From Amphiscolops sp. MND2022 (Eukaryota): a stretch of 62,000 nucleotides of DNA. Each line of letters begins with the position of its first letter. Position 1 is the first letter of the stretch. The notes under the pieces are model-generated. The model searched no databases. It was not told where the DNA came from and worked only from the letters and a program-made list of their open reading frames with translations. Below, piece after piece: positions 1-62,000 of the stretch. The stretch covers positions 2,542,001-2,604,000 of the forward strand of contig OZ076409.1 of the NCBI GenBank assembly GCA_964187785.1, written 5' to 3'. The position numbers and the translations under genes were made by a program.

Positions 1-217
1 TCAAACTAATTCATTTCTCAAGCGCTTTTGTAAACGAAACATCTTCGAATGTTTCCGAGAAAATTGTCGTGAGAAAGTCACATGCACCAAAAGCTGAGGC
101 CGAAAAGGCAGGAAGTGCTAAAAATGATGCGAATGAAACCACAAGACCACCCATTTCAGCGGGCAGAGCCAGATGTGTACTCGAATTATCGTCGAAGTTC
201 ACGTTACACACTTTGGA
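1..217 (-). repeat. Near-identical local duplicate of the CRE-like retrotransposon segment at 2275-2491 (runs off the window start)
   Basis: 1-217 matches 2275-2491 with about 2 mismatches; the ORF-track peptides LSKVCNVNFDD...KALEK are identical. Confidence 0.95.
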
Positions 218-1000
218 CAGCAATATTTATTCTCGTCTACGGAATTGAGTAAATGAAGTAAAATTCTCTGATGATTTGCAACAGCATTACTTTCACCTTT
301 GCCAGGCATCTCTGAAAACGAAATTTGACAGTTAGATCACCATTAATATTAGCCTTTTGGCCGAAGCAAGGGATATTCTCCCAACTTTTTTCTCATTTAT
401 TTTTCTTTCAAAATCAGATATCCTGGATCTTCCTCATTAAGTGCCATGTATATCATCACGTTGGGGGGAGAAGACACACACCCGCGGTCTGGAACGAAAG
501 TAGGGAACCCCATACCAGCCACTGTTACAGTAACAAAAAAAAACAACCAACAAACTACTCATACCTGGCCACTATCTCAGTCGACCGGTAGAAACATTTA
601 TAAAAAAGCTGCAATGATATAGAGGTTTAAAAAATTTATTATATATAATAAATTTCTTCGAACGCATCTCTGTCGCTCACAGTTCCGAGAACACAGGCCG
701 CATTGCCGCTCTGAAGAGCCATTGAAACCTGTTGCTTCAAAAAGCTGCCGGGTCGTAAATCGTCGTGCGAACGACAGCATTTTGCAGAGACGCGTGAAAG
801 AAAATTCACTGCTCTCGCCTAAAAAAATCTCTGTAATTCCAAGGCCACCGGTTGAAAAATGTCTCCATTGTCTATTAATTCGCGATAATTCTCAACTTTA
901 CGCGCTTCCGATTCGGTGGTTCCCGGGTTGCATAAGGAGCCTCGATTGCCGTGACATCCCACACCAGCTAATTACCCATATCCCAAGGAATCATGGTAAC

Positions 1001-1141
1001 GGATACGGGACAATTTGCCGAAACACACTTTGCTGAAAATTGACTTAGAGACAATTTGCCGAATAATTTTTGGCAAATTGTCCTTCACGTTCGGCTAATT
1101 GGGTTTCGGCAAATAGTCTTTCGGCAAATTGTCCCGTATCC
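1001..1141. mobile_element. Small MITE-like element with ~23-bp TIRs
   Basis: GGATACGGGACAATTTGCCGAAA (1001-1023) / TTTCGGCAAATTGTCCCGTATCC (1119-1141); internal AATTTGCCGAA subrepeats; no clear TSD. Confidence 0.75.
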
Positions 1142-1286
1142 TGTTTTTGCTCCTGCGAAGCGTTTAAAATAGATTAAATACTTCTCTTCACCTAATATGG
1201 GGTCATTTACGCTGTATGCGCGCTCGCTCTTACCGTCGCAAAGACCAGCTCCCACTACGATCGCTTCGCTATCTCCGTTCCCGCTA

Positions 1287-1690
1287 GGTCTTTGCTTCTG
1301 TTCGACCTCGCTTAGCAAGATGGGAACATAAGCGGGCCCGAGAGCTGCAACGCGCTAGAGGAAATGGGGGCATATCCGACGGCCAAAAACATTGTTGTTT
1401 TAAAACGCTATCTATTCGGCAAATTGTCCCCACAAAATTCGGCAAATTCGAAGGGCCAATTTGCCGAAATAAAATTTGCTGAACGTGAAAAACAATTTGC
1501 CGAATTTTTTTGGCAAATTGTCCCTTCGAATTTGCCGATTTTTGTGGGGACAATTTACCGAATACATAGCGTTTTCAAATAACAATGGTTTTGGCCGTCG
1601 GATATGCCCCCATTTCCTCTAGTGCGTTGCAGCTCTCGGGGCCGCTTACGTTCCCATCTTGCTAAGCGAGGTCGAACAGAAGCAAAGACC
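1287..1690. repeat. ~400-bp foldback palindrome (arms ~180 bp) of a MITE-like family
   Basis: 1287-~1470 is the reverse complement of ~1505-1690 (GGTCTTTGCTTCTGTTCGACCTCGCTTAGCAAGATGGG... / ...CCCATCTTGCTAAGCGAGGTCGAACAGAAGCAAAGACC); shares the CAATTTGCCGAA subrepeat with 1001-1141. Confidence 0.9.
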
Positions 1691-1894
1691 CATAGTAACA
1701 CCGTCTGGGCGAGGAAACCATAATACGGTCGAATTCCTATCAGTTAATTTGAAGCTTCGTGCAAGCGTCGAAGTCCCATTGTCGGAAGACTTTTGTCGAA
1801 GTAATTGCGTCGATGCCAGTGCAAATGTAAAATGATCAAACAATGTTTTGGCCGTCGGATATGCCCCCATTCCAAAAATTCGATCCAAATCTAC

Positions 1895-4250
1895 CCCACC
1901 CCTTGAAGGGAAGTCGAGAGATTCCAACGCCGGCTTTATGAGAGAATTGAGAGTAGCATGACGTGAGAAGCGACAAGCACTCTTGGCGTAAGAAAGACCA
2001 AGTAAACCGTCCCGAACAACTCTTTTACCACAGCGGCACGTATGCGCAACACAGATATTGGTTACGAGACGTAAACCAATCGAAATCCGAAGCTGCTTAT
2101 CATCAAGTTTCAGGCCTAAGTTCTTGCAAGGAACGACGTTCAGCCAATGAGATCCGAATTTGCCTTGAAGAGCGTTAAAAACTTCGAACGTTTGTCATCC
2201 ATGTCTAGTTTTGACGTAGACAGGTTGTGTCCAATTTTTCTGGGTTCCATCGAGAGGACTTTACCGTTCATTTGTCAAACTAAATTATTTCTCAAGCGCT
2301 TTTGTAAACGAAACATCTTCGAATGTTTCCGAGAAAATTGTCGTGAGAAAGTCACATGCACCAAAAGCTGAGGCCGAAAAGGCAGGAAGTGCTAAAAATG
2401 ATGCGAATGAAACCACAAGACCACCCATTTCAGCGGGCAGAGCCAGATGTGTACTCGAATTATCGTCGAAGTTCACGTTACACACTTTGGAAAGCCACTT
2501 CGCGTACGTGTTTGTCATACTTTTCCAAGAGAGCTGGATGAATAAAACCTGTACTGAATCTCAGAAAGTACAACAACTTTGGCAGACTGAAGCATCTTTT
2601 CAACATTAAAAAAACCATAATGCGCATCTAGTTTTTCAACAAATTCCTTCACTTTTTCCAGTTCGTTTATTTTCTTTTCCAATAAGCCTTCCTGTGATTT
2701 CAGGCCGAGCGGTGAACCAATAAGTGATAAGTTCTTCTTCTTTGGCGTTTTGATCCGGTGCAAAATTTTTGGAAAGATGCTAAAATTGTCGATCGTTTTC
2801 AAGTGATGGCACCAAAGAAAATTTTTCGCAATTCGTGGGTTTAATTTTTAGTCCCAGCGTTTTTTCAACAATTGTTTTGGGTCCTTTAAAACGGTTCTGT
2901 AATCATCACCAATTTCCATCTTCAAAGAACCATGAGTTTATTTTCGACTCCAAACTGCCAATCAGATCCTGAATGAATTCCGAAAACAAAACTGGAGACT
3001 CAGAATCTCCTTGCTGGGTCCCACCACAAGATTTGATCACTGAGTCACCGTAAAAAAGAAAGTTTGAATCACTGTACGCCGAGTGTGAGAACTTATAAAC
3101 TTCAGGGTATATTTCATAAAGTTTTCTCTAGCATGAAATATCGGTTTTCGAATTAAAAGCGTTTTCAAAAGCAATTTTCAAAATTAGGGTTTTTGGGTTG
3201 AGGGTTTTCTATCAAACAACGGAAAGCATATGAGGCCAATTCAGCGCTCCTTTTCGTGCCTACACTTACTTTTCGACTTCCGTATCTTGCTTGACGTGAT
3301 ATCTGACAAGACATTGTTTCAGGCACAATTTGCGGACAACCGGCAGAAAGTACTGCCTATAGCGATAGGACGAACTCCTCCATCTGGCTTTTTTAACGCA
3401 CTTAGTTTCGCACCAAAGAAGTACGACGGAAGTTCGAAAGGTACGTTTCCTAGGAGAATCACATTCACAAGATTTGTTAAGGCTCTGAGAAAATTCATTT
3501 CAGATTGACCGTTCGACTTGGCAGTCAAATTGACAAAACTTGGGCCGAAATGCCATGCAAACCAGCATTAGAGCCGTTTGGGGAGGACATGAGAGCCTTG
3601 TGGACGAGAAACGCAGAGGTAGAAATACAATCGATATCTGCGGGGTTCGGAACAGAGCACGTTTCTGTCTGCGGATGTTTCAGTTTAAGGGCCGCGTAGT
3701 TTTCGACCGTGAAATCTGCAATCTTGTCGTCGCTTACTGCCTTTCTGATTCCGACCTTAACATTACCTTCGTCTAATCTATCTATCTTACTCTTCTGCTC
3801 CTGTTTTCTGTCGCGTGTCGGTTTTTATCTCAATGACACCATCCCGATAACGCTTGTTGACACTTGCTGACGTTTACCTACTCGAGTGCTTGTGTTCCCA
3901 AAAAAGCTTAGGGAGGAGAGCAATGAGAAGCACGAGACAAAAATTGGCGTGTTTCACAAATATCATTTGTTTTAGGTATCAAATTTTCAGCTAGGGGGAT
4001 CCGTGAATTTTCAGGAAATCTGTTCAAGTGAACAAGGCCTGAATTAAAAAGGGTGTCGGGTCTAAAGTTATCATCGTGACACTGAGGGATAGTGTTCACT
4101 AAAGAGCACCAACAACAATAAAATTTGGCAAGGCTCTGGGCCTCCGTTAATGATCGGTAATGATAAATTGGAGCATTGTATTTGAACCCATCCGTTGCAA
4201 AGCCTACAATTTTCCCAGATTATCAGACATTGAAATCTACAGACACTTCA
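1895..4250 (-). mobile_element. Decayed CRE-clade-like (RLE-type) non-LTR retrotransposon: RT plus downstream Cys/His region, 3' end truncated
   Basis: Frameshifted peptides LKLKHP, FFGAKLSALKKPDGGVRPIAIG, LKIAFENAFNS, GTQQGD..SPVLF..WFFED, LIGSPLG, LALPAEMGGL..LALPAFSAS, HWLNVVP..LGLKLDD..ISIGLRL..HTC..RHATLN; upstream boundary approximate. Confidence 0.85.
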
Positions 4251-5025
4251 AAGCAAGCGTTGCAGGTTTCGTTGCTTTTCATCAAAACTCAACCTCGAAA
4301 CCTAACCAACTGCAGGAATACCACATTTTGGTGAGTGCCAATCTCCCCAAAAACAACCACCACTGTGAAGCAATCCGTATATGAAACAAAAACTTGAATT
4401 GTCAAATTGAAATATAAATGGAATTATCTCACTGGGTTATTATAGTTCTTTAAGCCCAGATTCAGCGACAAACCAACAAAACAGCGTCAGAGATGTTGTC
4501 CAGTTGTCTCAAATTCAAATAATTGCCATCTCATTTAAAAAGAACCGTGCGTGCTGAAAGAGATTTGGTGTAGAGAGAGAAAGATTTTGTGCCTATCTTA
4601 CATGGAGGGCGCGTCACTGAAAGGAGTTTGGGTGTCAGTACGCTGCAAGCTGCAGACCCTCCTTACAAAGTCGAGACTGGTCCCATAAAACAGCCTGGAA
4701 CACATCGGTAATAGAAGAGAAGTTTATAGGAAAATGATTGTCAAAATATAGGGTGTCCGGAAACAAGTCGAAGCAACTGGGTTGAATTTCAAAGTATTGA
4801 CAAAGATCGACAAAAACGTTTTTAAAACCACAACGAATGGACTCGTATCGAAACATTGAAATTCATTATTGCAGTCGAAAAGCGATAGAATTCTTCGGAT
4901 CGAAATTCACGAAATTGAAATTGACTACAAACGAGATGACAAGCAACGTATTTATGAAGATTACAACATAGATTATGAGAAGAGTTGGTTTTGTAAACAT
5001 CATATAAAAAGTATAAAACGTGCCT

Positions 5026-5192
5026 CGGATATGTCCTTATTTCCTATAGTGCCCCACGGCACCTTGGGGCTGCTTATGATCCCATCTTGCTAAGCGAGGT
5101 CGAACAGGAGCAAAGACCCAGCGAGAACGGAGATCATGAAGCGATCGTAGTGAGAGCTGGTCTATGCGACGGTGAGGTCGAGCGTGCATACA
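5026..5192. repeat. Diverged extra copy of the foldback-element arm
   Basis: CGGATATG...CCCATCTTGCTAAGCGAGGTCGAACAGGAGCAAAGACC matches 1599-1690, then continues as the reverse complement of ~1213-1286. Confidence 0.85.
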
Positions 5193-5539
5193 CATCATAT
5201 GCCTCACATTATAATACTTTCGTTTCCAGAACACAAACCTGAAAACACAAATCTGAAAACACACAAGAGGATGAAGTACCAGATATTTGGGATTAGGACT
5301 ATTGAAAATAATCGACCTGAGTTCGATAATGTCGAAATTCAACCCGAAGAATTCTATCACTTTCGACCTTGAAAAAATTCGACGAGTGTCAATTCGACAG
5401 AAGTCAATTCAACCTAAAAAACTGGACCTGTTTGTCGCCACCCAAACAATATTGATCGTCGGAAACTTTGGTTTCATTGAATGCAAACGAGGAATTGTCA
5501 GCTTTATAATAACCCTCCTCCGTTGACTCTGCCAATGCT

Positions 5540-6640
5540 TGTTGGCCTCTTGTTGCTCCGCAGCCTCTGAGACAAAAAATGGAACTTCGTAGAAGAGGAA
5601 ATCTTATTTTGGTTGAACTAAGCTTAAGGCGTCGGCGTAGCTTTCTGACCCTTTTTTCGTCAATTTTTGCTGTTAATCGGGTAGAGTTTTGTGGCTGGTG
5701 GTCCAGCGCCACATTTGCATGCAAAGACTACTGGATAAGAGGTGCGCTTTTCCACATTCATGATTGTGGACTCGTACTTGAGTTCATTTTGAGATTCGTT
5801 AAAACAAGGGTTCGTTGACATGCGTTGAAAATATTGACATCTTGACGTCCAAAAAAGTTCTACAGAAACGAGAGCCCTGAAGTCCGTTTGCTTCAATGTC
5901 TTATCTCACCGTATCTTGAGTTGCCCTTGTTTTTTGTGTTTTTGTGTCACATGTCACTTGGCTCAAAGTCGTTTGTCTCAATTTTTTCGTCAATTTATTC
6001 AAAAAACTTTTAGAACGAATGACCGCAAAATAGGGCCAAGTCCATTCTGACTCAGGCAATAGACAACAATACCTCACTTAAGACCTCATGCTTGTATTCA
6101 GTCGAAGAAAACAAGATGGTAGGGGGGAACTTCTCCGGAACTTGCAACTAGGTAGGTGTCGTCGCAACTTTTGTCTGGGGGTGCTTCTCCTTCAGAACAT
6201 CGAGAACCTTCTTGTTGGCAAATTATTCTGTTAGACATAGGACTCGGCCACTTTCACAGTTGGTAACACTCCGTTGGGTATTTGTGGTTTTCCCGTCGGA
6301 CATGTGTGCATAGAAATCTTCAGAATATATATGTCTTGTTTTTTGTTGGATGATCACCGAGAAGCCAATGACCCACTAAAGTCTCCAAAAAAGATGTTCG
6401 ACGGTTTCACATAAGGTATAGAGAACAGACTCTGGTTTTTCGGACACGAAACATGCCAAAAAAGGCTCTATATCTACATGAAACCAAGAAAATGATCCCA
6501 AAAAGTTGTTACCTGTTCTTTTAACTACTACCTGAACTTCAGCAATTGCTCTTCTCAATTCCTTCGAAGCACGGCGACCTCAACATCCTCTCGTCTGTTG
6601 ATCTCACAGGAGACTGACTATACACGGCAACTTGAGCGAA
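5540..6640 (-). pseudogene. Second, older CRE-like non-LTR remnant: pre-RT region joined to the C-terminal restriction-like endonuclease region, RT deleted
   Basis: HMSDGK..GRVL..VLDVLKEKHP (~6170-6320); TDFRAL, LKYESTIMNVEK..YPVVFACKCGAGPPATKLY and KIRFPLLRSSIFCLRG (5550-5890) resemble CRE C-terminal motifs. Confidence 0.65.
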
Positions 6641-6867
6641 TGTCCGAACGAAATACCCAATACCGAATCAAGCGCGACTTCAAAAAACAATAACAAAACA
6701 CAACACCGCGAGAATTTAAAAGCTCAAAGAAGTTTTAACTGAAAACGAATTGAACTCCATGAAGCTGTCATCTGAAAACGTTGCTTTTAGTTGACTCAAT
6801 GCGCTCTTCCTACAGACGCAAGAATTCAGAGACAGTTTAGACATTCGATTTGAAAGGAATCCAAGAG

Positions 6868-7394
6868 GGTTACAAGTCACTTGGCTCACCTTTTTTTTCG
6901 AGTAATTTACTAAATTAACTAGTAGCTCATTATTTCTGAGCCAAATGACTTCAAGTATAGCATTGTATAGTAAAGTGGTGACTTTTCATTCAGCCAAATT
7001 CATATAATACGTCTCAAACAGCAGATCAAGTTACTAACTTTTAGTGCTGTTACAGCCGATGTGTATGGAACTTGATTTAGATGAAGAGGTTAGCAATTTT
7101 GTTGTATGGCTCGGTTGATTCGCTCCCTTCGCCAAATAGCAACATTGAGGCATGGCCACATCGCAAGTCGCTCCACTTGGCTTTGCTCCTGCATTTAAGG
7201 CACTAGGGGGTATGTAAACATAACTGACTACGTTATAGTATTGAATTTGACAACATCTGCCACGCGCTTCCAAATGATTTTAAGCCAAGTGACCATTTAC
7301 CAAAGACATTCGGTGGACAGAAAATAAGCCAGGTTACCAAATGCATTAGGCCAAATGACTATGCCAAATTGTAAAAACCAAGTGACCATTTACC
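6868..7394. mobile_element. Possible degraded MITE with GCCAA(A/G)TGAC subrepeats
   Basis: Left GGTTACAAGTCACTTGGC versus right CCAAGTGACCATTTACC; several GCCAAATGACT/GCCAAGTGACC copies inside. Confidence 0.5.
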
Positions 7395-8001
7395 TCAGAA
7401 AGTCTCCCTATTTCTTGTACATTCGATTAACCCTCTGTGCAAAACTCTCTAGGATCTCTGTTTTTCTACCCATGAAGCCCCTTTAAATGACCACCTTTGC
7501 TTTGAATTTTTGGCTTTCATAATCTTTCGAGCAGTTACCATCTTGATCTAAGACGTGATGAATTCTGTGTCTTGTTTCTCAGTTTTCTTGTTATGCTTCT
7601 TCCGTGTTCACAGGAACGGAGCCGCATGATGATTCACCTGTTATCTAGATTTGATGACCACTATCAGAGATCTTGTTTTTTGGCATCTTGACAGTTTTTT
7701 CATCACGTGTTAATCTTTCAGTAGTGGAACCGGCGAGAATAAACTGCATACGACCACCCCAAATACTCCCTCAGTAAAACAATTTAAAGTATTGCGACGT
7801 TTCGCTTCCAATTTACTCGACACCAATTTGACATTCATTCGGCCTAACTCGACATAAATTCATCAAAATTTTTCCTCAGCATTAGGAATTTGACGTGTCA
7901 AGAACCGACGTTAGTGACGCAAGCCATATGATCAATAATTTGGTCTTTTATTTCCGAAGTTTCCGTAAATTCTAATCGAGTTGCCTTCATCGCAAAAACC
8001 C

Positions 8002-8625
8002 TTATTGATCAAATATTCTAGAAAAATTGCCAAACTTAACTTGAATATTGTGATAATCCTCCACTTCCTCTGCGTCGGACTCTTCGTCCGAATGTATAGT
8101 TACATCTACATCAGATTCGCATCTGAACAATGGTTTAGCAGGATGTTTCAGGTCTCCCATTTTAGAAGCTTGTAGAGGATAATCGTCGTTTTCTGAGTCT
8201 GAGTTATAGATGTGAGATGCGTGTACTCCAATAGACCTATTAGTTTTGGATCCCGAAGGCTGTATGTTTTGTATATCATCCATTTCAGATCTTGGGTTTG
8301 TTACTGTTGATACACTTTTATTAGATTTTATCTCCTTCAGGATTGCATCTAGTTTGTTCTCCATTTCTTCTCTCATTTTTGTTATTCTATCATTGTCCTT
8401 TTGTTCAAAATTCTCAGTCCACGCTTGTATTTCATTGCTTAATTGGCTAGGTTCAATTAATTGGTTCCTAAGTTCATCTTTGTCAAGGTTTCCATGGATA
8501 TTAGATTCGGCATTTGTCAAAGTAATATTACCTTGGGTTGATGTTTCTACCTGTGTTTCATTGAGTTCTTTTTCTGGAGACGGGGTCTCCAATCTCCTGG
8601 ACCTTCTACTTCTTTTGTTCCCCAT
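8002..8625 (-). CDS. 3'-LTR copy of the LTR-encoded Gag-like N-terminal ORF (reads out into the flank)
   Basis: ATG at 8625 (MGNKRSRRSRR...EDYH); near-identical to the ORF starting at 18942. Confidence 0.5.
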   Translation of the reverse strand: MGNKRSRRSRRLETPSPEKELNETQVETSTQGNITLTNAESNIHGNLDKDELRNQLIEPSQLSNEIQAWTENFEQKDNDRITKMREEMENKLDAILKEIKSNKSVSTVTNPRSEMDDIQNIQPSGSKTNRSIGVHASHIYNSDSENDDYPLQASKMGDLKHPAKPLFRCESDVDVTIHSDEESDAEEVEDYHNIQVKFGNFSRIFDQ

Positions 8626-9712
8626 CTTTCTCAAAGGAAAACGATATTTTGGCTGTTGGGGAAGAATTTGAATTTATTCAAAAGAATTATCTAAAGACAA
8701 TTCGGGAGATAAAACAATGTTAGTAAAAAAGACTGCTTTCAAAAGACCAGGTTGAAAAGTGAGCAACTGCTTGATGAGAGAGATAAAGTTCGAATGAATG
8801 GTCCCTTCAGTTTTCCAAAAAATACAAAAAGGATGACAATCACATTTACAGGTATCATTATTTAAAGAGCTAAAAACAATATAACGTCAAAATCACATCA
8901 TTCTATTTATATCCTTTAAATCACACTACAATGACACCCTAAATATTATCAAGGGACCGTGAAAATCCTAGGAAAACAAGGCTAGACGCTGTATAATACG
9001 TTTCAAGTATCATTAGATGAATTAAACGCTACATGACTTCAAAATGATGAGAGTACAGCTAAAAATGCATAATGACGTATATGCGGTATTCCCTGTACCG
9101 CAGGATAGCGTATACAACATGTAAGCATCAACATTCAATAACGCACAATAGCACATACACTCCATAATCCATATTGCACAATCGTTCATACTTCCACTGC
9201 GAAAACCGCATGTTGACGTACATACGATAACATAAGAACTGCTCAACAATGTATAATTGCATTGTAAAAACGCATATTGCCGCATATGCAGTTTATCCAA
9301 AAACGTATATTGTCTTGTAGTTAAAAACGTACAATGCCGCATATGCGTGATTCAAGTTTACGTATGATGACGCATATAAAATATTCTAAAAATGACTTTT
9401 GACGCTTATACGTCACAACATTTACGGCATATTGACGCATAATAAGCACGGAATTCATAGCATAGAGAGTTTTACTCTAATATTTGTAATGAACCATGTA
9501 TTTTAGCGCCTTCTTACATGAATTATCTTTCAATAACAGCTCAGGAAAATCTCACAATGACCCAAATATACAAAATATATCTAGAATTTACATGATTTGA
9601 TGAAAATGAAGAGAAAAGAAACAAAAATATCAGTATTTAGAATGTTTGTCGAAGTCGTTGGTTATCTTTTACTGATGCACTCCGGACCCATCGCATCTTT
9701 GGGGCTGCGACA
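8049..9712 (-). repeat. 3' LTR of element A (1664 bp)
   Basis: TGTGATAATCC...GCTGCGACA; about 20 differences from 18366-20027 by manual count; preceded on the minus strand by purine-rich AAAAACGAAGGT (PPT-like). Confidence 0.96.
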
Positions 9713-10665
9713 ACCTTCGTTTTTAAAGATAAACAACGCAGCTTCAAAACCGTCGATGAAAGCTCTCGACCTCACTCCACAATCTCTGACTGTTTCCCCA
9801 TCATAGGCAGTTGCTCCAAGATAGTCCCCGAGGGTCTCTAACGCAATTTGATCGAAAGTGCGACCACACCAATGACAGTATCCGGAAACGTTGGGCATGA
9901 CCGTGGGAAACAGCCGGAAGATTTGTCCTTCGTTGGCTACCATCGCAGGAACGTTGGGGCAGTGTAGGATGTTGAATGGGAATCCAAATTGGGTAACTTG
10001 TTGAGTTGTTGAGATGGGCCAATAAAATTGGCAGAAACATCCACCATAGATCTAGGGGGCAAATGTATTACCATGAGTGTGATGTCCCCTACAGCTGGGT
10101 ATTGCGGTTCTGTTGACACGAATGCATTATGTGAATGTGTACCACCTGCTTCGTACGCTGAAGGGTTTGTAATCCCTTGGTCATTCGTTGTATTGATTTG
10201 CTGAAAATTGGAAGATTCTTGTGAGAAGTTCAGTGGGTATGTTGGTATTGGTCTGATCATCTCATTTGATTGTTGTCTGGGAATCCTAGGCGTGGGCAAA
10301 ATAGCAGCGACGGGTCGCCCGTAAATGTTTAACTGTCTTTCTGGTGCTCCGGTGGAGTCTCTCGGCGACATGTCCACTTCTTTAAATTCTGAGTCTATGA
10401 AAGACAAGGAGGAAGCAGAAGGCGAAAGTGGACTTTCTTCAATCAACTCCATGATCTCCCTTTCAATAGTGGTGCCAGCGATATCAATGGTCCCTTGTCG
10501 ATCGACTGAGTTCGAAGGAGGGAACAAAGCGACTGTCGCTGATCCCACAAAAGCGGCCATGATATTAGATCCCATAGTGTTGATTCTGAATCTTTCATTT
10601 AGTTGTGCGATATTGCCAGGTTCCACGACAAATTCTTCTCCGGACTCACTTGATATATCGATCAC
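9662..10665 (-). CDS. Sense accessory ORF(s) of element A: low-complexity acidic N-part plus a CxxC-containing C-part; frameshift or overlap near 9940-10050; ends inside the 3' LTR
   Basis: ORFs 9937-10665 (242 aa) and 9662-9943 (GYCHWCGRTF); the second frame is open upstream to ~10050 (QFGFPFNILHCPNVPAM). Confidence 0.6.
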
Positions 10666-12150
10666 ATCAGGGGAAATGGGCGAATAACCCAGATCTTCAG
10701 TGATGTTAGATTGTGTTGGATTCTTTATTTTGAAGATGTATTTATGAATTAAGGATCAACAAGAGGCGAAGTTTTGAAATTAGAGACAACTGAACTTAAA
10801 GTTATTGTAGACCATATGGTGATATCTTTTTCAGTTCCCCCTTTTCTTCGACAAAAACCCGCGCAAAAGTTGAGTGTCATGATTCTCAGGGTTTCACTGC
10901 TTCCTTATTTGGTCTCTGCCCTGACGCTAGGATTTGGATTCAAGAAAATTGTCGTGATTTCTTGTAACTCAACGTAAACAAATTCCATTTAAGGCATTTC
11001 TTAGGAGGATGTCTTCTTCACCTCAACCCTTTGGCGGTGTTTCATTTAGTTTAATAGCTAACAAACAAAATTATGATCATCATAAAAGGATTACATGACT
11101 CTCCTTCCGTTATATGAAAATATAGTATAAAGGAAACATATAATCATCTTACATGACTAAAATTTAGTTTTCCCAACAAGATGTTCGAAACTAAAAATTC
11201 AAGCAACCATATTGAAATAAACATCAGTTTATACGTTTTTGTTTGTAAGTTTTACTTTAAAAGCGCATTGTAATCAGTAATTGTTTGGGGGAGTTGTCCA
11301 TTGCCATTGAGTAACCAGTCACCTTTCGTTTCTTTCCAATACCCACTCTAACACCGTTGTGTGTGGCTATCGTGCATCGTATTACGTAACATAATTGTTC
11401 GGTCTGTTCTGTTGCCGTTCGTGTGGTTCAGAATACCTCTTTATACTCCGCTATGGTAATTCCGCATTATACCGCGTAACCACTTTGTGAATCCGCATAT
11501 TACAGTATAATCATCTGTAGTTGATCCGCATGTTGATGCATAATCTCATGTAGCTCTGTAAATTGTGTTGCACGTGGCTATGGTAATTCCGCATAATGCC
11601 GTATGTTCATCATTGCTTGGTATGGGCATTGACGCTCACTCACGTCCTGTAGTTCGTATACTGACGTATGTTCGTCACAGCCTAAATCGTATACTGCCGC
11701 GTGCTTGTATGTATTGAAGTTTATATATTACGTCATCTAACCATCTCTGCTTTGCGCATAAGTAGGAAGTGATTTGTGGCTGTCAATTAATCAATCTATC
11801 ACCCTGGCAGTGGTAAATGACATTTTAATTGACCAATCAGCGTTCAGTTCGAACAAGCATATTCAATAACTACATGTTTCATTTGCTTCTTTGCCTCGTT
11901 TTGTTACGCCACGCCTTTGATTATTTCAACAGTTTCTGCAATCTGCTTAATTTTAAACTTTTTTAATCAGTCTTTTCGTCGTATATCATAGTTAGTTTCC
12001 AGTTATTTTGTCTTTTCTCGTACTCCCCTCAATCCAGGGCTCCTAAGTTTAATTTCAATTCCTCACTCATCTTAACTCCCGTATTTAATTGTTACCATTC
12101 TGAATTATTTATTGTACTTTCAACACCCTTCACACTCATTTGTTCGAGAG

Positions 12151-15100
12151 ATGGATTCGAATTCAAGGCGGAAATCCCGGAAGGATATGCTGTCTCGTAA
12201 ACACTTCACTTCTTGCGGCTACAAATCTCCGACTACCGCTACTCCTGGTAAGTTCGACTCATTTTACTCTTTCGAGTGAATTTTGTTTCTGTCTAAATTT
12301 TTTCCTGATCGGTAATTTTTAAAAGATGAAAAGCTGGCCAGGCTAACATCTATTTTGAAGCTAGAGTACTACAATAGCTAAATTTCTCTTCGCGGAAGCT
12401 TATCAACTTCCGGTTTGGATTTTGTGACTTCCGAATTAGCTGTATTTCCGCTTTCTTTTACGGTAATGCTAAAACAGAGATCATTTGTTTTGAAACCAAT
12501 CCGATTTACTCAGACGGTGACGGTTTGATTGTTTTAGTCGAACTCGGAGCAACAGAGAGGTCTCCTGGAAGATCCCCTACCAAGATATATACCCCATTGG
12601 AAGTCATTTCCCCAGCTATCCAGACAAACAATCCTGGTCCTTCCACGTCTGTATTGCCCCATTCTACTGCCGAGGAAACTCTCGTCCCAAAAAATCCCCC
12701 AGCAGAAGAAGGGGTGCCGGATTCTGTCGTTCGAGACGATGATTCGTCAGTAGTTGTGCTCCATCAAACTTGTGAAGGGATTGAGCACCACGTGGAACAG
12801 CCCCTCGGAGCAGAACAAAACGAGAACACTCAAACTCAAAGTTGTGACACTCCTCCTCCACCTGCGATGGATTTGTTTCCTGGGGAAATATCTCAAGAAT
12901 TGCTGGAAGGGATTATGGCAGCTGGAAGTTCCCACAAGTCTTCTCCTTTTAGTCGCTATATCCTTGATCGTTCTCACGAAGAAGAGATTACCTCCCCTCC
13001 TCACCACAATGCTGAACCGGAACCATTTGCTCAAACTAATCTTACTAATACCCCGACTGAAAATCTTGTGATCGATGAAGGAGAGATGATGCCTCAAGTG
13101 AATCCAGGGCGAATCAGCATCACGAGAATTGAGATACTTGCCTTGTCTAGGGTACTAGACCGATTACCTCCTGCTCTTCTGCATGGTGAGGAAGCCGAGT
13201 GGGACCGACCGATTTCGTTAATGGTCACAAACGAACCCGTGGGAAACCAAGGAGACACAACGAATGTCCCCAATCCCAATGCAGCAAACAGTTCCGAGCT
13301 GCCTATGGTGCCTTACCCTCCAACAGCTGGATCTTCTTTTGTACGAGGGAAAAGGCAAAGACCTAAATACTCCCTGAAAACCCATGTTCAGGAAACATCC
13401 TGTCTTAAAGTTTTCGGCTACTGGGCCCCTTGACAAGGAGAAAACACCCTACAAAGGGTGGTGTAGGGTCTGCAAAGTGGAAATATCCCTTATGAGCAGA
13501 GGGGTTTTAGAATTAATGTCCCACTAACGTACTGAGGGCCACATAGTAAAGGAACACAGGATTCGCATGGAAGTTCCTGGAATGCCAATCTTCGATCGGG
13601 AAGAGAAAGAACTGCAAGGAGTGCCTCTCAGCGAGGCTAAAAGAAAGGCGAAAGACACCTACCCTATTGCGCCCCAACTGGATCCTCGCCGGCCCTTGGT
13701 AAACCAAAACTCAGTGCCTGATTTAGCCAGTCATACCAGCCCTTCCGAAGAAGTTCTGTCGCAAATTTGCATCCTTGAGTTCGGGTTGCACTTTGGAGGC
13801 CACCTAAATAGTCTGACTGGAGTCCATGATGAGTTGGTACGACACCTCCCGAGTGTTCAACAAGCTACATCACTCAACTGGAGCGAACATCGTATTTTTG
13901 TAAGTAAATTCTCCTACTTTCCAATTTAAGTTAGCGTTCTCAACCAGGAAATTCTACCCATGATCAAATTGTCATTTGAGTTTCTGAGTTTTATTTTGTT
14001 CCCAAGGAATCTTGGTGTACATGTTCCGAGAGCTGGTAAATTATTGCGTGACTGCAATTTCATCTTCTGGGGTCTATTCAATCATCTTCGATCATGACCC
14101 CACTCACGTTCGTCTCTTCGTGTGCTTCTGGACAGGAAATGTACTCTACCGTGTCTGCATCGGTACTGGCCCCCGAGGGGTTTTGATTTCCTGACGCATT
14201 TTGGATTTATTTTCATCGTTTCTGAGCCTACTCGAGCAACCTCCTTCTTGCATCAGTTTCCTTGGGGGTGGAGGCAAATTAGGCAATTGCTTGGCTTCGA
14301 CACTGCCCGGGAACCGAAGACCGAAAGTTGTCAAAACATATGGACCTGCTGATTTTGAAAAGTCTCTTGAAAAGCCCATAACCCAAATTATCGAGAGGGA
14401 CGACTTCCGGTCGATACTCGACTACCTCCTGATTAAGCTTCGTACAGCTCTCGATCGAGACTGGCTCCATTCATTGCCGACTTTACACAAAGTTGGTATT
14501 TTCCTGAGAGCATTTGTCTTGGTTGGTATGCTGAAAATAATACCAATTTTTCGTTTTTAGTGTGTCATCACGCTCGACTACTCGCTCCATGAGGCGTCCA
14601 TCATTATTGAACAGCTTTCTGCGAACTGGGACCATGTGTTGCAGCATCTCAATCAGGTTTCGCGACTGCCAATTTATCGCTTCCACATGAGAGAGGTCGG
14701 TTTTCTTTATCACGTATTACAAAAGTCCGAGTTTCAATTTATTTCATTCCCCACTGCTTTTAGCCAAACACCCTCGATGAATGTTTCAAGCTGGACACAG
14801 CCTACCTGGCCCGTCTATTCATCATATGATGTGTGATTGACCATTGTCTTTATATATTTAGTCTTTTCGGGACAGTTTTGTTAACCTGACTAACTTTTTG
14901 CATATTATGTGCGTTAACTTCCCAACGTCCAATTTCTCTCCTAATTCCTAGTAGTTGCGTCTCTTTTTCCACGTTTTGTTGCTTTGACCGTTACTACTGC
15001 CCTGCTTTATCCGGTACGAACAAAACACTGCAAAAACACGCAGTGGCGTTTGGTCATTGTAACTCGTTCTGTGTAACGACATTGTAATTTGCTCTCTGTC

Positions 15101-16860
15101 ATGCTGAAACCGCATAGTGACGTATAGTTGTTATAGCTCGTTCCGTGTAATGATGCATCTCATCGATGTCTCGTTCTTTGTTCTACTGAATCCGCATAAT
15201 GACGTATAGTCATCACACCTCATTCCGTATAGTGATGCATTACCATTGTGACTCGTCCTTCACACTGCTGCATCCGCATAATGACGTATAGTCATCACAC
15301 CTCATTCCGTATAATGATGCATTACCATTGTGACTCGTCCTTCTCACTGCTGCATCCGCATAATGACGTATAGTCATCACGCCTCATTCCGCATGATAGC
15401 GTATAGACATTACAATTCATTCCAATCGTTGACGTCATACCTTTTCTTGTAAGATGCGTATAATGACGTACACTCACCATCTTTCTTCCTGTACTTTGAC
15501 GTATAGTAATTATACACGTGTTCGTATAAGCTTTGCAGCGAGTTCCGTATAATACCGTATACTCGGGATAGCTTAAAGTGTGTAATGGCGTATATTTGAT
15601 AAAAACTTGATAAAAAAATATGACGTATATTCTTCGTAAATCAACATGGGGAATAGTGTATAGTATATCTTTTCGACGTTCTTCTTGTTGTATTTTTCGT
15701 ATATCTGACTTCAGGGGAATGTTTAACTGGATTCCATGTTGTTTGTTTTAGATAATTCAGCTTTCTCCGAATTGGAAGGTCAAATGGATAGTGGATTTAG
15801 ACTTTTCAACAAATTTGCTGTGTTTCTGTATTGCCAACTGCAGAATATTCTACCCGATCAAACTTTGGGAAGCATTTCTGTTTGGGACAATTATTTGTGC
15901 CTCGATTTGGATCGAACCGACCTTCCCTTCAAAACTGCGTCGGGATTCGTTTTGAATGTTGACTATCATAATTTAGTGATCGCTAGCAAATTGCCCCGGC
16001 CGGGCAAACTCATTGATCAATCGAGTGCATTTTGCAAATTTTTTTGCAAAATTCTGCTGAAACATGAGCTTGTCAATTCAAATCTGATTAGAGGATTGTC
16101 GTCATTCGATTTTGCTGTTATGGTAGAAGGATCAGAGAGGCACTACGTTAGTGCAGTGGAAAAGCGCACAACCTATTTCGTTAATTCAGGATGGCTTTCT
16201 CCTAGCGATAAAGTCAAGTGTGTCAGCCAATATCGTTCTCTGGCTACCAAATTGCGGGCTGATTCTGTGGTTAAGGACGACAATTGGGTGCAATACCTTG
16301 CCTCACATTATGAAATGCAACGTCGACCGGACCTGCTTCATTTGTTTCGTTACGCTTGTCTCTGCTTGCCTCCATTTGTTGGCAAAGTTGATCATTTTGA
16401 AGTGCCAGTCCCAACATTATCATCTGATAAAGAGATGTTCCGATCGTGCGTGACTAGTCTGCAGCAATCTTACTTGAGCGTTCCGCATGTTTCCAGTTTG
16501 TACAGAGATCAGCGTTCAATTGGGCGAGCATTTCGCTTGTTGGGCAGAGGTCAGGACTTGTTGATTGACAAAAAATTTTCAATTTGGAATTTCCTCAATG
16601 GTAGTGGCCCGCGAAGAACTGCTCTACGGGGCAAACTTGAAGCTGCCTACAAGAGATCTGTCCTACAAGCTGAGAAAGTTGTTGTAGAGTCTGGTGGGAC
16701 CACTCTTAGTCTCAGTAGATCGACCAGTAATGCCAGTACTCCTTCTCCTGGGCCATCCCTTGGGCGACTTAGCGTGTCCGTTGCCCGATGCTCTGAAGAC
16801 GATTCTAGTAAGTCTGTTGCAGCCACCAAGCCAAAGTCTTCTAAGTCGCAGAAAAACTAA
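12151..16860 (+). pseudogene. Spliced antisense gene in element A (6 predicted exons, ~1,100 aa), zinc-finger / hAT-transposase-like, now disabled
   Basis: Predicted exons 12151-12247, 12538-13899, ~14006-14491, 14561-14695, 14764-~14875, ~15752-16860. Phase-matched GT..AG introns at 12248-12537, 14492-14560 and 14696-14763. C-x2-C-x16-H-x5-H at 13462-13542; YSIIFD motif; C-terminal W..P.L..L...LCLP. +1 frameshift at ~13378 and stops at 13525, 14192, 14827. Confidence 0.75.
15030..15420 (+). repeat. 82-bp tandem repeat (about 4-5 copies) in the last intron of the antisense gene
   Basis: CCGCATA(A/G)TGACGTATAGT recurs at ~15110, 15192, 15274 and 15356. Confidence 0.9.
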
Positions 16861-17046
16861 CGTTGGAATTCAACTTATTGTTTGATTGAACTTTAGTTAT
16901 TTGTATCACATTTTGTATTTATTTGTGATTTAGTAAGTCGTTCCATTATTTATTTGTCAGGAGCGTACTTGCTTGTTGAAAAGAAAAAAACAAGGACACC
17001 CGAATTGAAGAGGGGTACTGAAAAAGTGTTATTTGTTTGTAGTTTT

Positions 17047-18360
17047 TTAATATCTGTAAGAGTCTGAGAAGTTTGGGTTAGGGTTAGGGCGTAAGTTGTA
17101 TTTTTCACCACGAGTATTTATGGGTTCTTCTTGCAATGGGGTTTTTTGTGAATTTTCTGGAGTTTTTTGGGTTTGTGTATCTGGTGTCTTTTCTTTTGGG
17201 GTTTTTTGGGAGATTTTTGTATCATTATCTTGGATTTCTTGCTGGATTTCATCATAATTTTCTTCTTCGCGTTCAGTGGACTGTTCCACTGGGCTCCCCC
17301 ACTGTTTTTTGGAAATTCGAGGGAGGGAGGGTGGTTATTTTCAGGCGCATCAACAGATACGTATTCAATATCATCAGTGTTCTGTGTATGATCTGGAGGG
17401 CTGTCTTCGAAGGGATTAGGTCCAAAATTTGTGTTCCATGATTGAGCATATAAGTCATCATGAGCCACTGGCATTTGATCATCTTTTTGCCAATCGGATT
17501 CTCGGACGAAAATGTCAGCTAAAGGTGCGTGCGGTGTAAATTTCCTCAACCGAATTCGGTGTAAGAGTTGTGTTTTGTTTGTTCCTAGTCTCCTAACTAT
17601 GTAATTGTTGTTAGGAAGGACTTTTTCAACCTTGTAAGGACCCTGCCATCTGAATTCACGGAATGGTATTTTTGTTGCCTGTAGGTCGGCCTTCGGATTA
17701 GGAATGTAGCAGTAGTCCGTTGTTTCCAGCGGTGAGGCCTTGGCCTTCCTATCATAATAAGCTTTATATTTAAGATAGGATTGCATTACGTTCTTTTTGG
17801 TCTGGTCTAGTAATATTCGCATTCTTCGTTGTATTTCTTCTGCGACATCAGTTTGCGGCTGGTATTTCGGATTAGGATTATATCCTAACTTGTAGTCCAG
17901 TATGTTGTGTGGTATGAGGCCGTGAAAAACTCGTGAAGGCTCGCAACCAAGCGACGCGTGGTATGTTGTGTTGTGGTTTAGAACCGCTAATGGTAGAATT
18001 TATGCCAGTTATGTCGGAATTCTCCAGTTGCTGCTTCAAGTTGGGTTTTTACTGAAGCATGTGTTCTTTCCAGGAGTCCTATTGTTTGAGCGTGTTTCTT
18101 TTTTGCATGTTTAAGCTCAACACCTAGGACTGCTGTTACTTCGTGGGTTACTTGGGCATTGAATTGTGTTCCAAGGTCTGTGATTATGGTTGTTGGAAGG
18201 TATGTATGTTTGCATAAAATGTCCATTATTACTCGAGCGACTGATGTTGCGGTGATACGAGTCACTGGGTAAGCAAACAAGTATCGCGAGAAAACATCAA
18301 TTGCTGTTATTATGTGGTCGTATCCACCACTGCGTGGAAGGTTTGGTAGGATGTCCATTT
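17047..18360 (-). pseudogene. Gypsy integrase (DDE core + GPY/F), frameshifted, N-terminal zinc finger deleted
   Basis: MDILP..IDVFSRY..ITDLGTQF..IGLLERTH; WQGPYKV; C-terminal KYNLRPNP. Confidence 0.92.
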
Positions 18361-18942
18361 GACCATGTGATAATCCTCCACTTCCTCTGCGTCGGACTCT
18401 TCGTCCGAATGTATAGTAACATCTACATCAGATTCGCATCTGAACAATGGTTTAGCAGGATGTTTCAGGTCTCCCATTTTAGAAGCTTGTAGAGGATAAT
18501 CGTCGTTTTCTGAGTCTGAGTTATAGATGTGAGATGCGTGTACTCCAATAGACCTATTAGTTTTGGATCCCGAAGGCTGTATGTTTTGTATATCATCCAT
18601 TTCAGATCTTGGGTTTGTTACTGTTGATACACTTTTATTAGATTTTATCTCCTTCAGTTTTGCATCTAGTTTGTTCTCCATTTCTTCTCTCATTTTTGTT
18701 ATTCTATCATTGTTCTTTTGTTCAAAATTCTCAGTCCACGCTTGTATTTCATTGCTTAATTGGCTAGGTTCAATTAATTGGTTCCTAAGTTCATCATTGT
18801 CAAGGTTTCCATGGATATTAGATTCGGCATTTGTCAAAGTAATATTACCTTGGGTTGATGTTTCTACCTGTGTTTCATTGAGTTCTTTTTCTGGAGACGG
18901 GGTCTCCAATCTCCTGGACCTTCTACTTCTTTTGTTCCCCAT
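18310..18942 (-). CDS. LTR-initiated Gag-like N-terminal ORF (192 codons inside the 5' LTR) reading through the PBS; downstream gag lost by deletion
   Basis: ATG at 18942, MGNKRS; the frame crosses the LTR end as CAC A|TG GTC (EDYH-MV); coiled-coil-like ITKMREEMENKLDA. Confidence 0.6.
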   Translation of the reverse strand: MGNKRSRRSRRLETPSPEKELNETQVETSTQGNITLTNAESNIHGNLDNDELRNQLIEPSQLSNEIQAWTENFEQKNNDRITKMREEMENKLDAKLKEIKSNKSVSTVTNPRSEMDDIQNIQPSGSKTNRSIGVHASHIYNSDSENDDYPLQASKMGDLKHPAKPLFRCESDVDVTIHSDEESDAEEVEDYHMVKWTSYQTFHAVVDTTT

Positions 18943-20027
18943 CTTTCTCAAAGGAAAACGATATTTTGGCTGTTGGGGAAGAATTTGAATTTATTCAAAA
19001 GAATTATCTAAAGACAATTCGGGAGATAAAACAATGTTAGTCAAAAAGACTGCTTTCAAAAGACCAGGTTGAAAAGTGAGAAACTGCTTGATGAGAGAGA
19101 TAAAGTTCGAATGAATGGTCCCTTCAGTATTCCAAAAAATACAAAAAGGATGACAATCACATTTACAGGTATCATTATTTAAAGAGCTAAAAACAGTATA
19201 ACGTCAAAATCACATCATTCTATTATATCCTTTAAATCACACTATAATGACACCCTAAATATTATCAAGGGACCGTGAAAATCCTAGGAATCAAGGCTAG
19301 ACGCTGTATAATACGTTTCAAGTATCATTAGATGAATTAAACGCTACATGACTTCAAAATGATGAGAGTACAGCTAAAAATGCATAATGACGTATATGCG
19401 GTATTCCCTGTACCGCAGGATAGCGTATACAACATGTAAGCATCAACATTCAATAACGCACAATAGCACATACACTCCATAATCCATATTGCACAATCGT
19501 TCTTACTTTCACTGCGAAAACCGCATGTTGACGTACATACGATAACATAAGAACTGCTCAACAGTGTATAATTGCATTGTAAAAACGCATATTGCCGCAT
19601 ATGCAGTTTATCCAAAAACGTATATTGTCTTGTAGTTAAAAACGTACAATGCCGCATATGCGTGAGTCAAGTTTACGTATGATGACGCATATAAAATATT
19701 CTAAAAATGACTTTTGACGCTTATACGTCACAACATTTACGGCATATTGACGCATAATAAGCACGGAATTCATAGCATAGAGAGTTTTACTCTAATATTT
19801 GTAATGAACCATGTATTTTAGCGCCTTCTTACATGAATTAACTTTCAATAACAGCTCAGGAAAATCTCACAAGGACCCAAATATACAAAATATATCTAGA
19901 ATTTACATGACTTGATGAAAATGAAGAGAAAAGAAACAAAAATATCAGTATTTAGAATGTTTGTCGAAGTCGTTGGTTATCTTTTACTGATGCACTCCGG
20001 ACCCATCGCATCTTTGGGGCTGCGACA
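18366..20027 (-). repeat. 5' LTR of element A (1662 bp), followed by a truncated PBS starting TGGTCA
   Basis: Direct repeat of 8049-9712; TGG immediately follows the LTR end on the minus strand. Confidence 0.96.
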
Positions 20028-20387
20028 AATATACGGTTTTAAAACTTTTATTACGGACCAATACACTAATTATACACTCGTTCACGGACTGTGATTTCGG
20101 ACATGCCAGTTCTCCCAGACAATGAAAAAAACCACTTCCTCACAATAATCCTAGTCATGCGAATCCCACAAATGAAAAGTGAACAGAATCGTGATGAATT
20201 TGTCGAAGCATTGATGCCCGCAAATAAAGCGCAATAGAATTTTTCACCGTTCAACAAAAAAAAAGAACGTTCAAATGAACACGACTGACAAGAGAGGCAC
20301 TGTTCGTTCCACGCTCGGGATGGGTCTTGTCCCGAGCATTGATCCTTGTCATTTTAGGGGTCTCTCCTCTCACTTCTGCGGCGTATG

Positions 20388-20763
20388 CCCAGTGTTCGCA
20401 GTTATGGAACGCTTGCCACGATCATGGTTAATATTGCTAATTCATCGTTAACCATGGTTCCCTTATCAAGATCATGGTAAATCATGATACATGGAATGCT
20501 GGCCAAGATCATGGCCAGATCATCGTAACATCATGGAAACATCATGGCATCATAACTATGGTAAGACATGTAAGCTGCTTTTAGGTGTATGATTTATTCT
20601 TTTCACAAAAATTTCTTGTCGTCTCCAGTTTCTGAATTAGCCGTTGTGATAACTTCGGACATAACCTTCATTCATCGAAAACAGTTTTTCACTCGAAAAG
20701 TACCCAAAACTTCTCAATAATTTTACTAATCTTGGCAAGGGTACTATGGCTCCGAACACTGGG
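20388..20763. mobile_element. MITE with CCC termini, ~40-bp imperfect TIRs and a 2-bp TG flanking duplication (CACTA/EnSpm-like)
   Basis: CCCAGTGTTCG (20388) / CGAACACTGGG (ends 20763); TG on both sides; ATCATGG subrepeats. Confidence 0.7.
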
Positions 20764-21666
20764 TGCCCTTGAAAGGTTCCCAAATTCAGAATTGACTTTC
20801 TTTGAAACTGAATGCTGCTGTCAAGATTCCAAATTGCTTATAAAATATTCAGATGAGAGTATTTCTTGTCTATTCTGACGGTGTTTTTAATTTTTTTTGG
20901 AGCATTCCAAGCAAGTTTTAAATTTTTAAAAAGAATTTTTAAAAGATTGATCTTAAAAAAAGAGAACATTAACCTGAAATTTTGATCGAATCAACTTAAG
21001 ATCACAGCGATGAATGATTTCAGATTGACTATTTTCAGCTCTTCGAACCAACGATGCTGGAGTTTTTTTCCATATTCTTGCATCAACAAAAATTTTTTCT
21101 AGGACAGGAGAAAATGAAAAAAAATGTATCGAGACTCTAGGGTTCCGTCGTGGAGCATGTGAAATAAATCCCAGATTTAGTTTCGAAGCCGGAGAAGTTA
21201 TGTAGACTTAAAAAGGCTTTCTTGCACACCAGTAAGACTGAAAGCGGTCAGAGGCTTTTTATAAATATTGATTACTTCAATTGATTCCTCGTCTCGCAAT
21301 TCTGATCAGATAATCTGCTCGATTTTGGATCCCATTTTGGGAAGGCGGCAGGAAAATTCCATCATTTTCCTGTGTAATTCAGAACTTGATTAAATTGCAT
21401 ATTGCACTTATGGAAAGTACAGTCAGTAAGATGAAGTTAAGTGATTCTTCGCAAGGGACGTTGATAATTGAAAACGAAACTTCAAAAATAGATGAATTTC
21501 TAATCAATTTCAATCATTTGAACGGAAACGAGGAGTAGAAATTTTAGTTATTTTTCACTGATGAGCCTCTGTGAACTCAAGCCTATGACATGAAATAGTT
21601 TTTATAGAATCAGACTTCTAAAAGACACTTTCTTTCCGTTGTTTTGGTATTAATTGATGCTTTATC

Positions 21667-22074
21667 GAATCTAGGAAAACTCGTCGAAAAACATCTCCTC
21701 GAAAATTCTTCGATGAGAGTATCGTCAAAAGTACAGAAAATCATCTCAGACAAAAATAGTGCTAGATTTATGATACTGTGTTGTGAAGTTCTGTATTATT
21801 ACGAAATATTTTACTGTAAACTATAAAAGTGAAACATTTCAAGCAATTATACTACTGAAAAAGCTACATTATGTGAAAAATTCACGCATCAATTAAGGAA
21901 AATTAATCCATCATTAGCACTGTGTATTTCCTGTGGGTAAACCCACAAGGATATACAGATTATAATCTGTAATTATTCGACTAGTTTGCACTCAATTATT
22001 CGACGAGTTAATTTTCGACCAGTTTTCCGCCCTTTTATTTCGACGGGTTGTTTTCGACAAGTTTTCCAGACACC
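21667..22074. mobile_element. Degraded MITE-like element with TCGA subrepeat inverted ends
   Basis: GGAAAACTCGTCGAAAA on the left versus TTTTCGACAAGTTTTCC on the right; periodic TTCGAC motifs. Confidence 0.55.
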
Positions 22075-22204
22075 GCTTTATCACCACGAAAGACATGGAA
22101 GTTTCCATTTATTAGTTAGTCAAGTGTATCTAATTAGTAAACGTGTAATAGTAATAGGAGATATTGTTATGTAAACCGAACGTTGTTCAATATAAATATG
22201 ATGT

Positions 22205-22473
22205 TGTGCTGCTTTTAATGGTTGGTTATTTCTGATGGTGGTGTTATTCACAACTACTAAAAGCAGCTAAGAGACAGGCTAGCTAGCTAACTTTATTACA
22301 ACTAGTTCGAGGTATTAGAAGTAGAACAAAAGGGAAGTCAACCAAATACTGATTATTAGTTTTCTCTCTCTGAGGGAGTAGAGACTTACAGTCATTCAAT
22401 AATAAATAAATGTACATTCTAGAACATTCTATAAACATCTAAATACTATTGGTTATTAATGTAGATCAGTACA
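22205..22473 (-). repeat. 3' LTR of element B
   Basis: Direct repeat of 40139-40407. Confidence 0.97.
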
Positions 22474-22695
22474 TCAATCCCGGTTTCTAAATAAAATAAA
22501 ATTTTTAAGTAGCATCATTAATTAAAATGAAGAAAAAAAAATTTTGTTTAAATGTTCTTAGCGTTTCAGCTAGGTAGCATTTTTCATGTGATGGGTGATT
22601 GGCATAAGTCTCTTTAAGAGTGGTGTAAGTTCGACTCATTGGTGTACCTCGAATTGTCAAAATTTTGATTGACACCTCGTATGTGCGACTACAGT

Positions 22696-24078
22696 TCAAA
22701 AAGCGTCAAAGTGATCTTTTTCACTATGCTTTCGTCGGCTTGTTTTTTGAACTGGTAGATGCTCAATTTTATGCCTCTGTTGAAGTCTTTGAATGAACTT
22801 CGCATTGAACAAACGTGAGCAAACATCATACGAGTTAAAGGTAAAAGAGTCATTGAAAAATTTTGTTGATAAAATTTTTTCATTGAGTGTGAACAGTGGC
22901 TGAAAAGATATCAGGTTGTGATCAACTTTGGCGGGTTTGTTATGTAACAAATGTTGAAAACTTTGAGAATTTGGGTCTGTCATTATTCGAGTCTGATTTG
23001 AACAATGTGCTTGATCTATTTTTGAACTTGTTTTGTTGAAATTTTGAAAAGATTTGTTGTTAACATATGTGAACTTTGGATAGGATAGCACCGAAAAAAA
23101 ATTATTAATTATTCTTTAAAATTAAAGCAAATAAATATCGGTAAGGGTGCGAATAAAATGATTTTAAGGGCAAATAAATATGGGTGGGGATGAAATTTGA
23201 ATCAATAAATACATTGCGAATGTTTTCGGTATGAGTTTGAACCCTTTTAAATATAATCATGCACAATGTTTTTTCTTTGAGTTTCCTTTATTATTGATTA
23301 TTAATCTTCTTCGGCTGAGAACTGGATGGCTGAAGGTTGAAGATTGGAAGATGGATGAAGATGGGCAACTGTTGGGCTGCGATGAAGTTGGGAAGAATGG
23401 GTGCTGAGCTGTGACGAGCAATCGTTGTGGATGTTGGATTTGAAGATGGGGGTGGACGAGCGCTGTTGATGTCATCTGTTGATATTAGAAAGAGACGTAA
23501 GTATACGTTTTGTATGGGTAATTATCATCTAGAAGTGCTTCTGGAGGGTCTTTTTGAAGTTCTTCATAAGGATCGTCGTTATTGTCTGAACGCCAATAGG
23601 AATTTAGACGTTGTTTTTCCATTTCAGAACGCATTCTGTTAGATAGACTTCGTACTAAATGTTTGGGCTTGATGGTAGTATGCTCTGTTTGGGTAGTGGC
23701 GTCTCGTTGAGTTGAATATGTATCAGGTTTTTAATGAATTTGAAGATATTGTTCAAAGTTTATTCGTGTGATTTGGAAGATTTGAAACTTATTGAGCAAT
23801 ATCATTCTTGTAAGATAAGGATCTGCCTTTTTATCTGTTTTTAGCTGTGCATTTAATGTTGTTAAATGCTTTTTCAGAATCAGGGATCGTAATATCGAGC
23901 TGAGGAAATTGAAAGAAGAGGAGCTATTGGGCAATCGGTGTCACCAGAATTGAGTGTCGTCATATTGAAGAATATGAAGAAATTGTTGAAAATTGTAGAG
24001 GATTTCGTTGGAATTCTTTTGGATGGACAGCTTGAGAAGAGGAAGAAATGCTGATGAAGAAGTTGTGACGGTATTCAC
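22696..24078 (-). pseudogene. Decayed accessory ORF segments downstream of env
   Basis: Frame 24078-23485 is open except for two internal stops and begins right after a TTTTAG acceptor-like site; further ORFs at 23257-23475 and 22696-23091. Confidence 0.4.
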
Positions 24079-24485
24079 CTAAAATAGATTAGTTTGTTTA
24101 CAATAAAGTTCCTTTTTAAAATAGAATTTCATAGTTGATATTTTTTTGATGTAATTAGTGATGTTATATCTTTTTAATTTTAAGAATTAAATTGATGTAT
24201 TTTGGAAGTCTTTTGAAGGGTATTTAAATATCTTTCATATAAGTACTTGTTTGTTGCAATTGGTCCATTAAAAAGAGGAGCAATTGAGGAATTTTGTTAA
24301 AAATTTTTATGTCGCTATTGAACTTTTTTATACTATTTTATTTTAAAAGAGTATTTTAATATCAAGCATGTAATATAATCATGCATAGCAGGCATATGCG
24401 TGCAGACTCAATTAATTTTGACAGGTTATTAAGAGATTAAGTGATAAGTGTTAACAGTTTAAAGTTATTATCCCATAATTACCAG

Positions 24486-25655
24486 TTAAGATCGGTGCAT
24501 TTTTTCAATTGTGTAGTTGAATTCGTCCAAAGATGTGCGAATACACAAAGCTGATTGGCTAATTCTTGTCGTATCAAATACGATATTTTGTAATATGCTT
24601 CGAGCTTGTTCAAGAGTATTTACGATTTCGGCAATTGTTATAAGAATATCTCGGTTCGGATGATGATAAGGTTTTATGATGTTCGTCAGAAGTGAAAGTA
24701 GATGAGAAATAATGAAAATTAGTTCATTATTTGAATATCCTTTTTTGGTCAATGCGTAAAAATAAGATTTTTCACAGTCTCTCAAAGGCTGAGAGGCTAT
24801 GTGTTGAAGTGGAGGAAGAGGTTCAGATATATTTTGAGGTATATCTTCCTGTAGTAGCGAATCGTCGTTCAGAATGAGGTATTCTTGTGGTACAATGATT
24901 GGTCTTTTTGGGTTATCATTTGGAAGAAAAAGAAAACTTTGTTTAGGCGGATCATAATTTCTACGTTTTCCTTTTGTTTTGGTATGATCTATCAAATATT
25001 CAGAGTTGAAAGTGAATGGCGACGTATATTTGGAGTTGAAGAATATATAATTATCAGGCTCTTTGTATTGGAGAAATTTCTGATAAGTCATGTGATGAGC
25101 TTTTTTGATTTGATATGGCAAAAAATTTGCATCATTTTCTTCGGTTCGAAGATCATATGGAGATGGTCTGAGGAAGTTGTATTGGAGTGAGAAAATTTTC
25201 ACTTTATTGTTTAACCACAAATCATATGGGGTGATCAACTTTGAAGCGATTGAAGTATGATAATCATTTTTAAATTCTCTGATGATGAATTTGTATTTTG
25301 TTGGAATCATATATAACGAGGTTAACTGAGATTGAAAGGTAAATTGTTTTGATGATAGGATAGGAACTAATTCACAATCTCTATCTTCATTTTGTTTAAC
25401 TGGTTTTTTGAAAGGAGGGCAAGCGCCAGATTCCATAAAAGGTTTTTCTGCAGTTATATCTGGATACTTTCTTTTTTGAGATCTTGCGTTAACATGATCT
25501 CCTTGTTCAATAGGAATAGTTTCCATGGGGTCTTGAGAGTTTGAAGATGAATGATTATCTTCGTTAACATTTTGTTGAAAAGTTATGTTCAAAGGGGATG
25601 CAAGCAATTCAGAGGAATTAGAATTAACTACATCAATTCCGGGCAAAGATTCCAT
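24486..25655 (-). CDS. Accessory ORF of element B, 389 aa, unknown function
   Basis: Intact ATG-initiated ORF in AT-rich DNA, sense to pol and env; NLS-like QKRKYP and PPFKKP. Confidence 0.75.
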   Translation of the reverse strand: MESLPGIDVVNSNSSELLASPLNITFQQNVNEDNHSSSNSQDPMETIPIEQGDHVNARSQKRKYPDITAEKPFMESGACPPFKKPVKQNEDRDCELVPILSSKQFTFQSQLTSLYMIPTKYKFIIREFKNDYHTSIASKLITPYDLWLNNKVKIFSLQYNFLRPSPYDLRTEENDANFLPYQIKKAHHMTYQKFLQYKEPDNYIFFNSKYTSPFTFNSEYLIDHTKTKGKRRNYDPPKQSFLFLPNDNPKRPIIVPQEYLILNDDSLLQEDIPQNISEPLPPLQHIASQPLRDCEKSYFYALTKKGYSNNELIFIISHLLSLLTNIIKPYHHPNRDILITIAEIVNTLEQARSILQNIVFDTTRISQSALCIRTSLDEFNYTIEKMHRS

Positions 25656-26089
25656 TATTTAGACTTGCGTGTTTTCGTAGAGCTAAAATAATGATTATAA
25701 CGTTTAATTATACTGTTTTTGATTATGAAGAAAAATTTTGTTGTCTTTTCTGTCCATTAAATTGTTTGTTAAAATGAAGTTTAAATTGTACTTACAATAT
25801 GAGAGTAACTGAGTCAATTGTGGGTTGAAAACATCAACAATCACAGTGGCATCTATTCCAAGAACAGAAACTTCTGTAATTTCGGTCTTTTAGATGGACT
25901 GAAGATCCAATTGAAGTCTTCTGGTTGAGAGTTTAGTTGTGATGGGCAAGTGAATTTTCAGTTGAGTTGAAAGGAGAGACTGGTTCAAGTGAGAATTTGG
26001 GTTTGAATGAAAGTTTAACTGAGGAGAATTTTGTTGATAATTTTTTGAACTTTTCTGAGGTTAATTTGTTTATGGTTATTGCTTTTTAG

Positions 26090-28640
26090 CTAGGAGGGAT
26101 TAAATTTCATAAAGACTTTAGCAGGACTTTCCGGTACAGCTATTACATTTGGTGATATTGGGTCATAGTCCTGAGAATTAATATCGTTGACATTAGTTGG
26201 GTGTGTCTTTTGCGGTGATTGAAATGTTGAATTCTTACTGGAGTATTTAGGAGGTAAATACAGGGAGTCATTATCAGAGTATCTTCTCAGTTTATTGTGT
26301 AATTCTTTTTCCGGCAATAGGATATTATCATTTTCACTTGTTGTGATTTTGTGTTTAGTATATATCCGTTTTCGTTTTCCTGTATTGTTCAAATCGGTTA
26401 TCATTTCCGATGTAACTAAAGTAAAAAATCCATCGGCTATTGAAATGTTGCTTTGGAGATTATAGTTTATGCTAATTGTTCTGCAGAATTTGAGTAAAAA
26501 TGTTAAAACTTCTCTAATGAGAAGAAATGTTGAAAAATAAATTCCACATTGTGTTAAAACATAACATGGATATCCAAAGAAAGTAATGAATGCTTGACTG
26601 AACCAGTCAGGGTTGAAAAGTGGTAAGAGGTTTAACAAGTGGTCATGTACTCCATTCCTTAAATGACTATAAGGATTATGTCCTGAGTAGGAATGTTTAT
26701 CAATATGAACTGTGAAGAAATCATAGCCTAATGATTCTCCAAGTAATTGAAGAGTTGTGTCTGAATGTTTAGCAAATAATACTCTGTTCCAGAATTGATC
26801 TAATTTTGCATTTGAGTATATACCGGCATCTTGGGCAGTAAATGTATTAGGAGTGATTGTTGTTTTAATTTGGGTAAGTTTAAACATTTGTGGTGCTTCT
26901 CGTTTGAGTGGTTCTGGTGTTAACACATAAAAATCTCCGTCGTTTGAATCTGGGTCTAATTCGATTATATTTTGTTGGTTATTTCCACATTCAATTGGTG
27001 TTGCATAATTAAAAGTTTGTCTTGTTATAGGATCAACATACACTATAGTTTCTCTGTAGTGTATGGGAATTCTATCAAAGCATTTATCTGCCTTGTACAG
27101 TGGTGATATAAAATGAGGGTAATCATACAGATATGCTGTAGATCCTTCAACGTAGAGAAAGTTACTACGATTTCCAGTTAAAAGAAAACCGGCTAATTGA
27201 GGATTTTTAACTGACATAGCTAAGATTGTTAACAATTGAGTTCTTTCCAGTTCACATATTGTATGAAGGGTGTTTAGTTCTTGTACTGTCATGGATTTAA
27301 ATACATGATTTATGGTAAAATCAATTTTTCTATTTATGTGGGCATCATAATCTAAAGTGGCGAAATTGTCTGATATTTTCAATGCAGGGAATATATACCT
27401 TTTATTTGAGTCGTCATATTTTATGTTTCCACTAATTGTTTGATCAATTATTGAGTGTGGTTTTGGTAGTCCTGTGTTCATATCAAAACCATCTAAGTAT
27501 GTAACAAAGATGTCTTCATATTTTGTTGAAAATAATGGTTCAGGTTTTCCACAAAAGGTTTGTGCAATTGGGTATATTTCAAATCGAGAAAGGCTTGGAT
27601 TGCTTACTTTTGATTGTGGTGTTTTTACATTAGGATATCTTGTTCCCTGTATTCCTTCGGTTTGGAGTTTTTGTGTGATGTTTGAAGTTTCAATGAAGGT
27701 ATCGGTTTCTATCCAATATCTATTTTTAATTCGTGTCATTCTACCAATGAATTCTTGAAGTTGAGATATGAGGCAAAATTTTTCATCAAACCATGTTAAT
27801 GTATATGGAGTTTTTGTCGTTGGTTTACAAAATCCTTCTGAATGATAGCATTGTAATATGTGTCCATCATGTATTAATTGATTGTTTTTATCATCATAAT
27901 CTATTGCGGTGTTAACAATTCTGGGTAATTAAATGTTCTCTGTCGGCTCGACATCGGGAGTATGTATTTTGTGGAATATTAACTATCCAGTTGGGATAAT
28001 TTTCATCGAACACGAAGGTTCCAATATGCCATGTGTTCAACTTTTTTACTCTAAATGGTGTTTGAACTCAATCGATTGTGTTTTGATAGTTACTATCGTC
28101 GAACAGTGAGAAAGAGCTGTGTGTATTGTAATTGTTTAGTTCTTCGCTAGCAGTCGCGTTTGAATAACTTATCATGTTTTTGCATTCAATAGGGTCTAAT
28201 ATTTTTGGAAGTTCTAATGTGTTTTGTCCCCATTATAAACGATCATATCGTCTACTAGATGTGAATGTTTGTGAACACCAGACCTTTTCAGTCTTTATAT
28301 ATGCTTCGCATTTAAAGGCTTTTATTCTTTTGGCTTTTGCTCTAACATAAACTGTTGCTTGGGTTTTTGTGTGTTGTATATCTGAGGGTGCTTGTTTACA
28401 TGGTTCAACATTTAATAAACTGAATTGTCTTAAGTTGTTTTGTTTTGCACAATCATAATGGGATACCAATAAGTTTAAAATGTTGGGGTCTTGGTCTGAA
28501 ATATGATTTTCGGAATTGGTTGTGTCAACTTTAGGAACAGTTGAAGGATGAACTAAAGAATGAACTATGTGTATTATATACATGTATTTAACAACATGTA
28601 TTATGTATACTAGGTATAAGTTAAAGGTTGTTTGGTTCAT
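26090..28640 (-). pseudogene. env: Envelope glycoprotein, chuvirus-G / herpesvirus-gB-like (class III fusion type), with a stop and frameshifts at ~27740-28233
   Basis: Hydrophobic N-terminus; LVSHYDC..FSLLNVEPC; ICELERTQLLTILAM..AGFLL..GSTAYLY..KCFDRIPI..YVDPITR..PIEC; TM-like FITFFGYPCYVLTQCGIYFSTFLLI; cytoplasmic tail. Confidence 0.85.
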
Positions 28641-28857
28641 GGTTAAAAGATTGGTTAAAATATACTTCTATAATTAAGTCCGGAGTAGGGATTAAAGAAG
28701 TTTATATGTCCTGTTCTAATCTCAGGTAATTCTGCGTCACAAAGATAAGAAAAGGAGGTGACTATGAATGGTGATGGGGTTGTTTTGTGTGCTACTCTTG
28801 TTGAAAGAGAGAAAGGATGAGGTCCTAACGAATTGAATGTGACTTCTACTTCAAATT

Positions 28858-30123
28858 TTAATGTGAGTTGTTGTTCTTGTAGTCTTCGTAATTCTCTTTG
28901 TTTTCTTGGGTTGAGAGTGAGCTATTGTTTATAAATCTTGCAGGTAATACTGTGTATCGAGGATCTTCGTTAAGCGTACGAACAATTTTTGAATTAACAC
29001 GGATGGGATATTCGTGAGGGTTTGGTGTTGGAGGTCTTGAGAAATCTTCTAAAAAATATTCAGGTAGTTGTATAGAAGAGTTTGATGCTATTGAACTTGG
29101 TGAGTAAACTCGTGAAAAATTAGCTGCGCTATCTGATATAGTTATTGGGTCTTCAGAAAGAAGAGAAGCTGTTTCAAATCCTGATGTGATTTGAAATGGT
29201 AGTGATAAAGAAGATGGTATAGTGGGTTGAGATGAGGAAAGAGAAGAAGTGTCTAATCTGGGTTGGGCGTGCTGTCTAAGTAGTCTTGAGTTTGTACTTG
29301 AACTAGTTAAAGATTGTAATTCCTGAGAAATTCTTTGTTGTTGAGATCTAAGGTTATAGTTATGTCTTGGTACTCTAGTACTAGCAGTTGAGTCAGAATC
29401 TTTATCTTTATTATATAGATCTGTTAGAGAAGAGGTAGTGATTGAATGTACACGTTCTAATTCAAGTTTGGGATATATTTGAGAAAATGTGAATGAACTT
29501 AGTTCAGATGGTGAAGGAATTGGGTGTTGTTGTGATTTTTTCACTGATGCATTCGATGAAGGTTCTGGTAAGAATGTTATTGGAGTATGACTTGTTGTTG
29601 GTAAATTAATGTCTTGTGGTAATGTGGGTAAAGGAGTTTTTCTTTTTGTTTTCGTTGCGGTTGGTACTTTATGTGGACAAGAATTTATGTATTGTAGAAC
29701 TGAGCTGGGATCAGGGATATGAACGGGACGAGTGGTAGTTATTGGTGGAAGAGGAGGTCTATTTAAAATATTTGAAGTATTTTGTGTATTTGGTGTTGTG
29801 AATGTTTCATCATTAGAGTCAGAAACTGGTGAACTTGTTTCTGAAAATGTTAGATTTTGTGAAATAGGTTGTGATTGAGTTGTTATTATTAGTGTTTGAG
29901 TTTGGGTTATAGGTGTATTGGTGGGTGTTGTTGGTACTCTATCAGGAGTATATGGAGCGGATGGACTGGGGTTTGAGGATGAGGAATCCAGTATGTCTGT
30001 ATCTGAGTTTAAATATGCTGTATATTCAGGTAATCTTTGGAGTGAATGTGTTGAACTAGAAGATGAATTATTTGTGGTTGATGATGGTGAGTGAATATGT
30101 CTATCAATTTTGAAGTCTTTGTG
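28858..30123 (-). CDS. Ser/Thr/Pro-rich ORF between integrase and env (~420 open codons, no ATG)
   Basis: The ORF-track entry 28858-29544 stays open by manual translation to 30123; contains PSAPY, RPPLPP and RHNYNLRS. Confidence 0.6.
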   Translation of the reverse strand, partial: HKDFKIDRHIHSPSSTTNNSSSSSTHSLQRLPEYTAYLNSDTDILDSSSSNPSPSAPYTPDRVPTTPTNTPITQTQTLIITTQSQPISQNLTFSETSSPVSDSNDETFTTPNTQNTSNILNRPPLPPITTTRPVHIPDPSSVLQYINSCPHKVPTATKTKRKTPLPTLPQDINLPTTSHTPITFLPEPSSNASVKKSQQHPIPSPSELSSFTFSQIYPKLELERVHSITTSSLTDLYNKDKDSDSTASTRVPRHNYNLRSQQQRISQELQSLTSSSTNSRLLRQHAQPRLDTSSLSSSQPTIPSSLSLPFQITSGFETASLLSEDPITISDSAANFSRVYSPSSIASNSSIQLPEYFLEDFSRPPTPNPHEYPIRVNSKIVRTLNEDPRYTVLPARFINNSSLSTQENKENYEDYKNNNSH

Positions 30124-30271
30124 TTATGATAGTTTGTTTCAGTTTGTAAATTAGTTATTTTTATATCAATTAGGATTTCTTTCTTTTATTATCACTTGTG
30201 AAATATTTTTCATTCAATTTCACATTAAGCTTCAAACTTTCTTTCTTTCTTTCAAAGTTTCTTTCTGTATT

Positions 30272-33200
30272 TCAGCAGGATTTTTGAGAAAGTGAAATTA
30301 TATCTTTTTCACCAAGGAAAAGTCGATAGTCTTTTCTTGGTTGTGGGCGGAAATTGTATCTATTATAGGAGTGTCTTCGGGGGTTAATAAAATTATCATA
30401 GTCATGACTGTCTGATTGGTTATCTGAGTTGGTATTTTGAGAATCTTGTTCTTTTTGTTGGTACGGAAATGAAGAATATTGGCTAAATGATTCTGGTTGG
30501 AAGTCGATTGTGGATGGTATATCCGTTTCTTTATTAAATTTTGTGAAAGAAAATTGATCTTCTTCACTGAATTGGTTTTCATCGGAGTCAATTATCTGAT
30601 CTTTTATACTCGAATAATTATCATTAAATAAGTGAGAATTAAACTGTTGTAGGAAAGTAAAAATATTCGGTTCTTTCGGATAGTAAAGAATTAAATGATT
30701 TCTGTGTATATGAGATGTGTAACCATCTTGATTAACAATTTCATATGTTATATCGGAAATTTTGTTAATAATTTTGAATGGTCCAATTCTGAGAGGTTTT
30801 AATTTGTCTGAAAAATGAACATGGAGAAAATTTCTTTTTAGTACAAATGTGCCAATATCTAAGGGTCTCGGATTGTGGTATGTTTTGTTAAAATAAGCGT
30901 AAGAATTAATTTTTCTTTTTGTGTTCTCATATACTGTGTGGTATATTTGTATCATAGCAGTTTCAGTGGCTAAGATCCATTGTGGGATCGGTTTAGATAA
31001 TATTTTATGGAAGAAGGGGTTTAGATTTGATTTGTCATAGTGTGTATGAAGTGGTAATTCTTGACAATATTGGGAAGTACAATTTCTATAGGTATCTCTT
31101 TGGAGATTGAGTTCAAAAATGATTGGAATTCTGGGTATAGTATGAAATACTATTTCATATGGAGATAAGTTCATTTCAGAAAGTGGTTGTGAATTGTGTG
31201 CATAAGCATACATATGAACTTGAGTAGACCAGTTTTCTGGAGTGTTATGTAAGAAAAGTCTGAGATGAGTTCCAAGATTTCTGTTTTGATTTTCAACTAA
31301 ACCATTAGAACATGGTGCATAAGGAGTTCTTGGTGAATGTTTAATTCCCATTGTGGTACAAAGGTTTGCGAATTCGGAATTAATGTATTCTGTTCCACGG
31401 TCGGTAACTAGGTATACAGGAGGTCCAAATTTTGTTATCCAATGATGTAGTAAGGAGTTAACAGCGTTTTGAGCATTATTTTGTTGTATAGGTACTGTTA
31501 CTACAAAATGACTAAAAGCGTCTACTATAACATGAATGTATGAGTTTTGATTTGATGGTGGGTTTATAGGTCCTTTTGTATCCATTGATATTCGGTAATT
31601 TAAAAATGAAGCCTTTTTTGAGAATGTTTGTATAGATGCAGTTTGTATTTTTTGGTTAATATGTGTTTTTTGTTGACATTCAGTACAATCATGGATGAAT
31701 ATTGACATCCATTAATTCAAATATGGTATGAAGTAAAATTGGTTGAAAACTTTGATGGATATTTTTATTCCTGAGTGTCCGTGAGCATGAAGTTTGTTAA
31801 AAGCTGCATGGAAAAGTTTAAATGGTAATCATATTTTGTCTCTTTGATTCGGATTAGAATCGTGAAGATTAGGATAATCTATGTGGATAATTTTTGTATC
31901 ATGATTAATATACAATTGATTGAAAATTTTGTAATTTACTAATAAGAAAGAATTAGCTGCAATTGTTGGGTCTATTTGTAAGGGTTTTTCATTATTACGT
32001 ATCCATTGATAAAATTTTTGTAAGACAGTGTCTTGTTCTTGTTGAGTTTTTATTGTTTCAATTGTTATTTGTGTATCTTCTGGTAGGAAGAAATAATTAA
32101 AATATCTTTTGTATTTGAAAAAGGATGGATCAAAAAATGGAATTTGTTGATTACAATAATCGGATTTGGTAGGATATTGTATAGCAAGTGTGTTTTCTTT
32201 GAATATGTCTGAGTTTTGATGTTGGATATTATTTGATGGAGTTTGTTCATCATCATCACTGAGAATATCAGTACTATTAAGATTTGTCGATTGTTGTAAG
32301 AGAGATTTTGTTTGATGTTTTGTGGGTTTTTTATATTTTGATTCAAATGGAACAGTAGATTGAAAAGAGAAGGAATCTAAAGGTTTTATGTGGATATCTT
32401 CTCCTTTGTTATTTATACGGATAGAGAATTGGTCATCTCCGTAGTCAGCAAGGATAGGATGACAATCATTCTTTTGATTATATTTGATTTCCTCATGTTT
32501 TACTAGGTAGTGTACTGGTTTGAGTTGATTATCTTTCATGATAGAGAAATCTGTTTGAGGTGGCAATTGTTTGTGTCGTAATTGATGTACTTGTAATTGT
32601 TCTTTTGTAAAAGTTCGTGAAAGCATATCTGCTACAGTTAGGTTTTTTCCAGGGGTATGAATGATTTTCAGTTTGGAGAATTTGGTTAATTGCATTTGTG
32701 CTCTATAAAATCTAGGACTAAGATTTCCTTTCTTTGCAAAACAATGTAGTAGAGGTTTGTGATCTGTGAAGATGTATATGGGATGAGGAGATCCAATGAT
32801 CAAAAATTCATATATTTGTAATCGGTAAACTATTGCAAGAAGTTCTCTGTCTAACATTGAAAGTTTTTGTTTATGTGTAATAAGAATTCTAGAGGTATAA
32901 GAGATTACTTTCATTAAATTTTCTTCGTTCGTTTGGAATAATACTGCGCCTAGACCAACTAACGAAGCGTCTACTGCTATGAAGAATGGATGCGTTGTAT
33001 TGGGTATGGTTATTTCCGTGTCTGCTGTCATTGCATTTTTTACATTTTGGAATATTTTTTCTAATTCAGGTGTCCATTGGAATTTGACATCATCATGTAG
33101 TAATGTATACAGTGGTTTAAGATTTATATGGAGTTTTTCAATGAATTTTGAATAGAAGTTAACACTGCCAAGAAATTGCATAACATCTTTCTTTTCTTTT

Positions 33201-35120
33201 GGTGATGAAATTCTTTTAATGGCGTCAATTTTGGATGGGATTGGTTTGATTGTGTTATTACCAATTTCATGTCCAAGGAATTTTACTTTGAGTAACATGT
33301 AGAATATTTTTTTTCCGGTGCAAGTTTGTGATTTTCTCGAGATGCTATTTTATGTAATTCTTTTATAAGTTCAAACATTTCTTGTTTTTCATTAGCTAGT
33401 AGTAAAATATCATCTATATAAACTAACGCAGAACGTTTGTCTATAAGTGATCTAAAGAAAGTTGACATTTGTTTTGTGAAAAAGTTTGGAAGTCCCTTTA
33501 ATCCGTAAAATCCACGGATAAAGGCGTATAGTTTGTCACCGGATGAAAATCCTGTAAGTTTGATTGTTTCTTCGTCTAACGGTGTATGGGCATAGGCATA
33601 CAATAAATCAATAGTTGATTTATATTTTTTATTGGCTCTAGCTAATTGAGGAGCTAAAGGTTCAATGGGCCAAGATTCAATATCTTGGTTGGTGTTTGAG
33701 TTTAGATGTCTTGCGTCTAAAACAACTTTTATTGCGTCTCCTTTTGGGATAATAATTAAAGGGTTTAAAAATGTTGTTCCAATTGTGTGTTTTTCATCTG
33801 ATGTGGAACCAATTTAATTTAATATATTGTATTTTTCGAGTTCTAGTAAAAGTTTATTTAGTCTATCTCTATAGTGAATTGGTACTTTAGAAGGTCTTTG
33901 TGTTTGAAGTTTACAGTTAACTTTTATTCTAATTCGAAACGGAGTAGAAATTTTTCCTACGTCGTTTTTATGTTTGGCGTAGCAATTTTGGTTATCAATC
34001 TGAGGTTTACATATTCTGTATTGGTTAAATCTGAATATTCAAAGTTAAACTTTTTTATAAATTGTTGGTTTTCTGTAGAATATGGTAATGGACGAAAATC
34101 TTTTCGAATTTTATCAGAAGGTCGAAGATTTCCAGTAATAGAAGGTATAGGAAGTTGAAGTGTTTTGACATTGATTTCTATTTTGTTAATTTCTAATAGA
34201 GATTGTGGTACTACCCTAGAACATAAGGTCATATCTGCATATGGATTATGTTTAATTGGAGTTGTGGTATCAGGATGATACGCAAGTATTACAGAGTGAA
34301 TATGTGAGTTTACATCATTAACTCTATAGTGAGGAGGAGTTGTTTGAGTAATAGGGATTTCTATGTATCCAATGATTCCTCGTGGTTATGTGGCTGGGTA
34401 AGATGTAGAGTTTTGAATTATAGTTGCACAAGAGTCTTTGCTTTTTTCATTGACTATCATATCCAAGAAATGAAAAATATCTTTAAATTTTTGTAAGAAG
34501 TATGTATATGGGTTTGTTGGATGAAATTTTGTATTTTTTTCAATTTCAAAATGTAGATTTGAATAGTTTTTAATTGGGAAGTGTATGGTTTTTCCTGATC
34601 TTGGTTTAAAGTGAATTGATTCTTCACATTTATTAGTATAAATGTAAGAGATATATGGGTAATCTTTTTCTGTAAATGTGGAAAATGTTGTTTTTGTTGA
34701 AAGCTTTGGATGTTGTTCTATGTAAGTCATAATATTTTGTTGAAAATCTATATTTTGGATGTGTTTATTGAAAAAGGGTGTCCCAAGAATGTTGTATTTG
34801 ATATTAGTTACGGCGAAATCGATATTGAAGGATCGCGTTTGATGATTTACTTCAGTATAACAGGTCATCGAAATATAGTGTATTATAGGTACTTCAGTTT
34901 GATTTGCAACTGTAAGAGTTTTGGCTCTTTTGTTTTCAAGATTGGTTGGAACATTGATGTTTAATTGTTTGGAAATTACATGAAATGTTGGTAATTTCAA
35001 AACAGATATTGATGCTCCAGTATCTAAGAGGAATAAGATTTCTAATTTTGAAGGTAACATGTTATCATTTGTTTCAGAAGCGTGAACATATAGTGGATAA
35101 AACCAACTATAAGGGGTAAT
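30272..35120 (-). pseudogene. pol: pol of element B: protease, reverse transcriptase, RNase H, integrase (several frameshifts/stops)
   Basis: FLLDTGAS; YIDDILL; FIAVDAS..IFTDHKPL..ADMLSR; HAHGH..CTEC; ISMDTKGP..VTDRGTEY..NGLVE; IGPFKI. Confidence 0.95.
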
Positions 35121-38100
35121 TGTATTAGCGATTTCAGTTATTTGACAGGTGTGGATTTCAAATTTTGTACTATCATTGTCTTTTGTAGATTTAAGGTCTA
35201 CTTGATTTATTCTGTTTTGTTGTCGGTTTCGTGCGGGTGTTCTAGATCGTGATCTAAAATCTCTAGGTCTTGATGGAGATCTATATGGATAATTATATCG
35301 TTTAAAGGAGTTTCCTTGTGATTGGGAACGAGATCTGTATCTTGAGCGAGAGTTATATCTGTAATTTGAGTTATTTCTGTATGGAGATCTATATGGAGAT
35401 CTAGATGGAGTTCTTCTTTGATAATAATCATCAAATTGAGATCTATACGGATGTCGAGATCTATTGTAATATCTTTGTCGAGAATTTGATCTATAGTTGT
35501 TTTGCGAATATTCTCTACTATTGCTACGATATCTATCATTATTTTTGTATCTATCGTTATAGTACTTTTGATTATAAGTATTACGATCATTATTTGAGGA
35601 GTAAGTATTTGTATTGTCATTTCGAGTTTCTTGTGAGTTGTTGGGTTTACTGCGAAAATATTGTACAAAAGATTGTTGAGGAGTTCGTGATCTTTGGTTT
35701 TTATATTTTTGGTATTCGTCTTCACGTTGTTTTTGATAACAGTTTGAAATACTATGATTCTTTTTGTGACAATAGTTACAATATTTTTTAAAAGATGGTT
35801 TGCTTTTGTTATTTGGGTCTCCAGATTGAGTAACCATTATATGATCTTCATGTTCAAGTTCTGTTTTGTTAGAATCATCTTTAAGCGATACTTTGTTTAT
35901 TTCTAGAGCTAAGTCGTTAGTTCTAATTTTTTCATTAGCAATGTCTTCAGAATCGACCTGTCTAACAAGTGTGTGAAATGGTATTGAAGGCTCAAGTAAT
36001 GTCGATACATGTTTGACTTGTCGTTTATGGGCAAAATCTTTTTTTTGGGTAATCCTTTTGTAAAGATTTCATTATTTTTGAGGTTTATGGTAGCTGCATT
36101 TTCATTACACCATCCCTTTTTAACTAATTGTTGTACTCTAAGGGCGAAGTGGCGTACTGTTTCATTATCTTATTTCATGAGGGACATAGCTTCTATTTGA
36201 GCGTAGTAAGCTGTTTTTTTGAGATGAAAATTGTTTTTTGAATAATTGTACGAAGGAGTTCCATTGTTGTTTATATGATATATGAAGGTTAGTATACCAA
36301 TCGAGAGCTGTTCCAGTTAAAGAACATTGTATGTAAGCCATGCGTCTATTATGCCAGGATTTGTATTTTATAGGATTATTCTGAGGTTCTTCACCTATGG
36401 CGAAGGTTAATCTAGCTTCGACTTGTTGTAGATATTCTTCTGGGGTATAATAAAGGTCTAAACCATCAAAAGGTTTCATAGGTTCTGGTATTGAAGCGGA
36501 CATGTTCATAAAAGTATCTTGTGGCATTGGTAAGTACTGGAGTGGAGGAGCAAATTGTTGTGTGAGTTGAGGAGATATACGTTGAGTTGTATTTTGTGGT
36601 AATGGATTTGGATTTGGATTAGGATTTGGATTAGGATTTGGATGCATTTGATACAAAGGATCAGTTGGTATATGTGTAAGTGGAGGGTTTTGAAGTCTTC
36701 TTAGAGAAGATTGTGTGGTATGAGAATAAGAAGTTTAAGGATACGAAATTCTTTGATTTTGAGAAGATATATTCTGTGAAGTACTGGTATGTGATTATCA
36801 AATTGAGAGTGATTTTGATTGATATTTCCATTTATATTTGTATTTGATGGAGGATAAAAATTATAATTGAAAGGATCGTAACATTGATTGGAAGTTTGAG
36901 GATTATCATTACAATTATTGTTTGAAGAAATCGATCTAGTTGAGCGGAAGGCAGAAGGAATTGATGGAGGATCATATCTAGGTCGAGTAATGTATCTCGT
37001 AGAGTCAGGAATAGTTCTTGTTGGAGATGCAACATTAACAGAAGTATTTTGAGCGTGAGATGTGGTTAGAATATCTTCATGTACTGTGTCATGAGTTTCG
37101 TCGTGTGGTGTTTCATCTGTGTATGGAAGATTGAAAGTTATATTGCAGTTTGGAGATGTATCTAAATGAGATTGAGGACTTTGTGTATTTTGTCTTTGAT
37201 TTACAACTCTAGTTGGAACTCTAAAGGATTGAGTGTGTGTTGATGTTGATGTTCCTGCTTGTGATGCATTTTGTGTTGAAATTGTAGATTCTTGAGTAGT
37301 AAACTCATTATCATTATAGTTTTCATTTTGATTTTGTTGTGGGAGTGTATTTTCATTATTGGTATGATCATCTTCAGTATAATTATTAGTATTAAACTTT
37401 AGGCTTTGTTGAATTTGAGGATTTTGCTCATAGTGATAAGGTCTATTGTCTGCAAATAGATCATTTTCTGTAATTAATAGAGGATCAAAACGTATGTAAT
37501 CTAAAGTTTGTTTTGTAATTAGTTGTGGTTTATGAAAATAAGAATGTTTATTTTGTTCACTGATGATGAATGGTAAACATTCTTCAGCTGTAAAATGATT
37601 TGGAAATGCTGTAAAAGCAGGTTGATCTTGTTGTGACCATAATAGTTGATAATTGAATCTGAAGTATTTTCTGAGGAATAGAGATATTACTTTGATCTGA
37701 GGAATTGTTTGGTCATTTAATGTTAGGTCTTTGAAATAATGGTAGAGGAAATTTTGTATTCGTAATATATCAGTTTGTAACCAATGATGAGGATTGTCTT
37801 CAGGATTAACTAATCTTTCAATTAGTTCTACTTCGAAATTATTTATATATCGTTCAAGTTCGTCAAGTGCATTTGGACTAAATTTTGGAGTTTCAAGTGC
37901 TATGTTATGATCTTTCACATTGTTTAAAAAAGCATGAAAAACTTGTTTAATAGGAACTTGGAGGTTTATTGGGTTTATTGTTCTTCTGTATAAATGAGAT
38001 GAATTAGGTCTTTGTTGAGGAAAGGAGATTTGAAAGGATGGGTATTCTGTAGTGATAGTTAAAACTTTGTATCTAATATAGAAGAGGTATGTGTCCAAAT

Positions 38101-38281
38101 GTTCTCTAATAAGGGGTATTGTTTCAATTGTTTGAGGTTCATTTTCAAATGGGAGTGGTTGTGTATAATGGGAAATATTGTTTTGTAGAAATGGGTTTAG
38201 TTCTAATTTTACAACTTTTGCATTCTTAATGACGGGAGTTTGAAAAGGTAGAAAGGTTGTTATTGAGGAGTTCATTTTCAA
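35121..38281 (-). pseudogene. gag: gag of element B: long N-terminal region, capsid-like domain, CCHC knuckle, RS-rich tail (frameshifted)
   Basis: ORFs 36701-38281 and 36165-36656 (PMKPFDG..EEYLQQVE..LTGTALDWY..F.QLFKKQF); CNYCHKKNHSISNC; RSPYRSPYR / RSRSRTP. Confidence 0.85.
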
Positions 38282-39619
38282 AGTTTATCTCTTATCACTG
38301 TAAGAATTTTTTCAGAGAGAATACAAACTATAAATAAGACACAAAACGTGTATGTTGTGATGAGCACTACTGTGGTAACTTTTTCCCACATGTTATAATA
38401 TGAAGGTTGAAACGTTGAAAATGATTTTTGATTGAGATCGTTTAAGTTGGAGCTCTTGGGTAATGTCTTTGTTGATTTATGATAAAGAAAAAATATTGTT
38501 GGTATTGTTCAATCAGTCTTTCAAAATCGTCTGATGTAGGGTTTTGAAGGGAGCTAATTGGTGGGATGTAAAAATTGAAAGGATGAATTATTTGAGTGTT
38601 TATGTTAGGGTTCATATATTATGTGTTTTAACAAGAAATTGAATTTAAATGGGATGTTAACAGTTTTGAATAGAGAAGAAAGAAGCGGATGCAATAGAAT
38701 CTGTATTCAACCTCAAAGGATTGCTAACAGAAACTAGGTGTGATTTTAAGTCTGGATTACTTTAAAGTGTCTAACATAAGGTTATTGATACTTCCAGAAA
38801 AGCTAAGGTTGTTTTAATTTTAAGTGGAATATGTGTTTTAAGACTAAGGGAGTGGAGCTCTGAACAATCAACGTCCACTGTCCAAAGTCTGATCAATACT
38901 GATCAAGATCAAAGTTTGATCTTTGTTTCCTTTACTTTTACTTTTAGTTCCTGAGAATTTTGAAGATTCGAACGTAGTTCGGTGTCCTCTCGATTCTCCT
39001 TAAAGACGTTTACACTTAACTAAGGGTTTTTAGTTAGCCTTAGAATCAGAGTAAGTTGGGGAAGCTGTCTGATTGTCTAAGTCTTACGGGAGGGGATAGG
39101 AATTGCGGGTGCCTGAAAGTAGAAAACTACCTTTTCAGTGTCTGTGTTATTTACATGCCTTATTTTAAGTTTTAGGGCAAAAGTATTGTGAGAATTGTAA
39201 GTTGTTAAAATAACTGTTTTGTAGAATTATGTTAAAATTGTTGTTGTTGAAAGTAGTATATATAAGATTAAGTGTAGATTGTGTGTTATTTTTCTTGTGT
39301 TGTTTAAGTTTTTGAAATTATTTGTATTGTTTGGCAACAATTGGAAAAGAAATGAAATAGGGCGTGGTTGCTTTTTGTAGATAGTCTTAGTTGCCTTTTA
39401 TTTTTGTATTCAGAGTCTTTTTCTGAAAACTATTTTTCAGAGAATTTTTGTAGGAAATGGATCCAAAACGAAAAAGTAGAAAATCCAGGTTTTCTGCCAA
39501 CACGAAGTTGATCTTGAGACGTATGTGCTTATAGGTGAGCGAAGCTGGACATGCACTCAGTCAACTATTACACCAGGAGTCCACCTGACGTTCAAGATAG
39601 CAGTATTGAAGAAAGTTGC

Positions 39620-39900
39620 TGTGTCGAAGGTGTTAGAAAACCTTGATAAACGAGACGAACATCAAAGAACTGTTTCAACAGCTCCCGGATTAGCTGTGAT
39701 AAATCAGTATAGAGAACAGAACTGTGTCACTTGTGGATAAATCAGTTTGGAAAGAGAAGAGAAACAGAACTGTGTCACAATGGATAAATCAGTCTGAAAT
39801 GGAACCGTTTCGACGTGTTAGAAAACGTGATAAACCGGTATGGCAAGAAGAGTAGAAGGGAGAACCGTGTCAACGTGTTAGAAAACGTGATAAACCAGTA
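39620..39900. repeat. Imperfect 50-60-bp tandem repeats in the 5' UTR of element B
   Basis: ACAGAACTGTGTCAC..TGGATAAATCAGT x2; GTGTTAGAAAACGTGATAAACC x2 with a 60-bp period, plus a variant near 39630. Confidence 0.8.
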
Positions 39901-40120
39901 GTGAAGAAAATTTGTTATAATTTAATTGATTGTTGTAGTTGAGAAATTGTATGTCTTACGATGATGTATTTATTGATGAAATTCAGAAAGTCACAGACTA
40001 GATTTTCAAGAAATTCTAGAAAGATTTCACTGCAATTCCAGAGAATTTCAAAGATGGAGAGTGGTATTTGTATTATTGTTGAGAGAAGAGAAATCATCCA
40101 GGAGAAAAATGCAAAAAATT

Positions 40121-40135
40121 TTACAAGTCGCACCA
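40121..40135 (-). promoter_or_regulatory. Primer-binding site of element B (TGGTGCGACTTGTAA)
   Basis: TGG (complement of tRNA CCA) 3 nt from the 5' LTR end; cognate tRNA not identified. Confidence 0.7.
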
Positions 40136-40138
40136 AAT

Positions 40139-40407
40139 TGTGCTGCTTTTAATGGTTGGTTATTTCTGATGGTGGTGTTATTCACAACTACTAAAAGCGG
40201 CTAAGAGACAGGCTAGCTAGCTAACTTTATTACAACTAGTTCGAGGTGTTAGAAGTAGAACAAAAGGGAATTCAACCAAAGACTGATTATTAGTTTTCTC
40301 TCTCTGAGGGAGTAGAGACTTACAGTCATTCAATAATAAATAAATGTACATTCTAGAACATTCTATAAACATCTAAATACTATTGGTTATTATTGTAGAT
40401 CAGTACA
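40139..40407 (-). repeat. 5' LTR of element B
   Basis: Direct repeat of 22205-22473. Confidence 0.97.
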
Positions 40408-41059
40408 ATGTTTTGATTTACTCAAGAAGTAACTTTCAATCATATTTTGAAACATTGACACATTTCAAATAATTTTGGCGTTGTAATTATTCTGAAGCAA
40501 AAAATCATCAGCATTATCGTCTACTTGAACAATCTTAATTAGCTTTTGCAAAGACAAGCTTTTGAAAGACAAGTTTGCTATAAGATTGTATGATTGACGG
40601 CTCTTTTCTGCCCCCCCCCCCGCCACCAAAATTTTTGGAAGTAAATTTCGTTAAAAACTTTAGACTAGCCTAATTAAAAGTAAAACGTTCTTTCATAGCA
40701 GGAAGTTAACTTCTGTTAGAGTAGTATTCTGCTTGAACAAAACATTGTTCACACATTTTGACTATAATTATGCTCGTATTAAGTGTTTTTTCGATGACTC
40801 AAAACCGGAAGCTGTTGATTTCTTCATCCAAAATGCGTGACTATAAATTGAAGAAGTGTGAACAAAGTTTGCATCTGAATTCTAAATTGTCACACTGAGA
40901 ATAAATGTAAAATTGAAGCTTTCTGGTTTGTATTCGAAACATTTTGTTATAAGATTTTCATTAATTTTTCAATAAACATTTAGTGGTGGGGGGAAACAGA
41001 AAAGAGCCTGATCGACAAAACTTCCCATGAAAAAAATGTCCCGACTATGTTTCATATTT

Positions 41060-41457
41060 GGATTCTCAGAAAACTCAACACAAGAAAACTCAACACAAAA
41101 AAACTCAACACACGAAAACTCAACACACGAAAATTCAACACATTTTAAGCATTTTTTAATCGTGATATAAATTATACATGTATATTCCTTGTTCGTTCTG
41201 CTCATAATTTATGCATTTGACACAATTTTCCCAAATTTTTCCAAATTTGTGTTTCCGCTTAAACATTTTCTCTGAAATGATGAATTTTTTGTGTGTTTGA
41301 AACGAGTCGCAATCATGACTAGGTGTAAAGGAAATTATACGGCTTTAACAATTAGTTAGATTTTGAAAATTAAACTCGATTGAGGTGTTAACTGTATTTA
41401 ATTAAATGTGTTGAGTTTTCTGTGTTGAGTTTTCATGTGTTGAGTTTTCCGTACCCC
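41060..41457. mobile_element. MITE with inverted ends made of ~15-bp AAAACTCAACACA subrepeats
   Basis: 5 copies of AAAACTCAACACA on the left, 3 copies of TGTGTTGAGTTTT on the right; possible TSD CATATTT/CTTATTT. Confidence 0.75.
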
Positions 41458-41779
41458 CTTATTTGTTCCCCAAACGGTCACAGAGAGCAAACTACAGAAA
41501 TTTCAAATGCGATTAAGTTGATATCATTTCCGATAAAACGTTAGTCCAATAAAATAGAAGATGTCGGCATAATATTTTCGTTACAATGATTGACAGTTGA
41601 AAGTTGCTCATTGGATTTTACAACGGATTTAAGAAACGGCCCTTTTTTTACAACTTTCCGAGAAATCAAAAATTCCCAAATATTTCATTTCGAATTATTC
41701 AGCGTGTTCTAGATGCATCGGGCTCGAATTATGTCGCTGATACCTTTGCATAAGATTGGCCTGTCTTAACAATCATGTA

Positions 41780-42535
41780 TCAGGTGAACCAAACAAACGG
41801 AAAGCATAAAATTTCGTGCTCTCAAAATGTCAAATATTTGTCAACAAAATGTTTCCAAACAACTTTGAACGCTTAAATTCGGCTTATCAATCGTTCAATT
41901 TGACAACATTCCTTTCAAACATTCGAATGTCAAACAACTTTCACACATCAGGAGGGCAAACAAAGCGAATGTTAAAGATTTCAAGAATTTCACTGAGGAC
42001 TGATATCATCTCTTGTTGAAGATTTGATTAGGCGATGAGAGCTCCGATTTGAAAGATTGATTGGACAATTTTCTGCGCCTTGTTTACAAATGTTACAATG
42101 TTGAAGAGCGAATTTGTTGTGCATTCCGTTTTTTGGTTCACCCAGTATATGAAACGTCACATGAATCCATGCAATACCAGGAGAACAATGAAACACGGAA
42201 CGCAATGAAAACTTCGGTCTTTCGAAGTTTCAAATATTTGTGAACAAATGTTTCAGATCAACTCTGAACATTTAAATTCAGCTGGTCAGTCATTCACTTT
42301 GACAACTTTTCTTCTAAACCAAGAAACGTTCCCGCATCCAAAGTGTGCACAAAACGGCCGATAAAGACTCTGGACTTTTTCTGAAGGTTGGAATCATTCT
42401 TTCTTGAAGATTTGATTACGTAAAAGGAGGATGATTAACAGAAAAAGAAAGATTATCAGTGTTTTTTGAACGCATTGTACAACATTGGAGCTTAAATACT
42501 TTGAGCATTCCGTGTTTTTTGTTCACCAAGTACTA
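41780..42535. repeat. Old diverged tandem duplication, unit ~390 bp
   Basis: CAAATATTTG..AACAAA..TTAAATTC..TTTGACAAC, TTGAAGATTTGATTA and GCATTCCG..GTTCACC.AGTA each recur ~385-395 bp apart. Confidence 0.75.
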
Positions 42536-44594
42536 TATTGATGTCCCAGGCTGCCGCCTGTGACGGGATCAAATACACGACCTCTACATACGAAAAAGAA
42601 ATCGCACCGGGAATTCTCCCGATCTCTTAAAACTAAAACTTTCACGATATTAAAACGATTTAGCTTGTTTTACTATGATATGCATTGTTGTATTTGAAAA
42701 TAGCATTGCATTTGGATATGATATTAGTCGGTTATATGTTACGGTCTGAAAAATTCAGATCATAAGTTGGATTCACTAAATGTAGCCAATTATCGATGAA
42801 TTGTGAATGAATTGAGTTAAGCAAGTTTATAAAATCGCTAAGAAGTACGGAAAGGATTTCAAATGAGCTCCCGTATTTTCACGGCAGTGATACTTACCAG
42901 CCCCTCATTAACCAATCATAGCCTTCCATTTTCACAAAGCAGTATAGCTCTTTGCCGATTACGGCCATTTGACTAGATGCTCATGTGAAGTAATCGCTAT
43001 TAGGCGAATGGCCGTTTCGGGTTAAACAAAGTGACAAGTATTCAAGGCTCTATGGCTACTTTTATAGTAATTAATTGAATGCTTAAGTGGTATTTTAATG
43101 CTTAGATAATCTGTTATTGTGGATTAACAGTATTATTCAGAGTGTTTGTTGCTAGCTGTAGTAGTAGCCATTTGTACCAGTCTCTGAGCCTAAGCCGGCA
43201 AACAAACTATGTTAGCCACCAGTCTACTAGTCTAGTAATGCTACTTTGTCATTGCTATATCAACATGTAATTTTGATACCTGATGCCTTCTGTGATCTTT
43301 TGACGTGCGTGCTTAGGCACGTGTCCAAGTGCGGTATCGCATACTTTGAATATTTCAGTGGAAATTGTTGATTTGAACCTGATATTTGTTTGAGGTCAGG
43401 TGACATATTTTTCCGAATATGTTTCTTTAAACTGAATTTCTTTAGTACTTTGATATATATGATGTTGGTGATATAGCAAAGAATTGTTGATGTTGATCAC
43501 GTGAAATAACTGGCAAATATGTCGAAATGTTGTTAATCATACATGTTAAAAAATGCGAGTGTCATGCTAACGGGAGTGTATATAGCCCTTACGCTCTCAA
43601 GCTGACACAACCTTGCAGAACCTTATTACCAATGAGACTCACTAAAAATTGTTTTTCTGAAAAACCTAACTAAGGGTTCTTAATCGGATATTCTTCATGC
43701 CTACTACCAGAAAGCAAAAAAGTAAAGCTAGAAAATCAAGAGAAGCTGATATGTTATGACTAATGCTAGGTAGCAATCACTTTGAAAGATAGGAAAGCGA
43801 ACTTACCCACTCGGTCCGAAAACCGGAAAGCCCCTAACTCAATGCCTTAACTCATCATGACCTGAACTCTAACACTGCCTCTCCTTCAAACTGCTCTTAA
43901 GTCCGGACAAGGACAAGTGCCCCGTAAGGGGTGAAACGTCCCAGCTGAGAGACAGGAATACAGATCCGAAAAAAACTTTTAATCCTAAGTTCAGAAGTAG
44001 CTCTAGAGATGAGTTCCCCCGAAGCCTCATTAGAGATGAGGACGAGAAGGGCACTCATGACAATTGTACATTCGAAACTTTGCGACGACGTTGCGCTATG
44101 CCACTTCGGTGAAAGCTATCTTGAAACCGCATAACATTACCGTTCTGAACTTCTCTCCATGAAATCACATGAGTTCAAATAAAAGTTGCAAGTTCAAATT
44201 CTATGTCGGTAGTAACAACAGGACAATTCGGACTAATATGAGAGCTGAATGGGTTTAGTCTGCTTCAAATAGGAGCGCATCAAATTGAGACCGAATTCAA
44301 CGCTTTTTTGTCATGTTGTAAAACCTTTTAAACTGTTTCAATTTTCTCAAAGACCATCGCTAGGTTTGACAAACAGTCTCTTTGTGGATGTCTGGTATTA
44401 GTGACAGTCATTCAAATTCAAGATTAGCGTTTCACTTCGCATAGTACTACCACAAACTGGACCATTTTTCTTATTCCCCCAGATATACCCTGTTTCTTGA
44501 AAATACATAATGTTTCTATTTCACCCAACACGAAAACAACTTTTATGCTTGAAAAAGTTCTTGCGCGAATGACACAAATTGATAAGAACATAGA

Positions 44595-46670
44595 TGTAGC
44601 ATGACGTCACTTCATTGAGTAATGTACATGTATACTAAAAATAGTAGCAATGACATTTTAGTATCTGTCAAAGATGCTACTGCTTGATACTGTGCTGAAC
44701 TTTTCATTAACCTTTATAAAACGCTTGCCGATTAGAATAGATTCTTCAGCACTACTCTTGTTCTTATCTTATTTCACAAGATACAACATGGCGCAGTAAA
44801 GCAAGATGGACGACCGCGGCAAACTAACACGAATGCGACAGCATGGCCAAGAATAACACAAGAAATACAACAAAAATGCGACGAATGTATTCCGTGCAAA
44901 ATGGCAGGTAAGAACATTAAACCACAATCACTAATGACTGAGAGTAATTATTTACCACCAATAGAGAACACAAATCAAGAAATCCTATTGGATTTCATTG
45001 GACCAATAAGATTTAAGCACCGGAGAAATCTTATATTACTTTCTATAGACCGGTACCGCAGATGAACGGCCGCGTGCATTTGTGAAGCCCCGACAGGAAA
45101 AACGGCAAAAAACTTTCTGGAATATTATGTTACACTAAATGTTTTACCACAAACCATCAGAACAGATAAAGGCACCGCCTTCACTAGAATTTAGAGAAAT
45201 GTGTAAATCTCTGAACATAAATCTAATATATGGAACATCATATATACATACACCAACCGGATTGGTGGAAAGAGGTATTAGAACGCTAAAAGAATATCTC
45301 AGAACGAATCTAGAAGAAGGCTACAATATAAACGAAGCACTAAGCCGTTCACTAAACCTAATGAGGACAACGGTCCATTCTAGCATAAAAGAAACACGGT
45401 TCGAACGCTGTTATGTCGGAAAACCACAAACGGAAATTCATAACTATTTAAATATGTCACCAAAAAAATATTATAATGTTTCAGCGAGACCGGAGACATT
45501 GCAAGTCTACACATTTACCAATGGGAACAGAGCTTACGACCAACTTGTAATGAAAGCCCCAAGAAAACTAAAAGAAGACGTGTAACAAATTCCCATACTT
45601 ATTTCTTGAAGAAAAAAACAGAACAAAGATAAATTTGAAAGTGCATACAAAAATAAACCACAAACCGCGGTGGAGGGAACAAAACACACAATAATAACAA
45701 AAAAAAAACAAAATAATTCAAAGAAAACGAATAAGCAAGCCATTGAACCCAATATTTCAGAACCAATTTTCACGACGGGGAGAAAACCCGAGGGGAAAAG
45801 ATGGAAAATTCTTACAACAAGGACAACTGGAAGAAGACACAGAGGACCTAGACGTAACGGCAGAACACTCAGAAAGATGCAGCACACCAGTACTAGAGTA
45901 CTAGAAGAAAACGTACCGGACAAAACACTGGAAATGGAAAACACAACAATTAGCCCAGTGTACGGCAGAGGCCGAAGAAAATTGATAAGAGACAGAAAAC
46001 CAAATGCAACCCCAACTCCAGGAAAGGAAATAAATGCAAGACCAGCCAGAGAAGACGACCCGAACGTGATTACAGTAGTGGACGAAAACGGTAATAATAA
46101 TTTATCAAAAACTGAAAACAAAGAAGAAATCGAAAACCGAAACGAACAAAATATACGAAAGTCAACTAGACTAAGAACAACAAATCCAATAAATAGATAC
46201 GGTAATCCAATCACGTTCTGACTATTACAGGTAACACCGTTAACAAATGGAGCGCAGAGGATAACCAGTAAAAGAGTCACGACGAAACGACCGGAAGATT
46301 TGAAGAAAGAAAATTCCGAAAGGAAAGAAGAAGAAGATTATACGGAACAAACCGTTTACAAAACATTCATGAACATTTGGACCATTCGGTGCTTTCATTA
46401 CCGTTTGAAAACTGAGTTTATTAGTGTATTGTCTATTTACGTTTATACATGTAATTGTCTCCTAAAGAGAGGGGAATGTGGCATGACGTCACTTCATGCA
46501 GTAATTTACATGTATACTATAAATAGTAGCAATGACATTTTAGTACCTGTCAAAGATGCTACTGCTTGATACTGTGCTGACCTATTCATTAATCTTTAAA
46601 ATACGCTTACCGATTAGAATAGATTCTTCAGCATTACTCTTGTTCTTATCTTACTCCACAAGATACAACA
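44595..46670 (+). mobile_element. Ty3/gypsy LTR retrotransposon C, internally deleted (integrase only)
   Basis: 194-bp LTRs at 44595-44788 and 46477-46670 (about 15 mismatches); PBS TGGCGCAGTAAAGCAAGAT (tRNA-Ser-like); PPT AAAGAGAGGGGAA; TSD ATAGA/ATAAA; WPRI..CDECIPC, LDFIGP, SIDRY, TGLVERGIRTLK. Confidence 0.93.
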
Positions 46671-47268
46671 ATAAATGACTGCCTCTAGAGTTCTTTTGAC
46701 TTGCAGAAAAAATTATCTGAACTATTGGATAAGTTTCTGAGAAAAAAATAAAAAAAATTCATCCCTGGAACAAGCTACAAGTGTATAGAAGAACCTCCAT
46801 TTTAACGCATAATTGCTCCGCCATAACATAAAACGTGCACTTTTCACTGTGAATCAATAAAGAAGATAGGATAATGTCGACACCACTTTTTTAATTGACA
46901 AAAACTTCAGAGCAAACGCTGTTGGTATAATGGTATTTTCCCGGCTTCGGGGTAAAACTGGTCCTAAAAACTTCTCATTCGAGAAAGTTCGGCTGTCACA
47001 ATCCACAAAGTGACTGTTCAAAAGACAACTTTCAAGGGCTAACCGAACCAGTTGTTCATAGCCCTTTCATTAGCTGTTCGCATTTTGAAACCAAACGTTT
47101 TGATGGAAGCGGAGTATTCCTGACGGCAGTGTGGCTGCAGATACACCCACTTTACTTTATAAGAAACTTTTAAAAGAATTTTGGAGAGGTGTTCTGAATT
47201 TATCAGGAAACGGAGACTCTTAGAATGTTCTTAAAATTCTATCGACCAGTAAGCTATTGAAATGTATA

Positions 47269-47940
47269 CAGTAGTGATATTTCTAAAAGCAACAAAAGGC
47301 AAATCTCAAAATTGAATATCTCTAAAACAGCAGCGATTTTCGAAAAATGATAAAAGTGAAAGTTTCTTAGATTTTTATCTAGTTTACAAATATGTTTGTT
47401 TGAAGATTATGCGATGAAAATTGTTACGATAGGCCATTTTTAGCAAAATTTAAGTCAAAATTGAGGTTTTTCTCACTTTTGGTCTAATTTTGCTGAAAAT
47501 TTCTGAAATTTGTTTTGTTCAATTGACCCCCCTGATTTAACTGAAGCCCCTGATGTAATTCGATTTATGAATCATCTTAAAATCGTAGAAAAAATGCGCT
47601 GTAAAATTAAACTTTTTCAAAAATACATGTATTAAGACATGATTTTGAAGTTTAACAACTTAAAACAAGCTCATGAGTATGCATACTTGAATGCAATTTA
47701 GAATATTCTCGAGAAAAAATTATATTGTCAGATTCGAAATGCTTGGGAGAGTTTTTCCGTCAAAATTATTTTGAAATCAAAAAATTGTAAGTGGGTTAAA
47801 AATTCAAAAAAGTAAAAATTGATGTTTTGAAAATCGCTCTCGACCAATGAAATGAGCGCGTGAGATCTTGATCGGCCAATGAGATTTGTTTATTTGCTTT
47901 CTTTACGCGTGCGATGTTGCTTCTTCTAGAATCACTACTG
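47269..47940. mobile_element. Tc1/mariner-type non-autonomous element (672 bp)
   Basis: TA|CAGTAGTGAT........AAGCAACA ... TGTTGCTT........ATCACTACTG|TA; 26-bp imperfect TIR and TA TSD. Confidence 0.8.
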
Positions 47941-48172
47941 TAGATAAACCTTGAAAACTACATGTAATCATCTCTAATCGCTTACACTTCACACATTTCA
48001 GCGAGCAATTAGCGACTGCGTTGCCACGTGCTTTTGAGTCCATCCGATTACGTCATCCAATGAACTTTGCCCTGTTTTTGAGTTTGACAGTCGTGACATT
48101 AGCCGCTTGCTAATTTAAGTGAATTGATGAAGTAGAATAAATTGTAGAATAAAATGCAGGCAATGACTTTTA

Positions 48173-48664
48173 CACCCAGTTTTTTTTATAAGCAACAATT
48201 ATAGGGCTCTAGGCTCAGCGTTGCTTAGCGAAAGTGACCGATTTGTGCCTAAAGGTTGCTTAAAAGTTGCCTAAATGTGGCGGGAAAAGCGGGCCTATTC
48301 CCAGGTTCGATGAAGAATTCAGTCGACAATTTTCTCATCCAGACGTTGGGCGAAAAATCAAAGCTGTGTACGGGAATGGGTGGCATATTGGAGAAGTAAT
48401 GTACTACAGTATTACCCTTGGAGAGTTCAAAATAGACTATCCAGATGGATCGGTTGACTATATTTCTCCCTCTGATATTGATGATGTTGAATTTTTTTGT
48501 TGGTTGAAATTTCTTGTGTTTTTTACGCTAAATTCAAGTTAACTTCACCTAATCTGATATCATTTTTTTCTGTAGCCTCACCGAGTTGCTTAGCAATTGC
48601 TTATTTTGGAGGGATTTCTAGGCTCGGTTGCTTAAATGAAGTTGCTTATATAATAAACTGGGTG
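48173..48664. mobile_element. MITE (492 bp) with ~24-bp TIRs carrying a Tudor-like ORF fragment
   Basis: CACCCAGTTTTTTTTATAAGCAAC / GTTGCTTATATAATAAACTGGGTG; internal ORF 48267-48542. Confidence 0.8.
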
Positions 48665-48826
48665 TTATCACATTGACCGCATGCAAAGAAAGTTACAGAA
48701 TAGGTTCATCATTCAACTCTCGTGTTCAAACCAGAGATGTTACAATAGTTAAAAACTCGAAAGATGATGAAATATGGGCATAAAAGGCGATCTCTGCGAA
48801 AATAACCCGTGTTCTAGAACTCAAGT

Positions 48827-49210
48827 TTAAATCAGTTCAGTATTATAAATCAAAAAGATGAGTTTCTTCGAATGTTGGTGGTTGAGGTTAGCCCGATCCG
48901 GTGAGAGTATTTTGGTGTAATAGGTAAAACTCCGTTCAACGCAAGCTGAAGAAAGAACCAGGAATCCATACGTTTTGGCTATTTTCAACACAACCCACCC
49001 AAAGTATTCAACCTTTTCGTTTCTTTTTGAAGATCGTCCGTTGAAAAACTGTTCGCGGAAGCCGTCGTTGTTTTTTGCATCCACTTAGAAGGGCAGACAT
49101 CTTTGACGTCTCACACCTGAGTGGGAAAATAATCGGGAATTTTTTAGCCACAAGCGATGCTCTGAGTAAACTCTTGAGCGAAAGCGGGAAGGACACAAAG
49201 GATAACATAC
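48827..49210 (-). pseudogene. hAT transposase C-terminal dimerization-domain remnant
   Basis: LKIAKTY..VLSSACVERSFTYYTKILSPDRANL..KKLIFL. Confidence 0.8.
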
Positions 49211-49957
49211 AAAATGAGTTTCAGCGAGTTCCTGAATAAAGGTAGCTTTTATCCAACATTGCATTTTTCGTATTCTACTACATCACTGAGTCTCATGGAA
49301 AAAACAGACAAACACTCCGGACTGTGCTCTCCAGTAAAACTCTGACCAGGAAGTATTTTTTTTCCAACACTATTTCAGCACTATCAAAGGTCTAATGTCG
49401 GTTTCACCCGGTGACAGTGTAGCTATAGCTATGACAATCACGTTTCTCGCATCGTCTGTCATCCTCTCGTTACCAAATCTTAGAACTTTCTTTCCTTTGA
49501 GGTGAGATTTTAGATTATATCAGATATTTTTTGTATATATCGTATATTATCAGATATAAAACATTCTTTTGAGTATCGAGAAAAAATAGCATTCATCTGG
49601 ATGGTACTTGATTTCATTTTTTGCTTTTGATGAGTTTGGACATTATTGTGTGGCAATATCAAATAAATTGCGCATAAGTTTGCATCGAAAATGCACATTT
49701 TTTGAAAACCCATATCAGTTTTTCAAAATTTGCGTGAATTATCTTGTAGATTGTTATGCAAGGTTTACTGTAATGCTGCATAAGCCTTTGCAAAGCTCTT
49801 GATTTTAATTGGGAATGTTTTCATCAATTCAATCGAATATTGCAAATTCATCAATTCCTACAATAATAATATTTTTCTAAGTTTAGTGGCACTAATTTCA
49901 AATGCAATCAAAAATACCCAGCATGTCTTGTTCAGCTAATGAATGTGAGTTTTGGAA

Positions 49958-50118
49958 CACACAACGACCGAAACCATCACACAACAACCGAAACCATCAC
50001 ACAAAGACCGAAACCACACACAACGACCGAAACCACACACAACGACCGAAACCACACACAACTACCGAAACCACACACAACGACCGATACCATCACACAA
50101 CGACCGAAACCATTACAA
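49958..50118 (+). repeat. 20-21-bp minisatellite (8 copies) upstream of LINE ORF1
   Basis: (ACACAACGACCGAAACCA(T)C)n. Confidence 0.95.
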
Positions 50119-50171
50119 TACAGTTGACCTTAAAACAGATTATGCAATACTATTACCGTAGCTAAAATTTC

Positions 50172-51177
50172 ATGAGCCTCAATTTTTGTTACATTGGATT
50201 TTCGGAATATTCACTTCGACATTCACCAAGCCTTACAGACAACACTATGTTATCCTCAACAGCTTTTCAAAGCCTTTCTAAAGCAGAAGCGTACAAACTA
50301 TACTCGTCAATTTACGAAAAATATGAAGAAAAAGATCGAATAATTTCTACTTTTATTACAAACCTGGAAAGCAAGCTGGACAACTTGGGTTCTTCAACAG
50401 GGAGAAAGGACAAAAGTACAGGTAACATACCAGAACAAAAGGTTAGAGAGTTTCAACCAGTTTCCCTCAAACCTGATGTAAAAAATTTGGTAATTGGGAG
50501 CAGTTTGGTAAAACGATTTGTTGACGATAATAGCATTCCTACTGACATTGGTATCCACGCATATCCTGGATCAATTACTGAAGTAAAACATAGCGTTTTA
50601 ACGAAGCACCCTGAAAAACAACTAAAAACAGTGGCAAAACAAGATGGTACGAACAGTCTTTTGAAAAATAAAAAGGAATCAATATATGCACTCTTTGAAG
50701 GTTATCACACTCTTGTACGCGAAGTACACTCGAAATTCCGTCATGACAAAATTCTATTATGTGAGGTATTATTAAATCCAATACGAGCATCACGGGCAAA
50801 TGAAGCAGCAAATCAACGGATACAACAATACAATGAAAAAATGAAACAATTTTGCAATGAAAATGTACAAGAATTGAAAACAGTCCTAACCCCTAGCTGC
50901 AACAATCAGAACTATGGATAACTACAGTGCACTACTGTATGATGATATCCATTTCAACGACCACCTCGGCCTACCTCTCCTGAAAAACACTCTATTATCA
51001 TTCCTACTACTCACTACTGATGGGAATTTGAAAATAACTGGTCAACAAAGACACTGGAGACGAAATCAGTACTACAATGTCAGAAGATGTACAAATAAAA
51101 ACATTCAAGATTTTAACGAACAGCCATTTAGATTTACCAACAACCAACAGAGCTATAATTACATAAGAATTTTCTGA
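50172..51177 (+). pseudogene. LINE ORF1 with coiled coil and SGNH/GDSL esterase-like domain (frameshift near 50880-50915)
   Basis: NLVIGSS, IHAYPG, QDGTNS and LLYDDIHFN correspond to SGNH blocks I, II, III and V. Confidence 0.75.
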
Positions 51178-51244
51178 GGATTCAATAGAGTAACAAAATG
51201 GCTCAGATCACCTTCTCTGATATATAATTTCTTTAAAAATTGAA

Positions 51245-54219
51245 ATGCGAATTATATGGCGAAAATTTCTCATTTCAGTTTTAATACTTTTCTGTGTTTC
51301 GATTAAGTTTTTTTCTAGTGCTATTAATGTTCCAGCCAGCCAGGAAACTGATGTTTTATATACCTACTTAGATGATCCAACTTTCTACACTCTCTTACTA
51401 AATTTTACTGTGAAAAAACGTTTGTTCAAGTGGCCCGTGAAAGTGACTGGCCTTTACTCAATCATAATCAAACGCTTATTAGGTTCCGGAGATATCAAAA
51501 TGAACCCTGAACCGACCGTAAGTTTCAAAAAATTTTCGCACGAATTCCTAAAAGCACCGAAGAAAACCAAATTTTTCCATGTCAAGTATCGTACAGAAAA
51601 AAGAACAAATACAGATCATCTCGAATTGCCTAGGAGACAACACAGTATACGGATTATCCGAAACTTGGTTGAAAGCTTCTTATGATCAAAAACTTTGGGA
51701 ATTGAACAAAGACCACTTCAAAACATTTAGGTTCGATAGAAAACTCGGTAACAAAACAAAAGGAGGCGGAGTGGTGCTTATAATACCAAAAACATTGAAC
51801 CTAAAGTCACAAAATGACCTAAATTGCATGAATATAAACCAGTTTGAAAATCTTTGGGTTGAATGTAATTTCAATAACGATCCTACAAATAAAAACAGAC
51901 AGCTCATCAATATTAGCTACAATCCTTTGAAATCTTAGATAGATCCTTTTCTGGAAGAATTATCAACTAGCATCGATATAGCTATCGTTGAAAATAAACC
52001 AATCACTCTCATGGGCGACTTCAACATTAATTTTTTTAACCATAAAGAACGTCAATGCCTAGAAACAATAACAATTCCTTGCGGCTTCCATATTCCTAAC
52101 ACAACAGAACCAACGCGAATAGGACCTACTTCAAATTCACTCATAGACTACATAATTTCAGATCTGCCAATGATTGAAGGCACAGTCACATACGTATCTG
52201 ACACCCCGCTAAGAACCTTGAAAAAAAAGGAAGTGGACCATCGTGTTACATCGGCAATTACAAACATAAAAATGAAACCTCAAGCACGGGTAACAATAAA
52301 AGAAATCTTCGATAAACGGAATTACCGTCCTGAAATTTTGAGAAACCATCTCTCATATTCAGATTGGAGTAACTTCTATAATCAAAATTGCGCTGAAGGC
52401 GTTTTCAGCGTTCACTGATATTGTTGAAAATGCTTTAAGAAAATGCGTACGAAAAAAGTTTTCATTCGTAACGATAAAAATGAACTATGGCTCCACAAAA
52501 ATAGGATAACTGCTGAAACTATGAAACTCTATGGTAAAATGAGACTAAATATGGATCCCAATGACGTGAACTACCAAAAAGTACAAAATCAATTTCTAGA
52601 CAAGTTTGAAGAAAATCGATTTCAGGACCAGATCAAAGTTTTTAACAATCTTGAAAGTGATAAAGACAAATGGAATTTTATAAATGAAGCCCGTAATTGT
52701 AAGAAAACAAAGACCGAATTAAACAGTTTACGGAACTCATTCGGCGACATCGTAACTGACCAAACAAAAATAGCTATTTTATTCAGTTATAGGTTTTCAA
52801 AACTAGGCGACTATTTAGGAAAACAGAAACTCTACACTGAAAACTCACACGATTCGAAAACTAGCGCAGCTTTCACGTTTCATCCCATTAGTCTATATGA
52901 ATGCAAGAGACATTTAAAAACCTTGAATAAAAACAAACCCATAGGGCCGTCCAATATTTCCGCATGGGCGTTGAAAGACTGCTTCAACATCATTGCTGAA
53001 CCACTGTTATTTAATTAATGCATTCATTGAAGAATCAAGGTTCCCGAATCACCTAAAATCAGCATTTGTAATCCCTATTTTTGAAAAAGGTGACTGCGAA
53101 AATCCCATTAACTACAAGCCTATCTCTATCTACCCCGCATTAGCGAAATTTTTCGACATGAACAAATATCCGAATATCTTTCGCAGCATAAACTGCTGAG
53201 CAATACACAATATGGTTTCCGCAGGAAATTTTCAACTACGGACGCACTCTTATATGCCACAGAAAACATACGAAAGAAAGTTAATGACAAAGAAGTTGTT
53301 TGCGCTGCGTTCCTAGATCTTTCTAAAGCTTTTGATTTAATCTCTCACGACATCCTGCTCGAAAAATTGAAAGCACTCAATTTTGATAGCAACGCAGTAT
53401 CAATGATAAACAGTTTCCACAGATTCAGAATCCAAAAAGTAATACTTCCTGGTTGCACCTCTGATTGGATCCAATTGTATCAAGGTGTTCCACAGGGTAC
53501 AGTTTTAGGGCCTCTTCTCTTCAACATATACGTGAACAGTCTATATACTTGTATTGATCACAAATGCTCCGTTGTGCAATACGCGGATGATACCATTGTC
53601 TTTACCGCAAGTAAAAAATTGAATCAGCGGTTGAATCACTGGAACTAAACGTTAACATTATTTGTGATTTTTTTTGAAAAGCATCAATTGACATTGAACG
53701 CAGACAAAACCGAATTTATCACCTTTCGGTTATCTCCACTACCCGGTAATTTTGTTAAATGGCCTAACTGAAAATCTCAATACGACCTTAGAGAAGCAAC
53801 TGAATTGGGGAATAAAAGCGTCTTTTAATCGAACAAAGTACGATCGATCATCAGATCTTTAGATCAAACACAACATCCTACCGATCCGATATTTCCTTAA
53901 AACAAATCATTATCATACTTTTGGAAATGGAAAAACAATCTAATCCCGGCGTTCCAAGACTCTCAACTGGAGACTGGCAAAATACGAAAACAATCCAGAA
54001 CCGAGACTCTTTACTTTTGTAGATCTGATTTTCTGAGAAACAGTTTTTTCAAGAAAACTGTACCCCTGTGGAACACCCTGCCTAAAAACATACGCAAAAA
54101 AGTGCTTTTTCCCTACTGCCAAAATCAAAATTAAAAACTTCTATTTCACAAAAATGAAAACTGAAATCAACTTTCCTGAATATGGAAAAAAATGTTGGAG
54201 CAACTATCGATTTAAATAG
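51245..54219 (+). pseudogene. CR1/L2-type LINE ORF2: APE endonuclease + reverse transcriptase, many frameshifts
   Basis: GDIKMNPEP, YGLSETWL, FRFDRK..GGGV, MGDFNI, LIDYII..DH; NYKPIS, QYGFR, FLDLSKAFD, GVPQGTVLGPLLFNIYVN, QYADDT. Confidence 0.93.
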
Positions 54220-54912
54220 CGTTCATCGCCTCTATAGTTTTTCGTCTTGTCTATTACCTTTTAAACTTGCATCAATTTTAATTACACTGTTCCTTTTATA
54301 AAGTTACAATACTCCGTTGTCTTATGTGAACTTTTAGAAGGTATAATACAGTGTTTTTTACATTTTCGCTCTCTCTTGTGAGAAAGAAGAGATTTCCTGT
54401 TGGTTCTTGCAGGGCTGGCCATAACTATTTCCGAGTCAGAAATTACAGACTCGTTTTTTTTCAGATATCTTACCTATTGAGTCTCACGCGCGCGAATTTT
54501 TAGTTTTCAATTTTTACTTTTCTGAGAAATTCAGTACTGTGATCAAGAAATCGTCCCACTATGCTCTGAGCGTCGTTATGGTGGCTAATTAGCTCTCACT
54601 TTCAATTCTGATTGGCGCATCTAGCGAAGTCTCAGGCGCAGAAGGAACACTTTCTGTAATTCGCCCAGTTTTGGAGCAGGTCTTTAGAAAACTTTCTAAA
54701 AATTTTATATTCGTAGGTTTTTGCATGCTTAATCGTATGCTTGGCAATTAAATTACTTATGTGGCAAAATGTTCGCAGCAAAAATGACATCATCTTAAGC
54801 GTAAATATGCGGCATGTTGCGGCGCGTAATTGTAACATCTTTGATGTCGAATGGAGCGGAGCGACCAATTACAATTACAAATCCGATTCGGTTCTGCAGT
54901 AAATTTTGTCTG

Positions 54913-55119
54913 GGATCTTTTCTGTTAATCCCCCCCCCCACAGTAAGCGCGGAAATTTTAATTCCCCACCACTATCAGCGATGAGTTTCAGTTGCAGTTA
55001 GAGTTATAAAATACTGCAATTTGATTGGTTGTTACTATTAATTCAATGATAATTTTTCTTGGCCGCCTAACGGGGGGGAATTAAATTGGTGGGGGGGGTT
55101 GTATTAACAGAAAAGATCC
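54913..55119. mobile_element. MITE (207 bp) with GG termini and an 8-bp TSD (Merlin-like)
   Basis: GGATCTTTTCTGTTAAT / ATTAACAGAAAAGATCC; TSD TTTGTCTG at 54905-54912 and 55120-55127. Confidence 0.88.
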
Positions 55120-58100
55120 TTTGTCTGTAATATTATCGAGCGGCTATAATCTTTATCACTTTTCAGTTCATCAAATTGCGTCATTCAGTCAAAGAATTGA
55201 ACACTGTTCACCATATTGAACTAGATGAGTTTGATGAGTTTGAAGTATTCTTTTTGGCTGAGTAAAGTGTTTTCAATGTTTCATTTTGTTTGTAGATATT
55301 TTAGGATTTGAGCCTGGCTGTATTCCTAGATTGTTCTTGGATGTTTTCAAATCCGAGACTCGTTTCCTTATAAACCATGCTCTCATGGAATAAATTGAGT
55401 GTAAAAGGTAAAGAATATTCGAACAACCATTGTCTTCTTTCTGGGATTGCTTGTTTCCGCTTTTGCATTTCCATATTTCTGTGCCTGAATTAAGTAGAAA
55501 AATATAATTAAATATTTTATTGAGAGTTAAAATCGTGTTTCTTACTATTGTCAGAATTCAAAAATGTATAGAGCAGCAATTAAAAATTTGACAAAAGTTT
55601 TCAACAAGTGTGTGAACAAGTTTCGGGCGACTCATTGTCTGGAATAATTCAGGGACCGTCCTAAAAAGTTCAAAAATGTGCCAATCTTTAATTTCCTTAT
55701 CCGCGTGGAGAGATATAAGTTTTTCCGTAAAAACTTTGGTTAAAGTAAACTAATTATGGGCGAGTTTCCTAAAAAATTTTGTAACATTGATGCTTTTTTG
55801 TACCGTTTTCGGCAGGAATTTGCAAATCGTACAAGAATCGTGAGATTTTACAAAAATTCACGAATTTTGCAAAGTTTGTGTATTTTTTATTAGTGGTATA
55901 CAACAAATACAAAACAGTAATTTTTCAGTACCCCTGATAACTGGGTCAAGTGTTGCTTCACTTGGGAGTGTTTTCTCCCATTTACAACTGCTAAGATTGT
56001 TAAAATCTTCGGCTAGTAGGAAAGAAAAGGAAATTTTTTCAGTGCCGCTGCGTCGTTAGTGGTATTGAGGATGATCAGAAAAAGTTACTGCGAAAAAGGC
56101 ATTAGGTTTCTAGTGAAACTAGATGAAGATTTCAAGTTCATTGAAGTTCATTGATGCTTTAATTTTTCTAGCATTTATGTAATCTGACTTAGATATGAGA
56201 TCTCAATTTTTCAATACAACCCACAGGAAAGAAATTTTTCTGCTAAACAATGAGTTATGGAAATCTTGAATCACAGTTTTTTTGATGAATGTCATTCATA
56301 AACATCTGCAGTAAACTTGACTCTTCACTGCTTTATTTTGACTTCATTTTGTTTATAGTATGAGAAAAATATCCGCATAATTTATTCTCCACGCCAATAC
56401 CTTTCACGCCTCTTTTCCGGTTTTCCGCCCCAATGTAACTTTTAGTTCCTCCTTTTCCGTTCTTCAGTTCAGCTGCTAATAAATTATTGATTTGATTTCA
56501 TGCGAAATAACTGCCTTTTGGACGTGTGAATAAAATTCATAATGAGGAGAACAAAATTTAGAATCTTAAGAAAAGCAATGGAATCAATCCATAAGGTCAT
56601 CAGTCAAGTTAACGATTTTTGTCCTGTTTTCACAATCGAAAATTCACAGAGAAGTCATTGACTTCGTGCTTTTTTTCTGCTATCGCAAATGAACCTCGAA
56701 TGGAATCATTCGAGACAGGCCTTTTTCAAGTCGAAAAAATATTTTCAAACTGTCATTACTTCGATAGCCATTAAATTTTTAAAAGTGTATTATTTAAAGC
56801 CGCGAAAAAGTTGAGTTGTCTGCAGCCTTTTTCTGGACGAGTTTGTTTTTTATTTTTTAATTTTTACTTGAAAGAGAATGCGTTTTCCCAAAATGTAAAA
56901 TGATAAGTAGACGAATACCTTTTATATAATGAGGGGAAAACTTTTGATAATTTTTAAAAGGTTGTGTGAAAACGTTAAATATAATGTACACGTTACCATG
57001 TCCGACATTTGTTTGATTATAATTGAACTTTTAGGTTTTTATGACTTCAGGTTGTCCATACTCTGGACCATCTATGATTTCAGGCCAATCATGGCAAAAT
57101 CATAGTAAGGAAATTTGTATGATTTGTATGGTGCCATAATATGGTCAGATTATGATCGGCCTGGTCGGGAAACTCGGAGTAACATTGTAAATTTCAATGT
57201 ACGATGTCAACTGTTTCAATGTTACATTAAATGAAAATTATTCGCGAGGTTATTTACAAGTTAAGGAAGATTAAATCCAAATACAAAACCTGGACCATGA
57301 TTCTCAATCCCCCAAGTGGCTGCGGGTTATAAAAAACAGGATTCAAATTCCATTATTTCCATACCTCTTTTGTGTTGAAATTTTGGTCGAAAAGAAACAA
57401 AAATGTTGACGTAATCCCATCTTTTACATTGATCAACGGTCAAAAGTGTGCGATATCAAAAAGCTCATTCAAAATGGCCAACCTAGCAGGTACGGAAAAT
57501 CGAAAAACAGAGGAAGAACACAAAACCCCTCGGAGCCTCGCGAAATCCCAGAAGACGCTGACAGAGACCCAACAAAAAGCTGAGAACAGACAGAAAAACA
57601 CGGTTTTGTGCCGTCTAATCCAAAAAAGTCCTCAGAAGAGTCAGAAGAAAGAAGTCGCTCTTCAAAGAGTAACCCCAAGAATCCTGAAATCTGGATGAGA
57701 ACATTGAATACTGAAATTCCAGTTTGTTTCAATAATGTGTATCTTGTTTAGCAGACTTGTGACGGCAGTGGATCTAGTAGATACCTATTTTTGCACCTTT
57801 GGAGTACAATTTGCCAAAAAAATGTACTTTAGTTGAACCCCTGTTTTTGGACCTCGGAGGCATGTGGGAAGTCGCAGAAACCTTAGGATTGTTTTTAAAG
57901 GCTTGTGGGGCGTGTCCGGACTTTGAGAGTGCCGGCACGTCGCCTCGGAGCTCTAATTTGAGGAGCCTCCTTTGAGGTATGGAAAGTCCCCCTAGGAGAC
58001 CACTTTGGGACTGACGTCTTGGGTTGTAGTAAGACAACGGTCTCCTGTTTAAGCACCCTAGGCATTATCCGAGTTCTATGATGTATGCTGCTAGCTGGAC

Positions 58101-59654
58101 GTTACATGACCACGCTGCAAAATGCAACCTAAACTATAGACTAAACGTCATAATGTTTGATATGAATAAAATGCTCATGATCAACGACTGGCGTATTCAG
58201 TCGTCTTGTGCATTTCTAGCAATGTTTTTATTTGAAAGTTGTTTATGTAATTCGCCTCATCATCATCATCATCATTATTGCTATTTTCAGTATAATAGTG
58301 AAAGAAATACTTTGGAGCAAACACAGAAATAGGGACTAGCTTTGCTTGGAAATTGTAAAACAGCTGTTTTTTCGATCAAAATTTGAGAGACTTTTGCTCC
58401 TGAGAATAATTTGTGAAATTAAAAATTTGAAAGATATTGCGCTTTGAAATGTTTCGTCGGCCAAATCGAGTGTCTTCGGCTTTTTGTTACCCTAGTGTAA
58501 TTTGTGAACGAACTAGAGGAGCGAGTATGAAATCTCAACCTTGATTGGTCAAATTAGTTGTGAAGAAGGATGATGAAGCCGTGATATTCCTACCTGTTAT
58601 TCACGTTTGATTTAGAAGTTTCACTTTTACTGGTCAATAAAACAACATCGAACGAAATTAACAAAACGAAATCGATGACATTCGGTACTTTTTAGAGCCT
58701 ACCGTCAATAAATTCGAGAACCGAGCAACTTTTGGCTGAGTATAATAATAATATTGCGGTGAAACGAAGAAATTTGACCAAACAATTGAAGTCTTAAGTT
58801 CATGATCGAATTTTTGATGGATGAAGATCAGACTGATTATTTTAAAATGACACTTTTAGGTATATTAATTATGCAAATCAATTTTGATTGTAGATCATCT
58901 AAACAAAACTTCCTTTATAAAACTACCATTCCATGGTAATTTGAAACGTTTTGGAATGGGCTTTTTAAAACGTTTTCCACCAATTTTTAACTTTATTTGT
59001 TAAATAAGGTTTTTTTGATGATCATAATTTTTCAAAACTTCATTTTGTTGTTTATACTCTTAGTTTAAAATGCTAGAAATCTTTCTTCTTGTTCAAAACA
59101 CATCAAGATTTGCAGCTCTAACATTTGTGTTTTTCCATGACTTCACTTAAAGATTGTCCCTGATTCTCAGATGTTTCTTGTAAAAAAATCAATAAGATGG
59201 CTGCTGCATTAATCCCGAGCGTGAAAACTGTCACGCGGATAGTTGAGCCTGAAAACATGGAAAAATGTTGCTTTTTGTCCATTTAATGCTTTTCTAATCG
59301 CGTCTTAGAGCCAAAGCTATGCTAGCGGGCGCTTAAAGAAGACAGATTCACAACGCCATTGGAAGTGACGTGCCAAATCGTCCATGAATTTCTGCAGGTT
59401 AACCCAAAAAATTGAGGACATTGTTCTTCATATTTTGTAGCGTTATTTTTAGTCGGCGCTTTATCCTTTTAAGGAAAAATGCCCGACTATGGCAGTGACC
59501 TCTTTTTCTTCAGACTACAATCCTCACAGTGATCGGTCCACTTTTTAGAAACAATCCTGAAACCACCTAAGGCCAAGTCGCGCCAAGGCAAACTTAGTCC
59601 AAAGGTTCCCCCTTTCATTTTTTACTAACCTACAAAACCAGACGGGACTAAGAG

Positions 59655-59827
59655 TGTCCCCCTTTCGATTTTTTTTTCGGCACTGTGCGACTTTTTTCGA
59701 AAAAAATTCATGTCTCAAAAGGGTCCCCCCTTCGAGTTTTTTAATATTTTGCAACTGAATGTTTGTTAATAAATCCCAAAGGGTCCCCCCTTTTACATTT
59801 TTCGGCACTATGCGACATTTTCCGAAA
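59655..59827. repeat. Internal direct repeat in an unclassified repeat-like stretch abutting the LTR of element D
   Basis: GTCCCCC..TTTTTCGGCACT(G/A)TGCGAC..TTT..CGAAA occurs twice, ~128 bp apart. Confidence 0.6.
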
Positions 59828-59896
59828 GAAAAAAACATCAAAAATTTCAAGTTTTTCTTGCAAAAAAAATGTTTTGCGCTTTTTGAGCTTTAGATA

Positions 59897-62000
59897 TGTT
59901 GTATTTCCACTTGGTAAGTTAAAAGACGAATTGCAGTACTAAAGTATCTTTGTGCCAAACTATATTCTATATCAAAACTAAGCAACAATGGTTCCAGAAG
60001 AAGATTAATCTAACATACATATGTATATATAAATATGTATCAACAAAAATAGGAACGATTATAGTTTGTTGTTCAACAGTCTGTTTTCAGTTTGATTGGC
60101 ACTTGATGAACGGAATAAATTCGGACACGGTATCACACCGTATAACATTCCCCCCTTCTGGGCTTCTCTTCTACATTTTCGATGATCCAGGCATCGGGCT
60201 CCTCTCTCTTTCAAAGTCAGCGGGCTTTGGCAATTCTGGTATTAAACTACTTCGGTTTGGTCCTGAAACAAACATGGGTTTTTCTTTTTTTCACACCCAG
60301 AAGTTTTTGGTATATCGCACACCCCCGTATCTATTCGGTTGCATGCATTTTCGGTTAACCTTCTAACAGGTAAAATTTCGGTTTCTACGTAATTATTTTT
60401 ATTATCACCGGTAGGCATCTCACCGTCGGTATGTAGTTTCAGTTCATTATCTTTGTCTTTTGCGTAATGTGCTAATGCCGGTTCTTCGGTTAGCATTTTC
60501 TTGATTATTTCGAAGTCATTTTGCTGTTCCGTTTCCCATTTCCATTCTGTGTTTTTCTTCAGTACTTTTCGTAGTTTGTCGGTTCTTTCTGACAGTCTCG
60601 GTAAGAAGTTTGCCAAGTATTGTATTGCCCCGAGAAATGATTTCAATTGTTTCGGGTTTCCCGGGTGTTTCAAATCAAATATGGCTTTAACTTTTTTCTT
60701 TGTTCGGTTTTATTCCGTCTTCATCTATTTCGTGTCCGAGCCATTTAATTTTGTTTTGAAAGAGTTCGGATTTTTTCTCACTTGCTCTATATCCGGCGTT
60801 TTCCAGTTCTTCAATACATCGAACAATTTCTTTTCGTGGTCTTTTCGGTCTCCCCGTGTTACTATTATAATGTCGTCTAACCATGCGGGTGTACAATATT
60901 CCAATGTTCGGTCGATTTTTTCCTGGAAAATTGTGGGTATATCGGCTAATCCGTAAAACCCTTTTTTAAATCGGTAATAGCTGCTGAAATTTGCACCGGT
61001 AATTGCAAATACACATTGTCTGCTTGTTTCTTCTGATAACATCATTTGACCGTATGCATAGTCAAGGTCTATCTTTGATATCATTAGTTTTTTCGTTCGG
61101 TCTTTTGTTATCTCCACCGAAATTTGATTCAACAATTCTTCCATGTTCGACATGTGTGGTCGGACTTTAATGCAGCTGTCATTCAATTACCGTGAATCTA
61201 AGGCTATTTTTACCGATTTGTAGTTTTTTACAGTTTTTACTACCGGTGACACAAAACAATTTTCATCTACTTGTTTTACTCTTTCCAAGTGTCCGGAGTT
61301 CGTTAGTTTTTCAATTTCTTTTCCGAGTGCTTCTTGTAGATGAAGAGGAATTGGTCTTGCATTTTGTTTTACCGGATAATGTCCCGGTTTCAATTGTATA
61401 TTACTTTCGGCATCTTTCATGGTTGTGTTGTTCTTGAACAAGTCCGGAAATTTCTCTACAATCTGTCTCTTTTCTGATTGGTTGTTGTCGTCCAATCGGA
61501 TGTTACCGATTGTTAATTTGAACTTCTTTAGCCAGTCCATTCCGAGTAGTGGTGTTATGTCGTTTCGTTCGGTAATTAGTAGTTGCATCTTTTGTTTGTT
61601 GTTCCCGTATTCAATGTCTACCGGTATCTTTCCCCGGAATTCTACTTCGTTTACATCTTGGTATCGGTGTCTCACTTTTTGAATTTCGGTGTCTTTCATT
61701 ATTGTTTTGTCTACCGGCATTATTGATATAGGTGATCCGGTATCTATTATAAATTCTTTCTCCGTTCCGTTGATTTTCACTGTCGTTGTTAAGTACTTGT
61801 TTTTGTCCACAATTCTGTTTATTCTTTCATTTCTATAAATACTCGATTCTGATTCGTCGCTTTCTTCGTCAATTGTTGAGTTTTCGTTCTCGGTTACATT
61901 CCGTATTTTGCGTTTGTAGTTTTCTTTTTGTCTGCATGCCCGGGCAAAGTGGCCCTTTTTTCCACAGCTATTGCATGTCTGGTCTAGAGCTGGGCATTTG
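59897..62000 (-). mobile_element. Ty3/gypsy LTR retrotransposon D (3' part): CCHC-PR-RT, RNase H and integrase deleted, 3' LTR ~59897-60147
   Basis: CNSCGKKGHFARAC; FIIDTGSPIS; IDLDYAY..WLDDIII; LAHYAKDKDN ends abruptly at ~60441; PPT GAAGGGGGGAA next to TGTTATACGG; LTR left end inferred from TG/CA only. Confidence 0.9.

Follow-up and report, generated by a model that had tools for sequence, protein, structure and literature searches.

An internally deleted Ty3/Gypsy-type LTR retrotransposon, element A, carries three arrays of a 15-bp site together with a spliced antisense zinc-finger gene. It lies in a 62,000-nucleotide stretch of Amphiscolops sp. MND2022 DNA that was analysed as a whole (the window). 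Because the three arrays and the antisense zinc-finger gene are on one element, the sequence suggests that a Gypsy-type element may encode a regulator of itself and also carry the sites where that regulator lands. In the preferred reading, which draws on analogy with known systems and which we regard as evenly poised between right and wrong, the arrays would be platforms to which the element's antisense protein binds. That protein would be a putative hAT-like, catalytically dead one that has kept its N-terminal finger, and it would act in the manner of VANC or TnpA but be common to several families.

Element A (8049-20027, - strand; 11,979 bp) was delimited by its ends, a 5-bp target-site duplication (AATAT) and an rve match. 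The 5' LTR (TG..CA; 18366-20027, - strand) was recognized from its ends and sequence, and the 3' LTR (8049-9712, - strand) is 98.8% identical to it, with 18 substitutions and 2 indels between the pair. The - strand of the 3' LTR has a TATA-like TATAAAT at 8911 and an AATAAA at 8678. The gag ORF begins inside the 5' LTR, near 18950. A PBS-like TGGT at 18365 adjoins the 5' LTR and is joined directly to the integrase; RT and RH are deleted. The integrase core and C-terminal remnant (17118-18365, - strand), frameshifted near 17990, match the Pfam profiles rve (E 3.6e-11) and Integrase_p58_C (E 4e-4). Gag of family members matches zf-CCHC above the cut-off and Ty3_capsid below it; weak PF14372 matches on the gag coiled region also fell below the cut-off and were disregarded. 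With TG..CA LTRs, target-site duplication, PBS, Gag and integrase, element A is of the Ty3/Gypsy type, and its family numbers about 30 copies. A second accessory ORF on the sense strand (9713-10725, - strand), recognized from family members, in which it is 349 aa long, is frameshifted near 10000 and runs into the start of the LTR; it matched no Pfam family. DNA of relatives was confirmed in none of 254 and 133 metagenome-contig pattern matches, and was found in none of 367 viral contigs and none of 53 prokaryote genomes.

The 15-bp site reads CGYAT-(A)(A/T)TG(A/C)-CGYAT. A scan of the whole window found the exact form, CGYAT-N5-CGYAT, 12 times on the + strand and never on the - strand, always within 8049-20027. 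With one LTR counted there are 10; in 300 dinucleotide shuffles, scored on both strands, the mean was 0.013 and the highest count 1. When the gap between two CGYAT was varied from 0 to 30, gaps of 5, 18 and 28 stood out (12, 10 and 14 occurrences); all others gave 2 or fewer. By an iterated PWM, element A has 34 sites (26 with one LTR counted), all on the + strand and none below 14.4 bits, and its - strand has no site at 9 bits or more. In the remaining 50 kb of the window, which includes two further LTR elements, there are none on the + strand and one on the - strand (9.9 bits), as against 2.85 expected from shuffles. None of the 26 sites falls in the inferred coding intervals, which occupy 59% of element A. 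The arrays are thereby confirmed as real. The first-pass annotation had described a motif clustered in one orientation in the LTR, between the accessory genes and in an intron, and had noticed none outside element A; the clusters and their orientation are as it described, the four 15-mers that it quoted were each found at their coordinates, and no equally strong site exists in the window's other 50 kb.

Array 1 (9066-9440, + strand) lies in the U3 of the 3' LTR and consists of eight strong PWM sites, at 9066, 9099, 9142, 9207, 9271, 9328, 9361 and 9426, with weak ones on a 31-33 bp lattice. Its copy in the 5' LTR (19381-19755, + strand) is 270-650 bp from the 5' end of the element and upstream of the TATA-like position. 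Array 2 (11463-11702, + strand) lies between the head-to-head accessory genes; its six strong PWM sites, at 11463, 11494, 11527, 11590, 11655 and 11688, are followed by a TATA-like stretch (11722-11727). Array 3 (15111-15630, + strand) occupies the last intron of the antisense gene. Its 12 strong PWM sites form 6 pairs 33 bp apart, partly within an 82-bp tandem repeat, and there is an extra half site at 15624. The arrays are 2-4 kb apart and all are non-coding; two of the three are at promoter positions. Array 1, at 650 bp or less from the element end, resembles the subterminal repeats of hAT elements as excerpts of one account describe them (PMC10368747). This would suit a role of protein and arrays in integration, by tethering or compacting the cDNA or by targeting, nearer to the ancestral transpososome than to transcription. 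Such a role seems most improbable, as two of the arrays are in the deep interior of element A and, within each LTR, an array is present at the U3 end only.

Higher-order spacing is a further feature of the arrays. Sites exactly 33 bp apart account for 8 of 19 intervals, compared with 0 of 20,000 random placements. This 33-bp pair unit is present in all three arrays; it is new here, having been overlooked in the first-pass annotation. Among 8 independent pairs the 18-bp spacers are 41% identical and the two sites 77% and 63%, the site values being inflated by PWM selection. Spacer identity is 0.39 between arrays and 0.47 within them (null 0.26 +/- 0.02); the array units are therefore of common ancestry. 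The 82-bp tandem repeat (15102-15391) has 3.5 copies with 87% matches. It had been stated earlier that the flanks differ while the motif persists. This holds insofar as the spacers are more diverged than the sites, but it does not hold for the tandem repeat, nor for spacers that exceed the null. The 39-47% identity retained by the spacers, the recency of the 82-bp expansion and the inflated site identity would also be expected if the arrays were neutral relics of a 33-bp minisatellite that slippage and conversion had spread. We consider this very improbable: there are three separate non-coding arrays 2-4 kb apart, the sites are better conserved than the spacers and exact spacer length is retained, and a hint of conservation comes from distant families. 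Strict helical phasing over the entire arrays was ruled out, as no one period suits all three: fits were 0.89 at 10.9 bp and 0.94 at 10.7 bp, and at most 0.52 in the intron array. A coding origin of the 33-bp period was also ruled out, because 3 does not divide the intervals of 31, 32, 43, 49, 56, 64, 65 and 67, and because the protein collection searched contained 0 of the 6 short ORFs that overlap or adjoin the arrays. The paired-motif pattern had no matches in viral contigs.

The uniform orientation of the sites is compatible with an RNA signal as well. The genomic transcript spans all three arrays, and U1-like fingers are able to bind RNA. The motif could then be a reiterated protein-binding signal through which genomic RNA is exported or packaged, read by an element-encoded protein in the manner of CERV of Cer1; the abstract of the Cer1 study describes a spliced LTR-element gene governing RNA export (PMC10309623). 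Several results make this improbable: i) the - strand RNA of the arrays has no fold signal (z -0.34, -0.00 and -0.97); ii) there is no Rfam match at E 1; and iii) the spacings of 10 and 33 fit turns of B-DNA, and two arrays are at promoter positions. Structured RNA in the arrays is ruled out by the fold z-scores and the Rfam null.

The CpG cores of the motif had earlier been taken to suggest methylation sensitivity. CpG o/e is 0.94 for the LTR, compared with about 1.0 for its flanks, and CpG transitions make up 0 of the 18 LTR-to-LTR substitutions; these values lend that suggestion no support and give no sign of strong methylation. Given such weak CpG depletion, there may be little methylation to oppose. 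C-to-T and G-to-A changes at motif CpGs stand at 7:1, or 5:1 with tandem copies collapsed, numbers too few to use.

The spliced antisense accessory gene (12151-16860, + strand) was predicted from splice consensus and frames by eye and from tblastn of natural relatives. Its approximate exons are 12151-12247, 12514-13899, ~14006-14491, 14561-14695 and 15752-16860, with a probable small exon at ~14955-15050. In element A the gene is broken by a frameshift near 13400 and stops near 13525 and 14192. Alignment of relatives reveals a basic stretch and a W-C-x2-C-x16-H-x5-H zinc finger (13384-13545, + strand), the candidate DNA-binding domain. In 17 of 17 clusters of relatives the four C2H2 ligands are unchanged, although the query that gathered the clusters omitted three of the four. 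Within the family no other part is as well conserved as the finger, whose mean pairwise identity is 83% compared with 25% for the N-terminal part; it is at least 72% in every pair of the 17 clusters. The antisense zinc-finger gene proposed by the first-pass annotation thus exists, with its finger kept throughout. The accessory cassette travels with gag, as judged from contigs matched solely by their length: among the gag-bearing contigs listed, all 11 others are also in accessory clusters and 8 of 11 in antisense-gene clusters. The neighbouring element B has no motif and no tblastn match to relatives of the antisense gene.

The motif may also persist in the corresponding intron of relatives at 44-62% identity, although one control was not clean. 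Intron read-through in these relatives gave motif-compatible peptides in 4 of 12 long extensions, compared with 0 of 34 for control PWMs and 0 of 11 and 0 of 24 for other introns. In the coding-tail control, 4 of 24 reached p 0.05 (Fisher 0.06), and over all 42 non-redundant extensions the main result weakens to a Fisher value of 0.09. The short last intron of a distant relative, P0230, is read through with no motif match.

The main rival explanation is that a host transcription factor uses the arrays as an enhancer or insulator, while the antisense protein has some other role. Repeated host-factor sites are frequent in LTR elements, for example the Su(Hw) sites of gypsy, and the motif includes a candidate bZIP-like TGACG and, on its complement, a candidate GCM-like ATGCGG. 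Heat-shock factors activate ONSEN (PMC12859917). Array 1 is in the classic U3 position upstream of a TATA-like box, and a motif common to several families would suit a fixed host factor. We nevertheless consider this explanation unlikely. There are no good sites in the window's other 50 kb, two LTR elements included; the rigid 10 + 33 bp geometry exceeds that of clusters such as BEAF's CGATA, for which the excerpted text gives no clear spacing rule (PMC5021357); and the strong conservation of the finger would be left unexplained.

By predicted fold, the antisense protein bears a weak likeness to a disabled DNA transposase of putative hAT ancestry. The helical region (15752-16400, + strand) can be aligned by fold to residues 358-570 of Hermes transposase (8edg; Z 5.3, rmsd 4.6, 150 residues). 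Hermes ranked 2 of 48,161 chains, with the longest alignment among the matches listed (others 100 residues or fewer); the Z is within the range common for helical proteins and tied with that of an unrelated rank 1. Foldseek gave no match at E 0.001 for the helical region, Pfam searches of the antisense gene and its relatives gave no BED and no hAT match, and four alignments searched against PDB sequences retrieved no relevant entry. In the ESM Atlas the last exon had no usable match, the finger region scored below 0.9 throughout, and the predicted finger model was poor (pLDDT 37.5). No conserved acidic residue follows the CLCL helix, the best column having E in 25 of 71. The putative first catalytic position, assigned from the hAT layout, is Q in 15 of 26 and E in 6 of 26. 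No inverted repeats with arms of at least 40 bp were found in element A, and the DDE triad and terminal inverted repeats of an active or autonomous hAT element were not found. A one-off nested hAT insertion is ruled out because no inverted repeats of that size are present and the gene co-occurs with gag.

According to the preferred reading, in which the element's own protein binds the arrays, each CGYAT half site would be read by a single finger. A site would consist of two half sites spaced by one helical turn, and two sites about three turns (33 bp) apart would be the working unit of an oligomer. Intact copies would supply the antisense protein in trans. From positions on the U3, on the promoter between the head-to-head accessory genes and in the last intron of its own gene, the protein would keep copies of the family transcriptionally open, as activator or anti-silencer, feeding back on itself. 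Arrays that are non-coding, on one strand and of fixed 33-bp spacing, with spacers more diverged than sites, speak for this reading. So do the promoter positions of two arrays, the constancy of the finger, the Hermes match and the unconserved catalytic residues, the co-occurrence with gag, the read-through peptides and the lack of both motif and gene match in element B. The modest Z, the missing Pfam and Foldseek matches, the imperfect peptide controls, P0230, the want of one helical period, the orientation that also suits RNA and the weak CpG depletion weigh against it. A wider scenario is tentative, and in our judgement somewhat more apt to be wrong than right. An animal Gypsy clade may have captured an antisense hAT transposase long ago; spliced and catalytically dead, it would now be a shared activator or anti-silencer with a 10 + 33 bp code thrice per copy, and dozens of families and deleted derivatives would form one trans-acting regulon. 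If so, a class II protein has been domesticated by a class I element, a case of transposase domestication by a transposon and not by the host. It would also provide a mechanism for the unexplained pairing of antisense ORF and repeat array in other Gypsy lineages. A 2019 review counted very few explicit instances of transposons that escape actively, and its excerpts name plant examples (PMC6719617); a predicted protein, a 15-bp site and a 33-bp geometry in an animal LTR family make the question of active escape directly testable.

Comparisons with known systems are limited to excerpts of the accounts cited. VANDAL/VANC of Arabidopsis also combines an element-encoded accessory gene with dense same-orientation arrays of short motifs in introns, intergenic and terminal non-coding DNA, and the arrays of VANC21 targets have this layout with tandem expansion (PMC5735166). 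VANDAL is a plant DNA transposon for which binding and demethylation are proven, and its motif and protein diverge by family (PMC5735166), whereas element A is an LTR retroelement that has its accessory gene in antisense, a fixed 10 + 33 bp geometry and no sign of methylation, and its finger keeps 83% identity from family to family. The VANDAL/VANC-like circuit proposed in the first-pass annotation stands as to the dense same-orientation non-coding arrays, one of them in an intron, and their tandem expansion, seen in this one copy. In family-specific divergence element A departs from VANC: the finger is not diversified between families, being at least 72% identical in every pair, and there are motif hints in distant families. 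Retand, a plant Gypsy lineage, has antisense TRP28 ORFs in the interval from pol to the 3' LTR, with tandem arrays close by; it too includes defective copies, and TRP28 is a proposed DNA-binding regulator of unknown function (PMC11963269). In the excerpts, TRP28 has no described likeness to other TEs, and the tandem repeats are family-specific, with no shared spaced motif and no LTR motif described (PMC11963269); Pfam searches found no TRP28 domain in the antisense gene.

An N-terminal finger, short reiterated sites and oligomeric binding, the last only predicted in element A, are shared with hAT/Hermes, whose BED fingers bind short subterminal repeats cooperatively (PMC10368747), with domesticated ZBED/DREF (PMC3606216) and with BEAF (PMC5021357). 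The likeness to Hermes is a weak fold match to residues 358-570. Unlike hAT genes, the antisense gene has no terminal inverted repeats (arms of at least 40 bp) and its catalytic residues are not conserved, and unlike hAT and ZBED genes it is on an LTR element, not on a DNA transposon or in the host. CERV of C. elegans Cer1 is likewise a spliced regulatory gene of an animal LTR retrotransposon, but it acts on RNA export, and the abstract mentions no DNA motif arrays or transposase origin (PMC10309623). TnpA of Spm is a transposase derivative that has lost its catalytic residues and requires dense motif clusters in cognate copies (bioRxiv 10.64898/2026.08.24.746577), and in both respects it resembles the proposed regulator; the terms 'retrotransposon' and 'LTR' have 0 mentions in the excerpted text. 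TnpA serves its parent DNA transposon, whereas in element A the beneficiary of a class II-like protein would be a class I element.

Element A, a deleted Ty3/Gypsy copy, is bounded by two LTRs (8049-9712 and 18366-20027, minus strand; 98.8% identity, TG..CA) and an AATAT target-site duplication, which define it as a recent insertion read on the minus strand. The LTRs differ by 18 substitutions, 12 of them transversions; one of two indels, at 8906, lies within a TATA-like box and leaves the 5' LTR one base shorter at that point. The gag ORF begins within the LTR, passes a PBS-like TGGT and is then joined to integrase; the window copy is therefore non-autonomous. About 190 gag codons are LTR-borne (18366-18990 and 8049-8673, minus strand), an unusual layout in which the frame continues through the PBS. 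In family members gag is 553-568 aa long.

Two head-to-head accessory genes lie between integrase and the 3' LTR. The sense ORF (9713-10725, minus strand; 349 aa in relatives, clusters with 19 and 3 members) is disordered at its N-terminus, carries a C-x2-C close to its end, extends into the first LTR bases and matches no Pfam family. The exons of the spliced plus-strand antisense gene (12151-16860), with limits predicted from splice consensus and tblastn, fall into clusters with 30, 18 and 34 members. Among the matches listed (at most 15 members per cluster), all 11 other contigs of the gag cluster recur in accessory clusters, 8 of them in antisense-gene clusters, with contigs identified by their length.

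The exact CGYAT-N5-CGYAT motif occurs 12 times on the plus strand and never on the minus strand; it is limited to element A within the window; the first-pass annotation had not noticed it elsewhere, and every site quoted there was found in the sequence. With one LTR counted there are 10 exact copies, compared to 0.013 in shuffles (n=300). A weight matrix with the consensus (A/T)(T/A)C-CGYAT-A(A/T)TG(A/C)-CGYAT-A finds 34 sites in element A, or 26 with one LTR counted, all scoring at least 14.4 bits; the top site elsewhere in the window reaches 9.9 bits. De novo counting of spaced 4-mer pairs recovered the same motif for element A and nothing similar in element B or the left flank. None of the 26 sites falls in inferred coding DNA, which makes up 59% of element A. 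The motif is a genuine, highly ordered feature.

Element B (22204-40407, minus strand), a degenerate Gypsy-type element with 270-bp LTRs of 98% identity, lacks the motif; its envelope-like ORF (26090-27928) matches a Monjiviricetes fusion glycoprotein (PF24664, E 1.4e-16). The window also holds a direct repeat of 221 bp (copies at 1 and 2275), reverse-transcriptase-like fragments enclosed by inverted repeats of 186 and 130 nt (1213-1690 and 5022-5192), a small LTR-like remnant in which 195-bp repeats occur together with integrase-like pieces (44594-46670), a tandem array of eight 19-bp copies (49957-50112) and LINE-like ORF fragments (50166-53648).

Once four sites belonging to 82-bp tandem copies had been removed, 8 of the 19 adjacent intervals were exactly 33 bp; in 20,000 random placements the commonest interval averaged 2.1 occurrences, and 8 was never reached. 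Weak sites in arrays 1 and 2 occupy a 31-33 bp lattice, and no single helical period spans whole arrays. The 33-bp pair spacing defines a unit of four half sites at 0, 10, 33 and 43. Spacer identity is 41%, versus 26% by chance and 77% and 63% for the two sites, the site figures being raised by score-based selection. Judged by these comparisons, the arrays descend from a single ancestral unit whose motif and length were retained; that they are a neutral minisatellite is very improbable. Each 82-bp unit carries a 10-bp-stem hairpin over its second half site in minus-strand RNA (15198-15216, 15280-15298 and 15362-15380), with null whole-array z-scores.

Array 1 is placed in U3, with a TATA-like box and a poly(A) signal downstream of it; array 2 separates the accessory genes, directly before a TATA-like stretch, and array 3 sits in the last intron of the antisense gene. 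That the arrays are an enhancer or insulator bound by a host factor is the main rival reading, which we consider rather unlikely. An RNA signal is improbable: as minus-strand RNA the arrays fold no better than shuffles, and they match no Rfam family. Methylation sensitivity of the CpG cores, suggested earlier, found no support, since CpG observed/expected is 0.94 in the LTR (0.87 in the element A interior, 1.05 and 0.99 in the flanks, 0.68 in element B) and none of the 18 LTR substitutions, six of them transitions, is a CpG transition.

The antisense protein is a candidate partner of the arrays, and the sense accessory ORF product a second. The last exon found 94 clusters among 2,282 candidates, mostly at 50-60% identity and nearly all on ENA contigs (323 representatives at the 50% level); the finger exon matched 18 of 128 candidates, and 26 of 27 middle-exon matches were aligned. 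C315, C318, H335 and H341 are unchanged in all 17 aligned finger sequences (the rearranged relative P0094 was excluded), and mean identity is 83% in the finger versus 25% in the disordered N-terminus. A last-exon model built from 71 of the 94 sequences (pLDDT 61) aligned 150 residues with Hermes 358-570; this match ranks second of 48,161 with Z 5.3, a score shared with an unrelated 79-residue match. From the finger through a short helical domain, a beta-rich segment and a helical insertion to the CLCL helix, the order follows the hAT layout; sequence libraries gave no hAT or BED match for the protein. A hAT origin is probable. Residues at the positions that this layout would assign to catalysis are not conserved. 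The gene is broken in the window copy and 469-aa relatives have an open finger exon, so any effect on this copy would be in trans. In relative P0316 the zinc-finger exon continues in frame from the gag N-terminus carried by the LTR, which implies that the cassette of that copy is rearranged or on the sense strand.

Gene-caller peptides of relatives that extend into the intron preceding the last exon were scored for motif compatibility. After removal of 4 cluster mates, 2 near duplicates and 6 extensions judged coding, 34 of 46 remained; 6 were compatible at p 0.05, including 4 of the 12 of at least 30 aa (Fisher 5e-4). Reversed and reverse-complement matrices matched none of the 34, and other introns gave 0/11 and 0/24. 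Two results count against retention: coding tails gave 4/24 (Fisher 0.06), and with all 42 non-redundant extensions kept the Fisher value was 0.09, or 0.004 for the 16 long ones. Compatible carriers share 44-62% identity with the window's antisense protein. The best match, THNGAY in relative P0062, outscores every other forward position across 104,009 residues. It is located 113 nt ahead of the exon, close to the point at which array 3 stops in the window; the P0272 match is just 36 nt ahead of the exon. Found post hoc, these matches hint that the motif may be retained in the relatives' last intron. In the distant relatives P0285, P0291 and P0230 this intron is seemingly absent or short, so array 3 is not universal.

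We favor, with moderate confidence, a reading in which an oligomer of the element's catalytically dead transposase-like protein would contact paired sites via several fingers and, so bound, regulate in trans both the LTR promoter and those of the accessory genes. What can be tested is the predicted pairing of protein with motif. An integration role for protein and arrays is the least probable reading. In the full-text literature searched, which takes in few subscription journals and no Repbase reports, no description of such a system was found. Hermes, a multi-finger oligomer on its subterminal repeats, is the model for the proposed paired-site binding (PMC10368747), and Retand has a similar layout; element A is without TRP28 and is not a member (PMC11963269). 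If the predicted binding holds, the working would resemble that of Spm/TnpA (bioRxiv 10.64898/2026.08.24.746577) and of VANDAL/VANC, of which element A is likewise not a member; unlike VANC, the finger of the antisense protein is not diversified from one family to another (PMC5735166).
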